Shown: positions 1 to 64,000 of the stretch, in pieces | How positions within the stretch are numbered: position 1 is the first letter of the stretch | Layout: the number at the start of each line of letters is the position of its first letter | DNA from: Acidobacteriota bacterium | GTDB taxonomy: Bacteria > Acidobacteriota > Vicinamibacteria > Fen-336 | DNA length: 64,000 nt | Assembly: GCA_003222275.1 (NCBI GenBank) | Contig: QHVJ01000150.1 | Span: 10,518-74,517, forward strand | Direction: 5' to 3' | Notes under the pieces: generated by a model | The model's database searches: none | What the model was told of the DNA's origin: nothing | The model's input: only the letters and a program-made list of their open reading frames with translations | Position numbers and translations under genes: made by a program

Positions 1-257
1 ATCGCGGCGGGGAGCTGCGGGTGGGCGTTCTGGATGAGGAAATGGTCGACGACGCTTTCGCCCGCCACCTCCCGGCCGGCCGCCATCGACGACTCGACGT
101 CGGCCACCATGCCGCCGATCATGATCAGGTACTTGCCGCGCGGTACGATGAGGGTCATGAGCAGCTCGACGCCCGCCGTCTTCATCATGGCGTCGGTGGC
201 TTCGATGCCCCGGGCGATGGAGCTGGTCTCCAGGAAACCGATGGCAGGCCCGTTCAT
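1..257 (-). CDS. Bacterial microcompartment shell protein, BMC-H domain (PduA/EutM-like). Partial: the 3' end runs off the left window edge.
   Basis: Hand translation of the minus strand from the ATG at 257: MNGPAIGFLETSSIARGIEATDAMMKTAGVELLMTLIVPRGKYLIMIGGMVADVESSMAAGREVAGESVVDHFLIQNAHPQLPAA. This aligns along its length with the BMC domain of PduA (IGxxETxGxxxxIEAxDAMxKxAxVxL ... GDVxAVxxAxxAG ... VHVIxxPH). The ORF track omits it because no stop lies inside the window. Confidence 0.6.
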   Translation of the reverse strand, partial: MNGPAIGFLETSSIARGIEATDAMMKTAGVELLMTLIVPRGKYLIMIGGMVADVESSMAAGREVAGESVVDHFLIQNAHPQLPAA

Positions 258-282
258 GATCGGAGAAAGGATACGCTGAACC

Positions 283-2109
283 ATGGCCGTTGACGACGAC
301 ACCCTGCACAAGATGGCCCAGCGGCTGCGCCGCGATTGCCTCGAGTCGACCGCGGAGGCCGGTTCGGGCCACCCGACGAGCTGCATGTCCGCGGCGGAGC
401 TGGTCTCGGTCCTCTTCTTCGACGAGATGCGCTTCGACCCCCGCGATCCGAGCGGGCGGGACCAGGACGTCTTCGTGCTCTCCAAGGGCCACGCCGCCCC
501 CGTGCTCTGGGCCGTGCTGAAGGAAGCCGGCGGCATCGACGACGACCTCAAGACGCTGCGCCGCTTCGACAGCCGGCTGGAAGGCCATCCCACGCCGCGC
601 GTGCCGTGGGTGAGGGTCGCCACCGGGTCGCTCGGCCAGGGCCTGTGCGCGGGCGTGGGCATGGCCTGGGCGCGCAAGCTCGACCGCTCCGAGGGGCGCG
701 TCTACGCGCTCCTCGGCGACGGCGAGGCCGCCGAGGGCTCGGTGTGGGAGGCGGCCGAGTTCGCCTCGTTCTACGCCCTCGACAACGTGTGCGCGATCTT
801 CGACGTCAACCGGCTCGGCCAGAGCGGCCCCACCATGTACGAGCATCACCTCGAGCCGTACCTCTCACGGCTGCGCGGGTTCGGTTGGGAGGCGGTGGGG
901 GTGGACGGCCACGACGTGAAGGCGGTGAGAGAGGCGTACGCCCGCGCCCGTGCCACCAAGGGCAAGCCCTTCGGCATCGTGGCGCGGACCTTCAAGGGCA
1001 AGGGCGTGTCCTTCCTCGAGAACAAGGACGGCTGGCACGGCAAGGCAGTCAAGAAGGGCGAGGAGCTGAGGAAGGCCCTCGCCGAGCTGGGCGATACGTC
1101 GGTCACGATCAAGGTCGAGCCGCGGCGCTATGCGCCCAGCCAGGCGCCCTCGCCCAGCGAGCCACGCGTATCCCCCGCCTACGAGCTGGGGCAGGAAGTC
1201 GCGACCCGGGAGGCCTACGGCAGTGCGCTGGCCGCCCTGGCGCGGACGGCACCCCAGGTCGTGGCGCTCGACGGCGACGTCAAGAACTCCACCTTCAGCG
1301 AGAAATTCAAGGAAGCGGCCCCCGAGCGCTTCGTCGAGGCGTACATCGCCGAGCAGAACATGGTCGGCGCGGCCCTCGGCATGTCCACCGAGGGCAAGGT
1401 CCCGTTCGCGTCCACCTTCGCCTGCTTCCTCACCCGCGCCTACGACTTCATCCGCATGGCCGTCTACTCGCGGCCATCGCACCTCGTGCTGTGCGGCAGC
1501 CACGCCGGGATCTCGATCGGCGAGGACGGCCCGTCGCAGATGGCCCTCGAGGACCTGGCGATGATGCGCGCGCTCCTCGGCACGACCGTCCTCTACCCGA
1601 GCGACGCCGTGAGCGGCGAGCGGCTCGTGGAGACGGCCGCCCGCACACAAGGCATCGTCTACATCCGCACCTCACGTCCCAAGACGAAGGTGCTCTACGA
1701 CAACGGCGAGGCCTTCCCGGTGGGGGGTTCGAAGACGCTGCGGTCCGGCCCCAAGGACCGGGTGACGATCGTGGCCGCGGGGGTTACGGTGGCCGAGGCG
1801 CTGAAGGCGCACGAGGTGCTCGGCAAGGACGGGATCGCGGCCCGGGTCATCGATCTCTATTCGGTGAAGCCCGTCGACGAGGCCACGCTGCGCAAGGCGG
1901 CGGAGGAGACGCGCGGGATCGTGACCGTCGAGGACCACAGCGCCGCGGGCGGCATCGGCGACGCGGTGGCGGCGGCGGTCGCGGGTCGGACGCGCGTCGA
2001 GATCCTCGGCGTGCGCGACATTCCCCGCTCGGGCAAGCCGGAGGAGCTGATGAAGGCCTACGGGATCTCCGCGGAGTCGATCGTCGAGGCGGCACGTCGT
2101 TTAAGCTGA
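283..2109 (+). CDS. tkt: Transketolase (single-polypeptide short form, 608 aa)
   Basis: TPP-binding N-terminus (GSGHPTS, GDGEAAEGSVWEA) plus transketolase pyrimidine-binding and C-terminal domains. The start may instead be Met11 (313). Confidence 0.85.
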   Translation: MAVDDDTLHKMAQRLRRDCLESTAEAGSGHPTSCMSAAELVSVLFFDEMRFDPRDPSGRDQDVFVLSKGHAAPVLWAVLKEAGGIDDDLKTLRRFDSRLEGHPTPRVPWVRVATGSLGQGLCAGVGMAWARKLDRSEGRVYALLGDGEAAEGSVWEAAEFASFYALDNVCAIFDVNRLGQSGPTMYEHHLEPYLSRLRGFGWEAVGVDGHDVKAVREAYARARATKGKPFGIVARTFKGKGVSFLENKDGWHGKAVKKGEELRKALAELGDTSVTIKVEPRRYAPSQAPSPSEPRVSPAYELGQEVATREAYGSALAALARTAPQVVALDGDVKNSTFSEKFKEAAPERFVEAYIAEQNMVGAALGMSTEGKVPFASTFACFLTRAYDFIRMAVYSRPSHLVLCGSHAGISIGEDGPSQMALEDLAMMRALLGTTVLYPSDAVSGERLVETAARTQGIVYIRTSRPKTKVLYDNGEAFPVGGSKTLRSGPKDRVTIVAAGVTVAEALKAHEVLGKDGIAARVIDLYSVKPVDEATLRKAAEETRGIVTVEDHSAAGGIGDAVAAAVAGRTRVEILGVRDIPRSGKPEELMKAYGISAESIVEAARRLS

Positions 2110-2151
2110 TGTGCCGCGCTCCGCTGCGCGCGGCAGACGCTGAGCTCGGAA

Positions 2152-3384
2152 CTACGCCCCCGGGGTGGCCGGCGTCTCAATGCGCCGTATCACGACCGCG
2201 GTGGCGTCGTCCTCCCACGACCCGCCGTCACCGAAGGCGAAGGCGGCGGTGAAGATGCGGTCGAGCAGCTCGGCGGCGGGACGCCCGTTCGACTCCTCGA
2301 CGACGCGATGCAGTTGGGTCTCCCCGAAGAACTCGCCCCCCTTGCTCCGGCGGTCGAAGATACCGTCCGTCAGGGCGACGAGCACGTCCTCCGGTTCCAT
2401 CCGCACGACGCCCCGGTTGAACTTCACCTCGGGCAGCGGCCCGATGACCGTCCCCCCGATCGTCAGCTCGCTCACGCGGCCGCGGGAGAACAGCAGCGGC
2501 GGCTGGTGGCCGGCGTTGACGTAGATCAGGTTGCCCGACGCCTCCAGCTCGCCGTAGAAGACCGACACGAAGCGGCTCGACAGGCGACTGCGGTGGATCA
2601 CGCGGTTCAGCTTGGTGAGCACGGGCGCCACCTTCAGCTCGCGCTCGATCCCCATGCGCAGCCCCGTCACCAGGTCGCGGACGAGCAGCGCCGCGGGCAG
2701 GCCGTGGCCGCTGGCGTCGCCGATGGCGAGACCGAGCATCTCGCCGTCGAAGGGTATGAAGTCGAAGAAGTCGCCCCCCACCTCCTCCGTCGGCACCGAG
2801 CGCGCGGCCAGCTCGTAACCGGGGAACTCGGGCAGCTCGTCGAGGAGCAGGCTCTGCTGGATCTCGGCCGCTTCGCGGAAGCTGCCCCGCGCGCGCTCCT
2901 CCATGAGCCGGGAGCCGAGGGCGGCGCGGACGGTGTTGAGGGCGAAGTCCAGCTCCTCGCGGACCCAGCCCTCGCCCACGAGCAGGAAGATGAGGTGGCG
3001 GTCGCCGCGGGAGCCGACGGCCAGCGCCGCCGCCGGGCCTCTCGGAAGGATGCCGGTCCGGGCCGGCGTGCCTTCCGCCCCCGGGTCGGGGAAGATGTAC
3101 ACGCCGTGCTGCAGGACGAGCGACACCGGCGGAGCGCCCCGGTCGAGGGAATCGCGGGTGGGGTTGCGCAGGTCGCCGACCGCTTTTACGAAAGTGAAGC
3201 CCTCGCGCCCTTCCGCGTAGAGGACGGCGGCGCGCAGGCGCAGGTCTTCCCGCAGCGTGCGAAAGGCCTCTTCGAGGAAAGACACCACGACCTTCTTGCC
3301 GGGGCGGGAGACGTCGAGCGCGGCGAGCACGCTGTCGAGCCGCCGGTAGAGGAGCTTGGCCTCGAGTCGGGAAGAGCCGTCCAT
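2152..3384 (-). CDS. PP2C-family (SpoIIE/RsbU-like) protein serine/threonine phosphatase with an N-terminal sensor-like domain
   Basis: PP2C/SpoIIE motifs GGDFFDF...LAIGDASGHGLPAAL...VNAGH...LTDG. Start chosen at MDGSSRLEAKLLY (3384); the ORF extends to 3495, but the extra N-terminus is low-complexity. Confidence 0.7.
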   Translation of the reverse strand: MDGSSRLEAKLLYRRLDSVLAALDVSRPGKKVVVSFLEEAFRTLREDLRLRAAVLYAEGREGFTFVKAVGDLRNPTRDSLDRGAPPVSLVLQHGVYIFPDPGAEGTPARTGILPRGPAAALAVGSRGDRHLIFLLVGEGWVREELDFALNTVRAALGSRLMEERARGSFREAAEIQQSLLLDELPEFPGYELAARSVPTEEVGGDFFDFIPFDGEMLGLAIGDASGHGLPAALLVRDLVTGLRMGIERELKVAPVLTKLNRVIHRSRLSSRFVSVFYGELEASGNLIYVNAGHQPPLLFSRGRVSELTIGGTVIGPLPEVKFNRGVVRMEPEDVLVALTDGIFDRRSKGGEFFGETQLHRVVEESNGRPAAELLDRIFTAAFAFGDGGSWEDDATAVVIRRIETPATPGA

Positions 3385-3886
3385 GAGAACCCGTAATCGT
3401 AGCAGACGTGCGGGCCTGCTCTTTCTCGCCTTCCTCGTGCCGGCCTCCGCGATGGCCGAGGAGCTGTCGCGGACGCTTCCTCGCGAGACTCCCACCGCCG
3501 AGACGCTGGCGGCGTGGGAGCGCGCCGGCGGGCAAGCGGAGGACGGAGAGCAGGTGGTCGTCTATGCGCTGTTCGTCAACCCGCTCCGGCCCGGGCTCTA
3601 CGAGGTCACCCGCTTCCGGATCGATCGCATCGAAGGGCGCCCCGGAGGCCGGGAGCGACGGGTGAAGGACACCGAGAAGCTGATCTGGAACGCGCGGCCC
3701 GGTACGCGGGAGCCCCTCCTCTGCTACGAAAGAACGGCTCGTCGCGGGTGGCGGACGCTCTGGCTCCGCCGGTGGGAGTGGCGGCGCCTCGCACCGGGCT
3801 CCGCCGAATACCGGGCGGCGATGTTCACCGCGCTGCGGGTGTACGGCCTCCACCGCGCCCGGCTGGGCCTGCCCCCCCTGGGCTAG
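3383..3886 (+). CDS. Hypothetical secreted protein
   Basis: Start at MRTRNRSRRAGLLFLAFLVPASAMAEE (signal peptide); no recognisable family. Overlaps the divergent PP2C start by 2 nt. Confidence 0.4.
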   Translation: MRTRNRSRRAGLLFLAFLVPASAMAEELSRTLPRETPTAETLAAWERAGGQAEDGEQVVVYALFVNPLRPGLYEVTRFRIDRIEGRPGGRERRVKDTEKLIWNARPGTREPLLCYERTARRGWRTLWLRRWEWRRLAPGSAEYRAAMFTALRVYGLHRARLGLPPLG

Positions 3887-4371
3887 GCGAGTCTCCGCAA
3901 TATTCGCGGGGGAAGGTACCATGCGAGCGTGCCGCCGTCGGCCAGCGATCCGGGTACGTCGACGAGGGCCACCCCCCCCTTCTTGAAGGTGAGCCGCTCA
4001 CCGTGCGAGGTCCCGAGCAGCCGCCCCAACAGGGTGGAGAGATCGGGCTCGTGCCCGACGATGGCTACCGTGGATTCCGCGGGAAAGCGCCCGAGGGCAG
4101 TGGCGATCTCGTTATAGCTGCCTCCGGCCAGGGCGGGCTCCTCCTCCACCTCCACCTTTCCCCACGCCTTGGCCGCGATCTCGGCCGTCTGGACGGCGCG
4201 AGGCAACGGGCTGCTGAGGAGCGTATCGGGACGCTTCATGAGCCGGGCCAGTCCCTCGGCGGCCCGCCGGAACCGCCGTACGCCCCGCTTGGTGAGGGGT
4301 CTCTCGTCGTCGGGCATGTCGGGGGCGCCGCGGGGTACAGCGGTTGCGTGTCGGATCATCAGCAATCGCAT
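3883..4371 (-). CDS. sixA: Phosphohistidine phosphatase SixA (histidine phosphatase superfamily)
   Basis: MRLLMIRHATA...LTKRG...SSPLPRAVQTAE...GHEP motifs; 162 aa. Confidence 0.75.
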   Translation of the reverse strand: MRLLMIRHATAVPRGAPDMPDDERPLTKRGVRRFRRAAEGLARLMKRPDTLLSSPLPRAVQTAEIAAKAWGKVEVEEEPALAGGSYNEIATALGRFPAESTVAIVGHEPDLSTLLGRLLGTSHGERLTFKKGGVALVDVPGSLADGGTLAWYLPPRILRRLA

Positions 4372-4450
4372 GGCGATGCTCCCTCCTCGGGTGTCAGGTC
4401 TATCTTCTATTCTAGTCCCCGGTTCCGCGGCGGGGGGACGCGGAAGCGCG

Positions 4451-5338
4451 TCAGGCCGCGGTCCGCGAAGCGCCCATGGCCTCGAGCCCGCGGCGCACCG
4501 TGGCCGAGGGAGACAGGGCCAGGAAGGAGCGGTGATGCTGGTGGCTCCTTTCGAGGAAGAACGCCTCCTCTTCGCGGGCCGCGGCGGCGAGCGACGCCTG
4601 GCCCCGGGCGACGGCGGCCGACGCCTGGCGGCCCATCCAGCACGAGAGCACGTGGGCGTCCCGGACGTGGCCGAGCGCGTCCTGGAGCTGCCGGAAGAGC
4701 GCCGGCGCCTCGCTCGTCTGGCCCGTCATCTTCTCGGCCAGCTCGGCCGCGTAGCGAAGCCGGCGCAACCGGATCCGAAGGCGATGCAGCGGGGCGGGGT
4801 CGAAACCGTCGCCCAGGGCCTCGAGCGACTCCAGGATGGCGGTGCCGCGCACGTCCCGCGCGTCGCGCAGGCGAAGAAGCGCGGTGAAGACCAGCTCCGC
4901 CCGGTGGGAGACGACGACCCGCAGGTCGCGCCGCACGCGAGCGATGTCGATGTCCATGAGGGCCTCGGCCATCCGGACCCGGCTCCGGCTGCGCGCCGAC
5001 CGCAGGCGCTGGCGCAGCGTGCGCCGCTCGGCCTCCGTCTCTCCGCGCTCCCTCAGCCGCTCGTCGAAAAGGGCGACGCCGACGTCGAGGTCGCGGCTCG
5101 TCCCCGCCGAGCGCGTCAGCTCGCGCAGGATCCGGCGGGCCCGGCGCACCCGCCGGCCGTTGGGCTTGCGGGCGAGGAGCGGCAGCGCCACGCGCAACCG
5201 GCGGCCCGCCACCCGCATCTGGTGGATCGCCTCCTCGTCGCCGGCCAGGGCCGGCGGGAGCTGGCGGAAGAGGGCCCGGACGTGTGCCTTCAGTAGGGGA
5301 GTGGCGTGATCGACGATGGTCGTGGGCACGGCAGTCAA
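4451..5338 (-). CDS. CHAD domain-containing protein (polyphosphate-granule associated)
   Basis: CHAD signature with conserved His/Arg: HQMRVAGRRLRVAL, RLRIRLRRLRYAAEL. Basic helical protein of 295 aa. Confidence 0.8.
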   Translation of the reverse strand: MTAVPTTIVDHATPLLKAHVRALFRQLPPALAGDEEAIHQMRVAGRRLRVALPLLARKPNGRRVRRARRILRELTRSAGTSRDLDVGVALFDERLRERGETEAERRTLRQRLRSARSRSRVRMAEALMDIDIARVRRDLRVVVSHRAELVFTALLRLRDARDVRGTAILESLEALGDGFDPAPLHRLRIRLRRLRYAAELAEKMTGQTSEAPALFRQLQDALGHVRDAHVLSCWMGRQASAAVARGQASLAAAAREEEAFFLERSHQHHRSFLALSPSATVRRGLEAMGASRTAA

Positions 5339-5389
5339 TCCCGAAAGGGGAGAGGGTATACCACGTCCCCTCGTCCGAACTCAACCCTA

Positions 5390-5425
5390 TTGTCGCAGAG
5401 TCGTCACCCGGGCAAGGCTTACAAT
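5390..5425 (+). promoter_or_regulatory. Possible Pho box (TTGTCGC-agag-TCGTCAC) followed 12 bp later by -10 TACAAT, upstream of ppx
   Basis: Two 7-mers with a 4-bp spacer occupy the -35 position relative to a good -10 hexamer 8 nt before the ppx ATG. It matches the porin box CCGTCAC at 6/7 in the second half-site only. Confidence 0.3.
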
Positions 5426-5433
5426 GAGCAAAG

Positions 5434-7002
5434 ATGAGGATCGCCGCCATCGACATCGGCAGCAACTCCTTTCACATGGTCATCGTAGAGAGCCGCTCCG
5501 GCGGGTTCCACGTGATCGACCGCGAGAAGGAGATGGTCCGCCTCGGCGAGCGCACGCTTTCGCGGGGCCGGCTGTCCGCGGCCTCCATGCGGCGGGGACT
5601 CGACGCGCTGCGCGAGTACAAGCGGCTGGCGGACATGCACGGCGTCGACAAGCTCCTGGTCGTGGCCACCTCCGCCGTGCGCGAGGCCGCCAACGGCGAG
5701 GATTTTCTCGAGCGTGTGGGCGGGGAGATCGGCTTCTATCCGCAGGTCGTCTCGGGCGAGGAAGAGGCCCGGCTGATCTATCTGGCCGCGCTCCACAGCG
5801 TCAACCTCGAGGGGCGGCGTACCCTGGTGGTGGACATCGGCGGGGGCAGCGTGGAGCTGGCCATGGGGGTGGGCCCCCAGGTGGAGTGGGCCGTCTCCGA
5901 GAAGCTCGGCGTGCTGCGAATGACCGAGCGCTTCGTCCACAGCGACCCCCTGGCCGCCCGCGACGAGCGGCGCCTGGTCGGCTACGTGAGGCAGTTCATG
6001 GTGCCGCACGCCGCCCGGGCGCGGGACGACGGCTTCGACCTCGTGGTCGGGACCTCGGGGACAGCCTTGGCCCTGGGGGCCATGGCCACTGCAGCGGGAA
6101 TACTACCCGAATCGCTCCACCACCTGACGGTGCCGGCGGCCGCTCTTCACGCCCTGCGCCGGCGCCTCGTCGGGACCACGCTCAAGGGGCGCCGGCGGCT
6201 GCCCCTCATGGACGAGCGGCGCACCGACATCATCGTGGCCGGCGCCGTCGTGCTGGACGAGATACTCGACGCTCTCGAGGCGAAGGAGATCGTCCTCTGC
6301 GAGTGGGCGCTGCGCGAGGGGTTGCTGCTCGACTACTTGACGGGCCACAAGCGCGCGGTCGCGCGCGCCGAGGCGTACCCCGACGTTCGCCGCCGCAGCG
6401 TCGTGGCCCTGGCCGAGCGCTGCCATTTCCACGAGGCGCACGCGCGGCAGGTGGCCGCCCTCGCCCTGGGCCTGTTCGACGCGACGGCGTCGCGGCACGG
6501 TCTGCAGGCACCGGAGCGCTCGCTGCTCGAGTACGCCGCGCTCCTTCACGACGTCGGCCGGCACATCTCCTATCCCGACCGGCACCGGCACACCGAGTAC
6601 CTCGTCCGCAACGGCGGGCTGCGCGGCTTCGATCCCCGCGAAGTCGAGATGATGGCGCTCGTGGGGCGCTATCACCGGCGCGGCGTCCCGCGGAAGAAGA
6701 ACCTGGCCTTCGCCGCGCTGGCCCGTCCCGACCGCGAAGCCGTGCGCATGATGGCGGGGCTCCTGCGGCTGGCCGACGCGCTCGATCGCAGCCATCGCGG
6801 CGTCGTCAAGGCGGTGGCCGTCTCCGAGACGTCACGGGGCCTGCGCTTGCGCTGCGAGGCGGAGGGCGACGCCGGCCTGGAGCAGTGGGCGTCGGGACGG
6901 CGGGTCGATCTGCTGGAGCGCGCGCTCGACCGGGCGATCCAGGTCGAATTCGCGCCCGTGCCCGCGGCCACCGCGGTGCGCGCGCGAGCGGCGGGCGCCT
7001 GA
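5434..7002 (+). CDS. ppx: Exopolyphosphatase / guanosine pentaphosphate phosphohydrolase (Ppx/GppA) with C-terminal HD domain
   Basis: Ppx/GppA N-terminus IAAIDIGSNSFHMVIVE...VATSAVREAANGEDF. HD region LLHDVGRHISYPDRHRHTEYL. Confidence 0.85.
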   Translation: MRIAAIDIGSNSFHMVIVESRSGGFHVIDREKEMVRLGERTLSRGRLSAASMRRGLDALREYKRLADMHGVDKLLVVATSAVREAANGEDFLERVGGEIGFYPQVVSGEEEARLIYLAALHSVNLEGRRTLVVDIGGGSVELAMGVGPQVEWAVSEKLGVLRMTERFVHSDPLAARDERRLVGYVRQFMVPHAARARDDGFDLVVGTSGTALALGAMATAAGILPESLHHLTVPAAALHALRRRLVGTTLKGRRRLPLMDERRTDIIVAGAVVLDEILDALEAKEIVLCEWALREGLLLDYLTGHKRAVARAEAYPDVRRRSVVALAERCHFHEAHARQVAALALGLFDATASRHGLQAPERSLLEYAALLHDVGRHISYPDRHRHTEYLVRNGGLRGFDPREVEMMALVGRYHRRGVPRKKNLAFAALARPDREAVRMMAGLLRLADALDRSHRGVVKAVAVSETSRGLRLRCEAEGDAGLEQWASGRRVDLLERALDRAIQVEFAPVPAATAVRARAAGA

Positions 7003-8612
7003 TGCCCAGCCCCCGCCGGCGCAGCCTGACCCCCAAGACCGCCCCCCCCGTGCCGGTCCCGGCGGAGGCCCCGCGGCCGGTGGCCGTGATCGACATGGGC
7101 GCCAGCGCCATCCGGCTCCTCGTCGCGGAGGCGGCTCCCGGCCAGCCCGTACGCATTCTCGAGGAGGCCTCCCGCGGCGTCCTGCTCGGCAAGGACACCT
7201 TCACGCACGGACGGCTCGGCGCGGCCACGGTGGAAGCCACGCTCAAGGCCCTCGAGGGCTTCCGCCGGATCATGGACGGCTACGGCGTCGTGCGCTACCG
7301 GGCGGTGGCGACGAGCGCGGTGCGGGAGGCCCAGAACTCCGACGCGTTCCTGGACCGGGTGCGCCTTCGCACCGGCATCGACGTCGAGGTGATCGACGGC
7401 TCGGAGGAGAACCGCCTCACGTACATGGCGGTGCGCGAGACGCTGCGCGACCACCCCGCCCTCACCAGCGGCGACACCCTCCTCCTCGAGGTCGGCGGGG
7501 GGAGCGCCGACATCTCCTTCCTGCGGAAGGGGCAGCCGATCAACTCCGGGACGTATCCCCTCGGCTCGATCCGCATGCGGCAGAGCCTCGCCTCCTGGCA
7601 CGGCAGCCAGGAGCAGGGGATGCGCCTCCTGCGCCGGCACATCCACAACGTGGTCGACGACATCCGCCGCGAGATCCCGCTGCGCGAGGCGCAGCACGTC
7701 ATCGCCCTCGGCGGCGACGTCCGCTTCGCCGCGCAGCAGATGGTGGGGGATCGGGCGGACGGCGCCCCCGCCATCCTCGGGCGCGAGCCCTTCGTGGCCT
7801 TCTGCGACCAGGTCACCTCCTGGGACGTCGAGCAGCTCGTGGAGCAGTATCACCTGCCGCAGGCGGAGGCGGAGACGCTCGTGCCCGCGCTCGTCGCCTA
7901 CCGCGAGCTGCTGCAGGAGACGGCGGCGCAGGAGGTGATCGTCCCCGACGTGTCCCTTCGGGCCGGCCTCCTCCTCGACGTGGCGCAGGTGGACGCCGGC
8001 CAGGGGATCGAAGACTTCAGCCGGCAGGTGCTCTCGAGCGCGGTCGCGCTCGCCGAGAAGTACCGCTGGGACGCGCCGCACTCGAAGAAGGTCGCGCAGC
8101 TCGCGACCCGGATCTTCGACGAGCTGAAGGCGGAGCACGGCCTCGGCGATCGCGAGCGGCTGCTCCTGGAGGTGGCCGCGCTCCTGCACGACATCGGCAA
8201 CTACGTCAACCTCCGCGGCCACCACAAGCACACCTGGTACCTGCTCTCGGTGTCGGACATCTTCGGCCTTTCGGGTGACGACATGGCGCTGGTCGCGAAC
8301 GTGGCCCGCTATCACCGCCGCGCCCTGCCCCAGAAGTCGCACCTGCCCTACATGGCCCTCGACCGCGAGGCCCGCGTGGTGGTCAACAAGCTGTCGGCCA
8401 TCCTCCGCCTCGCCAACGCGCTCGACGCCGACCATCTCCAGAAGGTGAAGGACGTGCGGGTGCTGTCGGAAGAGGGGGACTGGGTCCTGGACGTGGATGG
8501 GGCGGGCGACCTCACCATGGAGCGGCTGGCTTCCCTCGCGCGCGGCGATTTCCTGACCGAGGTGTTCGGCCGGAAGCTCACCTTCCGGGAATCGAGGGCC
8601 CGCGCATCGTGA
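7002..8612 (+). CDS. ppx: Second Ppx/GppA-family exopolyphosphatase with HD domain (paralog)
   Basis: Start MPSPRRR at an ATGA overlap with the upstream ppx stop. VAVIDMGASAIRLLVAE...VATSAVREAQNSDAF and HD region LLHDIGNYVNLRGHHKHTWYL. The 5316..8612 ORF upstream of 7002 is antisense/frame noise over the first ppx. Confidence 0.8.
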   Translation: MPSPRRRSLTPKTAPPVPVPAEAPRPVAVIDMGASAIRLLVAEAAPGQPVRILEEASRGVLLGKDTFTHGRLGAATVEATLKALEGFRRIMDGYGVVRYRAVATSAVREAQNSDAFLDRVRLRTGIDVEVIDGSEENRLTYMAVRETLRDHPALTSGDTLLLEVGGGSADISFLRKGQPINSGTYPLGSIRMRQSLASWHGSQEQGMRLLRRHIHNVVDDIRREIPLREAQHVIALGGDVRFAAQQMVGDRADGAPAILGREPFVAFCDQVTSWDVEQLVEQYHLPQAEAETLVPALVAYRELLQETAAQEVIVPDVSLRAGLLLDVAQVDAGQGIEDFSRQVLSSAVALAEKYRWDAPHSKKVAQLATRIFDELKAEHGLGDRERLLLEVAALLHDIGNYVNLRGHHKHTWYLLSVSDIFGLSGDDMALVANVARYHRRALPQKSHLPYMALDREARVVVNKLSAILRLANALDADHLQKVKDVRVLSEEGDWVLDVDGAGDLTMERLASLARGDFLTEVFGRKLTFRESRARAS

Positions 8613-10765
8613 TGAAGGCCCCCGGACGGCCGCGCAAGAAGGAGCCCGAGCTCTTCATCAACCGGGAGCTGTCCTGGCTGGAGTTCAACGGCCGCGTGCT
8701 CGAAGAAGCGATGGACCCCGCCACCCCGCTGCTGGACCGGCTGAAGTTCGCCATCATCGTCTCGACGAACCTCGACGAGTTCTTCATGGTCCGGGTGGCG
8801 GCTCTGAAGCACGCATTCGCGGAGGGCGACAACGAGCCCGACCTCGCCGGGCTGCGCCCGCGCCAGCAGCTGCACGTGATCGCCGAGCGCGCTCATGAGA
8901 TGGTGGACACCCTGGGCCGGACCCTGACCGAGCAGATCCTGCCCGCGCTCGCCGAGCACGCCGTGCGCATCGTCCCCCTGGCCACGCTGGAGGAGGCGCA
9001 GCGCACGTTCCTCGCCCGTTACTTCCGCGGGGAGGTGCTTCCCGCCCTCACGCCGCTGGCCACCGACGCCTCGCGGCCCTTTCCCCGGCTGGCCAACCTC
9101 AGCCTGAACCTCGCGATCCTCCTCGCGCCCGGCGAGGGCGAGGAGCAGCCGCGGCTGGCCCTCGTCCAGGTTCCGGGCGGGCTGCGGCGGCTGGTGCGGC
9201 CGGTCGGAGGTGAGGGCAGCACCTACGTGCTCCTCGAAGAGGTCATCCGTGCCGAGCTGGCCGAGCTGTTCCCCGGCCAGCGGGTGCTGGCCTCGGCCGC
9301 CTTCCGCATCGCCCGCGACGCGGAGATAGAGCTGGACGACGAGGGCGGCCGGCCCTACCTGGAAACGGTGGAGGAGGAGCTGAAGAAGCGTCGCAGCAGT
9401 CAGATCGTCCGCCTGGAGGTCGAGTCGGAGGCGGACGACGCGCTGCTCGCCCTGCTGCTGGAGCGCCTGGGGGTAGAGATCCCTGACGTCTACCACGTCC
9501 GCGGCCCGCTGGACATGCGGGCGCTGCAGCCGCTCGTCGACATTCCCTCCCTGGAGCACCTGCGGGAGCCGGCCCTGAAGCCCCTCCCGGTGCTCGACGA
9601 GCACGAGCTGCGCAACATCTTCTCGGTCGTGGCCGAGCGCGACGTGCTCCTCTACCACCCCTTCGACTCGTACGAGCCGGTCCTCGCCTTCCTGTCGACC
9701 GCCGCCTCCGATCCCGACGTGCTGGCCATCAAGCAGACCCTCTACCGCACGAGCGGCGATTCCCCGGTGGTGCAGGCGCTGGCCCGGGCGGCGGAGAACG
9801 GCAAGCAGGTCACGGTGGTGGTGGAGCTGATGGCCCGCTTCGACGAGCAGTCGAACATCCGGTGGGCGAAGAGCCTCGAGGAATCGGGCGCCCACGTGAT
9901 CTACGGCATCCAGGGGTTCAAGACGCACGCCAAGGTCTGCCTCGTCGTCCGTCGCGGCCGGCAGGGTATCGAGCGCTACGTCCACATGGGCACCGGCAAC
10001 TACAACGACCGCACCGCGCGCGTCTACGCCGACTTCGGCTCCCTGACCGCGGACCGGGTCGTGGGCGAGGACGTGTCGGCCTTCTTCAACGCGCTCACCG
10101 GCTACTCCGACCCGCCGAAGATGAAAAAGCTGGCCATGGCTCCGACCAACCTCCGCGAGCGCTTCCTTCGCCTCATCGAGCGCGAGCGGCGCCGGGCGGA
10201 GGAGGGGCAGGCGGCGGAGATCCGGGCCAAGATGAACTCCCTCGTCGACGAGGAGATCATCCGCGCCCTCTACGATGCGTCCGGGGCCGGCGTGCGGATC
10301 CGGCTCAACGTGCGCGGCATCTGCTGCCTGCGTCCGGGCATCAAGGGCGTCAGCGAGACGATCGAGGTGATCTCCATCGTGGACCGCTTCCTCGAGCACG
10401 CGCGCGTCTACCAATTCCGCAACGGCGGCGACGAGGAGGTGTACCTCTCCAGCGCCGACTGGATGCCCCGGAACCTGGACCGCCGGATCGAGCTGCTCTT
10501 CCCGGTGACCGCGCCCGAGCCGCGCCGAAAGGTCCTCGAGGTGATGGACGCCATGTTCCTCGACAACGTGAAGGCTCGGCGACTCATGCCGGACGGGACC
10601 TACAAGCGCAAGCGACCGCCCAAGGGCGAGGAACCCTATCGCGCCCAGATCCAGCTCTACCGCGAGTGGAAGAGGACCCTGGAGCGCACTCGGGCCGCGA
10701 CGAGCGTTGCGTTCGAGCCGGCCCCCGCCCCCGGACCCGTCGAGAAGGTATCGTCGACCGGATGA
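8609..10765 (+). CDS. ppk: Polyphosphate kinase 1
   Basis: 718 aa; PPK1 N-terminus FINRELSWLEFNGRVLEEA and PLD-like C-terminal domains (HAKVCLVVRR). ATGA overlap with the upstream ppx. Confidence 0.9.
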   Translation: MMKAPGRPRKKEPELFINRELSWLEFNGRVLEEAMDPATPLLDRLKFAIIVSTNLDEFFMVRVAALKHAFAEGDNEPDLAGLRPRQQLHVIAERAHEMVDTLGRTLTEQILPALAEHAVRIVPLATLEEAQRTFLARYFRGEVLPALTPLATDASRPFPRLANLSLNLAILLAPGEGEEQPRLALVQVPGGLRRLVRPVGGEGSTYVLLEEVIRAELAELFPGQRVLASAAFRIARDAEIELDDEGGRPYLETVEEELKKRRSSQIVRLEVESEADDALLALLLERLGVEIPDVYHVRGPLDMRALQPLVDIPSLEHLREPALKPLPVLDEHELRNIFSVVAERDVLLYHPFDSYEPVLAFLSTAASDPDVLAIKQTLYRTSGDSPVVQALARAAENGKQVTVVVELMARFDEQSNIRWAKSLEESGAHVIYGIQGFKTHAKVCLVVRRGRQGIERYVHMGTGNYNDRTARVYADFGSLTADRVVGEDVSAFFNALTGYSDPPKMKKLAMAPTNLRERFLRLIERERRRAEEGQAAEIRAKMNSLVDEEIIRALYDASGAGVRIRLNVRGICCLRPGIKGVSETIEVISIVDRFLEHARVYQFRNGGDEEVYLSSADWMPRNLDRRIELLFPVTAPEPRRKVLEVMDAMFLDNVKARRLMPDGTYKRKRPPKGEEPYRAQIQLYREWKRTLERTRAATSVAFEPAPAPGPVEKVSSTG

Positions 10766-11292
10766 GGCTCTTTGCCGGCCGCGCGTGGCCGGGCCTCGGC
10801 CTGGCCGCGGCCGTCATCGTGTCGCTCGGCGTGGGCGCGATCGAGCCGGTGGCGGCGGCTCCGCGCGCCGCCCGGAAGACGGTGGCGAAGAAGGCCCCGG
10901 CGAAGAAAGCGCCTCGGAAGAAGCCGGCGCCGAAGAAGAAGAAGGTCGTGGGCCTCGACCTGCCGCCGCTGCCGCCCGGCCGGAGCTGTTACCGGGCGGA
11001 CACCGAAGTGCCGGAGCCGCCGCTGCTGAAGACGGCCGAGATCAAGGTGGACGACAAGGCGCGGGGTGGCCTCCTCAAGTCCGTGCTGCTCGTCTACGAG
11101 GTGACCGTGGACAAGAGCGGGCGCATCTCGGAGGTGAGGACCATCGGCGAGCGGCCAAAGGAGCCGCCGTGGCCACAGCTCCATGACGCGGCCATCGCGG
11201 CCCTGAAGCAATACAAGTACGCGAAGACGGTCGTGCGGGGGGCGGCGGCTCCGGTGTGCCTCATGATCAGCCTCAACGTGGACCTTCGATGA
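10762..11292 (+). CDS. TonB-like energy-transducer family protein (signal/TM anchor, Lys/Pro-rich linker, TonB_C-like domain)
   Basis: Start MRLFAGRAWPGLGLAAAVIV at an ATGA overlap with the ppk stop. KKAPAKKAPRKKPAPKKKK linker, then a C-terminal domain resembling TonB C-terminus. Confidence 0.45.
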   Translation: MRLFAGRAWPGLGLAAAVIVSLGVGAIEPVAAAPRAARKTVAKKAPAKKAPRKKPAPKKKKVVGLDLPPLPPGRSCYRADTEVPEPPLLKTAEIKVDDKARGGLLKSVLLVYEVTVDKSGRISEVRTIGERPKEPPWPQLHDAAIAALKQYKYAKTVVRGAAAPVCLMISLNVDLR

Positions 11293-11302
11293 GCGAGACC
11301 GA

Positions 11303-11785
11303 ATGAGCAACTCGGAGGAAACGAAGAAACGGGCTGCGCGCGGAGGCGAATTCATTTCGCCGGAGCGCGCGGGGGGTCAGGGGGGGTGCGACGCAGCACC
11401 CCCCCTGCTCAGTGACGAACAGCGGGTTGCCTTCGACCGGGGGGTGGCCGAGTTCAACACCGGGTACTACTTCGAGTGCCACGATACGCTGGAGGACATG
11501 TGGACCGGAATCCGCGGCCCGTCCCGGGACTTCTTCCAGGGGCTCATCCAGGTCTCGGTCGCGTTCTACCACCTCAATGGAGGCAACCTGCCGGGGGCGG
11601 AGAGCATGCTCCGGCGCGCGCTCAAGCGCTTCGCGCGCTACCCGGACCGCTACTTCGGCTTCGACCTCGCCGCCCACCGCGAAGAGCTGCAAGCGTGGCT
11701 CGACCGGATCGTGTCGGCGCGCGTGGAGGGCCTCACCGTCGCCGACCTGCCCAAGTGGAGCTTCGGTCCTCCGGAGCCCGGATGA
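11303..11785 (+). CDS. DUF309 domain protein
   Basis: FNTGYYFECHDTLEDMWTG...GLIQVSVAFYHL motif block. The N-terminal 35 codons contain the 45-bp G-run repeat element, so the true start may be the internal GTG near 11444. Confidence 0.55.
   Translation: MSNSEETKKRAARGGEFISPERAGGQGGCDAAPPLLSDEQRVAFDRGVAEFNTGYYFECHDTLEDMWTGIRGPSRDFFQGLIQVSVAFYHLNGGNLPGAESMLRRALKRFARYPDRYFGFDLAAHREELQAWLDRIVSARVEGLTVADLPKWSFGPPEPG
11365..11410. repeat. G-run hairpin element GCGGGGGGTCNGGGGGGGTGCG-N-AGCACCCCCC (copy inside the 5' region of the DUF309 ORF)
   Basis: About 90% identical over 45 bp to 54441..54486 (intergenic). A more diverged relative lies at 51452..51484. Confidence 0.45.
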
Positions 11786-13314
11786 AATGGCGCGTCGCCG
11801 TTCCGCTGCTCGGCCTGCTCCTCGCCGCCTCGTCGTTCGTACGGGCCGCCGAGCCCGAGGTGAGCGTGATCCTCTGGTTCGACACCGAGGACTACCTCCT
11901 TCCGGCCAGCGACGACGCCGCGAAGCGGGTGGCCGAGATCCTCACCGGCCGCGGTATCCGTGGCACGTTCAAGGTCGTCGGCGAGAAGGCCCGCGTCCTC
12001 GAGCAGCGCTCCCGCGCCGACGTCATCGCGGCCCTCCGGAAGCACGACATCGGTTACCACTCCAATCTCCACTCCGTGCACCCGACGCCGGCGGAGTACC
12101 TTTCCGAATGTGGCTGGCTCGACGGCATCGCCGAGTTCGTGCGTCGTGAGCGCGCGGGGGCCGGGGACGTGAGGCGGATCTTCGGGGTCCCCGGCCTCAG
12201 CTGCTACGGGCAGCCGGGCTCGTCCTGGGCACCGCAGGCCCACGCTGCCCTGCTGCAGATCGGCGTCGTGACTCCCGGCGGCATCTCCGTCTATCTCGAC
12301 GAGGGCAGCCAGGTCGGCCTCGACGAGAAGCCGTTCTGGTACGGCGGCGCGCTGAACGTCTTCAACATGGGACGCAACCAGCTCCGCATGGACCTCCACG
12401 AGACCGGCGGCCTCGAGAAGGGCTGCGCGGAGTTCAAGGCCGCCTACGACCGGCTCCGGGGTGAAGGCGGCGGGCTCGTCAGCATCTACTACCACCCCGC
12501 CGAGTGGGTGCACCAGGAGTTCTGGGACGCGGTGAACTTCCGCCGCGGCGCGAACCCGCCCCGCGAGGAGTGGAAGCGGCCACCGCAAAGGCCGCCCGCG
12601 GAGACCGAGGCCGCCTATGAGCGCTTCGGGGCGTACCTCGACTTCCAGCGCTCCCTTCCCGGCGTCAGGCACGTGACCGCCTCGGAGCTCCCGGCGATCT
12701 ATCGCAACCGCATTCGCGAGGAGGGCGCCGACCTCGCCACCGTAAACGAGATCGCGGAGCGCCTCGCGCGCGGCGGCGCGGTCGACATCCTGCGCGACCG
12801 GCGCGGCCGGTTCGTCTCGCCGGCGGAGCAGTTTGCGCTGATCACGAGCTTCCTCGAGCGCTCGATCGGAAATGGCCGGCTCCCCGCGCTCGTCGAGGTG
12901 AGTGGACTGCGGGGCCCCTCGGAGAGGCCGCCCGTGACCGAGGTCGCGGAGCTGCCGTGGCGCGCCTTCCGCGACGCTCTCCTCGACGCGGTCGACGAGG
13001 CGCACGTGCGCGCGCAGGTGCCCGCGCGCGTCTTCGCGGGCGCGAAGAAGATCGCACCCGCGGACTTCCTCCGGGCGGCGGCCGCGGTGGCCTTCGCCCT
13101 GATCGAGGCCGGACCGGGCGCGCCCCCCCGCTTCCCGGCGGCGGTCGCGATCCCGAGCGGCACTGCCGTCGCCACCGAGCGTTTCGTCGCCGAAGACTCG
13201 CCGGACCTCTTCGGCGGCTGGATCATCCACCCGGAAGGCTTCCGCGCGCCGCGCATCGTCGAGATGGCGAAGCTCCAGGCGTGGACGCTCAAGCCCGCGG
13301 AGAGAGCTCCGTAG
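11782..13314 (+). CDS. Secreted hypothetical protein, possibly carbohydrate deacetylase/esterase-like
   Basis: Start MKWRVAVPLLGLLLAASSFVRA (signal peptide) at an ATGA overlap with DUF309. Weak similarity to the NodB-like fold (LWFDTEDY). Function uncertain. Confidence 0.45.
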   Translation: MKWRVAVPLLGLLLAASSFVRAAEPEVSVILWFDTEDYLLPASDDAAKRVAEILTGRGIRGTFKVVGEKARVLEQRSRADVIAALRKHDIGYHSNLHSVHPTPAEYLSECGWLDGIAEFVRRERAGAGDVRRIFGVPGLSCYGQPGSSWAPQAHAALLQIGVVTPGGISVYLDEGSQVGLDEKPFWYGGALNVFNMGRNQLRMDLHETGGLEKGCAEFKAAYDRLRGEGGGLVSIYYHPAEWVHQEFWDAVNFRRGANPPREEWKRPPQRPPAETEAAYERFGAYLDFQRSLPGVRHVTASELPAIYRNRIREEGADLATVNEIAERLARGGAVDILRDRRGRFVSPAEQFALITSFLERSIGNGRLPALVEVSGLRGPSERPPVTEVAELPWRAFRDALLDAVDEAHVRAQVPARVFAGAKKIAPADFLRAAAAVAFALIEAGPGAPPRFPAAVAIPSGTAVATERFVAEDSPDLFGGWIIHPEGFRAPRIVEMAKLQAWTLKPAERAP

Positions 13315-13317
13315 TTA

Positions 13318-13438
13318 CCTTTAAGCAGAGGACGCGGAGGGAACAGAGAGGACGCGGAGGGAAAAAGCAGATGCTCTCTTCCTTCTCTGCGTCCTCGAAC
13401 CAGTGTCGCCTTACTCCGCGTTCTCCGCGTTGAAAGGC
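13318..13438. repeat. GC-rich palindromic MITE-like element, family CGCAGAGG (copy 1, diverged arms GCAGAGGACGCGGAGGG)
   Basis: Shares termini cttt-a-gcagagg ... ctccgcgttgaaagg and the internal ttctctgcgtcctcgaacc block with copy 3. Sits between the convergent secreted-protein gene and ggt. Confidence 0.55.
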
Positions 13439-13449
13439 AGTTCGCTCGC

Positions 13450-15138
<1,689 letters not shown>

Positions 15139-16589
15139 TCGTCCGCTCCTCCCTTCTCCACCGGGTGGCCGGCCGCGATCCAGGCGCTCGTGCCCCCGAT
15201 GACGTTCACGAGATCGGCAAAGCGATGACGCTCGAGCAGGCTCGTGGCCGCGCTCGATCGGTAGCCGCCGGCGCAGATCGCGGCCGTCGGTCGCGACGGA
15301 TCGAGCTGGCCCACGTCCCGCTCGAGCCGGTCGAGAGGGAGATGCCGCGCGCCCGGCACGTGCCCGGCGGCATACTCGCCCTTGCGGCGGACGTCCACCA
15401 CCTGCAGGTCCGGGACCTCGAGCCGGCGGGCGGCGAGCTCGTCGACCGTGATCTGCGGCCGCGCGACGAGCGGCAGCCCGGCGTGGTGCCAGGCGGCGAC
15501 GCCGCCGGCGAGATGGCCCGCCACCTTCTCGAGTCCCACCCGCGCCAGCCGCATGGCGGCCTCGCGCACCTCGTCCTCGTCTTCGGCCACGAGGACGATG
15601 GGGACGGCGGCCGGAACGAGCGTGCCGGCCCAGGACGCGAACTGGCCCGACAGACCGAGATTGAGCGAGCCGGGGAGGTGGCCGGTGCCGTAGGCCGCGC
15701 TACGCCTCACGTCGAGAAGCGTCGTGCCCGCCGCGGCGCGCACCGTCTCGGGAGAGAGCGCCACGGGCCGGACGTCGGCCAGGGGGGGCGCTCCCGCGCG
15801 GTTGATCTCCACGTCTTTCGCGAAATAGGCGGGAAGCTCCGGCAGGTCGGCCGTCATCATCTTTATGAAGACATCGCGCGCCATGGGCTGAACCGCGTAA
15901 TTCGACCGCCGCTGCTCGCCGATCGTGGAGGAGGTCTGGGTCGAGATGTTCCGGCCGCACAGCGAGCCCGCGCCATGGGCGGGATACACGAGAACGTCGC
16001 CGGGCAGCTTCATGAGCTTGCCGTGCAGGGAGTCGTAGAGGAGTCCCGCCATCGTCTCGGGCGTGCCGCCGCGGCCGGCCGCGAGGTCGGGCCGGCCCAC
16101 GTCGCCGATGAACAGCGTGTCCCCGGTGAGGACCATCCTCGGGCTCGGCGAGGCCGCGGTGTCGATGACGAGGATGGACACGCTCTCGGGCGTGTGACCC
16201 GGCGTCTCGAGGAAGCGCAGCACGACCGCGCCCACACGCAGTTCGTCGCCGTCGCGGACCGGACGATGAGGGACCGCCGCTCGCGCCTGCGCGCCGAACA
16301 CCACCGTGGCCCCGGTGCGCTCGGCCAGCTCACGGTGGCCGCTCACGAAGTCGGCGTGGAGGTGCGTCTCGACGACGTAGCGGATGCGCAGGCCCTGCGC
16401 CTCGGCCTCGGCCAGGTACTCCTCCACGTCGCGGCGCGGATCCACGACCGCGGCCTCGCCCTCGGAGCCGATCAGGTAGGACGCGTGGGCCAGGCAACCC
16501 AGATAGAACTGCTTGAAGTACAAGCCAGGGCCCTCGCCGGATTCTCGGACCGGCGGCGCCGGAAAGCAAGGCTGGGGTAGGATTCCTGC

Positions 16590-19091
16590 ATGTTTGCCAA
16601 GACCCGGATCAGCGCCCCGCTCGTTCTCCTTTTCGCCGCCGTGCCCGCCCTGGCCGGCCCGCCCGGTCCCGAAGGCGGCGGCGTGACTCTGCTTCCCAAC
16701 GGCTGGCGCATCGCGCCCGCGGGGCGCCACATCACGGTGGGGGACCTTCCCCTGGCGATGGTGGAGTCCGCCGATGGCCGCTACCTCATCGTGAGCAACA
16801 ACGGCTACGCGAAGCCGACGCTGGTCGTGGTCGACACCGCACGGATGATGATCAAGTCCAGGGTGTTGCTGGACAATGCCTGGCTGGGCCTGGCCTGGCA
16901 TCCCGACGGAACGCGGCTCTACTCCTCGGGCGCGGGAGAGAGCACGGTGAAGGAGCTGGGGTGGGCCAACGGGAGGCTGACCCCCGGGGCAAGCTTCGTG
17001 CTGCGGCGGCCGAGCAAGGAGAGCTTCGTGGCGGGCATCGCCGTCAGCCCCGACGGCACGCGCCTGTTCGCGGTGCACGCGCTCGGCGAGCTGCTCTCGG
17101 CCGTCGACCTGACGCGGGAAGAGCCGACGTCCGCCGACATCGGTCTCCCCGCCGAGGCCTACGCGGCCCTCGTCTCGTCCGACGGCCGCACGGTCTACGT
17201 CTCGCTGTGGGGAGGCGCGAAGATCCTGGCCTTCGACGCGGCCACCCTCGAGAAGCAGGCAGAGATCGCGGTCGGGGAGCACCCCAACGCGATGGTCTTC
17301 TCGAAAGACGGGACACGGCTGTTCGTTGCTTGTGCCAACACGAACGCGGTGTGGGTGGTGGACGTCGCGTCCCGCACGGCGAAGGAGCAGGTCTCGGTGG
17401 CGCTGCATCCGGGCGCGCCCGCAGGCAGCACGCCCAACGCGCTCGGCCTCTCGCCCGACGGCCGGACGCTGCTGGTGGCCAGCGCCGACAACAACGCGGT
17501 CGCCGTCGTGGACGTGAGCCGGCCCGGCACGAGCACGGTCAAGGGCTTCATCCCCACGGGCTGGTACCCGACCGCCGTCCAGTTCAGCCGCGACGGGAAG
17601 CTCATCTATGTGCTCAGCGGCAAGGGACTGACCTCCCAGGCCAACCCCCGCGGCCCCCAGCCCGGCATCGGCTCCGGCGACGGCCAGTACGCCGGATCCA
17701 TGCTCCTCGGCTCCCTGTCGGTCGTGCCCGTGCCCGACGACGCGCAGCTCGCGGCGTACACGAAGAAGGTCATCGAGATCACCCCCTACACCGATGCCGC
17801 CCGGCTGGCGCCGCTGCGCGCCCCCGCGGGCTCGCCGATCCCCCGGAAGGTGGGCGATCCCTCGCCGATCAAGCACGTCTTCTACGTCATCCGCGAGAAC
17901 CGTACGTTCGACCAGATCCTCGGCGACATGGAGAAGGGCAACGCGGACCCGACGCTGTGCCTGTTCGGGGAGGACGTCACGCCGAACGCCCACGCGCTCG
18001 CGCGGGAGTTCGTGCTCCTCGACAACTTCTACGTCGACGCCGAGGTCAGCTACAGCGGGCATGCCTTCTCCACCGCGGCCTACGCCACGGACTTCGTGAA
18101 CAAGGTGTGGCCGATGAACTACGGGGGCCGGGGCGGCAAGTACCTGAGTGAGGGCGGCGGCACGATGCGCAACGCATACGGGAACATCACCGCCCCCGAG
18201 CAGGGCTACATCTGGGACGCCTGCAAGCGCGCGGGCGTCAGCGTGCGCAGCTACGGCGAGTTCGCCACGCGCGACTCGGGTCGCCTGAGCCAGGCCGCGG
18301 AAGCGAGCCGCGCCGGTGGCCAGGGACCGATCGAAGCGACGGTCCCGGGCCTGGCGGGTCTCGTGAGCCCGGACTACCCGCCGTGGGACCTGTCGCTCCC
18401 GGACAACCGCCGCGTGGACGTGTGGCTGAAGGAATTCGCGGAGCTCGAGGCGAACGGCAAGCTGCCCGCGCTGTCGATCATCCGCCTCGGCAACGACCAC
18501 ACCGCGGGCACGCAGGTCGGGTACCCCACGCCGACGGCGATGATCGCGGAGAACGACCTGGCCCTCGGGCGCGTGGTGGAGGCGATCAGCAAGAGCCGGT
18601 ACTGGAAGGAGTCGGCGGTCTTCGTCCTCGAGGATGACGCACAGAACGGCCCGGATCACGTGGACGCGCACCGCTCGGTGGCCTTCGTCGCCAGCCCCTA
18701 CGTCCGCCGCGGTGCGGTCGACAGCGCGCTCTACACCACGTCGGGGATGCTCCGCACGATGGAGCTGATCCTGGGCCTGCCGCCGATGAGCCAGTACGAT
18801 GCGGCCGCGGCGCCGATGTACGGCTCCTTCCAGCCGACGCCGGTCCTCACCCCGTTCACGCACCGGGAGGCGCGGGTGAGCCTCGACGAGAAGAACGACG
18901 CGAGCGCTCCCGGAGCCGCGGCGTCGATGGCGATGGACTGGGACGAGCCTGACCGGGCCCCCGACCTCGAGCTGAACGAGATCATCTGGCGCTCGGTGAA
19001 GGGGCCGGCCTCGTCGATGCCCCCGCCCGTGCGGGCCGCCTTCGTCCGCCCGCACGACGACGACCGGGAAGCGGAGGAAAAGGACCGCTAG
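16590..19091 (+). CDS. Bifunctional YncE-like beta-propeller / phosphoesterase (PlcN-AcpA family) protein, secreted
   Basis: Signal peptide, then repeated beta-propeller blades (SPDGTRLF, SKDGTRLFVA, SPDGRTLLVA), then phosphoesterase family block HVFYVIRENRTFDQILG...DHTAG...GPDHVDAHRS. Confidence 0.8.
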   Translation: MFAKTRISAPLVLLFAAVPALAGPPGPEGGGVTLLPNGWRIAPAGRHITVGDLPLAMVESADGRYLIVSNNGYAKPTLVVVDTARMMIKSRVLLDNAWLGLAWHPDGTRLYSSGAGESTVKELGWANGRLTPGASFVLRRPSKESFVAGIAVSPDGTRLFAVHALGELLSAVDLTREEPTSADIGLPAEAYAALVSSDGRTVYVSLWGGAKILAFDAATLEKQAEIAVGEHPNAMVFSKDGTRLFVACANTNAVWVVDVASRTAKEQVSVALHPGAPAGSTPNALGLSPDGRTLLVASADNNAVAVVDVSRPGTSTVKGFIPTGWYPTAVQFSRDGKLIYVLSGKGLTSQANPRGPQPGIGSGDGQYAGSMLLGSLSVVPVPDDAQLAAYTKKVIEITPYTDAARLAPLRAPAGSPIPRKVGDPSPIKHVFYVIRENRTFDQILGDMEKGNADPTLCLFGEDVTPNAHALAREFVLLDNFYVDAEVSYSGHAFSTAAYATDFVNKVWPMNYGGRGGKYLSEGGGTMRNAYGNITAPEQGYIWDACKRAGVSVRSYGEFATRDSGRLSQAAEASRAGGQGPIEATVPGLAGLVSPDYPPWDLSLPDNRRVDVWLKEFAELEANGKLPALSIIRLGNDHTAGTQVGYPTPTAMIAENDLALGRVVEAISKSRYWKESAVFVLEDDAQNGPDHVDAHRSVAFVASPYVRRGAVDSALYTTSGMLRTMELILGLPPMSQYDAAAAPMYGSFQPTPVLTPFTHREARVSLDEKNDASAPGAAASMAMDWDEPDRAPDLELNEIIWRSVKGPASSMPPPVRAAFVRPHDDDREAEEKDR

Positions 19092-19100
19092 CGCCGGACC

Positions 19101-21230
19101 CTACTTGCCCCTCTTGCTCTCGGCCGGCACGGGAAATCCTCGCTTGCGCATCAGGGCGGCGATGCCGGGGTCGCGGCCGCGGAACGCGCGGTACGCTTCG
19201 GCGGGGTCCACGGTATTGCCGGCGGAGAACACGTTGTCGTGGAGCCGCTTGGCCACTGCCTTGTCGTAGGGACCGCCGGCCTCGGTGAACGCCTCCCAGG
19301 CGTCGGCAGACAGCGTGTCCGACCACAGGTAGCTGTAGTAGCCGGCCGAGTAGCCGTCGCCCGAGAACACGTGGCCGAACTGGGGCGTGCGGTGGCGCAT
19401 CACGATCTCGGACGGCATGCCGAGCGCCTTCAGCGTGTCGCGCTCGAACGCGTCGGGATCGATCGTCTGTTCCCCCGCCAGGTGCAGCTTCATGTCGACG
19501 AGCGCGCTCGCCAGGTACTCGACGGTCGCGAAGCCCTGGTTGAAGGTGGAGGCCTTCTCGATCTTGTCCACCAGCGCGGGCGGGATCGGCTGGCCGGTCT
19601 GGTAGTGGAGCGCGAAGCGGTTCAACACCTCGGGCGTCGACAGCCAGTGCTCGAGCAGCTGCGACGGGAACTCCACGTAGTCGCGGGCCACGCTCGTGCC
19701 CGACAGCGACGGGTAGCGGACCTTCGAGTTCAGGCCGTGGAGCGCGTGGCCGAACTCGTGGAAGAGCGCGATGGCGTCGTCCCACGAGATGAGGATCGGC
19801 TCGCCGGGCGGGCCCTTCACGAAGTTTGTGTTGTTGGAGACGATGGTGGTGATCGGGCGCTCGAAGCTCTCCTGGTTGCGGTAGGCGTTCATCCAGGCCC
19901 CGGAGTTCTTGCCTGTCCGCGCGTAGGGGTCGAAATACCAGAGCCCCACCAGCGTGCCGGACGGGTCGGTGACCTTGAACACGCGCATGTCCGGGTTGTA
20001 GACGGGGATGCCGTCGACCGGGGTGAAGGTGAAGCCGAACAGCTGCCCGGCCACCCAGAACATCCCCTCGCGCAGCTTCTCGAGCTGGAGGTAGGGCTTC
20101 ACCTCGTTCTGGTCGAGGTCGTACTTTGCCTTGCGCACCTTCTCGGCGTAATAGCGGTAATCCCAGGGCTCGATCTTGATCTTCGCGCCCTCCTTGTCCG
20201 CGACCGCCTGCATGTCGGCGACTTCCTCGCGGACGCGGGCCACCGCCGGCTTCCACACCGCCTCCATCAGCTCCAGGGCCCGCTCCGGGGTGCCGGCCAT
20301 CGTGTTCTCCAGCCGCCAGTGGGCGTGGGTCCGGTAGCCGAGCAGCTTCGCCCGCTCGGCGCGCAGCTTCAGGATCTCCGTGATGATCGCGTTGTTGTCG
20401 TGGGCGTCGCCGTGGTCGCCGCGGCTGTAGAAGGTGCGCCAGACCTTCTCGCGCAGGTCGCGGCGGTCGGAGTAGGTGAGGAACGGCTCCATGCTCGACC
20501 GCGTGTTGAGCACGGCCCACTTGCGCTTCTGGCCCCGCTGCTCGGCGGCGGCGGCCGCGGCGGAGCGCAGCGAGTCGGGCAGGCCGGCGAGGTCGGACTC
20601 CTGGTCGAGGAAGAGGACGTAGTCCGCCTCGTCGGCGAGCAGGTTCTGGCTGAACCTCGTGTAGAGCGCGGCCAGCCGCTGGTTGATCTCCGAGAGCCGC
20701 TTCTTGGCCGCGGGGTCGAGCCGGGCGCCCGCGCGGACGAAGTTGGTGTAGTCGAGCCACGCCAGGCGCTTCTGCTCCGAGGTGAGCTTCGCGGCGTCCC
20801 GCGCCCCGTACACCGCGGCGATGCGCGCGAAGAGCTTCTCGTTCTGCGTGATCTGGTCGGAGAACGCGGCCAGCTTCGGGGCCATCTCCTCCTCGACCTT
20901 CTGGAAGTCCGGCGTGCTCATGGTCCCGCTGTAGACGCCGAAGATCGTTCCCACGCGGTCGAGGGTGCGGCCCGAGCGTTCGAGCGCGGCCAGCGTGTTC
21001 TCGAAAGTCGGCGGTGCGGGGTCGTTCGCGATCTTGTCGACCTCGGCCAGCTGCTCCGCCATCGCCGCCGCGAGGGCGGGCTGGAAGTGCTCGACTTTCA
21101 CCTTGTCGAAGGGCGGAACGCCCCCGTAGGGTCCGGTCCACGGCGCCAGCAGCGGGTTCTGCACGGTGGCCTCCGCGGCCAGGGATGCTATCGCGACCGC
21201 ACCGGCGGTCGCGATGAGGACTCTGATCAT
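19101..21230 (-). CDS. dcp: Peptidyl-dipeptidase Dcp (M3 family zinc metallopeptidase), secreted
   Basis: Start MIRVLIATAGAVAIASLAA (signal peptide) with RBS GGAGAGG. HEFGHALHG zinc motif; M3A family length. The ORF track's longer N-terminus (to 21542) is unsupported. Confidence 0.85.
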   Translation of the reverse strand: MIRVLIATAGAVAIASLAAEATVQNPLLAPWTGPYGGVPPFDKVKVEHFQPALAAAMAEQLAEVDKIANDPAPPTFENTLAALERSGRTLDRVGTIFGVYSGTMSTPDFQKVEEEMAPKLAAFSDQITQNEKLFARIAAVYGARDAAKLTSEQKRLAWLDYTNFVRAGARLDPAAKKRLSEINQRLAALYTRFSQNLLADEADYVLFLDQESDLAGLPDSLRSAAAAAAEQRGQKRKWAVLNTRSSMEPFLTYSDRRDLREKVWRTFYSRGDHGDAHDNNAIITEILKLRAERAKLLGYRTHAHWRLENTMAGTPERALELMEAVWKPAVARVREEVADMQAVADKEGAKIKIEPWDYRYYAEKVRKAKYDLDQNEVKPYLQLEKLREGMFWVAGQLFGFTFTPVDGIPVYNPDMRVFKVTDPSGTLVGLWYFDPYARTGKNSGAWMNAYRNQESFERPITTIVSNNTNFVKGPPGEPILISWDDAIALFHEFGHALHGLNSKVRYPSLSGTSVARDYVEFPSQLLEHWLSTPEVLNRFALHYQTGQPIPPALVDKIEKASTFNQGFATVEYLASALVDMKLHLAGEQTIDPDAFERDTLKALGMPSEIVMRHRTPQFGHVFSGDGYSAGYYSYLWSDTLSADAWEAFTEAGGPYDKAVAKRLHDNVFSAGNTVDPAEAYRAFRGRDPGIAALMRKRGFPVPAESKRGK

Positions 21231-21312
21231 GTATGCCTCTCCATTATTGCCGCCCATCCAACCCCCCATTTTAGCGCGAGCCGTTGTTAAAGTTGGTGAA
21301 GGGGGAGGAACG

Positions 21313-21804
21313 ATGGCCGAGCAGGCGGAGGGCGACGCGGTCCGCGCGGGCCTGAGCGAGGCGGAGATGCGCGAGCGGGTGATCCGGCTCGCCTTCGGCG
21401 GAGATCCCCGCCGGCTGGACCAGTTCTGCGCGGCGGTCCGCGAGGCCCTCCCCCCGGACACGGCCGCCGTCCTGCGCGGGAGCGCCGTCACCGGGTACCG
21501 CCACGACGACCACGCGCCGTTCGACGCCGACGGCGCCGGCACGAGCGACCTCGACCTGACCCTGGTGGGCGACGAAGTCGTCGGGCTCTACAGCGCGTTC
21601 TGGATCCCCGGGATCAACAGCCGCCCGCTCAGCGACGAGGACCCCGACATCTGTCCCGCGCTGGTGCCGCTGCGGCGCCGCCTGATGCAGATGGTCGGGC
21701 GCCCGGTGAACATCCAGGGCACGCGCGACTGGATCATGTTCGTGCGCGAGCACCTGATGGGCCAGCCGTACCTCATGCTCGTGGGCAAGCTCGAGAGCCC
21801 GTGA
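21313..21804 (+). CDS. Minimal nucleotidyltransferase (Pol-beta superfamily)-like hypothetical protein
   Basis: Start MAEQAEG with RBS GGGGGAGGA. Pol-beta NTase signature RGSAVTG-x13-GTSDLDLTLV (GS...DhDh). Confidence 0.45.
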   Translation: MAEQAEGDAVRAGLSEAEMRERVIRLAFGGDPRRLDQFCAAVREALPPDTAAVLRGSAVTGYRHDDHAPFDADGAGTSDLDLTLVGDEVVGLYSAFWIPGINSRPLSDEDPDICPALVPLRRRLMQMVGRPVNIQGTRDWIMFVREHLMGQPYLMLVGKLESP

Positions 21805-21805
21805 G

Positions 21806-22552
21806 GTGCGGCTGCTCACCTACAACATCCGCTTCGGGGGAGCAGGGCGCGTGGGGGCGCTGGCGGCCGTCGTCAACCACTGCGCCCCCGACGTGGTGGT
21901 GCTGCAGGAGGCGACCCTTCCGCCCGTCGTCGAGCAGCTGGCCGCGGCGACCGGCATGACCGCCTGGGGCGCGCGGCCGCGGCAATCCCTCGCCTTCATG
22001 AGCCGCGTGCCCATCGCGCACCACGAGTGGCACCGCCCGCGGGCGAGCCGCCGTGCTTTCCTCGAGATCGTGCCCGCCGCCGGCTCCCTGCGGATCTTCG
22101 GCGTCCATCTGAGCGCCGTCCATTCCAACTGGACGGAGCGGCGGCGGGTGAGGGAGCTGCGCGCGATCCGGCAGGGCGTCGCTCGCTACCAGGGCGATTT
22201 CCACGTCGTCGCCGGCGACTTCAACACCCTCGCCCCCGGGGAGGAGCTGGACCTGCGCAAGCTGCCCCCGCGGCTACGGGCGATCGTCTGGCTCACGGGC
22301 CGACGGATCCGGTGGGAGACGATCCAGATCATGCTCGACGCCTCGTACGTCGACGGCTACCGTTCCCTGCACGGCCACGACCCCGGGTACACGTTCCCCA
22401 CCTGGGACCCCCACGTGCGCCTCGACTACGTGTTCGTCCCTTTCGCCTGGTCCCGGCGTCTCGCCGACTGCGCGGTCGTGAGCGACCATCCCGCGCTCGC
22501 CCAGGCCTCCGACCACCTCCCCCTGCGGGCGGAGGTGGAGCTCGAGCCTTGA
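21806..22552 (+). CDS. Endonuclease/exonuclease/phosphatase (EEP) family protein
   Basis: EEP motifs LLTYNIRFG, VVVLQEA, GDFN, SDHLPL. GTG start 2 nt after the upstream NTase stop. Confidence 0.75.
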   Translation: MRLLTYNIRFGGAGRVGALAAVVNHCAPDVVVLQEATLPPVVEQLAAATGMTAWGARPRQSLAFMSRVPIAHHEWHRPRASRRAFLEIVPAAGSLRIFGVHLSAVHSNWTERRRVRELRAIRQGVARYQGDFHVVAGDFNTLAPGEELDLRKLPPRLRAIVWLTGRRIRWETIQIMLDASYVDGYRSLHGHDPGYTFPTWDPHVRLDYVFVPFAWSRRLADCAVVSDHPALAQASDHLPLRAEVELEP

Positions 22553-22584
22553 CACCGTCCGGTTTTAGACTTAGTCTAAACAGC
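22549..22584 (+). promoter_or_regulatory. Putative sigma70-like promoter (TTGACA-17-TAGTCT) with embedded 8-1-8 palindrome TTTAGACTtAGTCTAAA (22564..22580) immediately upstream of the perR-like ATG
   Basis: Perfect inverted repeat in an AT-rich island of a 70% GC genome. The -10 lies about 7 nt before the ATG at 22585, implying a leaderless mRNA. Confidence 0.45.
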
Positions 22585-22998
22585 ATGACGCGGGACGTGC
22601 CGGGCATCCTCCGGCAGCACGGCATCCAGCCCTCGGCGCAGCGGGTGGCGGTGGCGGCCTTCGTGCTCGAGACCGAAGCCCACCCCTCGGCCGACCAGGT
22701 CTTCGCCGCCGTTCGCAAGAGGCTGCCCGTGCTGTCCCGGGCCACCGTCTACAACACGCTGCACCTGATGGTGAAGAAGGGCCTGCTGCGCGAGCTGGTG
22801 CTGGCGCCGGGCCGGGTGGTGTTCGACCCCAAGACGGGCCCCCACCACCACTTCATCGAGGAGAGGACGGGCCGCATCCACGACATCCCCTGGGAGGCGG
22901 TGGACGTGTCGCGGGTGGGCTCGCTGAAGGGGTTCGAGGTGCACGAGTACCAGGTCGTGATGAAGGGCCGCGCGGCGGGCGCTCGCCCGCGCCGGTGA
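22585..22998 (+). CDS. Fur-family transcriptional regulator, PerR-like (peroxide-responsive)
   Basis: Fur family DNA-binding and metal-binding regions (HHHF, C-terminal dimerisation domain); directly upstream of ahpC-ahpD. Confidence 0.8.
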   Translation: MTRDVPGILRQHGIQPSAQRVAVAAFVLETEAHPSADQVFAAVRKRLPVLSRATVYNTLHLMVKKGLLRELVLAPGRVVFDPKTGPHHHFIEERTGRIHDIPWEAVDVSRVGSLKGFEVHEYQVVMKGRAAGARPRR

Positions 22999-23062
22999 CG
23001 CTCTCTTTTTGGCCGCTTGATTGGACGCTGTCTAGAACTGGAAGAAGTACAAAGGAGGATCC

Positions 23063-23602
23063 ATGCTGACCGTTGGCGACAAGTTCCCGCCCTTCAAGCT
23101 CCAGGCGGTGGTGAGCCGCGAGAAGGGCCGCGAGTTCCAGGAGATCACGGAGAAGAGCCACCCCGGCCAGTGGACGGTGGCGTTCCTGTGGCCCATGGAC
23201 TTCACGTTCGTGTGCCCGACCGAGATCGCGGAGTTCGGCCGCCGCCACCGCGACTTCCAGGACCGGGACGCGCAGGTGCTGGGGATCAGCACCGACACGC
23301 ACTTCGTCCACCTCGCGTGGCGCAACGATCACGAGGACCTCCGGGACCTGCCCTTCCCGATGGTGGCCGACACGAAGCGCGAGCTGTCGTCCGCGCTCGG
23401 GGTGCTGCACAAGCAGGAGGGAGTGCCCCTGCGGGCGACCTTCATCGTCGATCCCGAGGGCACGATCCGCTTCGCCTCGGTGAACGACCTGTCGGTCGGG
23501 CGCAACGTGGACGAGGTGCTGCGGGTGCTGGACGCGCTGCAGACGGACGAGCTCTGCCCCTGCAACTGGAAGAAGGGCGAGCCCACCCTCGAGGTGGCGT
23601 GA
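23063..23602 (+). CDS. ahpC: Peroxiredoxin AhpC
   Basis: FTFVCPTE peroxidatic Cys motif; C-terminal resolving Cys (ELCPCNW). Confidence 0.85.
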   Translation: MLTVGDKFPPFKLQAVVSREKGREFQEITEKSHPGQWTVAFLWPMDFTFVCPTEIAEFGRRHRDFQDRDAQVLGISTDTHFVHLAWRNDHEDLRDLPFPMVADTKRELSSALGVLHKQEGVPLRATFIVDPEGTIRFASVNDLSVGRNVDEVLRVLDALQTDELCPCNWKKGEPTLEVA

Positions 23603-24150
23603 TGGGAACGGAGCTGGAGGCGGTCCGGGACATGCTGCCGGAGGCGGCCAAGGACATCCGCCTGAACCTGCAGTCGGTGCTGCAGGGCGGGCCGCTCACC
23701 CCGGCCCAGCGGTGGGGGACGGCCGTCGCGGCCGCCCTCGCCGCCCGCAACCCCCGACTGCGCGATGCGCTCGTGGCGGAGGCGCGGCGGGAGGTGGAAG
23801 AGGCCGTGATCGAGGACGCGCGGGCGGCGGCGGCGATCATGGCGATGAACAACGTCTACTACCGGTTCCGGCACATCGTGGGCAAGGCGTCCTACGGCGA
23901 GAAGCCGGCGCGCCTGCGCATGAACCGCCTCGTGCAGCCGGCGGGCAGCAAGGTGGACTTCGAGCTCTACGCGCTGGCGGTGAGCGCCCTCAACGGGTGC
24001 GAGACCTGCGTGCAGGCCCACGAGCGCACGGTGCTCGAGGGCGGGCTGACCGAGGACCACGTGCACGACGCCGTCCGCATCGCGGCCACGGTCAAGGCCG
24101 CGGCCGTCGCGCTGGAAATGGTGGAGGCGCCGGCGGCGATGACGGCCTAA
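23602..24150 (+). CDS. ahpD: Alkylhydroperoxidase AhpD (carboxymuconolactone decarboxylase family)
   Basis: ATGA overlap with ahpC. AhpD core LNGCETCVQAH (CxxC-H). Confidence 0.8.
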   Translation: MGTELEAVRDMLPEAAKDIRLNLQSVLQGGPLTPAQRWGTAVAAALAARNPRLRDALVAEARREVEEAVIEDARAAAAIMAMNNVYYRFRHIVGKASYGEKPARLRMNRLVQPAGSKVDFELYALAVSALNGCETCVQAHERTVLEGGLTEDHVHDAVRIAATVKAAAVALEMVEAPAAMTA

Positions 24151-25145
24151 GAGCCCGTGACGGCGCGAATCGCCAGGTAGCTGATCGCCGCCACCAGGGC
24201 GGCGAGGGGGATGGTGAGGATCCACGCCCACACGATGGTTCCCGCCACCCCCCATTTCACCGCGGAGATCCGCCGCGTGGCTCCCACCCCGATGATCGCG
24301 CCCGTGATCGTGTGCGTGGTGGACACCGGGATGCCGAGATGCGTGGCCAGGAACAGCGTGATCGCGCCGGAGGTCTCGGCGCAGAAGCCGCCGAAGGGCT
24401 GAAGCTTCGTGATCTTGGTGCCCATCGTCTTGACGATGCGCCAGCCGCCGAACATCGTGCCGAGCGCGATGGCGGCGTGGCAGGTGATGATGACCCAGAA
24501 GGGGATCTCGAAGCCCTGGTGGTAGCCGGCGGTGACGAGCAGGCCGGTGATGATGCCCATCGTCTTCTGGGCGTCGTTGCCGCCGTGGCCGAGGCTGTAG
24601 AGCGCGGCGGAGACGAGCTGCATCCGCCGGAAGAGCTGGTCGAGCCGAAAGGGGTGCCAACGCCGGAAGATCCACGTCACGGACACCATGAGGACGAAAC
24701 CCAGGAACGCGCCCATGACCGGCGCGAGCACGATGAAGATCAGGGTCTTCGTCCATCCCGAGAGAAGGATTGCGCTCGTCCCCGCCCGCGCCACGGCGGC
24801 GCCGGCGTAGCCGCCGATGAGCGCGTGCGACGAGGAGACTGGCAGCCCGTAGTACCACGTGAACAGGTTCCACGTGATGGCGCCGATGAGGCCGGCGAGG
24901 ATCACGTGCTGGTTCACGACCGTGATGTCGATCATCCCCTTGCCCATCGTCTTGGCCACGGCGGTGCCCATGACGAAGGCGGCCACGAAGTTGAAGAAGG
25001 CGGCCCACAACACCGCCTTCTGCGGAGAGAGCACGCGCGTGGAGACGACGGTGGCGATCGAGTTGGCGGCGTCGTGGAAGCCGTTCAGGAAGTCGAAGGT
25101 GAGCGCGACCAGGATGATGAAGACGACGCCGAGGTCGAAGGTCAA
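24147..25145 (-). CDS. pit: Inorganic phosphate transporter, PiT family
   Basis: PiT signature LTFDFLNGFHDAANSIATVV and internal repeat GGNDAQKTMGII. TTG start inferred at 25145, just after the upstream DUF47 stop; the ORF track's longer N-terminus would overlap DUF47. Confidence 0.8.
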   Translation of the reverse strand: MTFDLGVVFIILVALTFDFLNGFHDAANSIATVVSTRVLSPQKAVLWAAFFNFVAAFVMGTAVAKTMGKGMIDITVVNQHVILAGLIGAITWNLFTWYYGLPVSSSHALIGGYAGAAVARAGTSAILLSGWTKTLIFIVLAPVMGAFLGFVLMVSVTWIFRRWHPFRLDQLFRRMQLVSAALYSLGHGGNDAQKTMGIITGLLVTAGYHQGFEIPFWVIITCHAAIALGTMFGGWRIVKTMGTKITKLQPFGGFCAETSGAITLFLATHLGIPVSTTHTITGAIIGVGATRRISAVKWGVAGTIVWAWILTIPLAALVAAISYLAIRAVTGS

Positions 25146-25153
25146 GGCCTGGC

Positions 25154-25807
25154 TCAGGCGTTCTTCACGAGCACGTTGCCGAGGGCGTGGGTGAAGTCCT
25201 TGCACTCGTCGCAGGCGTCTTCCAGGCCCTGGTAGATCTCCTTCCACTTCATGATCTCGAGCGGCTTCTTGCCCTCGCCGCCGCGGAAGAGCTCGGCGAT
25301 CACGCTGAAGTAGACGGTGTCGGCCTCGTTCTCGAGCTGGGAGATCCGGACGATCGACTCCCGGATGACCTTGTCGTTCCCGAGGTCCCAGATGAGGGAG
25401 GTCGCCTTGTGGATCTCCTCGACCATCGACACGATGATCTCGGCGAACTTCCGCAGCGGCGGCGGGCTCTCGCCGATCTCGAACAGGATCAAGAACTGGG
25501 CCACCCCCTCCAGGTAGTCGAGGATGTCGTCGAGGTCGCTGGCGATGACGCGGATGTCCTCCCGGTCGAGCGGCGTGATGAACGTCGAGTTGAGGGCGTC
25601 GAAGATCTCCTTCGTGATCTGGTCGCCCTCGTGCTCCAGCGCCTTCAGCTCCGCCACCTTCGTCCGGCGCACGTCCAGGCTCTGGCTGGCCGCGATCTCG
25701 CCGAAGAGGCGCGCGGCCCGCAGGAGGTGCTGGGTGTCGCGGTCCAGCAGCTCGTGAAACCGCTCCTCCTTCGGCATGAAGAACTTGACGATCTTGTCGC
25801 CTCGCAT
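25154..25807 (-). CDS. DUF47 (PhoU-like, TIGR00153) Pit accessory protein
   Basis: DUF47 family organisation, upstream of and co-directional with pit. Confidence 0.8.
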   Translation of the reverse strand: MRGDKIVKFFMPKEERFHELLDRDTQHLLRAARLFGEIAASQSLDVRRTKVAELKALEHEGDQITKEIFDALNSTFITPLDREDIRVIASDLDDILDYLEGVAQFLILFEIGESPPPLRKFAEIIVSMVEEIHKATSLIWDLGNDKVIRESIVRISQLENEADTVYFSVIAELFRGGEGKKPLEIMKWKEIYQGLEDACDECKDFTHALGNVLVKNA

Positions 25808-25988
25808 GCCTCGACCCCCCTCGATACCGACGACAATGACATCGACGCTACTTTTTGGTGATGTTCCCGTGATCGTAGCACGGCCGCAATTCCTCTTGCG
25901 TTCCGGCCCCCGCCCTGCACTCGTGCCCCTGGCTCGAGCCGTCGTCGTTCCGAATGCGGCGTGCCCCGAATGCGGCTCCGCTTGATCC

Positions 25989-26024
25989 TTGACAAAACCT
26001 ATAGTTCTAGTATATTGGAACTAT
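25989..26024 (+). promoter_or_regulatory. arsR promoter/operator: TTGACA-16-TATATT with inverted repeat ATAGTTC-N10-GAACTAT overlapping the -10 and the arsR ATG
   Basis: Near-consensus sigma70 hexamers in an AT-rich island. The -10 is about 7 nt before the ATG at 26023 (leaderless); the dyad typical of ArsR/SmtB operators overlaps -10/+1. Confidence 0.5.
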
Positions 26025-26352
26025 GGATGAGAAACGGGCAGTGGCCGCCCTCGGGGCGCTGGCCCAGGAATCGCGCCTGAAAGTGTTCCGCCTCCTCGTG
26101 CGCCGAGGGCCGTCGGGCCTGGCCGCGGGCGAGATCAGCCAGCGTGTGGGCGTGCCGCCTACGACGCTTTCCTTCCATCTGGCGCAGCTGAACCGCGCCG
26201 GGCTCGTGACCTCGCGGCGAGAGGGCCGCTCCATCCTCTACGCGGCGGACTACGACGGCATGCAAACCCTGATGGGCTTCCTGGTCGACCACTGCTGCCA
26301 GGATGGAACCGGTTGCGCGCCGCCCGAAGCGGCGCCAAGGAGACGAAGATGA
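26023..26352 (+). CDS. arsR: ArsR/SmtB family metalloregulator
   Basis: HTH ArsR family (ESRLKVFRLL...GEISQRVGVPPTTLSFHLAQL). C-terminal Cys cluster CCQDGTGC. Confidence 0.85.
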   Translation: MDEKRAVAALGALAQESRLKVFRLLVRRGPSGLAAGEISQRVGVPPTTLSFHLAQLNRAGLVTSRREGRSILYAADYDGMQTLMGFLVDHCCQDGTGCAPPEAAPRRRR

Positions 26353-27167
26353 CCGAAGAGCTGGTACGGAAGGTCCGGGAGCGCTATGCCCAGATTGCCG
26401 AAGGACAGGTCAGCGGGTGCTGCGGCCCGCAGACTTCGGGGTGCGGGTCCGAGTCCGCGGTGACCCTCGGCGTCGGGTACGACGCGAGCGAGCTGGCTCT
26501 AGTGCCCGCCGAGGCGAATCTGGGCCTGGGCTGCGGCGCCCCCATCGGCTTCCTGTCGCTGAAAGCCGGCGAGACCGCTCTCGACCTCGGCTCGGGGCCG
26601 GGCCTGGACACGTTCCTCGCCGCCCGTCAGGTCGGGCCGGAGGGCCGCGTGATCGGGGTCGACATGACGCCGGCGATGCTGGAGCGCGCCCGCGCGAACG
26701 CCGCCAAGATCGGCGTCTCGCACGTGGAGTTCCGGGAGGGCCGGCTGGAGGCGCTGCCCGTCGAGAGCTCCTCGATCGACGCCGTGACCAGCAACTGCGT
26801 GATCAACCTGGTGCCGGACAAGCGGGCGGTTTTCGCGGAGATCGCGAGGGTGCTGCGGCCCGGCGGGCGCGTGGTGATCTCGGACATCCTGCTCGACGGA
26901 CGGCTTCCGGCGGTGGTCGAGCAGGACCTGCTCGCCTACGTGGGCTGCGTCTCGGGGGCGATGAGACGCGAGGAGTATTTCGCCCTCGTGGGCGCGGCCG
27001 GACTCGAGAAGGTGGAGGTCCTTCGGGACGTGGACTACCTGGCCACGCTCATCGAATCCGCCCCCGATGAGGTGGGCGCGCTCGAGGCGCGAACGGGCGT
27101 CACCCGAGAACAGGTTCTCGGTCGCGTGCACTCCGTGACCTTCCGCGCCGAGAAGCCGGCGCGCTGA
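26349..27167 (+). CDS. arsM: Arsenite S-adenosylmethionine methyltransferase ArsM
   Basis: ATGA overlap with arsR. N-terminal Cys pairs (GCCGP...GCGSE); SAM-MTase motif LDLGSGPGLD; ArsM C-terminal region. Confidence 0.8.
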   Translation: MTEELVRKVRERYAQIAEGQVSGCCGPQTSGCGSESAVTLGVGYDASELALVPAEANLGLGCGAPIGFLSLKAGETALDLGSGPGLDTFLAARQVGPEGRVIGVDMTPAMLERARANAAKIGVSHVEFREGRLEALPVESSSIDAVTSNCVINLVPDKRAVFAEIARVLRPGGRVVISDILLDGRLPAVVEQDLLAYVGCVSGAMRREEYFALVGAAGLEKVEVLRDVDYLATLIESAPDEVGALEARTGVTREQVLGRVHSVTFRAEKPAR

Positions 27168-27319
27168 AGGAGATCGTCGCCCCGCCCGCGGGGACCGGGC
27201 CGTCACCACGTCGCCTCTCGACGGTCACGCTCCGGTCGGGCCGGCCACCGATGCTCTGGCCCATGAGCTTCGCCGGCGTCCTCGATTCAGACGAGAATGC
27301 GGTTCAGGGAGCCGCCACC

Positions 27320-27730
27320 GTGGACAGGGTGATCTTCGCCTGCGTACGCAGCGCCGGCCGGTCGCAGATGGCGGCCGCGTTCTTCAACCGGCTCGCCGAT
27401 CCTGAGAAGGCGCGCGCCGTGTCGGCCGGCACCGAGCCCGCGGAGCGCGTCCATCCCGAGGTCGTCGAAGCGATGCGCGAGGCCGGCTACGACCTGTCCG
27501 GTGCCCGGCCCTCGCTCCTGCAGAAAGAGCTGGCCACCCCCGCGAGCCTGCTCGTCACGATGGGCTGCGGCGAGGCCTGCCCCTACGTACCGGGGCTCCG
27601 CCGGGAGGATTGGGCTCTCGATGATCCCAAGGGGCGGGACAAGGACGAGGTGCGCCGGATCCGAGACCAGGTCCGCGGCCGCGTCGAGAGGCTGGTCGCC
27701 GCGAACCGCTGGGCAGGTCCGTCGTCCTGA
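27320..27730 (+). CDS. arsC: Arsenate reductase ArsC (LMW-PTP / thioredoxin-coupled type)
   Basis: GTG start after RBS AGGGAG. P-loop CVRSAGRS (CX5R) and downstream Cys residues. The ORF track's longer N-terminus (27251) lacks an RBS. Confidence 0.7.
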   Translation: MDRVIFACVRSAGRSQMAAAFFNRLADPEKARAVSAGTEPAERVHPEVVEAMREAGYDLSGARPSLLQKELATPASLLVTMGCGEACPYVPGLRREDWALDDPKGRDKDEVRRIRDQVRGRVERLVAANRWAGPSS

Positions 27731-27766
27731 TCCGGCCGCGGCCGGCCCCGCCGCTTCTTTACCCTC

Positions 27767-27799
27767 CCGTGATCTGCCCGTCACACTACCGTCACACCG
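27767..27799 (+). promoter_or_regulatory. Putative Pho box: three tandem 11-bp units CCGTGATCTGC / CCGTCACACTA / CCGTCACACCG about 40 bp upstream of the porin-pst operon
   Basis: 7-bp direct repeats (CCGTCAC) separated by 4 bp match the PhoB box architecture CTGTCAT-N4-CTGTCAC; located upstream of a pstS-containing operon. Confidence 0.5.
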
Positions 27800-27837
27800 A
27801 GAGCACATCTTGGGGCTGTTCCACCGAGGAGGCTGAT

Positions 27838-28953
27838 TTGAACGACGCGCTGAGATCCGCTGTTCGCCTGGCCACGCTCGCCGGGGCCATCGCCCTCGCC
27901 GCCCCCGCGTTCGGCCAGGTCACGCCCGCCGCGGGCGGCACCCCCCCCGACGACACCCCGAGCGTGCGGGTGGGGACGACGATCTTCACCGACTACACGT
28001 ACACGGACCAGCCGACCGCGAAGGATGCCGACGGGAACGTCATCCACCCGAACGCATTCAACGTCGGGCGCGCCTACATCAACGTCACCGGCAACCTCTC
28101 GCACCTGGTCGCGTTCCGCGTCACGCCCGACGTCACCCGGGAGAGCGGGACCGGCAGCAGCCTGTCGGGCAGCCTGACCTTCCGGCTCAAATACGCCTTC
28201 GGCCAGCTCAACTTCGACGACTGGCTCACCCACGGGTCGTGGATCCGCATCGGGGTGCAGCAGACGCCCTACGTCGATTTCATGGAGGGCATCTACCGCT
28301 ACCGCTTCCAGGGCACGATCTTCGCGGAGCGGGAAGGCTTCCTCTCCTCGTCCGACTTCGGCATCTCCGGTCACTACAACCTGCCCGGCAACTACGGCGA
28401 CATCCACGCCGGCGTCTACAACGGCGACACCTACAGCCGCGCGGAGCCGAACGACCAGAAGGCCTTTCAGGTGCGGGGCACGCTGAGGCCGCTGCCGCTG
28501 GGGGGGTTCTGGAAGGGACTGCGCCTGTCGGCCTTCTACGACGCGGACCACTACGTCAAGAGCGGGGCCCGCAACCGGTTCATCGGGACGGCCACGTTCG
28601 AGCACGCGCACCTCAACGCCGGGGTCGATTACCTGGCGGCGAAGGACCGGACCGCCGTCACCGCCGCGGAGGTCAAGAGCGACGGCTGGTCCGTGTGGGC
28701 GGTTCCCAGGCTCGTGGCCCTGGCCGAGAGCAAGTCCGGGTTCGAAGGCCTCTTCCGCTACGACTCGCTCCGGCCCAACAAGACCGTCGATGCGCGCCGC
28801 CATCGCCTGATCGTGGGCCTGGCCTACTGGTTCCCGCTGCTGCGGGGACCGTCGGCGGCGCTGCTCCTGGACATGGACCGCGACACCTATGACAAGGCGT
28901 TCAACCGGCCAAACGGGCGGCGCTACTCGCTGCATGCGCTCTTCAACTTCTGA
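27838..28953 (+). CDS. Outer-membrane beta-barrel porin, putatively phosphate-selective (OprO/P-like)
   Basis: TTG start with RBS GAGGAGG. Signal peptide; alternating beta-strand pattern; C-terminal ...ALFNF terminal Phe. First gene of the pst operon. Confidence 0.55.
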   Translation: MNDALRSAVRLATLAGAIALAAPAFGQVTPAAGGTPPDDTPSVRVGTTIFTDYTYTDQPTAKDADGNVIHPNAFNVGRAYINVTGNLSHLVAFRVTPDVTRESGTGSSLSGSLTFRLKYAFGQLNFDDWLTHGSWIRIGVQQTPYVDFMEGIYRYRFQGTIFAEREGFLSSSDFGISGHYNLPGNYGDIHAGVYNGDTYSRAEPNDQKAFQVRGTLRPLPLGGFWKGLRLSAFYDADHYVKSGARNRFIGTATFEHAHLNAGVDYLAAKDRTAVTAAEVKSDGWSVWAVPRLVALAESKSGFEGLFRYDSLRPNKTVDARRHRLIVGLAYWFPLLRGPSAALLLDMDRDTYDKAFNRPNGRRYSLHALFNF

Positions 28954-28986
28954 GCGTGAGCACGCTCCTTTCCGAGAGGTAGACCG

Positions 28987-30009
28987 ATGAGAGCTCGAGA
29001 CGCGGCCGTCGCCCTGGCCCTCGCCGCCGCCGCGGCCGTGCCCGCGGCCGCCCAGAACCTGCAGATCAACGGGGCGGGCGCGACGTTCCCGTATCCGATC
29101 TATTCCAAGTGGTTCTCCGAGTACAACAAGCTGCACCCGACGATCCAGATCAACTACCAGTCGATCGGGTCCGGCGGGGGCATCCGGCAGCTCACCAACC
29201 AGACGGTGTTCTTCGGGGCCAGTGACGGCCCGATGACCGCCGATCAGATCCAGGCGGCGGGGGCCCGAATCCTGCACTTGCCGGCCGTGCTGGGCGGCGT
29301 GGTTCCCGTCTATAACATCCCCGACCTTTCCGGCGAGCTCCGTTTCAGCGGGCCGCTCCTGGCCGACGTCTTCCTGGGCAAGGTCACCAGGTGGAACGAT
29401 CCGGCCATCGCCCGCGAGAACCCCGGAGTGACGCTTCCGGGGAGCGACATCACGGTCGTGCACCGGTCGGACGGATCCGGCACCACGTACATCTGGGTCG
29501 ATTACCTCGCGAAGGTGTCGCCGGAGTGGAAGCAGAGGGTCGGGGTCGCGACCTCCGTCAACTGGCCGGTGGGAGTGGGCGGCAAGGGCAACGAGGGCGT
29601 GGCGGGCCTCGTCAAGCAGACACCCGGATCCATCGGCTACGTCGAGCTGATCTACGCCCTGCAGAACAAGATCGCATATGGCGCGGTCAGGAACATGGAC
29701 GGCAATTACGTGAAGGCGTCGCTCGACACGATCACCCAGGCCGCGGCCGCCACTGAAGGAAAGATGCCGGCCGACTTCCGGGTCTCCATCACCAACGCAC
29801 CCGGCAAGAACGCGTATCCGATCGCTTCTTTCACCTGGCTGCTCTTCTACGAGTCGCCGAAGGACAAGGATCGGGCGCGGGCGATGGTGGACTTCATGAA
29901 ATGGGCGCTCGGCGACGGCCAGAAATACGCCGCGGATCTGGGCTATGCCCCGCTGCCCGCCAGTGTGGTGAAGCTGGAGCTGGCCGCGCTCAGCCGGATC
30001 AAGATTTAA
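28987..30009 (+). CDS. pstS: Phosphate ABC transporter substrate-binding protein PstS
   Basis: GAGATFPYPIYSKWF...SIGSGGG...HRSDGSGTT PstS motifs; signal peptide. Confidence 0.9.
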   Translation: MRARDAAVALALAAAAAVPAAAQNLQINGAGATFPYPIYSKWFSEYNKLHPTIQINYQSIGSGGGIRQLTNQTVFFGASDGPMTADQIQAAGARILHLPAVLGGVVPVYNIPDLSGELRFSGPLLADVFLGKVTRWNDPAIARENPGVTLPGSDITVVHRSDGSGTTYIWVDYLAKVSPEWKQRVGVATSVNWPVGVGGKGNEGVAGLVKQTPGSIGYVELIYALQNKIAYGAVRNMDGNYVKASLDTITQAAAATEGKMPADFRVSITNAPGKNAYPIASFTWLLFYESPKDKDRARAMVDFMKWALGDGQKYAADLGYAPLPASVVKLELAALSRIKI

Positions 30010-30081
30010 CGCAGCGTTAACCGGGGCGCAATGCGTCGTTTACCTCGGCGGCCTATTGTTGGGTGATCCCAGGAGACGCCA

Positions 30082-31164
30082 ATGACTCGCTCCCTCCGTC
30101 GTCTCGTCGTCCTCTGGGCCGGCCTGGCCGCCGCCTGTTCGGGCGGCGGGGCGCCCCAACGTCAGACCTCGACGCTGCCGGCCGGCGAAGCGTCCGCCGG
30201 TCCCTCGGCCGCTCCGGGGCAGATCAACGGCGCGGGCGCCACGTTCCCGTACCCCATCTACTCGAAGTGGTTCTCGGAGTACAACAAGATCCGTCCCGAC
30301 GTCCGGATCAACTACCAGTCGATCGGCTCGGGCGGCGGCATCCGCCAGCTCACCAACCAGACGGTCTTCTTCGGCGCCACCGACGGGCCCATGACCGAAG
30401 AGCAGCTGAAGGCCGCTCCGGGCCCGATCGTCCACCTGCCCACGGTCCTGGGGGGCGTGGTGCCCGCCTACAACCTGTCCGGCCTTTCCGCCGAGCTGCG
30501 CTTCAGCGGGCCCCTCCTCGCCGACATCTTCCTGGGCAAGGTCAAGAAGTGGAACGACCCGGCCGTGGCCAGGGAAAACGCGGGCGCGAAGCTTCCCGCC
30601 ATGGACATCACCGTCGTGCATCGTTCGGACGGCTCGGGCACCACCTACATCTGGGTGGATTACCTCTCGAAGGTCTCGCCGGAGTGGAAGGACCGGGTCG
30701 GGGTGGCGACGTCGGTGAACTGGCCGGTGGGCGTGGGCGGGAAGGGCAACGAGGGCGTGGCCGGCCTCGTCAAGCAGACGCCGGGATCCATCGGCTACGT
30801 CGAGCTGATCTACGCCACCCAGAACAACATCGCCTACGGCTCGGTGAAGAACGCGGCCGGCAAGTACGTGAAGGCCTCCCTGCCCTCGGTGACGGCGGCG
30901 GCCGCCTCCAGCGTCGACACGATGCCGGCCGACTTCCGCGTCTCGATCACGAACGCTCCCGGGGAGGACGCGTATCCGATCTCGTCCTACACCTGGCTGC
31001 TCCTCTACGAGCATCCCGCGGACAAGGAACGCGCGCGCATCATCGTGGACTTCATGAAGTGGGCCCTCACGGGCGGCCAGAAGTACGCGCCCGAGCTCGG
31101 CTACGCGCCCCTGCCCGAGAAGGTCGTCGGGCGGGAGCTCGAAGCCCTCACGAAGATCGGATAG
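30082..31164 (+). CDS. pstS: Phosphate ABC transporter substrate-binding protein PstS (second paralog, lipoprotein-type signal)
   Basis: About 80% identical to the upstream PstS over the mature domain; lipobox LAAAC. Confidence 0.9.
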   Translation: MTRSLRRLVVLWAGLAAACSGGGAPQRQTSTLPAGEASAGPSAAPGQINGAGATFPYPIYSKWFSEYNKIRPDVRINYQSIGSGGGIRQLTNQTVFFGATDGPMTEEQLKAAPGPIVHLPTVLGGVVPAYNLSGLSAELRFSGPLLADIFLGKVKKWNDPAVARENAGAKLPAMDITVVHRSDGSGTTYIWVDYLSKVSPEWKDRVGVATSVNWPVGVGGKGNEGVAGLVKQTPGSIGYVELIYATQNNIAYGSVKNAAGKYVKASLPSVTAAAASSVDTMPADFRVSITNAPGEDAYPISSYTWLLLYEHPADKERARIIVDFMKWALTGGQKYAPELGYAPLPEKVVGRELEALTKIG

Positions 31165-31167
31165 CCT

Positions 31168-32112
31168 TTGTCCAAGCACGACGACAAGCTGTTCCGGCTC
31201 GTCACGGCGATCGTGGCCGCCAGCGTGCTTCTCGTCGTCGTCGGCATCGCGGCGACGCTCATCCAGGGATCCTGGCTCTCCCTGCGGCAGTTCGGCTTCA
31301 GCTTCTGGCGGACGCGCACCTGGGACCCGGTGGCCGGGCAGTTCGGCGCGCTGCCCTTCATCTGGGGCACGCTGTACTCCTCGCTCCTCGCCCTGCTCCT
31401 GTCGACGCCGGTGGCCCTCGGCATCGCGGTCTTCCTCGCCGAGCTGAGCCCGCGTCTCCTGCGCCAGCCGCTCATCTTCCTCACGGAGCTGCTGGCCGCC
31501 ATCCCGTCGATCGTCTATGGGCTGTGGGGCATCTTCGTGCTCGTTCCCGTGGTGCGCAGCCTGGAGGCCGCGACCCCGGAGTGGCTCCGGCGCGTGCCGC
31601 TCTTCTCGGGACCTCCGCTCGGGGTGGGGATGCTCGCGGCCGCCCTGATCCTCGCGGTCATGATCACCCCGTTCTCCGCCGCGGTGGCCCGCGAGATCCT
31701 CCGCGCGGTTCCCACCTCCCAGCGCGAGGCGGCCTACGCGCTGGGTGCCACCCGGTGGGAGGCCATCCGCCTCGCGCTCTACTACGGCCGGACCGGGATC
31801 ATCGGGGCGGTGATGCTCGGGCTGGGCCGCGCGCTGGGGGAGACCATCGCCGTGACCATGGTCATCGGAAACAACCCGCAGGTCTCGGCCTCGCTCTTCG
31901 CTCCGCAGTACACGATGGCGGCGGTCATCGCCAACGAGTTCACGGAAGCCGCCGACGACCTCTACCTCCACGCCCTGGTCGAGATCGGGTTGGTGCTCTT
32001 CCTCATCACCATCGTCGTCAACGCGCTGTCCCGGCTCCTCCTGTGGCGGGTGGCGGACAAGCCGGTGGCGGTGGCGCCTTCGGCGGCGGCCCCGGTCGCC
32101 GCGGCGGCATGA
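31168..32112 (+). CDS. pstC: Phosphate ABC transporter permease PstC
   Basis: ABC permease EAA-like loop; PstC family; TTG start. Confidence 0.9.
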
Positions 32113-32972
32113 AGACGACCGCCTACGACCTGCGCCGGCGCGCCACCTCCCGGGCGGTGGAGATCTTCTGCGCGGCCTCGGTCGTCCTGGCCCTGGTGCC
32201 GCTCGGCCTCATCCTGTTCTTCGTCGTGCGCCAGGGGCTGCCCGCCCTGCGTCCGGCTTTCTTCACCCAGATGCCGAAGCCGGTGGGCGAGCCCGGGGGT
32301 GGGATGGCCAACGCGATGGTGGGCACCCTGATCCTCCTCGGCCTCGCCGCCGCGCTCGCGGTGCCCGTGGGGATCGTGAGCGGCGTGTTCCTCTCCGAGT
32401 ACAAGGGCAGCCGCATCGGCTCCGCCGTCCGCTTCGCCGCCGACGTTCTCAACGGCGTGCCCTCCATCGTCATCGGGATCTTTGCGTACACCGTGGCCGT
32501 GCTCCCGTTCCAGCGCTTCACCGCGCTGGCGGGAGGCCTGGCCCTGGGAGTCATGATGCTGCCCCTCATCGTGCGCACGACCGAGGAGCTGCTGCGCCTG
32601 GTGCCGGAATCCTTCCGGGAAGGGGCGCTCGCCCTCGGCGCCACCCGCTCCCGGGCGGTCTGGACGGTGATCCTGCCCGCCGCCCTGCCCGGCATCCTCA
32701 CCGGTGTCCTGGTGGCCCTGGCCCGGGTGGCGGGGGAGACGGCGCCGCTGCTCTTCACCTCGCTCAACAACCGTTTCTGGTCGACGCGCCTCGACCAGCC
32801 GATCGCCTCCCTGACGGTGCAGGTCTACACCTACGCCAACTCCCCCTACGACGACTGGCACCGCCAGGCCTGGGCGGGAGCGACGGTGCTCATCGCCTCC
32901 GTCCTGACTTTCTCCCTGCTCGCCCGGTTCGTCACCCGGCGCCTGGAGCGAATGCATCGAGGGACCGTATGA
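32109..32972 (+). CDS. pstA: Phosphate ABC transporter permease PstA
   Basis: ATGA overlap with pstC; PstA family TM pattern. The 30063..32972 ORF upstream of 32109 is alternate-frame noise over pstS/pstC. Confidence 0.9.
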
Positions 32973-33808
32973 GCCGCGACGTCGAGACGCCCGCCGATCC
33001 CGGCATCCGGATCCGGACCGAGGTGCGGGCGTCGGAGGCGCCGCGGGCGGCGGCCAGCACCGCCATCACGCTCCAGGGGGTCAACTTCAGCTACGGGCCG
33101 AACCAGGTCCTGCACGACGTCTCCCTGGACGTGGACGAGAAGCGCGTGACCGCCTTCATCGGGCCGTCGGGGTGCGGGAAGTCCACGCTACTGCGCTGCC
33201 TCAACCGCATGAACGACCTCATCGAGAGCGCCCGCCTCGCGGGCAGCGTACGGGTGAAGGGCCAGGACATCTACGCCCCCGGCACCGACGTCATCGCCGT
33301 CCGGCGGCGGATCGGGATGGTGTTCCAGAAGTCCAACCCCTTCCCGAAGTCGATCTTCGACAACGTGGTCTATGGGCTCCGCATCAGCGGGGTCCACGAC
33401 CGCCCGACGCTGGAGGCGGCCGTCGAGAAGAGCCTCACGCTGGCCGCGCTGTGGGACGAGGTGAAGGACCGGCTGCACCAGAGCGCGCTGTCGCTGTCGG
33501 GCGGCCAGCAGCAGCGGCTCTGCATCGCGCGCGCCATCGCGGTCGAGCCGGAGATCCTCCTCATGGACGAGCCCTGCTCGGCCCTCGACCCCATCGCCAC
33601 CCTCAAGATCGAGGAGCTGATCTACTCGCTCAAGGAGCGCTACACGATCGTGATCGTCACCCACAACCTGCAGCAGGCGGCGCGCGTCTCGGACAAGACC
33701 GCCTTCTTCTGGCTGGGACGGCTGGTCGAGTACGGCCCGACCGTCGACCTCTTCACCAACCCGAAGGAGAAGCTGACCGAGGACTACATAACTGGCCGAT
33801 TCGGCTAG
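32969..33808 (+). CDS. pstB: Phosphate ABC transporter ATP-binding protein PstB
   Basis: Walker [10 protein letters not shown]; LSGGQQQRL signature; Walker B LLMDEP. Confidence 0.9.
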
Positions 33809-33818
33809 AGGAGTGAAT

Positions 33819-33873
33819 GGCAGCACTCAGCAGTCAGCACTCAGCAAATGCTGAACGCTGATCGCTGAGCGCT
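33819..33873. repeat. Heptad-periodic palindromic repeat element (CAGCANT x4 / GCTGANC x4 arms), copy A
   Basis: Intergenic between pstB and phoU. The left arm is tandem 7-mers and the right arm is their inverted complement; the same architecture recurs at 38791..38877. Confidence 0.5.
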
Positions 33874-33889
33874 ACCGAACGAGGAAGAC

Positions 33890-34600
33890 ATGGAGGAACG
33901 TCGAGCGAGCGACCAGCGCCGCCATTTCGAGCGGCATCATTTCGAGGAGGAGCTGCAGGCGCTCAAGAACCGCCTGCTGAACATGGGCGCCCTCGTCGAA
34001 GAACGGGTGCACGACGCCACCCATGCCCTCATCGAGCGCCGGCTGGATACGGCGGAACGCATCATCGGCTCGGACCAGGACGTCAACGACCTGCAGATCG
34101 AGATCGACGAGCGGTGCCTGCGCCTGCTCGCCCTCCAGCAGCCCATGGCCTCCGACCTCCGGCTGATCACCGCGGCCATGAAGATCAACGCCGACCTCGA
34201 GCGGATCGGCGACCAGGCCGTGAACATCGCCGAGCAAGCGGTGCGCATCCTGGCCCACCCGCCGCTCAAGCCCATCATCGACCTCCCGCGCATGGCCGAG
34301 ATCTCCGAGCGGATGACCCGCGAGAGCCTCGACGCCTTCGTGCGCAAGGACGCCAAGCTGGCCCGCGCCATCCTGGCCCGCGACGACGAGGTGGACCAGC
34401 TCAAGGACCAGGTGTTCCGGGTGCTGCTCACCTACATGATGGCCGACCCCGGCACCATCGAGCGGGCCCTCGGCCTCATCCTGATCAGCCGGCACCTGGA
34501 GCGCATCGCCGACCATGCCACCAACATCGCCGAGGACGTGATCTTCGTGGTGGAGGCCAAGGACGTCCGGCATCACCACGAGGAGAGGCCGGGCTCGTGA
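33890..34600 (+). CDS. phoU: Phosphate signalling complex protein PhoU
   Basis: Two PhoU repeats with (D/E)xxxD motifs (ADLERIGDQAVNIAE, LERIADHATNIAE). Confidence 0.9.
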   Translation: MEERRASDQRRHFERHHFEEELQALKNRLLNMGALVEERVHDATHALIERRLDTAERIIGSDQDVNDLQIEIDERCLRLLALQQPMASDLRLITAAMKINADLERIGDQAVNIAEQAVRILAHPPLKPIIDLPRMAEISERMTRESLDAFVRKDAKLARAILARDDEVDQLKDQVFRVLLTYMMADPGTIERALGLILISRHLERIADHATNIAEDVIFVVEAKDVRHHHEERPGS

Positions 34601-35346
34601 AGGCCGGAGGAGCCGGCCGGGCCGACGCCCCGCCCCCGCCCGCCGACGCTCGCCGCCGCGTCCTGCTGATCGAGGACGACCGCGACATCGCGGAGGCCAT
34701 CGCATACCAGCTCGACAAGGCCGGACTGCAGGTCCGACGGGCCTTCACCGGCGAAGAGGGCCTGGAGGCCTCCCGCCGGGGAGTGGACCTGGTGCTCCTG
34801 GACCTCAACCTGCCGAGCATGGACGGGCTCGAGGTCTGCCGGATGATCCGGCGGCAGGCCGCCACCGCCCACGTGCCCATCATCATCGTCTCCGCCCGCA
34901 GCGACGAGGTGGACCGGGTGCTGGGCCTGGAGATGGGCGCGGACGACTACATGGTCAAGCCATTCAGCCTCAAGGAGCTGGCGGCCCGGTGCCGCGCGGC
35001 GTTGCGCCGGTCGGAGACGGCGTCCGGTCCCGCGGCGGCGTACGTGGACGACAACTTCGAGGTGGAGTTCGACGCCTATCTCGTGCGTTATCGCGGGCAG
35101 GAGGTGCGCCTCACCCCCAAGGAGTTCGAGCTGTTCCGCTACATGGTCGAGCGGCCGGGGCGCGTCGTCACCCGCGAGCGAGTGCTCGAGCACGTCTGGG
35201 GCTACGACACCGACATCGAGACGCGGAGCATCGACGCCCACATCCGGCGGCTGCGCATGAAGCTGGGCCCCGCCCGCGACCATGTCGAGACGATCGTGGG
35301 CCTGGGCTACCGCTTCGTTCCCAATCCCCACCCGCCTTCGTCCTGA
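34597..35346 (+). CDS. phoB: OmpR/PhoB-family response regulator (PhoB-like)
   Basis: GTG start overlapping the phoU stop. Receiver domain (LLIEDD...D...LVLLDLNLP...K) and winged-helix trans_reg_C (GLGYRF). Confidence 0.8.
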   Translation: MKAGGAGRADAPPPPADARRRVLLIEDDRDIAEAIAYQLDKAGLQVRRAFTGEEGLEASRRGVDLVLLDLNLPSMDGLEVCRMIRRQAATAHVPIIIVSARSDEVDRVLGLEMGADDYMVKPFSLKELAARCRAALRRSETASGPAAAYVDDNFEVEFDAYLVRYRGQEVRLTPKEFELFRYMVERPGRVVTRERVLEHVWGYDTDIETRSIDAHIRRLRMKLGPARDHVETIVGLGYRFVPNPHPPSS

Positions 35347-35353
35347 ACGCCGT

Positions 35354-37141
35354 TCACGCCGTCCGGCCCGCGCGCCCCGGCGGCACCGTCACCGTGAAGC
35401 GCGTGCCGCGGCCCGGCTGGCTTTCGACGCTCACCGTCGCGCCCATGCCTTCGGCCAGGTGCTTGGCGATGGAGAGCCCGAGGCCCGTGCCCCCCAGCTC
35501 GCGGCGGCGGGCCTTGTCGACGCGGTAGAAGCGCTCGAAGATGCGGGGGAGATGCTCGGGAGGGATGCCGGGCCCGTCGTCCGCCACGACCACCTCCGCC
35601 CCGCCATCGGCCGCGCGCCTGGTCGTGATCTCGATCCGGCCGCCAGCCGGCGTGTACTTCACCGCGTTCTCCACGAGGTTCTCCAGGATCTGCCGCAGGC
35701 GGTCGGCGTCGCTCACCACCGTCGGCGCGCCGTGGTCCGCGCGGTGGAGGGCGACCCGCTTCCGCTCGGCCGCACCGGCGAGGGAGGCCGCCACGTCTTC
35801 GGCCACCTCGGCGGGGGCCACCGGCTCCCAGCTGGGGGCGCGCTCCCCGGATTCCAGGCGCGACAGCTCGAGCAGGTCCGAGACGAGCCCCGCCATGCGG
35901 TCGGCGTGCAGGCGGATCTTCTCCAGGAACCGGCGCCCGGTCGCCGGCTCCTCCATCGCCCCGTCTTCCAGCGCCTCCACGAAGCCACGGATGGAGGTGA
36001 GCGGCGTGCGCAGCTCGTGCGAGGCGTTGGCCACGAAGTCGCGCCGTACGCGCTCCACGCGGTGGCGCTCGGTCACGTCGTGGAAGGTGAGCACGGCGCC
36101 CGGCGGCTGGCCTTCGGGGCCCGGGAACGGCACCCCGATGACCGCGTACGTGCGGCCCCCGCGGAGCATCTCCACCTCGTCCACGCGGCGGGCGCCCGCG
36201 CGCAGCACCTCTTCGATCAGCTCGCCCACCTCGCGCTGCCGGACGACCTCGAGGTAGTGCCGCCCCACCGGCTCGTGCAACCCTAGGCTGGCGCGCAGCG
36301 CCTGGTTGGCGAGGAGCACGGCGCCGCGGTGGTCCACCGCGATGACGCCGTCCTCCATCGCCGAGAGCATCGCGTCGATGCGCGCGCGGTCGCGCGCGAT
36401 CTCGGTGATCCGCTGCTGAAGCTGGTCGGCGGAGCGGTTGAGGATCCGGGCCAGCTCGCCGATCTCGTCGGAGCGGCGCACGGGGCTGCGGGCCGCGAGG
36501 TCGCCGGTAGCGAAGCGGCGCGCGGCGTCCATCACCTCGGCCAGGGGGCCCGCGAGCGACGAGGAGAAGGCCGCCGACAGGAGGGCGATCAGCGCGAACG
36601 CCACCGCGAGGGCGACGGTGACCGCGCGCTGCAGGTCGTCGATCTGCCCCTCCACGCCGGCCAGCGACAGCGCCACCCGGGAGACGCCGACGAGCCGTTC
36701 CTGGGAGCGGATGGCCACCGCGGCGTAGAGCAGGTCGTCGCCGACGGTCGTGCTGTGGCGGACGGAGCTGCCCGCGCCGGAAACGAGGGCCCCCTGCACC
36801 TCCGGCCGGTTACGGTGGTTCTCGACCGCGCGCAGCGCCTCGCCGGAAAGAGCGGAGTCCGCGATCACCGTCCCGTCGGGAGCGATGATGGTCACGCGGG
36901 CCCCGACCTCCCGGGCCGCCTCGTCGACGAGCGCGTCGATCTCGCCGGACGGGCGCCCCTCCGCGAGCGGCTGCGCCACGACCCGCGCCATCAGGCGCGC
37001 CTCCGCGAACAGCGTCGCCCGCACCTGCTCGACCGCCCGCCGGTGCAGGTCCGGCCCCTCGAGCGCGAGCACGACCACGAGCGCCGTCGCCGTCGCCGCG
37101 ACCGCGGTCACCGTCATGCGGCCCCGGAGCCCCAGGGTCAT
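35354..37141 (-). CDS. phoR: Sensor histidine kinase, PhoR-like (TM, HAMP, PAS, HisKA, HATPase)
   Basis: Start MTLGLRGRMTV at an ATGA overlap with the upstream response regulator. H-box ANASHELRTPL; G-boxes DDGPGIP and GGTGLGLSIA. Confidence 0.8.
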   Translation of the reverse strand: MTLGLRGRMTVTAVAATATALVVVLALEGPDLHRRAVEQVRATLFAEARLMARVVAQPLAEGRPSGEIDALVDEAAREVGARVTIIAPDGTVIADSALSGEALRAVENHRNRPEVQGALVSGAGSSVRHSTTVGDDLLYAAVAIRSQERLVGVSRVALSLAGVEGQIDDLQRAVTVALAVAFALIALLSAAFSSSLAGPLAEVMDAARRFATGDLAARSPVRRSDEIGELARILNRSADQLQQRITEIARDRARIDAMLSAMEDGVIAVDHRGAVLLANQALRASLGLHEPVGRHYLEVVRQREVGELIEEVLRAGARRVDEVEMLRGGRTYAVIGVPFPGPEGQPPGAVLTFHDVTERHRVERVRRDFVANASHELRTPLTSIRGFVEALEDGAMEEPATGRRFLEKIRLHADRMAGLVSDLLELSRLESGERAPSWEPVAPAEVAEDVAASLAGAAERKRVALHRADHGAPTVVSDADRLRQILENLVENAVKYTPAGGRIEITTRRAADGGAEVVVADDGPGIPPEHLPRIFERFYRVDKARRRELGGTGLGLSIAKHLAEGMGATVSVESQPGRGTRFTVTVPPGRAGRTA

Positions 37142-37827
37142 TGCGGCTCGTCGCTCAGCCGGTAGCCCAGCGTCTTCACGGTGAGGATCGACGGCGCGAG
37201 CTCGGGGATCTTCTCCCGCAGCCGGCGCACGTGCACGTCCACGGTGCGCGTGCCTTCCGCGTAGGAGTAGCCCCACACCTCCTCGAGGAGGGACTGCCGC
37301 GAGAGCACGCGCCCCCGCGCCTCGACGAGCGCCACCAGCAGCGCGAACTCCTTGGCGGTCAGGCGCACGGGACGGTCGGCCCACTTCACGGTGTGGCGGG
37401 CGTGATCGACGTGAAGGGCGCCGAAGGTGAGCGGCTCGTCGGAAGCGGGCTTGCGGTCCAGCCGGCGGAAGAGCGCGCGCACGCGCGCCACCAGCTCCTT
37501 GGGGCTGAAGGGCTTCACCACGTAGTCGTCCGCGCCCATCTCGAGCCCCACGATGCGGTCCGCCTCGTCACCGCGGGCGGTGAGCATCACCACCGGCAGG
37601 TCGCGGGTGGCCGCCTCCCGCCGCAGCTCGGCGCACAGGGTCAGCCCGTCGATCCCCGGCAGCTGCAGGTCGAGGATCACGAGCTGATAGCCCCCGGAGC
37701 GGGCGCGGTCGAGGGCGCGGCGGCCGTCGGCGAGGGCGTCCACCGCCCAGCCGTCCGCGGACAGGTAGTGCACGAGCAGCTCGACGATGTCGGGGTCGTC
37801 CTCGACGACGAGAGCGCGGCGGGACAT
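37138..37827 (-). CDS. OmpR-family response regulator (partner of the kinase)
   Basis: Receiver domain plus trans_reg_C winged helix; 229 aa. Confidence 0.85.
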   Translation of the reverse strand: MSRRALVVEDDPDIVELLVHYLSADGWAVDALADGRRALDRARSGGYQLVILDLQLPGIDGLTLCAELRREAATRDLPVVMLTARGDEADRIVGLEMGADDYVVKPFSPKELVARVRALFRRLDRKPASDEPLTFGALHVDHARHTVKWADRPVRLTAKEFALLVALVEARGRVLSRQSLLEEVWGYSYAEGTRTVDVHVRRLREKIPELAPSILTVKTLGYRLSDEPQ

Positions 37828-37885
37828 GCCGCATCATTCTACGCGTCGGGGGGTGGACGTCCCTCGCGCCGCCGACGTATAAAGT

Positions 37886-38788
37886 GTGCGCATGCGCATC
37901 GTGGTGACGGGGGGCACCGGCTTCATCGGCCGGGAGGTCGTGGAGCGCCTGCTGGAGACCGGCGACGACGAGGTCGTCGTGACGACCCGCCATCCCGACC
38001 GCGATCCCTGGGGCGGGCGGGTCCGGCTGGTCCAGGCCTACGCGGGTGATCACGTCAGCCTGGGGAAGGCGTTCATGGGCGCCGCCGTCGTCGTCCACGC
38101 CATTCAGTTCCCGAACCATCCCGTCGAGGATCCGGCGAAGGGACGCACCTACCTCGAAGTCGACGGGCGCGGCACGACGCTGGCCGCGCAGACGGCCAAG
38201 AAGCTGGGCGTGCGCCGCTTCGTCTATCTTTCGGGCGCGGGCGCGGGCCAGGGGCGGCCGCAGCCGTGGTTCCAGGCCAAGGACATGGCGGAGGCGGCCA
38301 TCGTCGCCACCGGCATGGAGCACGTTCTCCTGCGCCCCTCGTGGATCTACGGCCCGCGGGACCGGAGCATGAACCGCTTCGTCTCCTTCTGCCGGCACCT
38401 GCCGGTGGTGCCGGTCATCGGCAACGGCCGGACGCCGGTCTACCCGGTCTACGTGAAGGACGTGGCGCGCTGCGTCGTCGAATCCGCTCGCCGCGAGGAC
38501 GCCACTGCCCGGAAGCTGGACCTGGGCGGGCCGCAGCGGATGACGATGGACGAGGTCATCCGCGCCATCCAGGATGTCCTGGGGCGCCGCCGGCCGCTGC
38601 TGCACCATCCCGTGGGCCTGATGAAGCTGCTCGTGCTTCCGATGAAGGTCATGCCGGAGCCGATGCTGTCGTCCTCCGCCATCGACTTCATCACCCAGGA
38701 GGTCGAGCTCGATCCGCGGCCGGCCATGGACTACTTCGGGTTTCCCTTCCGGCCGCTCGCCGAAGGGCTGCGGGAATATCTGCCCTAG
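37886..38788 (+). CDS. NAD(P)-binding atypical SDR / NmrA-like epimerase family protein
   Basis: Rossmann TGGTGFIG N-terminus; complex I NDUFA9-like SDR family features. Confidence 0.65.
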   Translation: MRMRIVVTGGTGFIGREVVERLLETGDDEVVVTTRHPDRDPWGGRVRLVQAYAGDHVSLGKAFMGAAVVVHAIQFPNHPVEDPAKGRTYLEVDGRGTTLAAQTAKKLGVRRFVYLSGAGAGQGRPQPWFQAKDMAEAAIVATGMEHVLLRPSWIYGPRDRSMNRFVSFCRHLPVVPVIGNGRTPVYPVYVKDVARCVVESARREDATARKLDLGGPQRMTMDEVIRAIQDVLGRRRPLLHHPVGLMKLLVLPMKVMPEPMLSSSAIDFITQEVELDPRPAMDYFGFPFRPLAEGLREYLP

Positions 38789-38790
38789 AA

Positions 38791-38877
38791 GCAGTCAGCA
38801 ATCAGCGTTCAGCGGTCAGGATGGCAACGGAACTCCTCTGGCTGAGCTGATGGCTGATTGCTGATTGCTGAGCGCTG
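38791..38877. repeat. Heptad-periodic palindromic repeat element (TCAGCNN arms), copy B
   Basis: gcagtcagcaatcagcgttcagcggtcagg ... gctgagctgatggctgattgctgattgctgagcgctgc. Inverted arms of tandem 7-mers, immediately after the SDR stop and before ispH. Confidence 0.5.
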
Positions 38878-38892
38878 CCGTATTCTCTCTAC

Positions 38893-40092
38893 GTGAGCCA
38901 GACGTACTTCCAGAAGGGCTTCGGCCTGCGCTCCGCGGTGGGTCCCGTGCTCTCCGAGAGCTACGACAGCCGCGTCGTGGACCGGCTGCGCGAGCTGGGG
39001 CACACGGCCCGGGCGGGGGACCTCGTCCTCAAGCTCGCCCGCGAGTTCGGCTTCTGCTACGGCGTCGACCGGGCCGTCGAGTACGCCTACGAGACGCGGC
39101 AGCAGTTTCCCGAGCGCCGGATCTTTCTCTCCGGCGAGATCATCCACAACCCGGAGGTGAACGGGCGGCTGGAGGCCATGGGCGTCCGCATCCTGCCTCC
39201 CGCCCACGATCCGGGCGTGCGCTACCGGGACGTGGATGCGGGCGACGTCGTCCTGCTGCCCGCCTTCGGGGTGCCGGTCGCGGAGATGGCGCACCTGCGC
39301 GGCAAGGGCTGCGTGCTCGTGGACACGACCTGCGGCAGCGTCCTCAACGTCTGGAAGAACGTCCACAAGTACGCGCGCGACGGGTTCACGGCCGTCATCC
39401 ACGGCAAGCACCATCACGAAGAGACCAAGGCCACCGCCTCCCAGGCGCTGACCCACGGCGGGGGCCACTACCTCTGCTTGAAGGACAAGTCCGAGGCGGC
39501 GGAGGTCTGCGAGTTCATCCGCGGGGTGGGGGAAGGCGAGGACCTGCGCCGCCGGTTCGCACACGCCACGGACCCCGGCTTCGATCCCGTCCGCGACCTC
39601 GCGCGCATCGGCCTCGCCAACCAGACCACGATGCTCATGAGCGAGAGCCTGGAGATCCAGGAGATGCTCCGCTCCGCCATGCGCCAGCGCTACGGCGAGG
39701 CGGAGCTGCCCGCCCGTTTCCAGGCGATGGATACCATCTGCTCGGCGACCCAGGACCGGCAGGACGCGGTCCTCAAGATGCTCGACGAGGGCGGCCTCGA
39801 CCTGATGGTCGTGATCGGCGGCTACAACAGCAGCAACACGCAGGCGCTGGCCCGCATCTGCACGGAGCGGCTGCCCACGTACCACATCGACGGCGCATCC
39901 TGCATCGAGCCGGAGCTGATCCGCCATCAGCCCGTGGGGAGCCACGCGGAGTCCCGCACGGCGGCGTGGCTGCCGGCGGGGCCGCTGCGCATCGGCCTGA
40001 CCGCCGGTGCGTCCACGCCCAACAACGTCGTGGGCGAGGTGGTGGCGCGGCTCCTGGCGTTGCGCGGGCTCCGCCCGGCCGACCTGTCCTAG
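38893..40092 (+). CDS. ispH: 4-hydroxy-3-methylbut-2-enyl diphosphate reductase IspH (long form)
   Basis: Conserved IspH blocks GFCYGVDRAV, IIHNP, VDTTCGSV, ANQTT, GGYNSSNT. GTG start. Confidence 0.85.
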   Translation: MSQTYFQKGFGLRSAVGPVLSESYDSRVVDRLRELGHTARAGDLVLKLAREFGFCYGVDRAVEYAYETRQQFPERRIFLSGEIIHNPEVNGRLEAMGVRILPPAHDPGVRYRDVDAGDVVLLPAFGVPVAEMAHLRGKGCVLVDTTCGSVLNVWKNVHKYARDGFTAVIHGKHHHEETKATASQALTHGGGHYLCLKDKSEAAEVCEFIRGVGEGEDLRRRFAHATDPGFDPVRDLARIGLANQTTMLMSESLEIQEMLRSAMRQRYGEAELPARFQAMDTICSATQDRQDAVLKMLDEGGLDLMVVIGGYNSSNTQALARICTERLPTYHIDGASCIEPELIRHQPVGSHAESRTAAWLPAGPLRIGLTAGASTPNNVVGEVVARLLALRGLRPADLS

Positions 40093-40137
40093 CCCGCTCC
40101 GCGCGGATGGTATAGTCGCCCCTTCGGAGGCCGATCC

Positions 40138-40914
40138 ATGCTGCTCGAGGGCAAGGTCGGACTGGTGCTCGGCATCGCCAACAAGCGCTCTCTCGCCTGG
40201 GGCATCGCCCAGGCGGTCTCGCGGGAAGGCGCGCGGCTGGCCGTGACCTACCAGGGCGAGCGTCTCGAGGAGAACGTGCGGGAGCTGGCCGCGGGCCTGC
40301 GCGACCCCGTGATCCTGCCCTGCGACGTCGGCCGGGACGAGGACATCGAGGTCCTGATGCAGGGCGTGCAGAAGGAGCTCGGGGGCCTCGACTTCGTGGT
40401 CCACGCCGTCGCCTACGCGCTGCGGGAAGAGCTCGACGGCGAGTTCCTCAACACTTCGCGCGAAGGCTACCGACTGGCGCAGGACATCTCGTCGTACTCC
40501 CTGACGGCGGTGGCACGGCGCGCGGCTCCCCTCATGGAAGGGCGGGCGGGCAGCATCGTCACCCTCACGTACCTGGGCGGCGAGCGGGTGGTGCCGCACT
40601 ACAACGTGATGGGCGTGGCCAAGGCCGCCCTCGACATGTCGGTCCGCTACCTGGCCGCCGACCTCGGACCCCGCGGCATCCGCGTGAATGCCATCTCGGC
40701 GGGACCCGTCAAGACCCTCGCGGCCTCGGGCGTGCACGGCATCTCGAAGATGCTCGAGTACCACCGCATGCACGCCCCCTTGCGCAAGAACACGGAGCAG
40801 GAGGAGGTGGGCGACGCCGCGCTCTTCCTGGTCTCGCCGCTCTCCCGAGGGGTCACGGGCGAGGTCGTCCACGTGGACGGTGGGTTCCACGTGATGGGCA
40901 TGTCCAGCCTCTGA
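40138..40914 (+). CDS. fabI: Enoyl-ACP reductase FabI
   Basis: GKVGLVLGIANKRSLAWGIA N-terminus; Tyr-x6-Lys catalytic region; SDR fold. Confidence 0.9.
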   Translation: MLLEGKVGLVLGIANKRSLAWGIAQAVSREGARLAVTYQGERLEENVRELAAGLRDPVILPCDVGRDEDIEVLMQGVQKELGGLDFVVHAVAYALREELDGEFLNTSREGYRLAQDISSYSLTAVARRAAPLMEGRAGSIVTLTYLGGERVVPHYNVMGVAKAALDMSVRYLAADLGPRGIRVNAISAGPVKTLAASGVHGISKMLEYHRMHAPLRKNTEQEEVGDAALFLVSPLSRGVTGEVVHVDGGFHVMGMSSL

Positions 40915-40979
40915 CCGCGCCGCCGCGCTCACGGCCGGCCGAGGCCGCGTGGTAACCTCAGCTTCGATCGAGAGACCGT

Positions 40980-43247
40980 TTGCGATTCCCCTGGCCCGCC
41001 TTCGCCCTCTGCTCCATCTTGATGCCCGGCCTCGCGGCCGCTCAGGCGCCCGTCTCGCCGAGCCCGTCACCCGCCCCGTCGCCCGCCGCGACGGCCGTTC
41101 CCCCCGCCGAGGCTCCGTGCGACCCGGCGAAGTCCCCGGACTGCACCACCATCACCGCGAACAAGCAGGAGAAGATCGACGCGTCGCACTACCGCGCCAA
41201 CGGCTTCGTGGACCTGCAGTTCGGTGACATACGGATCCAGACCGACCAGATCGACGTGTACACGACCGTGCACGAGAACGGGACGGAGTCCAAGCGGATC
41301 GAAGCCTCGGGCAACGTCGTCTTCCTGCGCGGCGAAGAGCGCCTGGCGGGGGAAAAGCTCGCCATGGACCTCGAGACCGGCCACGGCACCTTCGAGAACG
41401 CGATCGGGTACATGCAGCCGGGCGTGTTCGTGGAGGCGCGACGCATCGAGCGCATGTCCGCCGACACCTACAAGATCGAGGGCGGCCACTTCACGTCGTG
41501 CTCGCAGCCGACGCCGCGCTGGAGCTTCAGCGCCAGCTCGGCCACCCTGCAGGTGGACGACCACATCTCGGCCCGGAACGTGATCTTCCGGGTGAAGGAC
41601 GTACCCGCCCTCTACGTCCCCTATTTCATGTACCCGATCCAGCAGGACCAGCGCTCGACGGGCTTCCTCATCCCCCACGTCGGGTACTCCTCGACCCGCG
41701 GGTTCAATACGGGCGGTGGCTTCTTCTGGGTCATGGGCCGCAGCTTCGACCAGACCTTCTACGCCGACTCCTACTCGCTGTACGGCCGCGGGTTCGGCCA
41801 CGAGCTGCGCTACCTGCTGAAATCGCCCTCGCGCGGCACCTTCCGCAGCTACTTCATCCGCCGGACCGGCGGCGGCTGGGAGCACGACCTCAACTGGAGC
41901 GCGGTGCAGATGCTGCCCGGGCACGCCCGGGCCACGGTCTACGTCCAGGATTCGAGCACCTTCAACTTCAACCAGCAGTTCCAGGACAACCTGGACCGCG
42001 CCCTCACCCGCAATCGGCGCTCGTCGATCAGCCTCCAGAAGACGTTCTTCGGCCTGACCGCCCAGGCCCTGGCCGACTCCACCGATACGATCTTCGACTC
42101 CACCGAGAACTTCATCCGCCGGCGCCACCTGCCTTCCCTGACCCTGACCCAGTCGCCGCGCAAGCTCGGCAAGAAGCTGGGGCTCGTGCTCGCCTTCGAT
42201 TCCGCCGCCGAGCGGCTCCAGCAGGGAAACCAGGACCGGATCGACGACTACAAGCGCTTCGACGTCCATCCGCGGCTCTCCCGGCCGTTCTCGCTCAGCT
42301 TCCTGCAGGTCAACCCCGAGGTGCAGTACCGCTATACCCACTACGACGCCAGCCTGGGAGCGCGCGACAAGCTGGTCGGACCGCCGCTCGACCGCCAGTA
42401 CTTCGAGGGCAGCCTGGACCTGCGCGGCCCCACCTTCTCGCGCGTGTTCAGCACCCCGGACAACTTCTACTCCGAGCGTTACAAGCACGTGATCGGACCC
42501 GAGGTGAACTGGACCTACCGCAGCAAGGTGGAGGATTTCGACGCCATCCCGCGCTTCGACTATTACGACGTGATCCTCGGGACCAACCAGCTGAGCTACG
42601 CCCTCGTCCAGCGCCTCTACGCGAAGCGCCCCGGCCGCTCGGGCAAGCTCGAGGCGTACGAGTTCTTCAACTGGCGCGTCGGCCAGACGTATTACGTGGA
42701 CATCGCCGACGGGCAGAACGAGTTCGACCCCAACTACTCCTCGGCCGTCTTCGACGCCAGCGGCAACCCGAGCCACCTCTCCCCGATCCAGTCCCGCATG
42801 CGCTTCCGGCCCACGACCGCCTTCACCACGAACTTCGACATCGAATACGACGTGAACTTCCATACGGTGAAGAGCCTCGGCTTGTCGACGAACTACAACG
42901 GGAGCCGTTTCGTGACCCAGGCCGCCTGGTCGCGGGGGAAGCGCCTGGACCCCTCCCAAACGCTCGTGAACCGCAACACGATCCGCGGCTCGGCCGCATT
43001 CTTCGTGCTGCCGCGCCGGCTGACCCTGCAGGGCTCGGCCGCCTACGACCTCATCAACAAGGAGATGGTCCAGTCGACCGCGCGCCTGCGCTACGACGTC
43101 CAGTGCTGCGGCTTCATCATCGAGACGCTGCAGAGCCGGTTCCGTGACGACCGCCAGTACCGCTTCTCGATCGAGCTCGCCAACATCGGCTCCATCGGCA
43201 GCTTCATGGGCGACCAGACGACCGGCCTCGGCGGAGGCTTCCGTTGA
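40980..43247 (+). CDS. lptD: LPS-assembly protein LptD (OstA N-terminal domain plus C-terminal beta-barrel)
   Basis: Signal peptide; OstA-like N-domain (ANGFVDLQFGDIRIQTDQIDVY...ASGNVVF); large beta-barrel region with aromatic-rich strands. Confidence 0.8.
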   Translation: MRFPWPAFALCSILMPGLAAAQAPVSPSPSPAPSPAATAVPPAEAPCDPAKSPDCTTITANKQEKIDASHYRANGFVDLQFGDIRIQTDQIDVYTTVHENGTESKRIEASGNVVFLRGEERLAGEKLAMDLETGHGTFENAIGYMQPGVFVEARRIERMSADTYKIEGGHFTSCSQPTPRWSFSASSATLQVDDHISARNVIFRVKDVPALYVPYFMYPIQQDQRSTGFLIPHVGYSSTRGFNTGGGFFWVMGRSFDQTFYADSYSLYGRGFGHELRYLLKSPSRGTFRSYFIRRTGGGWEHDLNWSAVQMLPGHARATVYVQDSSTFNFNQQFQDNLDRALTRNRRSSISLQKTFFGLTAQALADSTDTIFDSTENFIRRRHLPSLTLTQSPRKLGKKLGLVLAFDSAAERLQQGNQDRIDDYKRFDVHPRLSRPFSLSFLQVNPEVQYRYTHYDASLGARDKLVGPPLDRQYFEGSLDLRGPTFSRVFSTPDNFYSERYKHVIGPEVNWTYRSKVEDFDAIPRFDYYDVILGTNQLSYALVQRLYAKRPGRSGKLEAYEFFNWRVGQTYYVDIADGQNEFDPNYSSAVFDASGNPSHLSPIQSRMRFRPTTAFTTNFDIEYDVNFHTVKSLGLSTNYNGSRFVTQAAWSRGKRLDPSQTLVNRNTIRGSAAFFVLPRRLTLQGSAAYDLINKEMVQSTARLRYDVQCCGFIIETLQSRFRDDRQYRFSIELANIGSIGSFMGDQTTGLGGGFR

Positions 43248-44248
43248 AGATCCTCGTCACCGGCGGGGCCGGCTTCATCGGCTCGAACTTCGTGCGCCAC
43301 GTGGCCCGGGTGCATCCGGACTGGGAGATCGTGGTCCTCGACAAGCTGACCTACGCCGGCCGGCGGGAGAATTTGGCCGACCTCGAGGAGCGGCCGGGCT
43401 TCCGGTTCGTCAAGGGTGACATCGCCGACCCGCCCGCGGTGGCGGACGTGCTCCCGGGCTGCGACTACGTGGTGAACTTCGCGGCGGAGACGCACGTCGA
43501 CCGGTCGCTCTACGACGCCGGCAGCTTCATCATGACGGACGTGTACGGCACGTTCGTGCTCCTCGAGGCCGCCCGCCGGGCGCCGGGCCTGAAGCTGTTC
43601 GTGCAGATCTCGACCGACGAGGTCTACGGCAGCGTGGAGTCGGGGTCCTCGTCGGAGGGCGATCCGCTGATGCCGCGCAACCCGTACTCCGCCAGCAAGG
43701 CGGGCGCAGACCGGCTCGCCTACTCGTACTGGGCCACCTACGACGTGCCGGTGATCGTGACCCGGGCGTCCAACAACTACGGCCCCTACCAGTTCCCGGA
43801 GAAGATCATCCCTCTCTTCGTGACCCACGCCCTCGACGACATCCCTTTGCCCCTGTACGGCGACGGCCTGAACGTGCGCGACTGGCTGCACGTCGACGAC
43901 CACTGCCGCGCGGTCGACCTGCTCATCGAGAAGGGCACCCTCGGCGAGACCTACAACGTCGGCGGGGGCAACGAGGTCCCGAACATCGAGCTGACCCGCC
44001 ACATCCTCGGCCTGCTCGGGAAGCCGGAGACGCTGATCCGGCGCGTCGCGGACCGCCCCGGCCACGACCGCCGCTACAGCCTCGGCTGTGAGCGGCTGCG
44101 CGGCCTGGGCTGGTCGCCCCAGGTGCCTTTCGACGAGGGGCTGCGGGCGACGGTGGAATGGTACCGCGCGAACGAAGCGTGGTGGCGCCCGCTCAAGGAG
44201 GCCAACCCCGCCTTCCGCGAGCATTACCAGCGTCACTACGAAGGTTAG
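43244..44248 (+). CDS. rfbB: dTDP-glucose 4,6-dehydratase
   Basis: MKILVTGGAGFIGSNF; catalytic YSASKAG; extended SDR; ATGA overlap with lptD. Confidence 0.9.
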   Translation: MKILVTGGAGFIGSNFVRHVARVHPDWEIVVLDKLTYAGRRENLADLEERPGFRFVKGDIADPPAVADVLPGCDYVVNFAAETHVDRSLYDAGSFIMTDVYGTFVLLEAARRAPGLKLFVQISTDEVYGSVESGSSSEGDPLMPRNPYSASKAGADRLAYSYWATYDVPVIVTRASNNYGPYQFPEKIIPLFVTHALDDIPLPLYGDGLNVRDWLHVDDHCRAVDLLIEKGTLGETYNVGGGNEVPNIELTRHILGLLGKPETLIRRVADRPGHDRRYSLGCERLRGLGWSPQVPFDEGLRATVEWYRANEAWWRPLKEANPAFREHYQRHYEG

Positions 44249-44249
44249 C

Positions 44250-45219
44250 GATGCAGGTGCTGATCACCGGCGTGGCGGGCTTCGTGGGCGGCCACATGGT
44301 GGACTTCCTCCGCCACCAGCACCCGGAGGCCACCATCGTCGGCCTCGACAACCACCCTGGCGCCCGCGCCCGCGCCCTGGGCATCGAGATCATCCAGGCC
44401 GACCTCGAAGACGCGGCGTCGGTCCGCGCGGCGTTCGCCCGGCTCCGCCCGGACCGGGTGATCCACCTCGCGGCGCAGTCGAGCCCGCAGCGCTCGTGGG
44501 AAGACCCGGCGGGCACGCTGCGGACGAACGTGCTGGGGATGCTGCACCTGCTGGAGGCGGTCCGGTCGGGAGCGGCGGCGCCCCGGATCCTCGCGATCGG
44601 CAGCGCGGACGAGTACGGCCTCGTCTCGCCGCACGAGGCTCCACTGCGCGAGGACGCCCCCCTCCGGCCCGCGTCGCCCTACGCCGTGAGCAAGGTGGCC
44701 CAGGGGTATCTCGCCCTGCAGTACGCCCTCTCCCCGGGCCTGCACGTCGTGCGCACCCGGACCTTCCACCACACCGGTCCCCGCCGGGGAGAGCAGTTCG
44801 CCGAGAGCTCGTTCGCCCGGCAGCTGGCCGAGATCGAGGCCGGCCAGCGCCCCCCGAGGCTCGAGGTCGGGAACCTGGAAGTCGTGCGCGACTTCACGGA
44901 CGTGCGCGACGTCGTGCGGGCGTACTGGATGCTGCTGGACCGGGGCGTGCCCGGCGAGGTCTACAACGTATGCTCGGGGCGGGGCGTGCGCCTGGCCGAG
45001 TTGCTCGAGCGGCTCATCGCGCTCTCGGAGCGGCGGGTCGAGGTCCATGTCGACGTTTCGCGGTTGCGTCCGGTGGACGCCCCCATCCTCATCGGCGACC
45101 CCGGCCGCCTGCGCGCCGCCACCGGGTGGGAGCCGGGCATCCCGCTCGAGCGCACGCTCGCCGACCTCCTCGACTACTGGCGCGAGCGCGTCGGCCTGAA
45201 TGCCGCCCCTGCCAACTGA
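44250..45219 (+). CDS. NAD-dependent epimerase/dehydratase (GDP-mannose 4,6-dehydratase / GDP-6-deoxy-mannose reductase-like)
   Basis: Start MQVLITGVAGFVGGH; YAVSKV catalytic motif; extended SDR. Confidence 0.75.
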
Positions 45220-45223
45220 CCGG

Positions 45224-45370
45224 CTTTTCCACGCAGAGGCCGCAGAGGATACGCAGAGGCCGCAGAGGGCAATGAAGAAGAGCCAGATCCGCATCGAGGA
45301 TCGGCGGCCATCGTCATGCTCTCGTTCTCTGCGGCCTCTGCGGACTCTCTGCGGCCTCTGCGTGGAAAAG
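45224..45370. repeat. GC-rich palindromic MITE-like element, family CGCAGAGG (copy 2, about 147 bp, near-perfect 44-bp terminal inverted repeats)
   Basis: cttttccacgcagaggccgcagaggatacgcagaggccgcagagg ... ctctgcggcctctgcggactctctgcggcctctgcgtggaaaag. The arms are tandem 9-10-mers CGCAGAGGNN. Abuts the epimerase stop, and its right end supplies the ATG of the next gene. Confidence 0.6.
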
Positions 45371-45372
45371 CA

Positions 45373-46722
45373 ATGGTACTGACGCCGGCGGAGGCCAAGC
45401 GGAAGCTGGTCCACATGGCCGTGGGCTCCTTCGCGCTCCTCCTCCGCTTCATGACGTGGCGTCAGGCCGCCTTGATGGCCGTGGCCGCCTTCTTCTTCAA
45501 CTGGCACGCGCTGCCGCGCCTCGGCGGACGCGGGTTGTGGCGGGAGGCGGATCACGGCCGCGGCTACCCGCTGGGCATCCTCCTCTATCCGCTCGCGGTG
45601 CTCGCCCTCGTCCTCGTCTTCCACGACGAGCTGTGGAAGGCGGCCGCGGTGTGGGGCCTCCTCGCCATCGGCGACGGCATGGCCGCGTTCTTCGGCCTCG
45701 CCGCCGGAGGGCCGCGCCTGCCGTGGAACCGTGACAAGAGCTGGGCGGGATTTCTGGCCTTCGTCGTGTTCGGCACCATGGCCGCCTCGGTGCTCGCCGC
45801 GTGGACGCTGCGGCTGCCTCTCGTCGCGGGGGCCTCGGCGCGCATCCTCGCCGTGATCGTCCCCGCGGCGCTCGTTTGCGCCCTGGTCGAGTCCATGCCT
45901 ACGACGCTCGACGACAACCTCACGGTGCCCCTGGTGGGGGCGGCGGCCATCGCTCTCTTCTCGCTCGCCGAGCCGGCCCGGCTCCTCGAAGACCCCGAGG
46001 CCGGCCCGCGCCTCCTCCTCGGGCTCGTCGTCAACGGCGTGATCGCGATGGCCGCCCGCGCGACGTCTTCCCTCGACACCGCAGGAGCGGTCTCGGCCGT
46101 GATCATCGGCACCGCGATCACGGCCGGGCTCGGGCTGGCGGGCCTGCTTCTCATGATCGCCTTCTTCGTGCTCGGCAGCGCGGCCACCCGCCTGGGCCAT
46201 GCCCGCAAGACCGCGCGCGGGATCGCGCAGGAAAAGGGCGGAGCCCGCGGATGGCGCAACGCGTGGGCGAACGGCAGCGTGCCGGCGGTCCTCGCGCTGA
46301 TGGCCGCGATGGCGCCCTCCGAGCTGAGAGCGGTCTTCACGCTGGCCTACGCGGCCGCGGTCGCCACCGCCGCCGCCGACACCTGTTCCTCCGAGGTGGG
46401 GAAGGCCTATGGCGACCGGACCGTCGTCATCGCCACCCTGCAGCCGGCCCCACCCGGCACGGAAGGAGGGGTGAGCCTCGAGGGGACGCTGGCCGCGGCC
46501 GCGGCGGCGGCGCTGGTGGCGGCGATGGGGCCCGTGGGGCGGCTCTACGCCTGGACGCTCGTCCCGCTCGTCGCCGTGGCCGGTGTGCTGGGCAGCCTGG
46601 CCGAGAGCGTTCTCGGCCCGGTGGCGGAGCGCCGGGGCTGGATGGGCAACGACGTGCTGAATGTCTTGAACACGGCATTCGGTGCCGCGATCGCCGTATT
46701 GATGCTGCGAGTGCTGTCTTGA
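45373..46722 (+). CDS. Polytopic membrane protein: N-terminal CTP-dependent phytol/dolichol-kinase-like region fused to a DUF92 (TMEM19-like) domain
   Basis: Start MVLTPAEAKRK. Multiple TM helices; DUF92-like C-terminus (ARGWRNAWANGSVPAVLAL...AAADTCSSEVG). Confidence 0.55.
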   Translation: MVLTPAEAKRKLVHMAVGSFALLLRFMTWRQAALMAVAAFFFNWHALPRLGGRGLWREADHGRGYPLGILLYPLAVLALVLVFHDELWKAAAVWGLLAIGDGMAAFFGLAAGGPRLPWNRDKSWAGFLAFVVFGTMAASVLAAWTLRLPLVAGASARILAVIVPAALVCALVESMPTTLDDNLTVPLVGAAAIALFSLAEPARLLEDPEAGPRLLLGLVVNGVIAMAARATSSLDTAGAVSAVIIGTAITAGLGLAGLLLMIAFFVLGSAATRLGHARKTARGIAQEKGGARGWRNAWANGSVPAVLALMAAMAPSELRAVFTLAYAAAVATAAADTCSSEVGKAYGDRTVVIATLQPAPPGTEGGVSLEGTLAAAAAAALVAAMGPVGRLYAWTLVPLVAVAGVLGSLAESVLGPVAERRGWMGNDVLNVLNTAFGAAIAVLMLRVLS

Positions 46723-46725
46723 GCC

Positions 46726-47490
46726 CTACTTCTCTTCGTCGTCCAGCAGGCCGTCGAGCAGGGACTCGGCCGACGACGGAGGTGTGGTGGCCGCATCCTC
46801 CGCTTCCGTGCGGGCGATGATGTCCTCCAGGCTCGGCTCGCCCTCGGCCGCCGGCCTCGACGGCGCTTCGGCCGCGATGCCCGGCCCCGACCGGCCCTCC
46901 CCGGCGACGGCGCCGTCGCGGTACTCGCCCAGGACCACCCGCGAGGGCCGCGCGATGCGATCTTTCAGCCGCCAGCCGCGCTGCAGCTCCTTGACGACCA
47001 CGTTGTGGTGCTCGGACTCGGTGACCGGCTCGATGGCGACGGCTTCGCTCACATGGGGGTCGAAGGGCAGGCCGAGCACGGGGATGCGCTCCAGTCCCTC
47101 TTCCTTGAGCGTCTGCAGGAGCTGGGTGCGGACGAGGATCAGGCCTTCGACCAGGGGGGGGCTCGCGAAGTTCACCTGCGCCGCCTCGAGGGCGCGGTCC
47201 AGGTTGTCCATGATGTCGATGAACTTCAGCAGCAGGCGCTCGTGCCGCCCCTCGAACCGGCGCTCGACGTTGCGGGAGGTGCGGTCACGGAACGTTTCGT
47301 TTTCGGTCTTGAGCTGCCGGTAGGCTTCCAGCACCTCGTTCAACCGGTCCTCGGCGAGGCGGGCGCGCTGCGTGGCCGGATCGGGAGGGGGGGCTTCGTC
47401 CGTTTCGAGCAGGTCGGCGAGCCCTCCCGTGGCCTCCTCGGAAGGAGGCGGGTCCAACTCGCGGTCTTTGGCGGGCCGCTTTTCGGCCAC
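46726..47490 (-). CDS. grpE: Nucleotide exchange factor GrpE (with extended acidic C-terminal tail)
   Basis: GrpE core LLKFIDIMDNLDRAL...PFDPHVSEAV...VVKELQRGW. Confidence 0.85.
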   Translation of the reverse strand: MAEKRPAKDRELDPPPSEEATGGLADLLETDEAPPPDPATQRARLAEDRLNEVLEAYRQLKTENETFRDRTSRNVERRFEGRHERLLLKFIDIMDNLDRALEAAQVNFASPPLVEGLILVRTQLLQTLKEEGLERIPVLGLPFDPHVSEAVAIEPVTESEHHNVVVKELQRGWRLKDRIARPSRVVLGEYRDGAVAGEGRSGPGIAAEAPSRPAAEGEPSLEDIIARTEAEDAATTPPSSAESLLDGLLDDEEK

Positions 47491-47532
47491 AGTCCTCCTG
47501 AGCTCGCGACGGAAACCCTTTGGCTCCGCCGA

Positions 47533-48996
47533 TTATAGCCCGTGGCGCCGCTGCGCGCGCGTGCCCGCGACGAGCGCCGTGAGATCCATGACGTTCGTGC
47601 CCGTGGGCCCGGTGATGATCAGGTCGCCCAGCGGGCCGAGGAAGCTCCACGAGTCGTTGTCGTCCAGGAAGGCCGAGGCCGGCGCCAGCCCGAGCTGCCC
47701 GGCCCGGGCGAGCGTCCGGTCGTCCACCACCCCACCGGCCGCGTCGCTGTTTCCGTCGATGCCGTCGGTGGCCAGGCTCGCGATCACGGCGCCAACCGGA
47801 AACCCCGCCAGCGGCTCCGCCGCGGCGAGCACCAACTCCTGGTTGCGCCCGCCCCGGCCGGCCCCCTTCACCGTCACCGTCGTTTCACCGCCCGCAAGCA
47901 GGCACACGGGAGGCGCGGCGGGCCGGCCCTCCTCCACGCACTCCCGCAACATCGCCGTCAGCGCCCGGGCCACTTCCGCCGCCTCGCCTTCGAGGCGGGT
48001 GGTCAGCACGAGGGGGCGCAGGCCCTGCCGGCGCGCCTCGCGGGCGGCCGCGGCCACCGAGAGCCGGTTGCTGCCCACGACGTCGAAGGCCACCCGGCGG
48101 AAGAGGGGATCGCCCGGCTTGGGCGTCTCGGGCCGCTCGCCCCGCGCTCCCGCTTCGAGATGGCGCCGCACGGCGGCCGGCACCCTCTCGCGCACTCCCT
48201 TCCGCTCGAGCACCTCGAGGGCCGTGTCGTAGGTGGTGGGGTCGGGGGCGGCCAGGCCGGAGGCGATCGTCGATGGATCGTCGCCGACGACGTCGGAGAG
48301 CGCGAGACAGGCCACCCGCGCGGGGGCCGCCACCCGCACCAGCCCGCCGCCCTTGAGGCGGGAGAGGTGCTTGCGCACGGCGTTCAGCTCGGCGATGGTC
48401 GCGCCGGCGCGCAGGAGCGCGGCGGTGGTCCGCGCCTTGTCGTCGAGCGTGAGGCCCTCGGCCGGCGCGGGAAGGAGGGCCGAGGCGCCGCCGGAAACGA
48501 GCAGCAGCAGCAGGTCGTCGGGACCCAGGGAATGGGCGAGCGCCTCCACCTCGTCGGCGGCGCGGCGGCCGGCCTCGTCGGGGACGGGATGGCCGGCGAG
48601 CAGGCGGCGCGTCCGCGCGAGGGGAATGCGGTCGGACACGTCGACGGCCAGCGCATCGGAGAGGACGGGCCCGAGGACGTCCTCGGCGGCGCGGGCCATG
48701 GCGGAAGCCGCCTTGCCGGCGGCCACGAGGACGAGGCGTCCGTGGCCCACACGGTGGCGCCGCCGCGCCACCCGGAGGATACGACCGTTCAAGACCAGAT
48801 GGCGGCGGACGAGGCGGGCGGGATCGGCGGCGGCGAGACCGGCCGCGAGGACGGCGGCGGCGGCGCGGCGCAGGCGGGGACGGTCCCCGCGCCTGCTCAG
48901 TGTCCCTGACGCGGATCCAGCTCGCTGAGGCGGGTGAGCAGCTCGAAGTTCTGCAGCAGCGTCTCCGCCACGGCGGGGAAGTCGTCGCGACAGCAC
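47533..48996 (-). CDS. Glycerate kinase, MOFRL family (glycerate 2-kinase type)
   Basis: VAAGKAASAMARAAE N-terminal motif; MOFRL C-terminal domain GGETTVTVKG...GRGGRNQE. The start at 48996 overlaps the upstream small gene by 100 nt, so the true start is uncertain. Confidence 0.7.
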   Translation of the reverse strand: MLSRRLPRRGGDAAAELRAAHPPQRAGSASGTLSRRGDRPRLRRAAAAVLAAGLAAADPARLVRRHLVLNGRILRVARRRHRVGHGRLVLVAAGKAASAMARAAEDVLGPVLSDALAVDVSDRIPLARTRRLLAGHPVPDEAGRRAADEVEALAHSLGPDDLLLLLVSGGASALLPAPAEGLTLDDKARTTAALLRAGATIAELNAVRKHLSRLKGGGLVRVAAPARVACLALSDVVGDDPSTIASGLAAPDPTTYDTALEVLERKGVRERVPAAVRRHLEAGARGERPETPKPGDPLFRRVAFDVVGSNRLSVAAAAREARRQGLRPLVLTTRLEGEAAEVARALTAMLRECVEEGRPAAPPVCLLAGGETTVTVKGAGRGGRNQELVLAAAEPLAGFPVGAVIASLATDGIDGNSDAAGGVVDDRTLARAGQLGLAPASAFLDDNDSWSFLGPLGDLIITGPTGTNVMDLTALVAGTRAQRRHGL

Positions 48997-49199
48997 ACCT
49001 GGTCCAGGTCGGCCATGAGCTTGGTGCAGGCCCGTTTCATGACGGCGCGGTTGCCTTCGTTCACCAGCCCGTTCAGCTCGAGCTGCTCGAGGTGCCGGAG
49101 GAACTCTTCACGGTAGAAGTCGGAAAGGGCCGCTCGTACGGCAGGGTCGCTCTTCTCTGATCCCACGTCTCCTCCGCAAACGGTTCGAATTGTACTCAT
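48897..49199 (-). CDS. Small conserved hypothetical protein
   Basis: Protein-like composition (DFYREEFLRHLEQLELNGLVNEGNRAVMKRACTKLMADLDQV). Start taken at the MSTIRT Met; no family recognised. Confidence 0.35.
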   Translation of the reverse strand: MSTIRTVCGGDVGSEKSDPAVRAALSDFYREEFLRHLEQLELNGLVNEGNRAVMKRACTKLMADLDQVCCRDDFPAVAETLLQNFELLTRLSELDPRQGH

Positions 49200-49242
49200 C
49201 GTAGCCAACGCCGGCAGGGCTGTCAATTTTTGTGTCGACGCC

Positions 49243-50268
49243 TCATCCCAGCGGCAGATGGGGCTCGGCGTCGAGGTCCCACCCCGCGCGTACGCCCTTG
49301 CGGAACGCGACCTCGCCCGCCGCCGCGATCATCGCCGCGTTGTCGGTCGAGAGCGCGATCGGCGGCGCGAAGAGCGGCCGCCCGAGCTCCTCGGCGGCGC
49401 GCGCGGCCTCGCGGCGGAGCAGGCTGTTGGCGGCAACGCCGCCCGTCAGGATCAGGCTGGCCGGACAGCGCTCCTCCGCGGCCCGGCGCAGGCGCCGCAC
49501 GAGGGCGGTGACGACCGCGCGCTGGAACGAAGCGACGAGGTTCTTCACCTCGTCGGGCACGCGCGCCGGATCGGACACGGGAGCGATCCCGTTCTTGCGC
49601 ACGTGATGCAGCACGGCCGTCTTGATCCCGCTGAAGGAGAAGTCGGCCTTGCCGTCCTTGATCCGGGCCACCGTGAACTCCACCGCCCGGTCGTCGGCCC
49701 CCTGGGCCAGGCGGTCGATGACCGGCCCCCCGGGATAGCCCAGGCCGAGCAGCTTCGCCACCTTGTCGAACGCTTCGCCCGCGGCGTCGTCGCGGGTGCG
49801 GCCGAGCAGGTGGAACTCGCCCTCCGCGGGCACCTCGAAGAGGCTCGTGTGGCCGCCGGAGACGACGAGGGCGAGCGCGGGCAGCCGCACCGCGCCCGCA
49901 TGGGCGAGGAACGGGGCCTGGAGGTGGCCCGCGATGTGGTGCACGGGAACGAGCGGCTTGCCATGGACGTAGGCGAGGCCCTTGGCCGCCTGCACGCCCA
50001 CGAGCAGCGAGCCGACGAGCCCCGGCCCCTGCGTCACCGCCACTGCGTCGAGGGCCGCGTACTCCATCGCCGCCTCGGCCATCGCGCTCGAGATGACGGG
50101 GCAGATGTTCTCGATGTGGTGGCGGGAGGCGAGCTCGGGCACCACGCCCCCGAAGGGCGCGTGGATGGCGGCCTGGCTGGAGACGATGCTGGACAGGATG
50201 CGGGTCCCGTCCTCCACCACCGCCGCCGCCGTCTCGTCGCAGGACGTCTCGATACCGAGGATGCGCAT
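49243..50268 (-). CDS. tsaD: tRNA N6-adenosine threonylcarbamoyltransferase TsaD
   Basis: MRILGIETSCDETAAAVV; HHIAGH metal-binding motif; Kae1/TsaD family. Confidence 0.9.
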   Translation of the reverse strand: MRILGIETSCDETAAAVVEDGTRILSSIVSSQAAIHAPFGGVVPELASRHHIENICPVISSAMAEAAMEYAALDAVAVTQGPGLVGSLLVGVQAAKGLAYVHGKPLVPVHHIAGHLQAPFLAHAGAVRLPALALVVSGGHTSLFEVPAEGEFHLLGRTRDDAAGEAFDKVAKLLGLGYPGGPVIDRLAQGADDRAVEFTVARIKDGKADFSFSGIKTAVLHHVRKNGIAPVSDPARVPDEVKNLVASFQRAVVTALVRRLRRAAEERCPASLILTGGVAANSLLRREAARAAEELGRPLFAPPIALSTDNAAMIAAAGEVAFRKGVRAGWDLDAEPHLPLG

Positions 50269-50283
50269 GGCTAGGCCAATGGT

Positions 50284-50398
50284 CTTTCAACGCAGAGGCC
50301 GCAGAGGAACGCAGAGGCCGCAGAGAACAGTGACGTCATTTCCCTTTCTCTGCGTCCTCGAACCGGGTTGCCTTCTCTGCGTTCTCTGCGTTGAAAGG
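50284..50398. repeat. GC-rich palindromic MITE-like element, family CGCAGAGG (copy 3, 14-bp perfect TIR CTTTCAACGCAGAG)
   Basis: ctttcaacgcagaggccgcagaggaacgcagaggccgcagag ... ctctgcgttctctgcgttgaaagg. Lies between the mtnA 3' end and the tsaD start. The mtnA stop codon and last ~21 codons lie inside the element. Confidence 0.6.
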
Positions 50399-51448
50399 CA
50401 ATGCGGCGATCCGGGCCAGGCTCTCGGTGTAGGGCTCCCGGGCGATTCCGTTCTCGGTGATGATCGCGCTGACGTAGCGGTGGGGCGTGACGTCGAACGC
50501 GGGATTGCGCACCGCGACGCCTTCGGGGGCCATGCGCCGCCCGCCGTGGTGGGTCACCTCCGCGGCCGCCCGCTCCTCGATGGGAATGCCGTCGCCCGAG
50601 GGAGTGGCGAGGTCGATCGTGGAGACGGGCGCGGCCACGTAGAAGGGCAGGCCGTTCTCGTGGGCGAGGACGGCCACGGTGTAGGTGCCGATCTTGTTCG
50701 CGACGTCCCCGTTGGCGGCGATGCGGTCGGCTCCCACCACCACCGCGTCCACCTCTCCCCGCGCCATGAGGTGGCCGGCCATGCTGTCGGCGATGAGCGT
50801 GGTGGCGATCCCGTCCTGGGCCAGCTCCCATGCCGTCAGCCGCGCGCCCTGCAGGTGGGGACGGGTCTCGTCGGCGAAGACGTTCACCACCTTGCCCTGC
50901 CGCGCCGCGGAGCGGATCACCCCGAGGGCGGTGCCGTAACCTGCCGTCGCCAGCGCCCCCGCGTTGCAGTGGGTCAGGAGCCGGGCCCGAGGTGGGATCA
51001 GCTCCGCTCCGATGTCGCCCATGCGCCGGCACGCGGCGAGGTCCTCGGACTGCATCGCCAGCGCCTCGTCGAGCAGCGCCTGCCTGACGGCGGCGCCGCC
51101 GCGAGCCTGCTCGGTCTCGAACCGGCGGCGCATCCGCGCGATGGCCCAGAACAGGTTGATGGCGGTCGGGCGCGTGGACGCGAGCTCCTGGCAGATGCCG
51201 TCGAGCTCGGCGCGCAGCGCGGGCCCTTCCCCCGCCGCGTTGCGCACGCCCAGGGCGATGCCGAAGGCCGCGGCCACGCCGATGGCGGGCGCGCCCCGGA
51301 TGGCCATGTCCTTGATCGCGGCCGCCACCTCCGCGTGGCTCCGGCAGCGGATCATCACCTGCTCGGCGGGCAGCCGCCGCTGGTCGATGAGCACCACTTC
51401 GCCGTCCTGCCACTCCACGGTGGGGACCATTCGAGGATCGTAATGCAA
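50336..51448 (-). CDS. mtnA: S-methyl-5-thioribose-1-phosphate isomerase MtnA (eIF-2B alpha/beta/delta family)
   Basis: [16 protein letters not shown]-terminus and eIF2B-like Rossmann core. The start may be Met7 (51430). The C-terminal ~21 residues are encoded by the repeat element. Confidence 0.8.
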
Positions 51449-51621
51449 TTCGGGGGGGTAAGAGCATGCGAAAGCACCCCCCCGCGCGCATTCGCGCTCC
51501 CCCCCAAGTCGCTGACTCGAGTGCAGACCGAGCGTAGCGAGGTCCCGCGGGCGCGGCTCCGCTCGGCGGAGGCGCGCAGCAATCGCTTCGCTCGCTGCTA
51601 CGTGCTACCTGCTCCATCTTC

Positions 51622-52893
51622 TTGTTCCTTGCGTGTACCGATAGAATGGTTGTGGGGTACAGAGCGGTGATTCTCGTCGACAAGGCATTGGAGATCGTTT
51701 TGGGCCATACCCCGGTGCTGCCCGCCGAGGAGGTCGACCTCCCGAGCGCCGTCGGCCGCGTCCTCGCCGAGGATGTCCACGCGGACCTCGACATGCCCCC
51801 CTTCGACCGCTCGGCGATGGACGGCTATGCGGTGCGGGCGGCCGACGTCGCCCGCGCGCCCGTCGTCCTCGACGTGGTGGGTCAGATCCGCGCCGGCCAC
51901 TGGCCCGACCGCGCGCTCGAGCCGGGACAGGCGATCCAGATCATGACCGGAGCCCCGGTGCCGGCGGGAGCGACCGCCGTGCAACCGGTGGAGAAGACGC
52001 GTCCGGTGGAGGGGGGCCGGCGGGTGGAGATGCTCGCGCCGGTCGAGCCGGGCGCCCACATCGCGCGGCAGGGCGCCGAGGTGCGGGCGGGTGACCGGCT
52101 GGTGGAGCGCGGCCGCACGATCGATCCCGCCACGGTGGCGGTGCTGGCCGCGGCCGGCAAGGGGCGCCTGCGAGTGGGCCGGCGCCCGACCCTCGCGATG
52201 CTCGTCACGGGGGACGAGCTCGTCGACGTGTGGGAAACGCCCAGCCGCGGGCGGATCCGCAACAGCAATGGGTACGCGGTGATGGCCCAGGCGCGGTGGG
52301 CGGGGGCGGAAGCGCGGTCGCTGGGGGTGGTGCCGGACGTCTCCGAACGCATCGCGGACGCGGTTCGGGACGGCTTCCGCGACGACGTACTCGTGATCTC
52401 CGGCGGCGTCTCCGAGGGAGCGTACGACCTCGTGGAGGAGGTCCTCGCCCAGTTCGACGTGGGGCTCCTCTTCACCAAGGTCGCGATCAAGCCGGGCGCG
52501 CCCCTCGTCTTCGGGCGGCGGGGAGACAAGCTCGTCTTCGGGCTGCCCGGAAACCCGGTCTCCGCCCAGGTGACCTTCGACGTGTTCGTGCGCGCCGCCC
52601 TGCTCCGCATGCAGGGGGCGACGGTCGTGTCCCGGCCCCGAGTCGAGGTCGAGCTGCTCGACTCCGTGAAGAACCGCTCCGGCCGCCAGGCCCACTCGCC
52701 GGCCCGCGTCGCGTTCGAGGCCGGCCGGCTCGTGGCCCGGCCGCTCGCCTCGCAGGGCTCGGCGGACGTGGTCGCGCACGCCCAGGCCAACGCCCTCGTC
52801 ATCCTCGAGGCGGGCCAGCTCCGGGCCGAGGCCGGCGAGAAGGTTCCCGCCCTGCTGCTGGGCAATTTCCTGGAGCGCGACGGTTCCGCGTAG
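51622..52893 (+). CDS. moeA: Molybdopterin molybdotransferase MoeA
   Basis: MoeA N- and C-domains; MoCF biosynthesis GGVSEG motif ([11 protein letters not shown]); PGNPVSA. The start may be Met9 (51646). Confidence 0.85.
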
Positions 52894-52942
52894 GCGTACG
52901 GTCCCGCGGCTCACCCACCTCGACGCCGGCGGGGCGGCGCGC

Positions 52943-53371
52943 ATGGTCGACGTGTCCGCCAAGCCGGTCACGAGCCGCGAGGCGGTGGCGCGGTGCCGCA
53001 TCCGCATCGCTCCCGCCGCCCTGCGCCTGGCGCTCAGCGGGCGGCTCCCGAAAGGGGGCGTGGCCGAGGTGGCCCGCCTGGCCGGGATCCTGGCCGCCAA
53101 GCGCACGGCCGAAGCCATCCCCCTCTGTCACCCGTTGCCCCTCACCCTCGTCGACGTCGACGTGCGGCCCCGCCGGGACGGCTTCGAGATCGAGGCCCGC
53201 GTCCGCACGGAGGCCCGCACGGGCGCGGAGATGGAGGCGCTCCACGCGGTGGCCGTGGCCGCCCTCACCGTCTACGACATGGTCAAGGCCGCGGACAAGA
53301 CGATGACCATCACCGACATCAGGCTGGTGAAGAAAACCGGAGGCAAGAGTGGGGCTTACATCCGGCGATAG
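52943..53371 (+). CDS. moaC: Cyclic pyranopterin monophosphate synthase MoaC
   Basis: MVDVSAK...[15 protein letters not shown]...GAEMEAL...DMVKA. The in-frame upstream codons encode [11 protein letters not shown], matching the conserved MoaC N-terminus, but contain no ATG/GTG/TTG. The listed start is therefore a minimum. Confidence 0.8.
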
Positions 53372-54389
53372 GCGCGCGGGAAGGACGTGGCCGACGCTGC
53401 TCGGAGTCGTCGCCGCCGCGGCCGCGCTCGCGACAGGACGGGCGGACGCGCAACCCGCGAACGCCGCGCCCAATCCCTACCGCACGGTGGAGGGCTGGGC
53501 GAAGATGCCCGAGGGGCGGACGTGGGGCGCGACGAGCGCGGTCGACGTCGCCCGCGACGGCCGGTCCATCTGGGTCGCGGAGAGATGCGGCGCCAACACC
53601 TGTGCCGGCTCGACCCTGCCCGCGGTCCTGCTGTTCGACGAGTCGGGCCGGCTCCAGAAGAGCTTCGCCGCGGGGGTCTTCGTCTTTCCCCACGGCATCC
53701 ACGTCGATCGGGGCGGGAACGTCTGGGTGACCGACGCGCGGGGCCGCGACGGGAAGGGGCACCAGGTCTTCAAGTTCAGCGCGGACGGGAAGCTGCTGCT
53801 GACGCTGGGCAAGGCGGGCGTCACCGGCGAGGGTCCCGACGTCTTCAATCAGCCCTCCGACGTGGCGGTCGCCGCCAACGGCGACGTCTTCGTGGCCGAC
53901 GGCCACGACGAGAACTCCAACGCGCGCATCGTGAAGTTCACCAAGGACGGCAGGTTCATCAAGACATGGGGCAAGCGGGGGACGGCCGCGGGCGAGTTCG
54001 ACACGCCGCACGCGCTGGCCTTCGATTCACGCGGGCGGCTCTTCGTGGCCGACCGCGGCAACAACCGCATCCAGATCTTCGACCAGGAGGGTAAGTTCCT
54101 CGAAGAGTGGAAGCAGTTCAGCCGGCCGAGCGGGATCTACATCGACAAGCACGACGTGATCTACGTGGCCGACTCCGAGTCCAACCGCAAGACCAACCCG
54201 GGCGGGAAGCGAGGCATCCGCGTGGGCAGCGCGAAGGACGGCAAGGTCACGGCGTTCATCCCCGACCCGGAGCCGGACCCGGAGAAGGTGGTCACGAGCG
54301 GGTCGGAGGGCGTCGCGGCCGACGCCCAGGGCAACGTCTACGGCGCGGAGGTCGGCCCGCGTGCCCTCAAGAGATACGTGAAGAAGTAG
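53349..54389 (+). CDS. Secreted NHL-repeat (six-bladed beta-propeller) protein
   Basis: GTG start with RBS GGAGG; signal peptide. Repeated NHL-like blades ([40 protein letters not shown]). Confidence 0.7.
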
Positions 54390-54454
54390 GCGTTCCCAAA
54401 TTGCAAGGCTGCGAGCGAAGCGCGATTCACTCGCGCGCAGCGAGCGGGGGGTCT

Positions 54455-54479
54455 GGGGGGGTGCGCCGCTAGCACCCCC
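54455..54479. terminator. GC-rich hairpin (GGGGGGTGC-7nt-GCACCCCCC) between convergent NHL genes; part of the G-run repeat family
   Basis: 9-bp perfect stem with a 7-nt loop in a 94-bp convergent intergenic region. No obvious U-tract, so possibly a bidirectional factor-independent or Rho-assisted terminator. Confidence 0.35.
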
Positions 54480-54483
54480 CAGC

Positions 54484-55683
54484 TCACTTGACGCCCCAGG
54501 GCGTCCCCTGGTCCGGCTTCACCGGCCCGAGACCCTTGTAGACGAACTTCTGCAGGCGCTTCCCTTCGTAGGTCTCGGTGGTGTAGATGTTCCCCTTCGA
54601 ATCGGTGGCGATGCTGTGAACGCCGAAGAACTGGCCCGGCTGGCGCCCGCCGTCGCCGAACGCCGTGAGGATCTTCAGCGTGTCGCGGTCGAGGATGTAG
54701 ACCTTCTCGTTCTTGCCGTCGGCGAGGTAGAGGTACTTCTGCCGGGGATCCTTCGAGAAGGCGATGTCCCAGACCGAGCCGTCGCCCAGCGTCTTCTTCG
54801 CGATGAACGTCTCCTTCACGAAGCTCCCGTCCTTCTGGAACACCTGGATGCGGTCGTTCGGGCGGTCGCAGACGTACAGGAGGCCGTCGTTCGCCAGCTC
54901 CGCGCAGTGGACCGGCGTGCGGAACTGCTGAGCGGGCAGGGCCGCGGGGTCGTAGTTCCCCAGGTCCGTGTCGTCGGGCTTGTGGCCGTAGGCGCCCCAG
55001 TAGCGCTTGAACTTCCCGGTGTCGGCGTCGATCACCACCACCCGCTTGTTGCCGTAGCCGTCGGCGATGTACGCCTCGTTGGCCTTCGGATCGACGAAGA
55101 TCTTCGCGACCTGGCCGAAGTTCTCCATGTCGTTGCTGCCCTTGCCCTGGCCCTGGTGCCCGAACTGCATCAGGAACTTCCCGTCGCGCGTGAACTTCAC
55201 GACGTGGGCATCGCCCTTGGCGTTGCCGCCGATCCAGACGTTGCCCTTGTCGTCGGCGGTGATGCCGTGGTTCGAGGCGGGCCATTCGTAGCCCGGCCCG
55301 GGGCCGCCCCAGTGCCCGACCAGGTTCCCGGCCGGATCGAACTCCAGGATGGGCGGCGCGGGCAGGCAGCAGTCCTCCGCGCTCGGCGGGGTCGAGGCGA
55401 GGCCGATCTCCGTCCGCGCGTTGAGCGTGCCCGCGCCTCGATGGACGATGAACACGTGGTCACGCGCGTCCACCGAGACGCCCACGGCGGAGCCCAGGAC
55501 CCAGTGGTTCGGCAGGGGCTTCGGCCACAGCGGGTCCACTTCGAACCGCGGCGCCTGGACCGCGCCCGCCGCTTGCGCGGCCGCCTTCGCCGCGAGCGCC
55601 GCCTGGCCGGCGCCGAGGGCGGCGAGCACGGCGAGGAACGACGCTCCCACGAGGACGTTGTGCGTCTGCCTCGATCGTGCCAT
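54484..55683 (-). CDS. Secreted NHL-repeat beta-propeller protein (second, convergent)
   Basis: Signal peptide; NHL blades (VFIVHRG, VWIGGNAKGD, AYIADGYGN, LYVCDRPNDRIQVF, LYLADGKNEKVYILD, IYTTETYEG). Confidence 0.7.
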   Translation of the reverse strand: MARSRQTHNVLVGASFLAVLAALGAGQAALAAKAAAQAAGAVQAPRFEVDPLWPKPLPNHWVLGSAVGVSVDARDHVFIVHRGAGTLNARTEIGLASTPPSAEDCCLPAPPILEFDPAGNLVGHWGGPGPGYEWPASNHGITADDKGNVWIGGNAKGDAHVVKFTRDGKFLMQFGHQGQGKGSNDMENFGQVAKIFVDPKANEAYIADGYGNKRVVVIDADTGKFKRYWGAYGHKPDDTDLGNYDPAALPAQQFRTPVHCAELANDGLLYVCDRPNDRIQVFQKDGSFVKETFIAKKTLGDGSVWDIAFSKDPRQKYLYLADGKNEKVYILDRDTLKILTAFGDGGRQPGQFFGVHSIATDSKGNIYTTETYEGKRLQKFVYKGLGPVKPDQGTPWGVK

Positions 55684-55736
55684 GGTCTCTTTCCTCGAAG
55701 GGCGGCAGTATACACTCGCGCCGTATCGCGCAACCC

Positions 55737-57059
55737 ATGAGAACGCGTCTGCTTCTCGCGCTGCCGGCCGCGCTGGCCTTCGGGCTCGCGCCGCCGGCGT
55801 CCCCCCACGACATCGCGCCGGACGTGGCCGTGCAGGCGTTCCTCAAGCCGGAGGGCCAGCGCCTGCGCCTGCTTGTCCGCACGCCGCTCGCCGCCCTGCG
55901 GGACGTGGTCTACCCGACGCGCGGGCCGGTGTACCTGGACATCGCGCGAGCCGATCCGTCGCTGCGGGACGCCGCCAACCTCTGGATCGCCGGCGCGGTC
56001 GAGCTCTACGAGGAGGACGAGCGCCTGCCCTCCCCGCGCATCGTCACCGTGCGCGTGTCGCTGCCCTCCGACCGCAGCTTCGGAAGCTACGAGGAGGCGC
56101 TGGAGCACGTCACGGGCCCGCCCCTGCCCGACGACACCGAGATCTACTGGAGCCAGGCGATGCTCGACGTGCTGTTCGAGTATCCGATCCGTTCCGAGGG
56201 CTCCCGCTTCTCGATCCATCCCGCGCTCGGCCGTCTCGGCCTGCGCGTGGTCACCGCGCTCCGGTTCCTGCCCCCCGGCGGCGCGGTGCGCGCGTTCGAG
56301 CTCGAGGGCGATCCGGGCCTCGTCCGTCTCGATCCGCGCTGGCACCAGGCCGCGCTCCGGTTCGTCGGGCTGGGCTTCCGGCACATCCTCGACGGCACCG
56401 ACCATCTCCTCTTCCTGCTGTGCCTGGTGATCCCGTTCCGGCGGCTGCGCGCGCTCGTGCTCGTCGTCACCTCGTTCACCGCCGCGCACTCGATCACGCT
56501 GATCGCGTCGGCGTTCGGTCTCGCGCCGGACGCGCTCTGGTTCCCGCCCCTCGTCGAGACCCTGATCGCGGCCTCCATCGTCTACATGGCGCTCGAGAAC
56601 ATCGTCGCCCCCCAGCTGCGCCGCCGATGGATCATCACGTTCGCATTCGGCCTCGTCCACGGGTTCGGCTTCTCGTTCGCCCTCCGGCAGACGCTGCAGT
56701 TCGCCGGATCGCACCTGCTGACGTCGCTGCTGTCCTTCAACGTCGGGGTCGAGCTCGGGCAGCTCCTGGTCCTGCTGGTGCTGGTTCCGGCCCTCGATCT
56801 CCTCTTCCGCCGCGCAGTGCCCGAGCGGACGGGGACCATCGTGCTGTCCGCTCTCGTGGCCCACACGGCCTGGCACTGGATGATCGAGCGCTGGGACCGG
56901 CTCCGGCAGTTCCGCTTCCCGTGGCCGGCGCTGGACGCCGCGCTGCTGGCGAGCACGATGCGCGGGCTGATGGTGGTGGTCGTAGCGGCAGGGCTCGTCT
57001 GGCTGGTGCGCAGCGTGGTGCGGCCCGCCCGGCGGCGCGTCGCCAAGGAGGTCGAATGA
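55737..57059 (+). CDS. HupE/UreJ-family membrane protein (putative Ni/Co transporter) with N-terminal periplasmic domain
   Basis: Start MRTRLLLALPAALAFGLA (signal peptide). HupE/UreJ_2 signature HILDGTDHLLFLLCLV and second half FGLVHGFGFSF. Confidence 0.7.
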   Translation: MRTRLLLALPAALAFGLAPPASPHDIAPDVAVQAFLKPEGQRLRLLVRTPLAALRDVVYPTRGPVYLDIARADPSLRDAANLWIAGAVELYEEDERLPSPRIVTVRVSLPSDRSFGSYEEALEHVTGPPLPDDTEIYWSQAMLDVLFEYPIRSEGSRFSIHPALGRLGLRVVTALRFLPPGGAVRAFELEGDPGLVRLDPRWHQAALRFVGLGFRHILDGTDHLLFLLCLVIPFRRLRALVLVVTSFTAAHSITLIASAFGLAPDALWFPPLVETLIAASIVYMALENIVAPQLRRRWIITFAFGLVHGFGFSFALRQTLQFAGSHLLTSLLSFNVGVELGQLLVLLVLVPALDLLFRRAVPERTGTIVLSALVAHTAWHWMIERWDRLRQFRFPWPALDAALLASTMRGLMVVVVAAGLVWLVRSVVRPARRRVAKEVE

Positions 57060-58438
57060 CGGATCCGACGCGGCGGTCTTTCCTGCAGGCCATGGCGGGC
57101 GTAGGCTTCTGGGCCATGACCGACAAGCCGAGACCGGCGGGGGCCCAGGCCGCACCGGCATGGGATCCGTCGCAGCCGCTGCCCGCGGACCTCCCCGTGC
57201 CCGTCGACGACGGCGCATGCAAGCATCTGCCGGGCCTGGCGGTGCCCGCGATCAAGCTCCGGTCCACCAAGGATCGCTGGGTGGACCTCGCGGCGGTTCG
57301 TGCCCCGCGCGTCGTCGTGTACTGCTATCCGCGAACGGGGGTCCCGGGCCAGCCCCTGCTTCCCGGGTGGGACGCGATCCCGGGCGCGCGCGGCTGCACG
57401 CCGGAGACCTGCGGCTTCCGCGACCATCACAAGGACCTGCAGCAGCTCGGAGCCGAGGTGTTCGGCTTCAGCACGCAGACGACCGAGTACCAGAAGGAGA
57501 TGGCCGAGCGGCTCCACCTGCCGTTCGAGGTGCTGAGCGACGCCGACCTCGCCTTCGTGCACGCGCTCCGGCTGCCGACGTTCGACATCGAGGGCATGAC
57601 CCTCGTGAAGCGGCTCACGCTCGTGCTGTCACGGCAGCACATCGAGAAGGTCTTCTACCCGGTGTTTCCGCCCGACAAGCATGCAGCCGAGGTGATCGAG
57701 TGGCTGCGCGCGCATCCGGCCGAGGCGAAGGGCGCGGAGAAGGTCATCGCCCTGGTCGCGTTCCCGGACCTCACGCTGCTCGATCTCGTCGGGCCCCTGC
57801 AGGTCCTGAAGGCGCTGCCGGCGCCCTATCGGACCGTGGTCGTGGGGGAGCGCAAGGAGCCGATGTCGACCGACACCGGCCTCACGCTCACGCCCGAGCG
57901 GACCTTCGCCGAGGTGCCGCAGCCGTTCGCGATCGTCGTGCCCGGCGGGCCGGGATCGGTGGCGGCGATGGCCAATCCCGCGCTGCAGTCGTATCTGCGC
58001 TCGGCCGCGCCGAGCGCCGACGTCGTCGGCTCCGTGTGCACGGGCGCGCTCGTCCTGGGCGCCGCGGGGCTGCTCGAGGGCCGCCGGGCGACCACGCACT
58101 GGGCCTACTCCGGCGAGCTGGAGAAGCTCGGCGCGCGCTACGTGCGGGAGCGGTGGGTGGAGGACGGCAAGCTCGTGACGGCGGGCGGGGTCTCGGCGGG
58201 CATCGACATGGCCCTCGCCCTCGCCGCCCGCCTCAGCGATCCCGCCACCGCGCAGCGCATCCAGCTCGGGATCGAGTACGATCCGCACCCGCCGCTCGGC
58301 CCCATCGACTGGAGCCACGTGGGCGACGCGGAGCGCGAGCGGCAGCGCCAGGGCGGCACGGGCCGGCGGCTGAAGGACGCGCGCCAACTTCTCGTCGGCC
58401 GGCCCGACCTGCTCCGCCGCCTGGGGATCGAACCCTGA
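57056..58438 (+). CDS. Tat-exported fusion protein: BCP/PrxQ-like peroxiredoxin domain + DJ-1/PfpI (class I glutamine amidotransferase-like) domain
   Basis: ATGA overlap with the HupE gene. Twin-arginine motif TRRSFLQA. Prx motif GCTPETCGFRD. DJ-1/PfpI nucleophile elbow VCTGALVLGAAGLL with HWAYS. Confidence 0.7.
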   Translation: MTDPTRRSFLQAMAGVGFWAMTDKPRPAGAQAAPAWDPSQPLPADLPVPVDDGACKHLPGLAVPAIKLRSTKDRWVDLAAVRAPRVVVYCYPRTGVPGQPLLPGWDAIPGARGCTPETCGFRDHHKDLQQLGAEVFGFSTQTTEYQKEMAERLHLPFEVLSDADLAFVHALRLPTFDIEGMTLVKRLTLVLSRQHIEKVFYPVFPPDKHAAEVIEWLRAHPAEAKGAEKVIALVAFPDLTLLDLVGPLQVLKALPAPYRTVVVGERKEPMSTDTGLTLTPERTFAEVPQPFAIVVPGGPGSVAAMANPALQSYLRSAAPSADVVGSVCTGALVLGAAGLLEGRRATTHWAYSGELEKLGARYVRERWVEDGKLVTAGGVSAGIDMALALAARLSDPATAQRIQLGIEYDPHPPLGPIDWSHVGDAERERQRQGGTGRRLKDARQLLVGRPDLLRRLGIEP

Positions 58439-58456
58439 TTTGATTCCTGTGTTAAT

Positions 58457-58486
58457 GTGATACTGTGAAGAATGTCACAGTATCAC
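58457..58486 (+). promoter_or_regulatory. 12-6-12 perfect inverted repeat GTGATACTGTGA-agaatg-TCACAGTATCAC spanning the vapB start codon (likely VapB/VapBC autoregulatory operator)
   Basis: Perfect dyad in an AT-richer patch; the GTG start of vapB lies inside the left arm. Confidence 0.45.
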
Positions 58487-58707
58487 TACCGGAGCTGGTC
58501 TACCGCCGCGCCCGCATCAAGGCCGCCGAGCGCGACACGTCGGTAACTGCCCTCGTCCGCGAGTTCCTGATGAAGCTGGGGGAGGAGGAGTCGGACTTCG
58601 AGCGGCGCCAGCGGCTTCAGGACGAAGTGCTCGCCTCGGTGCGAGGCTTCAGCGCCGGCGATCGCCGGCCGCGGAGCGACGTGCACGGGCGCCGTGCGCT
58701 TCGTTGA
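58465..58707 (+). CDS. vapB: Type II antitoxin (VapB-like, ribbon-helix-helix/AbrB-like N-terminus)
   Basis: 80 aa; N-terminal DNA-binding-like region MKNVTVSLPELVYRRARIKAAE...ALVREFL. Overlaps the downstream PIN toxin by 14 nt. Confidence 0.6.
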   Translation: MKNVTVSLPELVYRRARIKAAERDTSVTALVREFLMKLGEEESDFERRQRLQDEVLASVRGFSAGDRRPRSDVHGRRALR

Positions 58708-59125
58708 CACGAACGTCCTGCTCTACGCGGTCAGCACGGCCGCCGGCGAGCGCGCCAAGGCGGATCTGGCCCGGGCGGTGTTGGAGTCCTCCGACCTCGG
58801 CCTGTCCGTCCAGGTCTTGCAGGAGTTCTATGTCCAGGCGACGCGCCCGACCAAACCTGACCGGCTCAGTCATGAGCAGGCCGCCATGCTCGTCGAGAGC
58901 TTCTTGAGGTATCCGGCGCAGGAGATCACGGCGGCCCTGATGCGCGCCGCCCTGGAAACGACGCGCCGTTTTCGTATCGCGTACTGGGACGCCGCCATCG
59001 TAGAAGCAGCCCGGGCGCTCGGTTGCCGGACGCTCCTTTCGGAAGACCTGGCGCACGGCACCGATTACGAAGGCGTCACCGTCGAGAACCCGTTCCGCAC
59101 GGGCCGGACGCGGCGCCGGACCTGA
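58694..59125 (+). CDS. vapC: PIN-domain ribonuclease toxin VapC
   Basis: MRFVDTNVLLYA N-terminus with conserved Asp residues; 143 aa; GTG start. Confidence 0.8.
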   Translation: MRFVDTNVLLYAVSTAAGERAKADLARAVLESSDLGLSVQVLQEFYVQATRPTKPDRLSHEQAAMLVESFLRYPAQEITAALMRAALETTRRFRIAYWDAAIVEAARALGCRTLLSEDLAHGTDYEGVTVENPFRTGRTRRRT

Positions 59126-59219
59126 CGCTCCCGCTCACGGTGCCCGAGGCCGTGGCCGCCGGCACGCGTAGCACGCAGGTGAACACTTCGGTCGCGCGCT
59201 TCATCCGCGAAGAGCCCGA

Positions 59220-60368
59220 TCAGGCCGCTCTCGCGGTGACCCCGAGGATCCGGCCGAACACGTCCGTGGCGCGCTTCATCTCGTCGAGCGTGCCGATCGA
59301 GACCCGCACGTGGCTCTTCTCCAGAGGCGGGAAGTCCCGCGCCACGAGCACGCCCTGCTCGCGGCAGGTGTCGCGGAAGGCCTTCGCCGGGCGCTTGATG
59401 TCGACGAACACGAAGTTGGTCTGCGAGTCCGTGGACGCGAAGCCCGCCTTGGAGAACCAGTCGATCGTGAACCGCCGGGCCTCGGTGTTGCGCGCGCTCT
59501 CGCGCTGGAGCCGGGCCTGGTCCTGGATGGACGCGGTGGCGGCGACGATGCCGGCCACGTTCAGGGCCATCGACCCCTCCCAGTCGAGCCGCTTGATCGT
59601 CTCGGGGTGCCCGATCGCGTAGCCGACGCGCATGCCCGCCATCCCGTGCGCCTTGGAGAACGTGCGCGCCACCACCACCCGCGGGTCCTTGACCGCGCGC
59701 GCCGCCTGCGTGCGGTGGGACGGATCGGTGACGTAGTCGTGGTACGCCTCGTCGATCAGGACGAGGGCGTCGGGCGCCGCGGAGTGCACGCGCTCGATGA
59801 ACGCGTCCACCGCGTCGCCGGTGAGGAGGGTGGCGGTGGGGTTGTTGGGGTTGTTGAGGAACACCAGGCCCGCGCCCTTCGCGGCCTCGGCCATCGCGTC
59901 CAGGTCGAGCTTGAGCGAGCGGTCGAGCGGGATCGCGCGCACCGGCGTGCCGATGAGGTCGGCGTAGCCCGCGCACTCCTCGTAGGTGAGCTGGCCCGCG
60001 ACCAGCGGCTTCGCGGGCGAGGTGAACGTCTGCACCGCCACCCGCAGCACCTGGGTCGAGCCGCAGCCGCTCGTCACGTTCTCGGGGCTCACGCCGAACT
60101 TCTCGGCGATGGCCTGGTGGAGATGCGCCACGTGCTCGAAGGGATAGCGGCCGGCCGGACCGCCTTCGGCGAGGGCGCGGCGCACGGAGTCGAGGACGGC
60201 CTCGCCCGGGCCCAGCGGGTTCTCGTTGTTGTGGAGGAGCAGCGGCCGGGGCGGGCGCGCCGCCCCCGACCCCTGGAAGAGCCCGGCCCAGGCCTCGCGG
60301 CGGGCCGCGAGCAGGCTGGCTCCGCCGATGCCCACCGTCTTCACGAACGCGCGGCGCGTGAACGACAT
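59220..60368 (-). CDS. Class I/II PLP-dependent aminotransferase (HisC-like) with N-terminal Tat signal peptide
   Basis: Start MSFTRRAFVKTVGIGGASLLAA after RBS AGGAGG. LNNPNNPT...SKAHGMAGMRVGY (PLP lysine) block. The 59220..62738 ORF is a read-through artefact merging this gene with antisense sequence. Confidence 0.8.
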   Translation of the reverse strand: MSFTRRAFVKTVGIGGASLLAARREAWAGLFQGSGAARPPRPLLLHNNENPLGPGEAVLDSVRRALAEGGPAGRYPFEHVAHLHQAIAEKFGVSPENVTSGCGSTQVLRVAVQTFTSPAKPLVAGQLTYEECAGYADLIGTPVRAIPLDRSLKLDLDAMAEAAKGAGLVFLNNPNNPTATLLTGDAVDAFIERVHSAAPDALVLIDEAYHDYVTDPSHRTQAARAVKDPRVVVARTFSKAHGMAGMRVGYAIGHPETIKRLDWEGSMALNVAGIVAATASIQDQARLQRESARNTEARRFTIDWFSKAGFASTDSQTNFVFVDIKRPAKAFRDTCREQGVLVARDFPPLEKSHVRVSIGTLDEMKRATDVFGRILGVTARAA

Positions 60369-60397
60369 GTCTGCCTCCTTGCGCGGCATGCCCGCCC

Positions 60398-61594
60398 TCA
60401 CCGGGGCCTCCGGGGTTCGTTCACCGACCCGGCCGGGGCCGGCCGGCCCCCGCCGAGCACCTCGGCGATGACCACCCCCGCCCGCTGCATCTCGTCGATC
60501 GTGCCGATGGAGACGCGCGCGTGGGTCTTCTGGAGCGGCGGGAACTCGCGTCCGACCAGGATGCCGCGCCGCGCGCAGTCTTCCTTGAACGCCTTGGCGG
60601 GGCGGCCGATGTCGACGAACACGAAGTTGGCCTGCGAGTCCATGACCCGGAAGCCCATGTCCTTGAAGATGCGCGTCGTGAACGCCCGCGCCTCGGTGTT
60701 GCGCGCGCGCTCGGCCTCGATGTGGGCGGGATCGTCCAGCGCCGCGATCGCCGCGGCGACGGCGAGCGAGTTCTGGTTGAACGTGATCCCCCAGCGGTTG
60801 AAGGCGTCCATCGTGTGCTTCTGGCCGATCGCGTAGCCCACGCGCATCCCGGCCATGCCATAGGCCTTGGAGAGCGTGCGCGCGACGATGACGTTCGGGT
60901 GCTCGAGGGCGAGCGGCACCGCGGTGGCGTAGCCGGGATCCGTCACGTAGTCGTGATAGGCCTCGTCGACGAGGATGGCGGTCTCCGGCGATTCCTGGCC
61001 GACGCGCGCGATGAAGTCCGCCACCGCGCGGGCCGGGTGGAGCGTGCTCGTGGGGTTGTTCGGGTTGCACAGGAACACCAGCCCCGCCCAGCGGGCCGCC
61101 TGCGCCATCGCGTCGAGGTCGAGCCGGCCGTCCTTGTCGACCGGGACCCGCCGCACGCCGATGCCGAGCTGGTCGGCCATCTTCTCGGGCATCTCGAAGG
61201 TCGGCGCCGCCGTGACCAGCGGCCGCGACGACGACGTGTAGAGACGCACCGCGATGCGCAGCAGCTCCCAGGAGCCCGAGCCCATCGACACGTTCTCCGG
61301 CTTCACGGAGTTGCGGCGGGCGATCGCCTCGCGTAGGTCGCCCATCGAGGGCCGCGCGTTGGTGGGGTAGCGTCCCGCGTCGACGAAGGCGCGCGTCAGC
61401 GCCTCCATCGCCGCCCGGCCCGGGCCGAGCGGGTTCTCGTTGCTGTCGAGCAGGATCTTGGCTTCGGAGCGCGGGGTCGGCGCGGCGCCTCCGGCCGTGA
61501 ACGCCTCGCGGCCGCGGGCGGCGACGATGGCCGGGGAGTAGGCTGCGGTCCCGGGCGAGATGGCGCCCAGGAACGAGCGTCGGGAGACCGGCAT
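60398..61594 (-). CDS. Class I/II PLP-dependent aminotransferase (HisC-like) with N-terminal Tat signal peptide, paralog
   Basis: Start MPVSRRSFLGA after RBS GAGGAGG. LCNPNNPT...SKAYGMAGMRVGY. About 55-60% identical to the downstream paralog. Confidence 0.8.
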   Translation of the reverse strand: MPVSRRSFLGAISPGTAAYSPAIVAARGREAFTAGGAAPTPRSEAKILLDSNENPLGPGRAAMEALTRAFVDAGRYPTNARPSMGDLREAIARRNSVKPENVSMGSGSWELLRIAVRLYTSSSRPLVTAAPTFEMPEKMADQLGIGVRRVPVDKDGRLDLDAMAQAARWAGLVFLCNPNNPTSTLHPARAVADFIARVGQESPETAILVDEAYHDYVTDPGYATAVPLALEHPNVIVARTLSKAYGMAGMRVGYAIGQKHTMDAFNRWGITFNQNSLAVAAAIAALDDPAHIEAERARNTEARAFTTRIFKDMGFRVMDSQANFVFVDIGRPAKAFKEDCARRGILVGREFPPLQKTHARVSIGTIDEMQRAGVVIAEVLGGGRPAPAGSVNEPRRPR

Positions 61595-61624
61595 GGTAGT
61601 CCTCCTCTAAGCGACGGATCGGGG

Positions 61625-62923
61625 CTAGGTGGGTCGATTGTACCGCACGCGCCCCAACGCCAGATACAGGAAAAACCCGGCGACGAGCGCCGCCACGCCC
61701 GTGGCGGCCTGGGAACGTTCGAGGCCGGTCAGCAGCCAGAGGGACAGGCCCGCGGCCGCCGCCGGGACGAGGAGCCCGCCCGGCACGCGGAAGCGCCGCT
61801 CCGCCGCGGGCATCTTGCGCCGGAGGACGGGCACCGCGAGACACGTCGCCGCGCTGAACACGAGGCGGGCGACCGCGCTCACGGCCGCGAGGCGGGCGAA
61901 GTCTCCGAGGAGCGCCGCTGCCCATGCCAGCAGGGTGAACACGACGACGGCGACGTGCGGCGTGCGGTGGCGCTCGTGGACGCGCGCCAGCGCCGCCGGG
62001 AGCTGCCCGCCCTCGGCCAGGGCGTAGAGGATCCGGGGGCCCACCAGCGCCAGGGCGCTCGAGCTGCCCGCCGTGGAGACGACGGCCCCCAGCGCGATCG
62101 CGAGGGCGCCCGCGGGCCCGAGGAAGCTCCGCGCCGCCGAGGCGAGCGGGGTGGGATCGCTCGCGAGGCCGGGGAGCGTGCCGAGCGCCACGATCTGGAC
62201 GAGGACGTAGAGCACGGCCGTCAGCCCGATCGCCGCCAGCAGCGCGACGGGCAGGTGGCGCTTCGGGTCCTTCGACTCGTCGCCGGGGACCGAAGCGTTC
62301 TCGAATCCGCCGAAGGCAAAGATCAGCAGCAGGCTCGCCTGCCGCAGCCGGCTCGAGTCGGGAAGGGCGAGGAGCACGTAGCGGTTCGGGTCGGCGTAGA
62401 CCAAACCCACCGAGACGAAGAGGAGCAGCGGGACCAGCTTCGCGACCGTCAGCACGTTCACCGTCCAGCCGCCGTAGCGCACGCCGACGACGTTCACCGC
62501 CGCAAGAGCGGCGAGCAGGGCCGTGATCGCGAGCGCCCGGCCGGCTCCGCCCGCCGCGGCGGGCCAGAGGTAGCCGAGGTAGGCGGCGAACGCGTTGCCG
62601 ATCGCGGCGGCGGCCGCGAGCCGGGAGAGGAAGAACGCCCAGCCCACCTGGAACGCGACGAACGGCCCGAAGGCCTTGCGGGCGTACAGGTACGGGCCGC
62701 CGGTGCGGTCGAACAGGCTGCCCGCCTCGGCGAAGCACGCCACGACGAGCGCGGCCACGAGGGCCGCCACCAGATAGGCGACGGGGCTCGCGGGCCCGAG
62801 CAGTCCCGCCACCGTCGCCGGGAGCACGAAGATGCCGGAACCGATGACGCCGTTGACGGCGATGGCGGTCAGGCCCGGCAAACCCACGACCCGGAGAAGG
62901 CGCGGGCGCGGCGGGCTCGCCAT
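61625..62923 (-). CDS. APC-superfamily amino acid permease
   Basis: 12-TM pattern; GSGIF motif (VNGVIGSGIFVLP); APC family. Confidence 0.8.
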   Translation of the reverse strand: MASPPRPRLLRVVGLPGLTAIAVNGVIGSGIFVLPATVAGLLGPASPVAYLVAALVAALVVACFAEAGSLFDRTGGPYLYARKAFGPFVAFQVGWAFFLSRLAAAAAIGNAFAAYLGYLWPAAAGGAGRALAITALLAALAAVNVVGVRYGGWTVNVLTVAKLVPLLLFVSVGLVYADPNRYVLLALPDSSRLRQASLLLIFAFGGFENASVPGDESKDPKRHLPVALLAAIGLTAVLYVLVQIVALGTLPGLASDPTPLASAARSFLGPAGALAIALGAVVSTAGSSSALALVGPRILYALAEGGQLPAALARVHERHRTPHVAVVVFTLLAWAAALLGDFARLAAVSAVARLVFSAATCLAVPVLRRKMPAAERRFRVPGGLLVPAAAAGLSLWLLTGLERSQAATGVAALVAGFFLYLALGRVRYNRPT

Positions 62924-62927
62924 CGGG

Positions 62928-63938
62928 CTAGACGTTGTTGAGGATCGAGAGCGCGGTGCCGCTGAAGATCCGCTGCTTCTCCTCGTCGGGGATCGCGAGC
63001 GCCTCGATCGAGGAGACGGCGCGGTCGATCGAGCCGAGCAGGTGCGGGTAGTCGCTGCCCATGACCATGTGGCTCGTCCCCACCAGATCGCGCGCCATGC
63101 TCAAGGTGTACGGGCTGAACGTCACCGTGTCGTAGTAGAGCTTCTTCAGGTACGTGCTGGGCAGGGCGTCGATCTTCGCGCGGCACTCGGCGAAGTCGCG
63201 GAAGCCGTTGTCGAGCCGTTCCATCAGGTACGGGATCGCGCCGCCGAGGTGGCCGACGATCCAGCGGATGTCGGGCCGATCGCGCAGCATGCCGTCGAAG
63301 CACATCCGGGCCACGGCCAGCGTCGTGTCGAAGGGGAAGCCCACGAGGGGGCCCAGCACGTACTCGCCGAACGGCTCCGCGTTCGCGGGCAGCATGGGAT
63401 GGAGCAGGATGCACAGTTTCATCCGGTTCGCCTCCTCGAAAAAGGGGCGATAGGCGGGCGCGGTCAGCGGCCGCCCGCGGATGTTGCTCAGGAGGATCAC
63501 GCCGTTCAGCTTGAGCTCGCCGATGGCGCGGTGCAGCTCGGCCAGGGCCGCGTCGGGCGCGTCCATCGGGATCGACGCGAAGGCCTTGAAGCGGCGCGGA
63601 TGCGTCGCGACGAGCTCGGCGTACGCGTCGTTGATCTGCCGCGCGACCGCGGGCTGGCGCCGCTCGTCCACGAAGAAAACGTTGGGCGTCGAGAGCGAGA
63701 CGACCTCGACGTCGATGCCCACGCGGTCCATGTCCTCGAGCCGCTGCGCCGGGTCGCTCATCGGCGGCGTGATGCCGAAGAAACGCGAGCCGCGGTACTT
63801 GATGATCGTGCGCCCGGCGGGGTCGCGGTCGAACGAGAAATCGCCGCCGCCCTCGCGGATGAGGTCGAAGTACGGGGGCGGGTAGTAATGGGTGTGCAGG
63901 TCGAGCTTCACGGCCGTTGAGATTGCCATAGAAGTCAC
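62928..63938 (-). CDS. Amidohydrolase-2 (ACMSD-like metal-dependent hydrolase) family protein
   Basis: LDLHTHY metal-binding start; HLGG and DYPH motifs. The start is the GTG at 63938 or the ATG at 63929. Confidence 0.75.
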   Translation of the reverse strand: MTSMAISTAVKLDLHTHYYPPPYFDLIREGGGDFSFDRDPAGRTIIKYRGSRFFGITPPMSDPAQRLEDMDRVGIDVEVVSLSTPNVFFVDERRQPAVARQINDAYAELVATHPRRFKAFASIPMDAPDAALAELHRAIGELKLNGVILLSNIRGRPLTAPAYRPFFEEANRMKLCILLHPMLPANAEPFGEYVLGPLVGFPFDTTLAVARMCFDGMLRDRPDIRWIVGHLGGAIPYLMERLDNGFRDFAECRAKIDALPSTYLKKLYYDTVTFSPYTLSMARDLVGTSHMVMGSDYPHLLGSIDRAVSSIEALAIPDEEKQRIFSGTALSILNNV

Positions 63939-64000
63939 CGCGATTCAGGGAAACCCTTCCCACGATTTCAGGGTCCACCTGATTGTCTCTCGACCTCCGC

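Follow-up and report, generated by a model that had tools for sequence, protein, structure and literature searches.

A porin-pst gene cluster with two Pho-box-like repeat arrays in a soil bacterium of the Acidobacteriota

The Pho box of E. coli and other proteobacteria is the direct repeat CTGTCAT-N4-CTGTCAT, and the PhoP repeats of B. subtilis read TT(A/T/C)ACA. A Pst system may have several PstS paralogs, some of them lipid-anchored, as in Mycobacterium (PstS1-3) and in cyanobacteria (SphX/PstS). In Pseudomonas aeruginosa, oprO and oprP are not known to lie beside pst. In Xanthomonas, an OprO-PhoX-PstSCAB-PhoU cluster is co-induced (PMC8220824), and its PhoX and PstS are tandem paralogs, 70% identical, that have different promoters (PMC5439949). 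For the Acidobacteriota, we found no description of a Pho box, a phosphate porin or the organization of Pst genes in the searchable literature.

Here we describe a pst locus in a 64 kb stretch of DNA (the window; 70% G+C) from a soil bacterium of the Acidobacteriota (Vicinamibacteria-like). The + strand carries, in this order, a porin gene, pstS1, pstS2, pstC, pstA, pstB, phoU and the gene for a PhoB-like response regulator, RRA. The analysis established the identities of the genes and the architecture of the repeats, which stand out statistically and are conserved between genomes; from these we infer promoters and the binding of a regulator to them, the co-transcription of genes, the selectivity of the porin and lipidation. 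Judged from sequence, the locus likely serves high-affinity phosphate acquisition and is arranged as two nested Pho-regulated transcription units. It is a known kind of system, a Pho-regulated porin together with a Pst transporter, and novelty is confined to some details.

The gene order is the same as that of oprO-phoX-pstS-pstCAB-phoU in X. oryzae and X. citri (PMC8220824, PMC5439949), and both clusters contain two tandem PstS-family paralogs (~70-76% identical). However, the second paralog in the window is of the lipoprotein type, and the phoU gene there shows translational coupling to a PhoB-like regulator. The porin belongs to a divergent family, with 12-15% identity to OprP and too little similarity for Pfam to detect; each box is an array of four units separated by G+C-rich spacers, and the host phylum is different. 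Like the phosphate- and diphosphate-selective OprP and OprO of P. aeruginosa (PF07396; PDB 2o4v, 4rjw), the window porin is a 16-strand barrel whose predicted lumen is lined by conserved arginines and whose gene has a Pho-type box upstream, but it is shorter than OprP (345 versus about 410 mature residues). In comparison with the PstS proteins of Mycobacterium and cyanobacteria, the window pairs one soluble and one lipid-anchored form (both predicted) in tandem in a diderm, a dedicated porin is present, and the soluble/lipid pairing is conserved.

Porin, PstS and transporter genes

The porin gene (27838..28953, + strand) encodes a 371-aa outer-membrane protein, a 16-strand beta-barrel remotely related to OprP/OprO. 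Its TTG start codon (27838-27840) is preceded by the SD sequence GGAGG (27828-27832) and lies 38 nt past the last upstream repeat unit, CCGTCACACCG, close to the ~40 bp given in a first-pass annotation of this DNA; an independent gene caller, applied to metagenome contigs with an identical locus, yields the same 371-aa product. The signal peptide ends AFG-QV and the C-terminus reads ...LFNF. Searches of Pfam and NCBIfam returned no match to the window porin, with PF07396 absent even at E <= 10, and there is no match to OprP at the sequence level. Of 34 homologs, 16 match PF07396 at E <= 0.01, and three homologs of 62-68% identity pass the gathering score of that model. Two methods of structural comparison both rank OprP first, and other 16-strand porins (Omp32, PorB, chitoporin) score almost as high; the protein has the features of the 16-stranded beta-barrel, trimeric porin type. 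The earlier label "OprO/P-like" stands only as a remote relationship, one with 12-15% identity to OprP and no Pfam or NCBIfam match behind it. The conserved residues of lumen parity, assigned without superposition on OprP, comprise 14 basic (13 Arg, 1 Lys) and also 14 acidic ones; R154 and R156, located on the constriction-loop motif YRYRFQG, come in addition to the 14 basic residues. No lysine cluster is evident in the window porin (10 Lys versus 27 Arg).

The porin family is seen in 381 species genomes and forms 1978 clusters at 50% identity. Of 80 related loci, which represent many Acidobacteriota classes, ~70 have a porin gene followed by pstS, and porin-pst adjacency is kept even in other phyla. 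Given this linkage and the published Xanthomonas analogue, neither the association of porin and pst nor the tandem PstS, both initially singled out as notable, is rare.

The porin stop codon (28953) is separated by 33 nt, the distance first reported, from the ATG of pstS1 (28987..30009, +), whose product is a periplasmic phosphate-binding protein (TIGR00975, 402 bits; cut-off 205) scoring 285 bits to E. coli PstS (1ixh) and 342 bits to 8ods. Its signal is Ala-rich, secretory and of the signal-peptidase-I type (AAA-QN). The lipoprotein-type paralog encoded by pstS2 (30082..31164, +; start ATG 30082) scores 392 bits against the same cut-off and is 76% identical to PstS1 over 329 aa, somewhat less than the "about 80%" estimated before. 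The N-terminus of PstS2, MTRSLRR-LVVLWAGLAAA-C19, follows the broad lipobox pattern with Ala at position -3, and its lipobox, AAAC, is slightly atypical compared with the canonical L-[AS]-[GA]-C; MTRSLRRLVVLWAGLAAAC is then followed by a 27-aa Gly/Ser/Pro/Ala linker. Structure-set matches of PstS include PDB 1pc3, 7dm1 and 4lvq. The proposed difference in anchoring signals, secretory in PstS1 and lipoprotein-type in PstS2, recurs in all 11 related tandem loci: in each, the first PstS has a secretory signal without a lipobox and the second has a lipobox, of the LVAC, LAAC or LVGC type. Asp after the lipobox Cys is absent in every PstS2 ortholog. PstS1 clusters with the first, non-lipoprotein copies from other loci, and PstS2 does not pair with PstS1 in an NJ tree, which points to an old duplication.

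The transporter genes follow closely on the + strand. pstC (31168..32112) starts with TTG 3 nt past the pstS2 stop, the ATG of pstA (32109..32972) overlaps the pstC stop (ATGA), and that of pstB (32969..33808) overlaps the pstA stop. The two permeases and the ATPase score 294, 278 and 402 bits against TIGR02138, TIGR00974 and TIGR00972, respectively, all above the NCBIfam equivalog cut-offs (196, 193 and 343), which bears out their original naming. With phoU (33890..34600, +; TIGR02135, 230 bits versus a cut-off of 130; PF01895 in two stretches), a PstSCAB-PhoU set is present in adjacent genes with every subunit above its equivalog cut-off. The cluster does not end at pstB, where the operon had been closed, but runs on through phoU and the coupled RRA gene (34597..35346, +), whose GTG overlaps the phoU stop (GTGA); overlaps of 4 nt between start and stop codons are thus found at pstC/pstA, pstA/pstB and phoU/RRA. 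The porin-pstS1 and pstS1-pstS2 spacers contain no significant hairpin (z -0.97 and -0.38, respectively), and the former contains no Pho box. The pstB-phoU spacer holds a long imperfect hairpin (33822..33873, +): the 96-nt stretch 33800-33895 folds at -36 kcal/mol (z -3.18; 2 of 200 shuffles match). It has no match in Rfam; it may serve in processing or stabilizing the mRNA, or terminate transcription in part.

RRA is a PhoB-like response regulator of the OmpR family. A second PhoB-like regulator, RRB (37138..37827, - strand), is 44% identical to it and is encoded upstream of a PhoR/PnpS-like sensor histidine kinase (35354..37140, -; 5' end approximate) that is convergent with the pst cluster. 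The recognition helix is RSIDAHIRRLR in RRA and RTVDVHVRRLREK in RRB. PhoB (TIGR02154) is the top NCBIfam model for both regulators, at 211 bits for RRA and 222 bits for RRB, and neither reaches its equivalog cut-off of 296; the kinase scores 373 bits with PnpS (NF046044) and 308 bits with PhoR (TIGR02966), both slightly under the cut-offs. The same arrangement of phoU and a response regulator gene is also seen in the closest relative, L001 (70% identical), and in L074, L015, L027, L039, L055, L058, L062 and L070.

In many Vicinamibacterales-type loci, orthologs with the RRB helix are encoded beside a kinase immediately upstream of the porin, and most related loci have Pho two-component genes linked to their cluster.

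Two four-unit repeat arrays

Three consecutive 11-bp units had been read upstream of the porin, and they occur exactly as written: CCGTGATCTGC at 27767-27777, CCGTCACACTA at 27778-27788 and CCGTCACACCG at 27789-27799, inside the 107 nt that separate the arsC stop (27730) from the porin gene. Their interpretation as a PhoB-type direct repeat agrees with the 11-bp phase, the conservation and the top matrix score, but the number of units is four, counted from TTTACC at 27758. Array 1 (27758..27796, +) reads TTTACC-N5-GTGATC-N5-GTCACA-N5-GTCACA. The second array (array 2; 30006..30044, +) lies in the pstS1-pstS2 spacer and reads TTAACG-N5-TTAACC-N5-GCAATG-N5-TTTACC; its unit 1 overlaps the stop codon of pstS1, and its unit 3 (GCAATG) is poor.

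When 128 kb (both strands) were scanned for four units with a generic hexamer matrix trained on 22 sites from other genomes only, array 1 had the top score in the 64-kb window (25.2 bits) and array 2 the second-best (21.4 bits), neither being equaled in any of 300 shuffles. These were the sole outstanding scores, the next independent one being ~7 bits, and the same two arrays rank top with an independent 39-column matrix derived from Vicinamibacterales-type loci. An 11-mer unit matrix built from 8 orthologous loci gave its best score in the window, 23.3 bits, at 27778, as compared with a maximum of 19.5 in 50 shuffles. The exact sequence CCGTCAC-N4-CCGTCAC occurs a single time in the 64-kb window. 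Its degenerate form, YYGT[CG]AY-N4-YYGT[CG]AY, occurs 10 times on both strands of 1.08 Mb of related loci, and since 8 of these dimers precede an orthologous porin gene by no more than 220 nt, on its coding strand, the array 1 repeat is not a matter of chance. L001-L007 and L019 also have the array 1 motif before their porin genes. In the four-unit scan of related loci, 75 matches reached 17 bits or more; none of them lies within a mapped pst, porin or pho gene, and most are upstream of a porin, pstS, pstC or RRA-type regulator gene; within the range of 17-36 bits for related-locus sites, the window arrays (21-25 bits) are at the low end.

Both arrays consist of 11-bp direct repeats in a multiple of two, and such repeats recur upstream of phosphate genes and are rare elsewhere (8 of 10 dimers; 75 four-unit matches). 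They share the 11-bp phase, the multiples of two and a putative -35 position with the boxes of E. coli and B. subtilis, and the hexamers GTCACA and TTAACA/TTTACC resemble the TGTCAT and TTAACA of those species. However, the A/T-rich spacer of the E. coli definition is not found in either array, the spacers being G+C-rich (ctccc, tgccc, ctacc, cagcg, ggggc, cgtcg); four-unit arrays are the norm, and the hexamer dialect varies by Acidobacteriota class, with both dialects present within the window locus.

Each array is followed after 9 nt by a candidate -10 hexamer, CATCTT (27806..27811, +) for array 1 and TATTGT (30054..30059, +) for array 2. The 9-nt gap to an xAxxxT hexamer is conserved in orthologs (L003, CAGTCT; L005, CAGACT; L007 and L019, CATTCT), and L042 has the identical TATTGT at the identical distance upstream of its porin. 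A sigma-70 promoter scan found none at the two candidate sites, and CATCTT is a weak candidate for the -10 of array 1 in a phylum that lacks established rules for promoters. A hairpin resembling a terminator follows arsC but is no more stable than shuffles (z +1.14), and transcription may therefore read through from the ars genes.

Transcription units and regulation

The features listed in the first-pass annotation (three units, a TTG-initiated outer-membrane protein, tandem pstS and pstCAB) all lie where it had placed them, and its interpretation was mostly right as to the Pho-type box and pstS-pstS-pstCAB, but incomplete as to the number of units, the second array and the extent of the operon. 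It took the cluster for one Pho-box-controlled operon. A Pho-box-like array does lie upstream, but array 2, which constitutes a putative internal Pho promoter before pstS2-pstCAB-phoU, makes two nested transcription units probable instead of one operon. We regard it as rather unlikely that array 1 alone is functional and gives one transcript from the porin to pstB or beyond, the repeats between pstS1 and pstS2 being a relic or having another role, such as processing or attenuation to adjust the PstS1:PstCAB stoichiometry. The genes share one strand, their spacers are short and lack significant hairpins, array 2 scores below array 1 and has one poor unit, and in 3 of 9 tandem-pstS loci the spacer is too short for a box, all of which would suit a single transcript. 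Yet no matrix match in 128 kb stands out except those of arrays 1 and 2, and array 2 has TATTGT after 9 nt, the conserved spacing; in L001 an equivalent array (TTAACGcggcgTTAACT..., 26 bits) occupies the corresponding position after pstS; the other 6 of the 9 tandem loci have their own box type (TTCACA-N5-TTTACA) before the lipoprotein pstS; and the binding-protein genes of Xanthomonas have separate promoters (PMC5439949).

It is much less probable that the repeats are sites for an OmpR-family regulator that does not sense phosphate, responding for example to envelope stress or arsenic, and that the barrel is a general or anion porin beside pst for historical reasons only. Such a reading could draw on the missing PF07396 match of the window porin, on the near-OprP scores of Omp32, PorB and chitoporin, on the equal numbers of conserved lumen-facing acidic and basic residues (14 versus 14), and on the ars genes immediately upstream of array 1. 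Against it, many genomes have the same types of box before pstS, pstC and Pho-type regulator genes, the porin adjoins pst in ~70 of 80 loci across classes and also in other phyla, and PhoR/PhoB-like genes are physically linked in most loci. As for arsenic, ArsR-family repressors act through inverted repeats that precede arsR and not through direct repeats that follow arsC. Chance origin in a G+C-rich spacer, for which one might cite that at 3 mismatches the pattern is as frequent as in shuffles (19 found versus 19.3 expected), is rejected for practical purposes by the conservation at orthologous positions and by scores above all shuffles with matrices blind to the window.

With two nested units, we propose that under phosphate limitation a phosphorylated PhoB-family regulator would bind array 1 (27758-27796) head-to-tail, the array substituting for a -35 element, and activate transcription of the porin and soluble PstS1. 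Array 2 (30006-30044) would activate the lipid-anchored PstS2 and also drive the coupled pstC-pstA-pstB, phoU and RRA; given the nested arrangement, this second unit would additionally receive read-through from the first. The porin would pass phosphate or a related oxyanion over the outer membrane, both PstS forms would hand phosphate to PstCAB, and PhoU, the two regulators and the convergent PhoR-like kinase would close a feedback loop.

A possible Acidobacteriota design of the Pho regulon

A wider reading, which we put forward only tentatively and consider doubtful at present, is that the Acidobacteriota have a distinct Pho-regulon design that combines four-unit dialect arrays, a two-tier PhoB and a lipid-anchored PstS with its own promoter. 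The four-unit 11-bp arrays may have a hexamer dialect that tracks the regulator. The PhoR-paired RRB may be joined by RRA as a second tier, which would be under the control of a Pho box itself and, in this genome, shows translational coupling to phoU. A lipid-anchored PstS may have its own Pho promoter beside a soluble PstS that may be co-expressed with a dedicated, previously unrecognized porin subfamily. In the boldest form, the 27-aa linker may tether PstS2 at the permease or beneath the porin and, if this is true, phosphate would be handed over without free diffusion.

In soil, where phosphate is often limiting, the Acidobacteriota rank with the most abundant bacteria. The comparative data give a usable model of the cis-element (four hexamers, 11-bp phase, class-specific dialects), a marker porin family, and a conserved pair of soluble and lipid-anchored PstS that is probably under separate Pho control; they also prompt the question why a phosphate receptor should need to be tethered in a diderm. 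Together, these would permit prediction of the Pho regulon in uncultured soil lineages.

The porin-Pst cluster and its surroundings

The cluster opens with a porin gene on the plus strand (27838-28953), for which a TTG codon is the best choice of start, with GGAGG located five nt upstream. The longest ORF would begin at GTG 27769, and we dropped this start because it overlaps the upstream array and yields an N-terminus without a signal peptide; homologs and an independent gene call also oppose it, and both favor TTG 27838, as the first-pass annotation had proposed. The porin is followed on the same strand by pstS1 (28987-30009), pstS2 (30082-31164), pstC (31168-32112, 3 nt after pstS2), pstA (32109-32972) and pstB (32969-33808), with ATGA overlaps at pstC-pstA and pstA-pstB. 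This order had already been read from the sequence, and all five products score above the NCBIfam equivalog cut-offs. Independent gene calls on metagenome contigs with an identical locus gave the same 371-, 340- and 360-aa products. Next after pstB is phoU (33890-34600, plus strand; Pfam/NCBIfam-type profile match), the stop codon of which overlaps (GTGA) the GTG start, at 34597, of an OmpR-family response regulator of 249 aa, RRA (34597-35346, plus strand), whose best model is PhoB. Convergent with RRA on the minus strand are a PhoR/PnpS-like kinase (35354 to ~37140) and a second PhoB-like regulator, RRB (37138-37827), 44% identical to RRA. The locus contains two PhoB-like regulators, one of them translationally coupled to phoU, and only one PhoR-like kinase.

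The region, which has a G+C content of ~70% over the entire window, is a phosphate/arsenate island. Upstream of the porin lies an arsR-arsM-arsC operon (26023-27730, plus strand) encoding an arsenite methyltransferase (ArsM; NF008823, 295 bits) and an ArsC of the LMW-phosphatase type, with a near-consensus sigma-70 promoter for arsR (TTGACA-16-TATATT, 25989-26016). Its end and the first Pho-array unit are 28 nt apart, and a spacer of 107 nt separates the arsC stop (27730) from the porin gene. The adjacency of ars and pst may be functional because arsenate is a phosphate analogue that enters through Pst and Pit. We also note that arsC is located near pst in four related loci (L030, L040, L048 and L076). 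Divergent from the ars genes are a Pit-type phosphate transporter (PF01384) and its PhoU_div/DUF47 partner (24147-25807, minus strand), and we found no Pho-type array 5' of the Pit transporter. Farther upstream is a polyphosphate module (4451-10765) with a CHAD-domain protein on the minus strand, ppx (5434-7002) and ppk (8609-10765). Downstream of the cluster are IspH (38893-40092) and an LptD homolog (40980-43247); the LptD homolog establishes that the envelope is diderm and has LPS transport.

The first-pass annotation had singled out the association of a porin with the Pst transporter as notable. A genome scan with the porin found relatives in 381 species genomes, and the best 80 are nearly all Acidobacteriota (Vicinamibacteria, Thermoanaerobaculia and Polarisedimenticolia), with a single representative each of Binatia, Eisenbacteria and Krumholzibacteriia; the porin of the closest one, L001, a Vicinamibacteria MAG, is 75% identical. 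Since pstS(-pstS)-pstC-pstA lies immediately 3' of the porin in ~70 of these 80 loci, usually with pstB and phoU, the linkage is the normal arrangement of the phylum and not peculiar to this genome. In most loci, two-component genes of the Pho type are linked to the cluster, located 5' of the porin, 3' of pstB or, as here, 3' of phoU. No pstB was detected after pstA in the Vicinamibacterales-type loci, so it must be elsewhere in those genomes. Some loci contain two porin genes, directly in tandem (L011, L021, L023 and L024) or ~4 kb apart (L031 and L059).

Two four-unit Pho-box-like arrays

The three 11-bp units that had been described upstream of the porin are present letter for letter at 27767-27799. 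In a fuller register they are the last three of four units, TTTACC-N5-GTGATC-N5-GTCACA-N5-GTCACA (array 1, 27758-27796), followed by CATCTT. A degenerate dimer, YYGT[CG]AY-N4-YYGT[CG]AY, has 10 matches on both strands of 1.08 Mb of related loci, eight of them on the coding strand and no more than 220 nt upstream of a porin ortholog, and when the 11-mers of these other loci are made into a matrix, its best window match is at 27778 (23.3 bits; shuffle maximum 19.5, n = 50). More distant loci have TTAACA-N5-GAAACA-N5-GTGACG-N5-GAAACG or TTCACG-N5-TTTACC at the same position. At first reading the related loci seemed to carry three unrelated upstream dialects; re-registering them gave one common architecture of four hexamers, [GT][TA]NA[CT]N, in 11-bp phase, with an xAxxxT hexamer 9 nt farther on.

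We scanned the window with two matrices, neither of which had the window in its training set: one of 39 columns from 16 Vicinamibacterales-type sites, the other generic, built on the hexamers of 22 sites with the spacers ignored. With both, the same two sites are the only outstanding matches. The generic matrix gives 25.2 bits at 27758 and 21.4 bits at 30006, the next independent match is at ~7 bits, and neither array score was reached in any of 300 shuffles. The second site, array 2 (TTAACG-N5-TTAACC-N5-GCAATG-N5-TTTACC), begins at 30006 on the pstS1 stop codon; 9 nt separate its end from TATTGT (30054-30059), beyond which come AGGAG and the pstS2 ATG. An equivalent array is found in L001 directly 3' of its pstS (TTAACGcggcgTTAACT..., 26 bits), with a further array between porin and pstS, and in six of nine tandem-pstS loci the pstS1-pstS2 spacer carries the box type of those loci (TTCACA-N5-TTTACA). 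Across the related loci there are 75 matches of at least 17 bits, none of which lies within a mapped pst, porin or pho gene. In Vicinamibacterales-type loci, four-unit arrays also immediately precede the RRA-type regulator gene (e.g. L042 15949, L052 13482 and L072 12040).

Elsewhere in the window, a two-unit box-like site at 5390, just upstream of ppx (TTGTCGCAGAG-TCGTCACCCGG, then TTACAAT), scores 17.6 bits with an orthologous-unit matrix versus only 9.5 bits with the generic matrix, and is a weak lead to ppx as a possible further member of the Pho regulon. Another box-like site, at 60940, was taken as chance since it falls within the gene for an aminotransferase.

The porin and the paired PstS proteins

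The porin had been called OprO/P-like. The window protein itself has no match in Pfam or NCBIfam even at E 10, and no PDB chain was matched up to E 10 by sequence, whether the query was a profile or a single protein. Among its relatives, PF07396 (Porin_O_P) is matched at E <= 0.01 by 16 of the 34 homologs aligned, and three homologs, 62-68% identical, exceed its gathering score. The family is sizeable and mostly annotated as "hypothetical", with more than 3700 matches at 90% clustering and 1978 clusters at 50% identity, 294 of these at E <= 1e-30. An AlphaFold model of the porin is a 16-strand barrel (pLDDT 77.9), and strand-parity analysis of the alignment assigns 14 basic (13 Arg) versus 14 acidic conserved residues to the lumen. 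The alignment also reveals an invariant YRYRFQG motif on the loop joining strands 5 and 6; no lysine cluster was seen in the porin. We conclude that the protein belongs, remotely, to the OprO/P lineage and has a predicted Arg-rich lumen.

The two PstS proteins are tandem and similar, as had been noted, at 76% identity, slightly below the earlier estimate of about 80%. The different anchoring proposed for them is also predicted for every one of the 11 related loci that have two pstS genes (neighbors in nine, ~1 kb and 5 kb apart in the other two). There the first copy always has a signal-peptidase-I type signal, and the second always a lipobox and, after it, a Ser/Thr/Pro/Gly-rich linker of 20-35 aa. 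The second copies make up a separate clade in an NJ tree, and window PstS1 pairs with L033 copy 1 and L001 rather than with window PstS2, indicating that the duplication is old. The stretches GAGATFP, SIGSGGG, FGA[ST]D and HRSDGSGTT, which we take to be the phosphate-binding motif stretches of E. coli PstS, are the same in both proteins bar one Ser/Thr change, and are also kept in alignments to the solved PstS 8ods and 35yt. The lipobox of window PstS2, AAAC, is less canonical than those of its orthologs, in every one of which Asp is absent after the Cys. In E. coli, lipoproteins without Asp after the Cys go to the outer membrane; by this rule the second PstS would be located there, although the rule may not hold in this phylum.

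Regulators and proposed transcription units

The recognition helices of the regulators vary by lineage. So does the hexamer dialect, which is GTCAC[AC] in the closest relatives of the window, TTCACG/TTTACC in Thermoanaerobaculia and TTAACA/GAAACA/GTGACG in Vicinamibacterales; dialect and helix co-vary when array and regulator are linked. The RRA-type helix, RS[IV]DAH[IV]RRLR (window, L001 and L074), is found in loci with GTCAC-type arrays, and RRB and its orthologs (RTVDVH[VI]RRLRE/DK) occur with the kinase, adjoining TTAACA-type arrays. This pairing suggests that arrays 1 and 2 may be read by different regulators.

A scan for sigma-70 promoters and terminators detected no promoter at the two arrays. 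The only terminator-like hairpins it reported, at 27738-27754 and 30034-30052, are weak, and on folding they are no more stable than shuffles. Among the folded cluster spacers, the only significantly stable hairpin is that between pstB and phoU (33822-33873, plus strand), which is long and imperfect (the 96-nt stretch that was folded gives -36 kcal/mol, z -3.2) and has neither a U-run nor an Rfam match; it could serve in processing or stability and so separate the expression of pstSCAB from that of phoU-RRA. Scanned against Rfam, 25800-35500 gave only sub-threshold noise, and a repeat finder gave nothing relevant within the cluster.

The first-pass annotation had described one Pho-box operon ending at pstB. 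What it had seen in the sequence is confirmed, and its interpretation is supported in part: array 1 fits the proposed start, and to this are now added array 2 and the extension of the cluster to phoU-RRA. On the basis of the matrix scan and the comparative support for array 2, we therefore propose two nested Pho units. A promoter at array 1 (P1) would serve porin-pstS1, with read-through, and one at array 2 (P2) would serve pstS2-pstCAB-phoU-RRA. We consider it quite probable that the porin-Pst locus is Pho-regulated and has a second Pho promoter inside it.

The same design is seen in Xanthomonas, where an OprO-PhoX-PstSCAB-PhoU cluster is co-induced (PMC8220824), and PhoX and PstS are adjacent paralogs, 70% identical, with different promoters (PMC5439949). 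A literature search for Acidobacteria with a phosphate porin, pstS or Pho box found nothing relevant. The gene content and logic of the locus are thus familiar. What appears undescribed are the four-unit arrays, with two dialects within one locus; the conserved pair of predicted soluble and lipid-anchored PstS proteins with its own putative box; the second PhoB paralog coupled to phoU; and the divergent porin family.

Follow-up and report, generated by a model that had tools for sequence, protein, structure and literature searches.

TCAGC-heptamer hairpins between operon genes of an Acidobacteriota bacterium are members of a heptamer-repeat class that extends over at least 17 phyla as well as phages

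Two spacers between operon genes of an Acidobacteriota bacterium (GenBank assembly GCA_003222275.1, contig QHVJ01000150.1; the window analysed here is a stretch of 64,000 nucleotides) contain hairpins whose arms are built from tandem 7-nt units with the core TCAGC. The heptamer-repeat class to which they belong has been little studied; it is found in phages as well as in at least 17 bacterial phyla. We tentatively regard each copy as a dispersed, non-coding, REP-like repeat of the heptanucleotide array class that slippage has reshaped and that forms part of polycistronic mRNA as an interrupted stem-loop (probability ca. 0.4). The anatomy, distribution, placement, polymorphism, and conservation pattern of the elements were read directly from the sequences.

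Results

Copy 1 (33819..33876) lies in the pstB|phoU spacer and copy 2 (38790..38879) in the SDR|ispH spacer, neither being assigned to a strand; both were present as given in the preliminary description, with slightly wider limits. The left arm of copy 1 (33820-33847) consists of four units (GCAGCAC, TCAGCAG, TCAGCAC, and TCAGCAA), the loop (33848-33849) is AT, and the right arm (33850-33876) consists of three units (GCTGAAC, GCTGATC, and GCTGAGC) plus GCTACC, the outermost pairing being GGCAGC/GCTACC. Copy 2 has a left arm of AGCAG, TCAGCAA, TCAGCGT, TCAGCGG, and TCAGGAT (38790-38822), an 18-nt loop (38823-38840), and a right arm of GCTGA, GCTGATG, GCTGATT, GCTGATT, GCTGAGC, and GCTGCC (38841-38879). 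The right termini of copy 2 (GCTGAGCGCTGCC) and copy 1 (GCTGAGCGCTACC) are identical at 12 of 13 positions, and the terminus GCTGAGCGCTRCC is common to both copies. TRF returned a period of 7 in all four arms, confirming the heptanucleotide tandem arms described before. When the window was searched for TCAGCNNTCAGCNNTCAGC with up to two mismatches, all 10 matches fell within the two copies (0.18 expected), and none of 100 shuffled windows had 10 or more matches. Since the element is identical in independent assemblies (L001 and L124) and a diverged form of it sits in orthologous spacers, an assembly artefact was ruled out.

The genes flanking the two copies were identified by Pfam (ABC_tran, PhoU, NAD-epimerase, and LYTB). 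pstB, encoding an ABC ATPase (32969..33808, + strand), ends with TAG at 33806-33808, 10 nt upstream of the copy 1 stem, and phoU (33890..34600, + strand) begins with ATG at 33890, 13 nt downstream of the stem. The NAD-dependent epimerase/SDR-type gene (37886..38788, + strand) ends with TAG at 38786-38788, only 1 nt upstream of copy 2, and ispH/LytB (38893..40092, + strand) begins with GTG at 38893, 13 nt downstream of it. A putative mini-ORF of 14 codons (MAALSSQHSANAER and a stop; 33817..33861, + strand) with AGGAG upstream opens at the left margin of copy 1 and runs as far as the first TGA met in frame in the right arm. At the left boundary, ATGGCAGC is kept in L125, L131, L140, and L142. 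Because the arms have a period of 7, every reading frame of the 3' arm contains a TGA, whichever strand is read. The reading of the element as an all-frame TGA stop cassette was nevertheless rejected; the sequence property is true but accounts for neither orientation nor placement, and it is therefore kept as a property only.

The RNA secondary structure prediction suggested earlier gave stable hairpins, at -35.4 (+ strand) and -45.9 (- strand) kcal/mol for copy 1 and -51.2 (+ strand) and -44.1 (- strand) kcal/mol for copy 2, with z-scores of -3.4 to -8.0 for both copies. The corresponding DNA folds were -16.4 (copy 1) and -25.5 (copy 2) kcal/mol. The predicted fold of copy 1 leaves the SD sequence (GAGGAAG) and ATG of phoU unpaired. 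We looked for the RNA-strand asymmetry expected of G-U pairs favouring the sense strand and found none (-41.5 vs -41.4 kcal/mol, p = 0.52); because the folding energy has no sense/antisense asymmetry, it offers nothing specific for RNA-level selection. No Rfam 15 covariance model matched at its gathering score across the whole window, and only miRNA-like noise appeared below the threshold (E-values of 0.5-5).

Many further copies were found. More than 120 species-level genomes, representing at least 17 phyla, carry the TCAGC grammar, as do 76 viral contigs, and heptamer-arm hairpins with ca. 35 other cores occupy the same loci. The design is thus not peculiar to this genome. As further copies are many and the predicted hairpins stable, the existence of a repeat family with heptanucleotide arms at operon junctions stands. 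The consensus element had no BLAST match among cultured phages and, among plasmids, matched only one Pseudoalteromonas replicon, which carries direct arrays; a literature search by the exact repeat strings returned primers only.

Elements were searched for with a threshold of at least three units per arm. The 247 elements obtained (128 genomic and 119 viral) share the grammar [AGCNN](TCAGCNN)~4 - loop - (NNGCTGA)~4[NNGCT], in which TCAGC is fixed, NN is variable, the 5-nt cores pair, the outer ends are AGCTN/NAGCT, and four units per arm is the mode. Left arms of 3, 4, 5, and 6 units occurred in 17, 76, 33, and 2 elements and right arms of these sizes in 25, 65, 28, and 8 elements, with a mean of 4.2 units per arm in genomes and 4.5 in viral contigs. 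The tandem 7-mers had been described as being followed by their inverted complements, which is correct for the 5-nt cores but not for the two variable bases; Watson-Crick pairing of NN was 41-42% against 40-41% for arms of unrelated elements, and perfectly complementary elements numbered 3 of 247 (0.7 expected). With NN complementarity at the control level, a fold-back origin, in which one arm copies the other, was rejected. Fresh slippage was also rejected as the origin, because adjacent units were identical in only 14% of cases, below the values at lag 2 and lag 3. The orientation was TCAGC-first in 250 elements and GCTGA-first in one, and the ratio was 54:1 once the element by which each locus had been selected was removed. 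This fixed orientation is most simply accounted for by descent by copying. Copies within a genome have a common repertoire of units (NN) but no common order (0.404 vs 0.409 with the order shuffled), so that whole-element copying is directly seen only in rare pairs, namely in L059 and in two in-frame phage copies. Solo arrays without a partner make up 29% of the arrays in viral loci; since these and the direct arrays of Pseudoalteromonas exist, the hairpin is not obligatory. Relative to transcription, solo arrays had an orientation ratio of 30:13, which is confounded by the absorption of sense-TCAGC arrays into ORF calls. Among all tandem-arm hairpins in 1.4 Mb, period 7 dominates.

According to heuristic ORF calls, none of 108 elements was inside an ORF, indicating a strictly intergenic location, and between co-directional genes the element lay at a median of 4 nt after the stop and ca. 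15 nt before the next start. Divergent and convergent spacers hold elements roughly in proportion to spacer number, without enrichment in the convergent ones. In one siphovirus, an element is found at nearly every gene junction, with one per junction in the late operon; transcription of this operon must therefore read through the elements. A MuF-like gene of the same siphovirus contains the two in-frame copies, which are paralogous. In several phage genes, which lack an SD sequence, the start comes 0-9 nt behind the last GCTGA. These elements occupy ca. 6% of one phage genome, which argues for a benefit over mere tolerance. Among 20 ORFs scanned in the element-saturated phage, there was no transposase, RHH, or repressor gene, and only a MerR-like HTH turned up.

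Both filled orthologous sites (the window, L125, L131, and L177) and empty ones (L126-128, L130, L132-135, L138, and L160) were observed, including at the site of copy 1, and the two states coexist among relatives with 94-97% protein identity. Many close relatives have no element, and their spacers are 7-11 nt. L134 resembles a clean empty site, and its comparison with the window shows what looks like a clean insertion, non-repeat bases included; at the copy 2 site, L160 is empty. Across 77-100% PhoU identity, the element is kept with the same boundary and with 1, 3, or 4 units per arm. Between the window and L125, 0 of 42 core positions and 6 of 12 NN positions were changed (p = 3.6e-5), and loops vary strongly among orthologues. 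L003 differs from a near-identical strain by one extra TCAGCAG. The earlier proposal that the hairpins were built by slippage is in keeping with such 7-nt arm steps between near-identical strains, but does not serve for their whole origin in view of the 14% identical neighbours, the arms that are not copies of each other, and the 250:1 orientation across phyla.

Two CGCAGAGG-arm hairpins, neither assigned to a strand, represent another family in the window. One (45223..45371; period 9-11; ends GCTTTTCCA...TGGAAAAGC) has a stop 4 nt upstream (45219) and an ATG 2 nt downstream (45374); the other is at 50279..50402 (ends TTTCAACGC...GCGTTGAAAGG). Both have the architecture of the TCAGC copies, as described previously, and are placed just as tightly between stop and start. 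The two families had been called unrelated but alike in design; they are indeed related in design and not in sequence, and the 9-mer family has conserved ends (TTCAACGC...GCGTTGAAAGG). The 9-mer family behaves more like a classical mobile repeat than the TCAGC family does. In L127, a relative of the 50279..50402 hairpin is situated in the SDR|ispH spacer, as a half-replaced orthologue of copy 2, and repeat families nest in or replace one another at the same junction.

The suggestion that these hairpins are MITEs did not survive. Adjacent duplications of 3-5 nt, sought as target-site duplications, were present in 0 of 127 elements, and the longest direct repeat between flanks averaged 3.31 nt against 3.25 +/- 0.07 nt in controls. 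The termini do not copy each other, with only their cores being complementary, and the shared unit repertoire without a shared order provides no near-identical copies of a master. Presence/absence polymorphism at orthologous sites, as in MITEs, does occur. Without target-site duplication and shared unit order, the MITE label is unsupported.

Discussion

Among the long simple repeats of bacteria, those of seven nucleotides are the most over-represented. The closest precedent for the TCAGC hairpins is provided by the convergent (GGGANTN)n heptamer arrays of Xanthomonas, and the next closest by the cyanobacterial STRRs. Xanthomonas campestris and X. axonopodis have convergent GGGAATC/(GGGANTN)n arrays, and Nostoc has GGGGA(C/T)T (Rehm et al. 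2015, PMC4692102). The Xanthomonas arrays consist of 7-nt units with five conserved and two variable positions, four units being preferred, and occur as 70-75 pairs per genome that converge on opposite strands; 89-93% are intergenic, they lie near the end of the upstream ORF, their length and sequence differ between close relatives, and they are transcribed without an assigned function (PMC4692102). The TCAGC elements have the same 7-nt tandem units, five fixed and two variable positions, ca. four units, convergent arrays on opposite strands, and intergenic location nearer the upstream ORF end. However, TCAGCNN has no G run, and the family is found in at least 17 phyla and phages instead of one genus. 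The G-tract, which confers G-quadruplex potential, is thus a trait of the Xanthomonas-type core, not of the architecture, and the G-quadruplex account of the four units is inapplicable to a family whose core has no G-tract.

The cyanobacterial STRR heptamers (Mazel 1990) are likewise tandem and intergenic, can fill both arms of a stem, vary in copy number among strains, and have proposed but unproven roles in translation and transcription; unlike the TCAGC elements, they have cores such as CCCCAGT, TTGGTCA, and TTTTGAA, are mostly reported as direct arrays, and have been described from one phylum only. Nostoc heptamers have been described near start codons (bioRxiv 2022.06.06.494920). TAACTGA direct repeats occur in marine Beggiatoaceae, Cyanobacteria, and Bacteroidetes (169 direct sets vs 1 indirect), and a role in translation has been proposed for those just 5' of start codons (MacGregor 2015, PMC4679880). 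They resemble the TCAGC heptamers in their CTGA core, in their intergenic location a few nt from start codons, and in a patchy cross-phylum spread without a known transfer mechanism, but are almost always direct and have all seven positions fixed. In cyanobacteria, STRRs reportedly lengthen helix P12 of RNase P RNA, as Vioque is said to have described in 1997.

REP/BIME/REPIN sequences of Enterobacteria and Pseudomonas are also short imperfect palindromes, often in convergent doublets, that are intercistronic or 3' of genes and lack target-site duplication, and the TCAGC elements have all of these features. REPs are also transcribed, stabilise or attenuate mRNA, and number in the hundreds per genome, which may likewise hold for the TCAGC elements. 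In contrast, REPs are not built of tandem heptamers, have near-identical copies within a genome, and are tied to RAYT transposases. MITEs and foldback elements (Correia, Nezha, and the Drosophila FB elements, with tandem repeats as their inverted ends) are similarly small and non-coding, with inverted arms, insertion polymorphism, and nesting, whereas the TCAGC elements are without target-site duplication, arm copying, or a master sequence. The omega (RHH) repressor of pSM19035 recognises WATCACW heptads, contiguous 7-bp units with a 5-bp core, in direct and inverted arrangements with orientation-dependent binding. TCAGCNN shares this heptad phasing; however, the omega heptads are in promoters of one plasmid family with a cognate protein, and most TCAGC copies are inside operons, without a known protein.

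For the REP-like repeat that we consider each copy to be, the mode of spread is presumed as follows. An element would enter a short stop-to-start spacer as a unit, by copying without target duplication; candidate routes may be template switching from one array to another or transposition of an ssDNA hairpin in the manner of REP/RAYT or IS200. Insertions would survive selection only where they fell downstream of the stop codon and upstream of the ribosome-binding site. Slipped-strand mispairing and the exchange of units would then reshape the arms in 7-nt steps, with the five core bases kept constant as the paired, or recognised, part. Transcribed on the operon mRNA and folded in vivo, as we infer, the stem would consist of 5-bp helices broken by 2x2 internal loops and would act as a REP/BIME-type intercistronic stem-loop, not as a terminator. 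Its likely effects would be those of a 3'-exonuclease barrier or processing site, and of a structure bringing the upstream stop near the downstream start, and any change in the expression of pstB/phoU and SDR/ispH would probably be small.

Several other explanations were weighed. The element may be a selected cis-regulatory RNA device, an interrupted stem-loop with a specific job in the polycistronic mRNA, either as an RNase III-type processing or stabilising site comparable to the T7 intercistronic hairpins or as a coupling hairpin melted by a ribosome terminating ca. 4 nt upstream, the next cistron being translated only afterwards. The spacing of the stop (ca. -4) and start (ca. +15) from the stem base, the single element at each junction of the phage late operon, the phage genes starting 0-9 nt past the last GCTGA without an SD sequence, the conserved cores with free NN, the retention over 77-100% PhoU identity, and the translational role proposed for TAACTGA heptamers near starts (PMC4679880) are consistent with such a device; through its periodic mismatches, a long stem would also be cut poorly by RNase III and would cap the 3' end stably. 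On balance we consider it unlikely, because many close relatives do without the element in spacers of 7-11 nt, the RNA strands show no asymmetry, structure alone does not account for the fixed core orientation, divergent and convergent spacers hold elements roughly in proportion to their number, and solo arrays exist. Formation in place, by expansion of a spacer hairpin or seed through 7-nt replication slippage or reiterative break-repair synthesis, would make the arrays scars or by-products and not inserted copies. It fits the missing target-site duplication, the unit order not shared within a genome, the 1, 3, or 4 units within the same boundary at one orthologous site, the 7-nt polymorphism between strains, the highly variable loops, and the dominance of period 7 among tandem-arm hairpins in 1.4 Mb, and Mrazek 2007 is cited as ascribing a heptamer excess to polymerase slippage. 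Addition of the same unit to both 3' ends of a break would further give a fixed convergent orientation with independent arms. Local slippage, however, leaves unexplained why the same core, orientation, and AGCTN boundary recur in at least 17 phyla and phages, and the low share of identical neighbouring units (14%, lower than at lag 2 or lag 3), the apparent clean insertion with non-repeat bases relative to L134, and the paralogous in-frame copies in a phage gene also speak against it, making this origin quite unlikely.

Protein marking of gene junctions has a comparison in the stoperators of mycobacteriophages. If one 7-bp unit of duplex DNA were one binding site, convergent blocks could load a cooperative filament that marks or silences junctions. 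Exact 7-bp phasing with five fixed and two free positions, arms independent of each other, the strict orientation rule, the narrow unit number (ca. four), the solo arrays, and a phage in which every junction has one array or a pair of them would suit such binding. Nevertheless, the dozens of cores in the same genomes would need dozens of proteins, the same core ranges from Acidobacteriota to Bacteroidales and phages without a known common factor, most copies are between stop and start in operons and not at promoters, and the scanned phage ORFs include no RHH or repressor gene, only the MerR-like HTH; binding arrays are therefore improbable. We give little credence to the broader idea that the arrays are the product or target of a conserved sequence-specific machinery common to phages and many phyla. 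One version could be an enzyme that, by analogy with telomerase or reiterative repair synthesis, extends each 3' end of a break or hairpin with (TCAGCNN)n, which would yield independent convergent arms, randomly ordered genome-specific units, a loop that varies, and no duplication of the target; in another, gene junctions could be marked by a protein that reads heptads or by an RNA-binding factor. Bidirectional intrinsic terminators at gene ends are barely credible. A stable stem-loop does come straight after stop codons, and a pooled logo has mild A-enrichment before and T-enrichment after the element; yet this enrichment is explained by the adjoining stop codons. No U-tract follows either window copy (copy 1 is followed by CGAACGAGG and copy 2 by GTATTCTCTC), an intrinsic-terminator scan called neither of them, elements are located inside operons (pstSCAB-phoU) and at every phage late-operon junction, and convergent spacers are not enriched.

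In practice, such elements break metagenome assemblies and can mislead gene callers at starts and stops. The orientation rule, the independent arms, the per-genome units without a fixed order, and the absence of target duplication constrain any mechanism. The Xanthomonas-type architecture, with its 5+2 units, ca. four per array, convergent and beside stop codons, is independent of G-quadruplex potential. Within it, the TCAGC family extends one core over at least 17 phyla and phages, fills a phage late operon, and can be carried in frame. Because the same core recurs so widely, the class is general to bacterial and phage genome organisation and not a curiosity of two genera, and in operons such as pstSCAB-phoU its elements probably tune expression.

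Heptamer hairpins at two gene junctions of the window

The window (70% G+C) is part of a soil MAG assigned to Acidobacteriota, class Vicinamibacteria, and the same locus was found in three ENA soil assemblies. Its PhoU is 100% identical to a protein of "MAG: Acidobacteria bacterium", and near relatives carry the label Vicinamibacteria. Copy 1 of the TCAGC hairpin (33819-33876) separates the pstB stop codon (33806-33808) from the phoU ATG (33890), and copy 2 (38790-38879) separates the stop codon of an NAD-epimerase/SDR gene (38786-38788) from the ispH GTG (38893). Each consists of ca. four TCAGCNN units, a loop of 2 or 18 nt, and ca. four NNGCTGA units. A window scan with the three-unit pattern gave 10 matches against 0.18 expected, all confined to the two copies, and TRF returned period 7 in all four arms, confirming the inverted heptanucleotide arms of the preliminary description. 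The hairpin is also predicted to be stable: both copies, on both strands, gave folds far more stable than those of shuffles (z-scores -3.4 to -8.0). In predicted folds of copy 1 with flanks, the ribosome-binding site (SD) and ATG of phoU stayed unpaired. Both copies end on the right in GCTGAGCGCT(A/G)CC. An Rfam search of the window gave no match.

A mini-ORF of 14 codons (33817-33861), preceded by an AGGAG of its own, begins at copy 1's left edge, crosses the left arm and the loop, and terminates where the right arm has its first TGA. It could be a ribosome relay from pstB to phoU, or a relic. Two neighbouring PstS-like phosphate-binding genes (28987-31164; both PBP_like_2) precede pstC, pstA, and pstB. 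Between phoU and the SDR gene there is a two-component system (response regulator and PAS/HAMP histidine kinase).

Anatomy of the elements

The consensus over 247 elements was [AGCTN](TCAGCNN)n - loop - (NNGCTGA)n[NAGCT], with a modal n of 4 (range 3-6, rarely above) and weakly correlated left and right unit numbers (rho 0.16 and 0.26). Loops were 0 to >30 nt long and mutually unrelated in sequence. The two variable bases (NN) were biased overall to TA, TT, CA, CG, TC, and TG, with lineage-specific repertoires (TCAGCAN in the window lineage; TT, GG, and AT in one phage; TT, CA, and CG in Pseudoalteromonas). Watson-Crick pairing of NN between arms was 41.7%, against 39.6 +/- 1.7% for arms of unrelated elements, and 40.9% against 41.3% in a second test; arms were perfectly complementary in 3 of the 247. 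Since NN pairs at control level, the stem is a chain of 5-bp helices with 2x2 internal loops in between, and neither arm is a copy of the other. The cross-phylum element sets were chosen by the search pattern itself; orientation was TCAGC-first in 250 cases and GCTGA-first in one, or 54:1 once the one search-selected element per locus was taken out.

Distribution of the TCAGC family

A scan of GTDB species, each represented by one genome, for (TCAGCNN)3-N2-32-(NNGCTGA)3 yielded at least 120 loci, and IMG/VR contained 76 stretches with the pattern. Further copies therefore exist, and the preliminary description's attribution of the design to a mechanism of this genome is wrong or unproven, as the pattern spans many phyla and IMG/VR contigs. 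Among the matches listed, Acidobacteriota provided ca. 35 loci; the others came from Nitrospirota, Planctomycetota, Gemmatimonadota, Verrucomicrobiota, Chloroflexota, Bacteroidota, Elusimicrobiota, Binatota, Alpha-, Beta-, and 'Delta'-proteobacteria, Myxococcota, Deinococcota, Chlamydiota, Actinomycetota, Omnitrophota, and Zixibacteria. Every genome record among the matches listed is a MAG, and carriers overall are nearly all MAGs.

A cultured carrier of the unit is the gammaproteobacterium Pseudoalteromonas shioyasakiensis, whose 899-kb replicon p1 (NZ_CP077771.1) holds TCAGCYN arrays in direct form (up to 28 units, NN only TT, CA, or CG), with 22 places reported in the replicon by BLAST. Examples lie in two compared stretches, at L280 2964-3157 and 3694-3712 and at L281 5896, 36284, and 49880. 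A common sequence, (C)GTCAGACGCGCGAAACA, follows several of the short arrays, as though they belonged to a larger repeat. An open-access literature search for these repeat strings returned primers only.

Placement between genes

By heuristic ORF calls (greedy longest ORFs, minimum 90 aa), none of 108 elements fell within an ORF; 68 lay in co-directional, 26 in divergent, and 14 in convergent spacers. In co-directional spacers, the median distance was 4 nt from the upstream stop to the element, the TAG of an outer TAGCNN unit sometimes being shared, and ca. 15 nt from the element to the next start. Insertion into an originally short spacer, with survivors only between the stop and the ribosome-binding site, predicts such tight placement.

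Filled and empty sites at pstB-phoU and SDR-ispH

A metagenome scan with PhoU gave 80 orthologous loci. At pstB-phoU, the element was present in the window and in the soil Vicinamibacteria loci L124, L125 (97% PhoU identity; unit number as in the window), L131 (95%; 3+3 units, 25-nt loop), and L177 (77%; 4+3 units), and in a minimal form, one unit per arm round a GC-rich inner hairpin, in L140 and L142 (86-88%). The window's left boundary, ATGGCAGC, is common to L125, L131, L140, and L142, which also retain an ORF whose stop lies within or beyond the right arm; L177 has ACGGCAGC there. The site was empty, with a spacer of 7-17 nt, in L126-128, L130, L132-135, L138, and L160. L134, in which TAGAGG is followed by CGAACGAGGACGACATG and the junction shows no duplication, seems to represent precisely the empty version of the window allele. 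Other fillers were CGCAGAG-type (L139) and GAGAG-rich (L136). A comparison of the window with L125 showed changes at 0 of 42 core positions, 6 of 12 NN positions, and 3 of 32 positions in the flanks (Fisher p = 3.6e-5).

At SDR-ispH, L160 (95%) was empty and L127 (96%) kept just the last right-arm units. A hairpin whose arms consist of CGCGGAGG units (L127 ca. 6500-6770) has taken the place of the remainder; its ends, TTCAACGC...GCGTTGAAAGG, match the 9-mer family element at window 50279-50402. Relatives differ in the repeat hairpin that occupies a given junction, and both spacers are hot spots of repeat-family replacement.

Another compared stretch, L002, has more units in the pstB-phoU element and a scaffold gap there; the run of N (ca. 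480-490) falls exactly within the left arm, with extra units beyond it. Short-read assemblies are broken or confused by these repeats, so unit counts from MAGs need caution.

Other heptamer cores and the 9-mer family

An unbiased scan of ca. 1.4 Mb, covering periods 5-12, for three (core + 2 N) units and then two reverse-complement cores found tandem-arm hairpins almost only at period 7. Besides TCAGC, ca. 35 hairpins (L004-L123; a few octamers) had other 5-nt cores, including GGATG, GGAGT, AAGTT, CGATT/AATCG, GGATT, AAGGC, CAGGT, GTCCG, GTTCT/CAGTT, CAGTG, CTAGC, TTAGC, AGGGT, and GAGTG (e.g., L005 6062; L012 3915; L058 3721, 5322, 6305, and 6829; L076 6061 and 6566; L103 5641-5800; L110 6788). 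ATTGA arms surround a TCAGC element at L022 7654, and L117 7784 is similar. L103 also has a long GTAAC(G/C)A array. The parallel drawn earlier with the window's 9-mer family held: the CGCAGAGG elements share the design, with a longer unit, and the stop-to-start placement, that at 45223-45371 beginning 4 nt past a stop and ending 2 nt short of an ATG.

A siphovirus saturated with TCAGC elements

IMG/VR contigs 3300045933_000102 (17 kb) and 3300045936_000120 (34 kb) represent one siphovirus encoding large terminase, portal, MuF-like protein, prohead protease, HK97-type capsid, tail tube, tape measure, and two DNA methylases. Nearly all junctions between its co-directional structural genes have a TCAGC hairpin, and transcription must therefore run through the elements. 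Several genes begin 0-9 nt past the last GCTGA, without an SD. Two elements lie in frame in the MuF-like head-morphogenesis gene (viral contig L210, 6318-6400 and 6625-6700; same phage, L238 ca. 7105-7020, minus strand), the first providing its start codon and N-terminus (MASYQQSAISDQPNAELKADKLKADRF). The translated left arms read MASYQQSAISDQ... and GGQQSAISGQ.... One of the right-arm units has 8 nt (GCTGACAA), so that two units make 15 nt and TGA is never in frame (LKADKLKAD). Because NN order and the 8-nt unit are common to both copies, they are paralogues.

Partnerless single arrays made up 29% of arrays in viral loci. In viral contig L209 (1800-2700 and 7870-8860), single TCAGC and GCTGA arrays alternate junction by junction (R, F, R, F), so that convergent arrays enclose whole small ORFs (100-130 aa) rather than a short loop. 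A MerR-type HTH gene (L217 4617-5153) sits amid the head-tail structural module of the phage, between HK97-gp10-like and tail-completion genes, an unusual position for a regulator.

Relation to known repeats, origin, and function

The STRR heptamers of cyanobacteria, which occur in helix P12 of RNase P RNA, are one relative of the TCAGC family. Others are the Nostoc heptamers close to start codons (bioRxiv 2022.06.06.494920) and TAACTGA direct repeats (PMC4679880). The nearest published description is that of Rehm et al. 2015 (PMC4692102): a Xanthomonas genome has ca. 185 arrays of the form (GGGANTN)n, in which five positions are conserved and four units are clearly preferred; 70-75 pairs in each genome are convergent, and ca. 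90% are intergenic, ca. 28 nt from the upstream ORF. These arrays vary among close relatives and are transcribed, and their function was unknown to the authors, who favoured G-quadruplexes as the explanation. All architectural features are alike except the G tract, which only the Xanthomonas arrays have; G-quadruplexes therefore cannot explain the design in general. By analogy, REP/BIME/REPIN sequences, likewise intercistronic, arranged in convergent doublets, and without target-site duplication (TSD), appear to be the best functional counterpart.

Our tentative reading (probability about 0.4) is a dispersed repeat family subject to duplication-free copying and later remodelling, with REP-like effects. 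The MITE proposed in the preliminary description is wrong or unproven: no TSD was found in the element flanks, the arms are not copies, and neither a master copy nor a shared unit order emerged. Similarity of NN order within genomes (0.404) equalled that after shuffling the order (0.409) and exceeded that between genomes (0.248), indicating that elements of one genome have a common NN repertoire and not a common order. Slippage, also proposed there, accounts for length change, as a stretch otherwise identical to the window (L003) has one extra TCAGCAG unit. Fresh slippage products are ruled out, because adjacent units had the same NN in 14% of cases, below the 18-20% at lag 2-3 (random pairs, ca. 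9%). Origin in situ via slippage or repair synthesis is rather improbable.

A hairpin selected for processing or coupling is unlikely, if slightly less so. Across 40 closely packed spacers between co-directional genes, sense and antisense RNA folding energies did not differ (-41.5 vs -41.4 kcal/mol, p = 0.52), so that the signature of RNA-strand-specific selection was not seen. That the heptad arrays are protein-bound sites is a further explanation, which we regard as doubtful. A terminator role is very improbable: neither window copy resembled an intrinsic terminator in our scan, and the shares of spacer types, near the usual ones, do not indicate terminator or promoter specialisation. In the preferred reading of a REP-like dispersed family, the elements would have spread by a duplication-free copying mechanism, their arms would afterwards have been remodelled unit by unit, and they would be carried on operon transcripts as interrupted stem-loops with REP-like, probably modest, effects.

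Follow-up and report, generated by a model that had tools for sequence, protein, structure and literature searches.

An envelope locus in a narrow Vicinamibacteria lineage pairs an anglerase-type permease with a predicted exported peroxiredoxin-like/isocyanide hydratase-type fusion protein

The DNA analysed here is a 64-kb stretch, referred to as the window, from a soil acidobacterium whose genome has a GC content of 71%. Four of its genes encode two NHL-repeat proteins, a HupE-like permease and a two-domain fusion protein. All four ORFs were verified, with GC3 values of 0.93-0.95, as in genuine genes of such a genome, and the stop/start overlap, the twin-arginine motif and the sequence motifs quoted in the initial annotation are likewise present. 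The features, with positions in the window, are as follows:

53349-54389, + strand: NHL1, an ORF with a Pfam NHL match (E 5e-28)
54390..54483, no strand assigned: double-hairpin spacer, ~85 bp, between the convergent NHL1 and NHL2 genes (inverted repeats)
54484-55683, - strand: NHL2, an ORF with a Pfam NHL match (E 7e-13)
55677/55737-57059, + strand: HupE-like permease ORF, with two start positions; Pfam HupE_UreJ_2 (PF13795), E 1e-43
55705..55715, + strand: GCAGTATACAC motif, ~25 nt 5' of the permease start codon, kept while its flanks diverge
55737..57059, + strand: predicted anglerase-type HupE/UreJ-2 permease, 440 aa (Pfam PF13795; N-domain fold)
57045..57059, + strand: SD AAGGAGG (57045-57051), 4-nt spacer and ATGA overlap (57056-59)
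57056-58438, + strand: fusion gene; Pfam Redoxin/AhpC-TSA and DJ-1_PfpI
57056..57151, + strand: predicted twin-arginine signal peptide, residues 1-32 (TRRSFLQ, h-region AMAGVGFWAM, c-region ending AQA, followed by A)
57161..57715, + strand: BCP/PrxQ-fold peroxiredoxin-like (Prx) domain, residues ~36-220 (Pfam; family alignment; PDB profile; AF2/Foldseek)
57740..58438, + strand: isocyanide hydratase (ICH)-type DJ-1-superfamily domain, residues 229-460 (PDB 3NON match; Foldseek)

The expectation of two exported NHL propellers was borne out by the Pfam matches and by the hydrophobic, signal-like N-terminus of NHL1, a six-bladed propeller of 346 aa. NHL2 (399 aa), also predicted to be exported, is divergent from the permease gene and identical to PYQ06080.1 from an Acidobacteria MAG. 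The two paralogues share 27% identity over their full length, with motifs in register, and judged by sequence both resemble peptidyl-hydroxyglycine lyase (PAL), with aligned active-site and zinc-ligand residues. NHL1 matched the PAL domain of PAM (PDB 3FVZ) across residues 93-258 (E 5e-26) and kept four of five residues, the equivalents of R533 (AER), H585 (PHG, H115), H690 (H221) and R706 (R236), with His186 at the position of Tyr654. Residue-by-residue alignment to 3FVZ indicated that NHL2 keeps all five: R533 (HRG), H585 (NHG), Y654 (DGY), H690 (PVH) and R706 (CDR). Unlike PAL, the NHL proteins are bacterial, stand-alone and predicted to be exported, and they lack a PHM partner; H786, the third zinc ligand, falls beyond the alignment, and their identity to PAL is only about 25-30%.

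The spacer between the NHL genes has a folding energy of -50.9 kcal/mol (z -1.9) and contains a perfect 9-bp G-run hairpin at 54456-54480, which had been read as a terminator. The hairpin is indeed there, but the ~85-bp element has a second copy at ~11330-11410 of the window; it gave no match in Rfam and is missing from sister contigs, in which only 6-34 bp separate the NHL genes. It is thus part of a repeated intergenic element, neither locus-specific nor a dedicated terminator. Upstream of the permease, GCAGTATACAC occurs only once in the window and is also present in L001, L003, L004/5, L009, L013 and L094 despite diverged flanks, making it a candidate -10 element or operator of the permease-fusion operon.

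The permease had been described as a Ni/Co HupE protein with an extra periplasmic domain. Family and added domain both stood, but the classical HupE assignment did not, since the PF13795 match, which spans the C-terminal half only, and the fold of the N-domain point to an anglerase-type HupE/UreJ-2 permease. A signal peptide (residues 1-23) is followed directly by an invariant His24 (codon 55806-55808), the predicted mature N-terminus, then by a periplasmic beta-sandwich domain (about residues 24-200) and a transmembrane domain (56361-56807 and onward) with conserved HxxxGxDH, AHS, VHGFGF and AHTxWHW motifs. The closest fold to the N-domain is the Cu-bound Ang-1 domain, whose structure was described in 2025 (PDB 9GCE; PMC12537917), at a structural-alignment identity of 15-17% and with no profile-level sequence match. 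N-terminal His-brace domains on PF13795-family permeases (Ang-1 and Ang-2) bind Cu, and Ang-1 also binds Ni (Kd 74 nM for Cu, 220 nM for Ni; Franco Cairo et al. 2025, PMC12537917). Ang-1 occurs chiefly in Pseudomonadota, and Ang-2 is confined to Actinomycetota (PMC12537917), whereas the present permease is from Acidobacteriota and has different neighbours (NHL/PAL-like, Prx and ICH). The proposed ATGA coupling to the fusion gene was confirmed in the sequence, and the SD/ATGA junction is kept in four related contigs (L001, L003 and L009 among them), indicating that the two genes are translationally coupled.

The predicted Tat signal of the fusion protein also held up: T-R-R-S-F-L precedes an uncharged h-region and A-Q-A, and every fusion homologue has the twin-arginine motif, as do 80 of 119 clusters of close single-domain Prx homologues. 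Beyond the Prx domain and a linker of ~8 aa (PAEAKGAE) lies a half matched by Pfam DJ-1_PfpI (E 4e-29, residues 231-390) and containing VCTGALVLG (residues 327-335). Its membership of the DJ-1 superfamily was upheld. A glyoxalase, deglycase or chaperone identity, as first suggested, was ruled out by the best PDB match, Pseudomonas ICH (3NON, E 4.6e-48, versus 1e-6 for DJ-1), by a Cys-Thr pair and Asp, and by the lack, in the alignment, of the Cys-His-Glu triad that had been proposed as the check on this half. Foldseek also placed ICH at the top. Over 203 aa, across the domain, the half is 47.3% identical to Pseudomonas ICH, with Asp243 (57782-57784), Cys328 (58037-58039), Thr329 and Gly377 corresponding to Asp17, Cys101, Thr102 and Gly150, and Val379 replacing Ile152. 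We therefore assign it, from these alignments, to the ICH type. It shares its DJ-1-superfamily fold with ICH/InhA of Pseudomonas, Rv0052 of M. tuberculosis and SfaF of Streptomyces thioluteus, for which isonitrile metallophores are the proposed biological link. In contrast to known ICHs, which lack signal peptides, it is predicted to be exported, follows a peroxiredoxin-like domain in the same polypeptide and has a C-terminal tail that is conserved and specific to the lineage.

The N-terminal half had been called a BCP-like peroxiredoxin, which proved right for the fold, the CxxxxC motif and the arginine, but not for the universal Pro and Thr. Pfam matched it to Redoxin (E 2e-12) and AhpC-TSA (E 5e-13) over residues 60-211, and a profile comparison with PDB aligned GCTPETC, from GCTPETCGFRD (residues 113-123), to TPGCTKEAC of M. 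tuberculosis BcpB (5EPF), and KRLT to KRTT. The AF2 model (pLDDT 80-93) gave Foldseek TM scores of 0.75-0.82 to BcpB, BCP and PrxQ. Cys114 occupies the peroxidatic position, Cys119 the resolving position at +5, as in E. coli BCP and BcpB, and Arg186 is conserved; export to the envelope is shared with PprX of Caulobacter. Unlike these proteins, the domain has Ala107 and Ala111 for the Pro and Thr of PxxxTxxC and a 16-18-aa insertion after YPRTG that breaks the active-site loop, is predicted to use Tat rather than Sec, and is fused to a second enzyme. These departures raise the possibility, which we consider somewhat doubtful, that it is no peroxide scavenger but an accessory thiol-redox or sensor module, which would maintain or report the redox state of its partner's catalytic cysteine, or would bind a ligand or metal; the whole protein would then be a regulated or self-repairing hydratase and not a bifunctional antioxidant. 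Consistent with this, AhpC of the same window retains a canonical PMDFTFVC, Cys55, His57 and His124/His125 are near-invariant additions, and members of the family also occur joined to GNATs, to a TPMT/TehB-type methyltransferase or to NUDIX, or as the C-terminal domain in STAND/SARP regulators. Additionally, periplasmic PrxL, which lacks the conserved residues, has no detectable peroxidase activity (PMC3322552). The close BCP fold and the retained Cys, Cys and Arg argue the other way, as does the existence of PprX, a genuine periplasmic BCP-type peroxiredoxin.

The fusion is carried by ~10 clusters at 82-91% identity, with an identical junction in all nine clusters, and none of the best 150 matches among 1.84 billion representatives covers both halves. 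The architecture is therefore as rare as had been supposed, and goes back to a single event within a narrow Vicinamibacteria lineage. Sister genomes encode the two modules separately, each exported, in swapped order (L004/5), or as Prx plus an FAAH::ICH fusion (L009); the left flanks differ between these and the window while Prx and ICH remain linked. All forms have predicted export signals, Tat for Prx and Sec for ICH, unlike about 70 more distant ICH homologues sampled, in which signal peptides were absent. NHL2 accompanies the permease in 9 of 10 arrangement types, and in about half of them neither Prx nor ICH lies directly 3' of the permease (L094, L178, L175, L177, L093 and the P0354 contig). 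L179 has a solitary Prx with 89% identity to the Prx half. An exported ICH 84% identical to the ICH half sits directly 3' of a TonB-dependent receptor. Beyond the lineage, none of 79 Prx loci contained permease or NHL genes and only 2 an ICH-like gene; ~79 more distant ICH loci had no permease, Prx, NHL or FAAH homologues. Linkage is limited to closely related genomes (at least 66% identity), so shared ancestry could account for much of it.

The pairing of fusion enzyme and metal importer singled out in the initial annotation is thus rare and restricted to the lineage, but it is a derived state, with NHL2/permease as the conserved unit. The region is best explained as an envelope module specific to this Vicinamibacteria lineage. 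A single fusion event in so few clusters, together with the variable gene content 3' of the permease, would also fit a deletion that, in a recent ancestor, joined two unrelated exported stress proteins lying side by side by chance, with no functional meaning. We think this very unlikely, because frame, Tat motif, short linker and catalytic sets persist in independent metagenomes at 82-91% identity, the two modules have remained neighbours where their order is swapped and where a different fusion has formed, and the SD/ATGA coupling is conserved.

The wider neighbourhood hints at a different pathway, since ICH is at least as consistently found beside FAA hydrolase and two Tat-signal aminotransferases. 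It adjoins two Tat-signal Aminotran_1_2 genes in the window, L001, L003, L009 and L094 (in L004, Prx and two further genes intervene), and is next to FAA hydrolase in L094 or fused to it in L009, P0075, P0116 and P0118. Genes for Amidohydro_2, for an amino-acid permease and for PQQ-DH/cytochrome c also turn up repeatedly nearby, and a Tat-signal class-V PLP enzyme replaces ICH in L013. The locus might then be part of an island for catabolism or salvage in the periplasm, not organised around isonitriles or copper, in which the ICH-like domain acts on another electrophilic intermediate of a pathway of the PAL-like lyases, FAA hydrolase, the two exported aminotransferases, Amidohydro_2 and PQQ dehydrogenase, and the permease supplies or salvages the enzymes' metal. 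The PAL residues retained in both NHL proteins would suit such a role. We hold it to be unlikely, as no known pathway joins these families, the ICH catalytic set is intact at an identity above that of active Rv0052, and the aminotransferase genes and other neighbours lie on the opposite strand, beyond an inserted vapBC pair in the window.

The reading we favour, with a probability of only about 0.35, is that the module counters copper-sequestering isonitriles in the periplasm and couples this to the capture of copper. It draws on the ICH identity and on Rv0052, a more distant homologue (reported E 5e-31 to InhA) that hydrates kupyaphore isonitriles and has been suggested to free the metal they bind (PMC8872721). 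Natural isonitriles serve as chalkophores and as antimicrobials, ICH being regarded as a defence against them (PMC10792529), and SF2768 kills through copper sequestration (PMC13500777). The invariant His and Ang-1-like fold of the permease, the conserved operon junction, the rearranged but retained Prx-ICH linkage, the export of every form and the ICH gene following a TonB-dependent receptor all point the same way. So do Scs and ScsB-TlpA-PprX, which link periplasmic thiol-redox proteins to copper handling, although their components are not homologous and their regulatory context differs; the present locus has no membrane electron transporter, and no reductant for the Prx domain is encoded nearby. 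Against this reading stand the permease loci with neither Prx nor ICH, the solitary Prx, the unlinked Prx and ICH loci beyond the lineage, the altered and promiscuously fused Prx domain and an N-domain with no sequence-level match to Ang-1. Nor does the window contain an isonitrile synthase, a TonB receptor or any other copper gene.

The data show the identities of the domains, their conserved catalytic residues, the export signals, the geometry of the operon and a linkage that survives rearrangement; the catalysis, the choice of metal and a possible transfer from hydratase to permease are what we infer in the following scheme. Rival soil microbes would release isonitrile antibiotics and chalkophores, causing copper sequestration and oxidative stress. 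In the periplasm, the exported hydratase would break down the isonitrile ligand, with Cys328 and Asp243 converting R-NC to N-formamides. Freed or scarce copper (or Ni) would be caught by the His-first domain and imported through the permease, which is divergent from PAL-like NHL2, on which NHL1 converges. The Prx-like domain, via Cys114/Cys119, might remove peroxide or keep the hydratase cysteine reduced in an oxidising, copper-exposed periplasm. In combination, the fusion protein and permease may link copper supply to the neutralisation of rivals' metal chelators.

The locus (window GC content 71%; a soil Acidobacteria MAG) centres on four open reading frames, which lie where the initial annotation had placed them and show the GC3 bias expected of genuine genes; they are listed here with the genes that follow them:

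53349-54389, plus strand: NHL1, exported NHL propeller
54484-55683, minus strand: NHL2, exported NHL propeller, convergent with NHL1
55737-57059, plus strand: permease, a HupE/UreJ-2 protein
57056-58438, plus strand: Prx::ICH, an N-terminal peroxiredoxin-like (Prx) domain fused to a predicted isocyanide hydratase (ICH) domain
58465-59125: overlapping vapB-like antitoxin and PIN-domain vapC genes
59220-60368, minus strand: class I/II (HisC-like) aminotransferase
60398-61594, minus strand: second class I/II (HisC-like) aminotransferase

NHL2 matches PYQ06080.1 (DMF83_13500) exactly, one protein on an NCBI contig is 100% identical to the permease, and the closest named relatives are Vicinamibacteria MAGs. 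Pfam finds Redoxin/AhpC-TSA and DJ-1_PfpI in the fusion and NHL repeats in both propellers, as had been proposed. The permease start is placed at ATG 55737 and not GTG 55677, since 31 homologues so indicate. The proposed ATGA overlap between permease and fusion is present in the sequence, after a perfect AAGGAGG and a 4-nt spacer, and this junction is kept in four related contigs.

The C-terminal half of the fusion had been taken for a DJ-1/PfpI domain, with a Cys/His/Glu triad to be expected, and PF01965 does match it (E 4e-29). In a PDB-wide search, the best match was Pseudomonas fluorescens ICH (3NON and its mutants; E 4.6e-48), with a pairwise identity of 47.3% over 203 aa; human DJ-1 (E ~5e-6) and PfpI both came at E 1e-6 or worse. 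The Cys-His(-Glu/Asp) triad, looked for by alignment, is missing: Thr and not His follows the Cys, and Asp stands instead of Glu18. NCBIfam models also scored far under their cut-offs (PfpI 52 vs 139 bits; DJ-1 44 vs 131 bits), and a glyoxalase, deglycase or protease function was set aside on both counts. Judged by these comparisons, the triad is missing because the domain belongs to the ICH clade of the DJ-1/PfpI superfamily. Indeed, SVCTGALV aligns with SVCTGSLV, such that Cys328/Thr329 correspond to ICH Cys101/Thr102, and this Cys-Thr pair is invariant in all 17 exported homologues. Asp243 aligns with ICH Asp17, which is mutated in 3NOV and 9MXP (D17E and D17N), and in the mobile-helix segment (TAGGVSAGID against TGGGITAGID) Gly377 retains Gly150, with Val379 in place of Ile152. 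The roles of Cys101 and Asp17 in ICH are documented, Asp17 being the general acid/base (PMC12570138). Since the more distant Rv0052 of M. tuberculosis (reported E 5e-31 to InhA) still hydrates isonitriles (PMC8872721), it is plausible by analogy that the ICH domain of the fusion hydrates isonitriles to N-formamides.

Export of the fusion by the Tat pathway had also been proposed, and the predicted signal is there: a T5-R-R-S-F-L-Q motif, an h-region and an A30-Q-A32 site can all be read in the sequence. The h-region (S8-T22) has 15 residues, none of them charged, and Kyte-Doolittle hydropathy averages 1.2 across residues 10-21, so the predicted protein has the S/T-R-R-x-F-L-K-type motif, moderately hydrophobic h-region and AxA of a Tat substrate. 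All fusion homologues keep the twin-arginine motif, as do 80 of the 119 clusters of close single-domain homologues. A search of the literature found no description of a periplasmic ICH. ICHs are known as cytoplasmic enzymes whose role is debated, the proposals being defence against isonitrile antibiotics or metal release from isonitrile metallophores. About 70 ICH homologues of 40-60% identity lack both a signal peptide and nearby cluster genes, and a metagenome scan with the ICH alignment returned mostly distant cytoplasmic homologues, with no cluster genes at their loci, and one close locus. Exported ICH thus appears, from these sequences, to be specific to the window's lineage. Its C-terminal tail (RQRQGGTGRRLxDAxxLLxxRPDLLxRLG; 58340-58435) is strongly conserved within the exported clade, with no match to the Pseudomonas ICH C-terminal residues visible in the alignment. 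Separately, tandem double-ICH proteins of ~450 aa are common in Geodermatophilaceae (protein clusters P0018, P0027 and P0389-P0392; also metagenomes); in P0018 the first copy is without the nucleophile Cys (GATGNGA) and the second has SVCTGS.

The N-terminal half had been described as a BCP-like peroxiredoxin. An AlphaFold2 model of the fusion (34-sequence alignment) was usable for this half (pLDDT 80-93), the ICH half being too poor (30-60) to judge the inter-domain interface. The Prx half superposed on BcpB (5EPF), E. coli BCP, Dot5 and PrxQ, with Foldseek TM-scores of 0.75-0.82 (5EPF, 9A4D_B, 2A4V, 5ENU), and is predicted to have a thioredoxin/Prx fold of the BCP/PrxQ type. In a family profile, GCTPETCGFRD aligned with TPGCTKEACHFRD of BcpB and KRLTLV with KRTTFV, by which Cys114 corresponds to the peroxidatic Cys, Cys119 to the BCP-type resolving Cys and Arg186 to the conserved Arg. 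The C114-TPET-C119 spacing is that of E. coli BCP; within the family Cys119 and Arg186 are invariant, and Cys114 is present in at least 90% of sequences. The description therefore stands for the fold, the CxxxxC and the Arg, but not for the universal PxxxT/SxxC motif, which is absent family-wide (here Ala111 at -3 and Ala107 at -7); by contrast, the canonical AhpC of the window reads PMDFTFVC. The NCBIfam BCP model gave 51 bits against a cut-off of 140, and the family carries throughout a 16-18-residue insertion between YPRTG and GC. Of two other periplasmic proteins, PprX has all four conserved residues and is active, and PrxL lacks them and is inactive (PMC3322552). On its sequence the Prx half may be either a true peroxidase or an accessory redox/sensor module.

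This Prx-like family spans at least 593 species in many phyla, in Tat-exported and cytoplasmic forms. No conserved neighbours were found outside the window's lineage: a survey of 79 genomes recovered housekeeping synteny only (SmpB, DapA, UDG) and no functional partner. The domain's fusion partners elsewhere are GNAT acetyltransferases (in five of ten sampled cases), a TPMT/TehB-type methyltransferase and NUDIX, and in STAND NTPase and SARP-BTAD regulators it makes up the C-terminal part (clusters P0402, P0404, P0411, P0418, P0434, P0458, P0472, P0502 and P0531). Such varied partners suggest a sensor or accessory role. Near-invariant residues without BCP counterpart, Cys55/His57 (DDGACxHL; 57218-57226) and His124/His125 (FRDHH; 57425-57430), may form a metal or ligand site. 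A Sco-like copper chaperone was set aside, the fold and Cys spacing being those of BCP and not Sco; metal binding may still occur through these extra Cys/His residues.

The permease had been annotated as a Ni/Co HupE with an extra periplasmic domain. PF13795 (HupE_UreJ_2) covers only its C-terminal half (E 1.2e-43, profile positions 1-153 of 156). His24, directly behind the predicted signal peptide, is invariant in 31/31 homologues; A-x-A-type sites come just before it (ASP in the window's protein), and cleavage is predicted there. A reasonably confident AlphaFold2 model of the N-terminal ~180 residues (pLDDT 73-92) predicts a non-cytoplasmic beta-sandwich with the fold of Ang-1, followed in rank by zinc-binding ZrgA and PA4063. 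It was fold comparison, not sequence search, that revealed this likeness: a profile of the 31 homologues found nothing among PDB sequences, including 9GCE, the anglerase structure, at E<=10. Anglerases carry a mono-histidine brace at His1 and are fused to PF13795 permeases; the domain is proposed to catch a metal ion and feed it to the channel (PMC12537917). Ang-1 (Kd 74 nM for Cu, 220 nM for Ni) occurs mainly in Pseudomonadota and Ang-2 (Cu Kd 62 nM) only in Actinomycetota (PMC12537917). The permease resembles them in its signal peptide, His1, extra domain and PF13795 channel. Since it combines the defining architecture with no profile match to 9GCE, we file it as a remote or third, acidobacterial type of anglerase with a predicted His brace. 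The PF13795 membrane protein with a periplasmic domain is thereby retained, and the Ni/Co HupE assignment replaced. A literature search on PF13795/HupE_UreJ_2 by name gave nothing useful.

Both propellers match, over most of their length, the peptidyl-alpha-hydroxyglycine alpha-amidating lyase (PAL; 3FVZ) domain of peptidylglycine amidating monooxygenase. NHL2 keeps PAL residues R533, H585, Y654, H690 and R706 (by alignment offsets, R533 falls in HRG and H585 in NHG), and NHL1, its 27%-identical paralogue, keeps four of the five (H585 in PHG), with His replacing Tyr654. The third zinc ligand, H786, lies outside the HMMER alignment; when NHL1 and NHL2 are aligned with each other, the candidate equivalents are a His in NHL2 (VHS) and a Glu in NHL1 (SEG). 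Given the conserved PAL residues, the two are likely to be metal-dependent lyase-like enzymes rather than binding propellers. An identity as ScyF/scytonemin proteins was set aside (NCBIfam scores far under cut-offs), and a literature search on bacterial PAL gave nothing useful.

The G-run hairpin between the NHL genes had been proposed as a terminator. It belongs to an intergenic repeat of ~85 bp that forms two hairpins, GGGGGGTGC/GCACCCCCC among them, and that occurs at 54390-54483 and ~11330-11410 (65 of 101 aligned columns identical) but not between the NHL genes of the sister contigs, which are 6-34 bp apart; it is not a dedicated terminator. The element looks like a REP/MITE-like repeat, and Rfam gave no match to it or anywhere in the window. 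A promoter/terminator scan found no sigma-70 promoter and a lone, weak terminator-like site at the stop codon of the fusion gene. About 25 nt 5' of the permease start codon lies GGCAGTATAC(A/G)C (55705-55715), occurring once in the window; GGCAGTATAC is kept at this position in related contigs L001, L003, L004/5, L009, L013 and L094, while the surrounding intergenic sequence diverges. The motif, also written GCAGTATAC, is a candidate -10 element, operator or other regulator site. The vapBC pair, between the fusion and the aminotransferases, is an insertion with an AT-rich left junction (58436-58470), found in the window genome only and not in L001, L003 or L009.

Related contigs yielded ten arrangement types. 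The divergent NHL2/permease pair is present in nine of them, with differing left flanks (MoaC, LEA_2, TPR, Ala racemase, GDH, M16 peptidase, TetR); the genes downstream of the permease vary as follows.

Genes downstream of the permease in the window and related contigs
Window, L001, L003: Prx::ICH fusion
L004/5: Sec-exported ICH, then Tat-exported Prx
L009: Tat-Prx, then FAA-hydrolase (FAAH)::ICH
L013: Tat-signal class-V PLP enzyme, then Tat-Prx
L094: PQQ dehydrogenase and cytochrome c; FAAH and ICH ~4 kb off
L178: PQQ dehydrogenase and cytochrome c; FAAH start ~6 kb off (no ICH within the fetched stretch, which ends at the FAAH gene start)
L175, L177, P0354 contig: no Prx, no ICH
L093: MsrB and YceI; no NHL genes

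The junction (WLRxHP, 6-8 residues, KVIAL) is the same in all nine fusion clusters, indicating that the fusion arose once, and it is most simply derived from an L009-like gene order. In an exhaustive search of 1.84 billion representative proteins, no second protein with both halves was among the best 150 matches. A Prx 89% identical to that of the fusion stands alone elsewhere. In L093 (6419-8935) the permease is flanked by MsrB (SelR; N-terminal extension, 7-bp gap) and YceI, by sequence a further case of the permease lying beside a redox-repair protein of the envelope. In L010 (2390-6786), L011 and L012, an exported ICH (84% identical to that of the window) lies directly 3' of a CarboxypepD_reg-type TonB-dependent receptor; three proteins without significant Pfam match follow, the third with a sub-threshold Lactamase_B_2.

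Given the observed domain identities and conserved residues, export signals, operon geometry and Prx-ICH linkage retained through rearrangement, we favour a model whereby the operon counters copper-sequestering isonitriles. The periplasmic hydratase would destroy the isonitrile ligand and the His-brace permease would secure the copper; handling peroxide or protecting Cys328 would fall to the Prx-like domain. Isonitrile natural products include copper chalkophores and antimicrobials, with ICH viewed as defence (PMC10792529); SF2768 kills through copper sequestration (PMC13500777), an ICH homologue is proposed to free metal from isonitrile metallophores (PMC8872721), and copper stress is linked with periplasmic thiol redox (PMC10907172). 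A self-produced isonitrile was set aside, as the 64-kb window has no synthase-like gene. We put the model at roughly one chance in three because the association is narrow and variable, no other isonitrile or copper genes were found in the window, and ICH is equally tied to FAAH and the aminotransferases. In P0055 (L009 6001-7830), P0075, P0116 and P0118, exported ICH follows a Sec-signal FAAH domain within one protein, which on sequence gives ICH its second Rosetta-stone link; L094 (10956-12890) has FAAH and ICH as two neighbouring genes. The aminotransferases, kept beside the ICH gene in five related contigs, have twin-arginine-type N-termini (MSFTRRAFVKTVG... and MPVSRRSFLGAISPG...) and so are apparently exported PLP enzymes. 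These ties support reading the locus as a catabolic island, a pathway rather than an isonitrile/copper module, which we consider rather unlikely.

A bolder version of the isonitrile/copper model is copper piracy by soil Vicinamibacteria from other microbes' isonitrile chalkophores. Exported ICH would break the Cu-isonitrile ligand in the periplasm, the third, acidobacterial mono-histidine-brace anglerase domain would catch the freed copper for import by the HupE/UreJ-2 channel, and the fused Prx-like domain would shield the cysteine of the hydratase against oxidation by copper and peroxide. That all these steps hold together is improbable; if true, it would be the first case known in which Gram-negative copper uptake involves periplasmic release by destruction of the ligand.

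All components come from known superfamilies, the permease type having been described in 2025. What is new, as read from the sequences, is an ICH that is exported, that was fused once to a BCP-like domain with a non-canonical active site, and whose fusion gene shares an operon with an anglerase permease from an acidobacterium, itself paired with PAL-like propellers. If the proposed functional link between ICH and the permease is not real, the re-annotation remains of use (ICH not DJ-1, anglerase not Ni/Co HupE, PAL-like not generic NHL). An exported ICH and a metal-capturing permease in one operon give the metal-release/anti-chelator idea a concrete setting, and the copper link is worth testing by specialists. 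The locus also flags a widespread Prx-like family with a non-canonical active site and repeated fusion to small-molecule-modifying enzymes and regulators, and would extend anglerase permeases to the Acidobacteriota, an abundant but poorly understood soil phylum.
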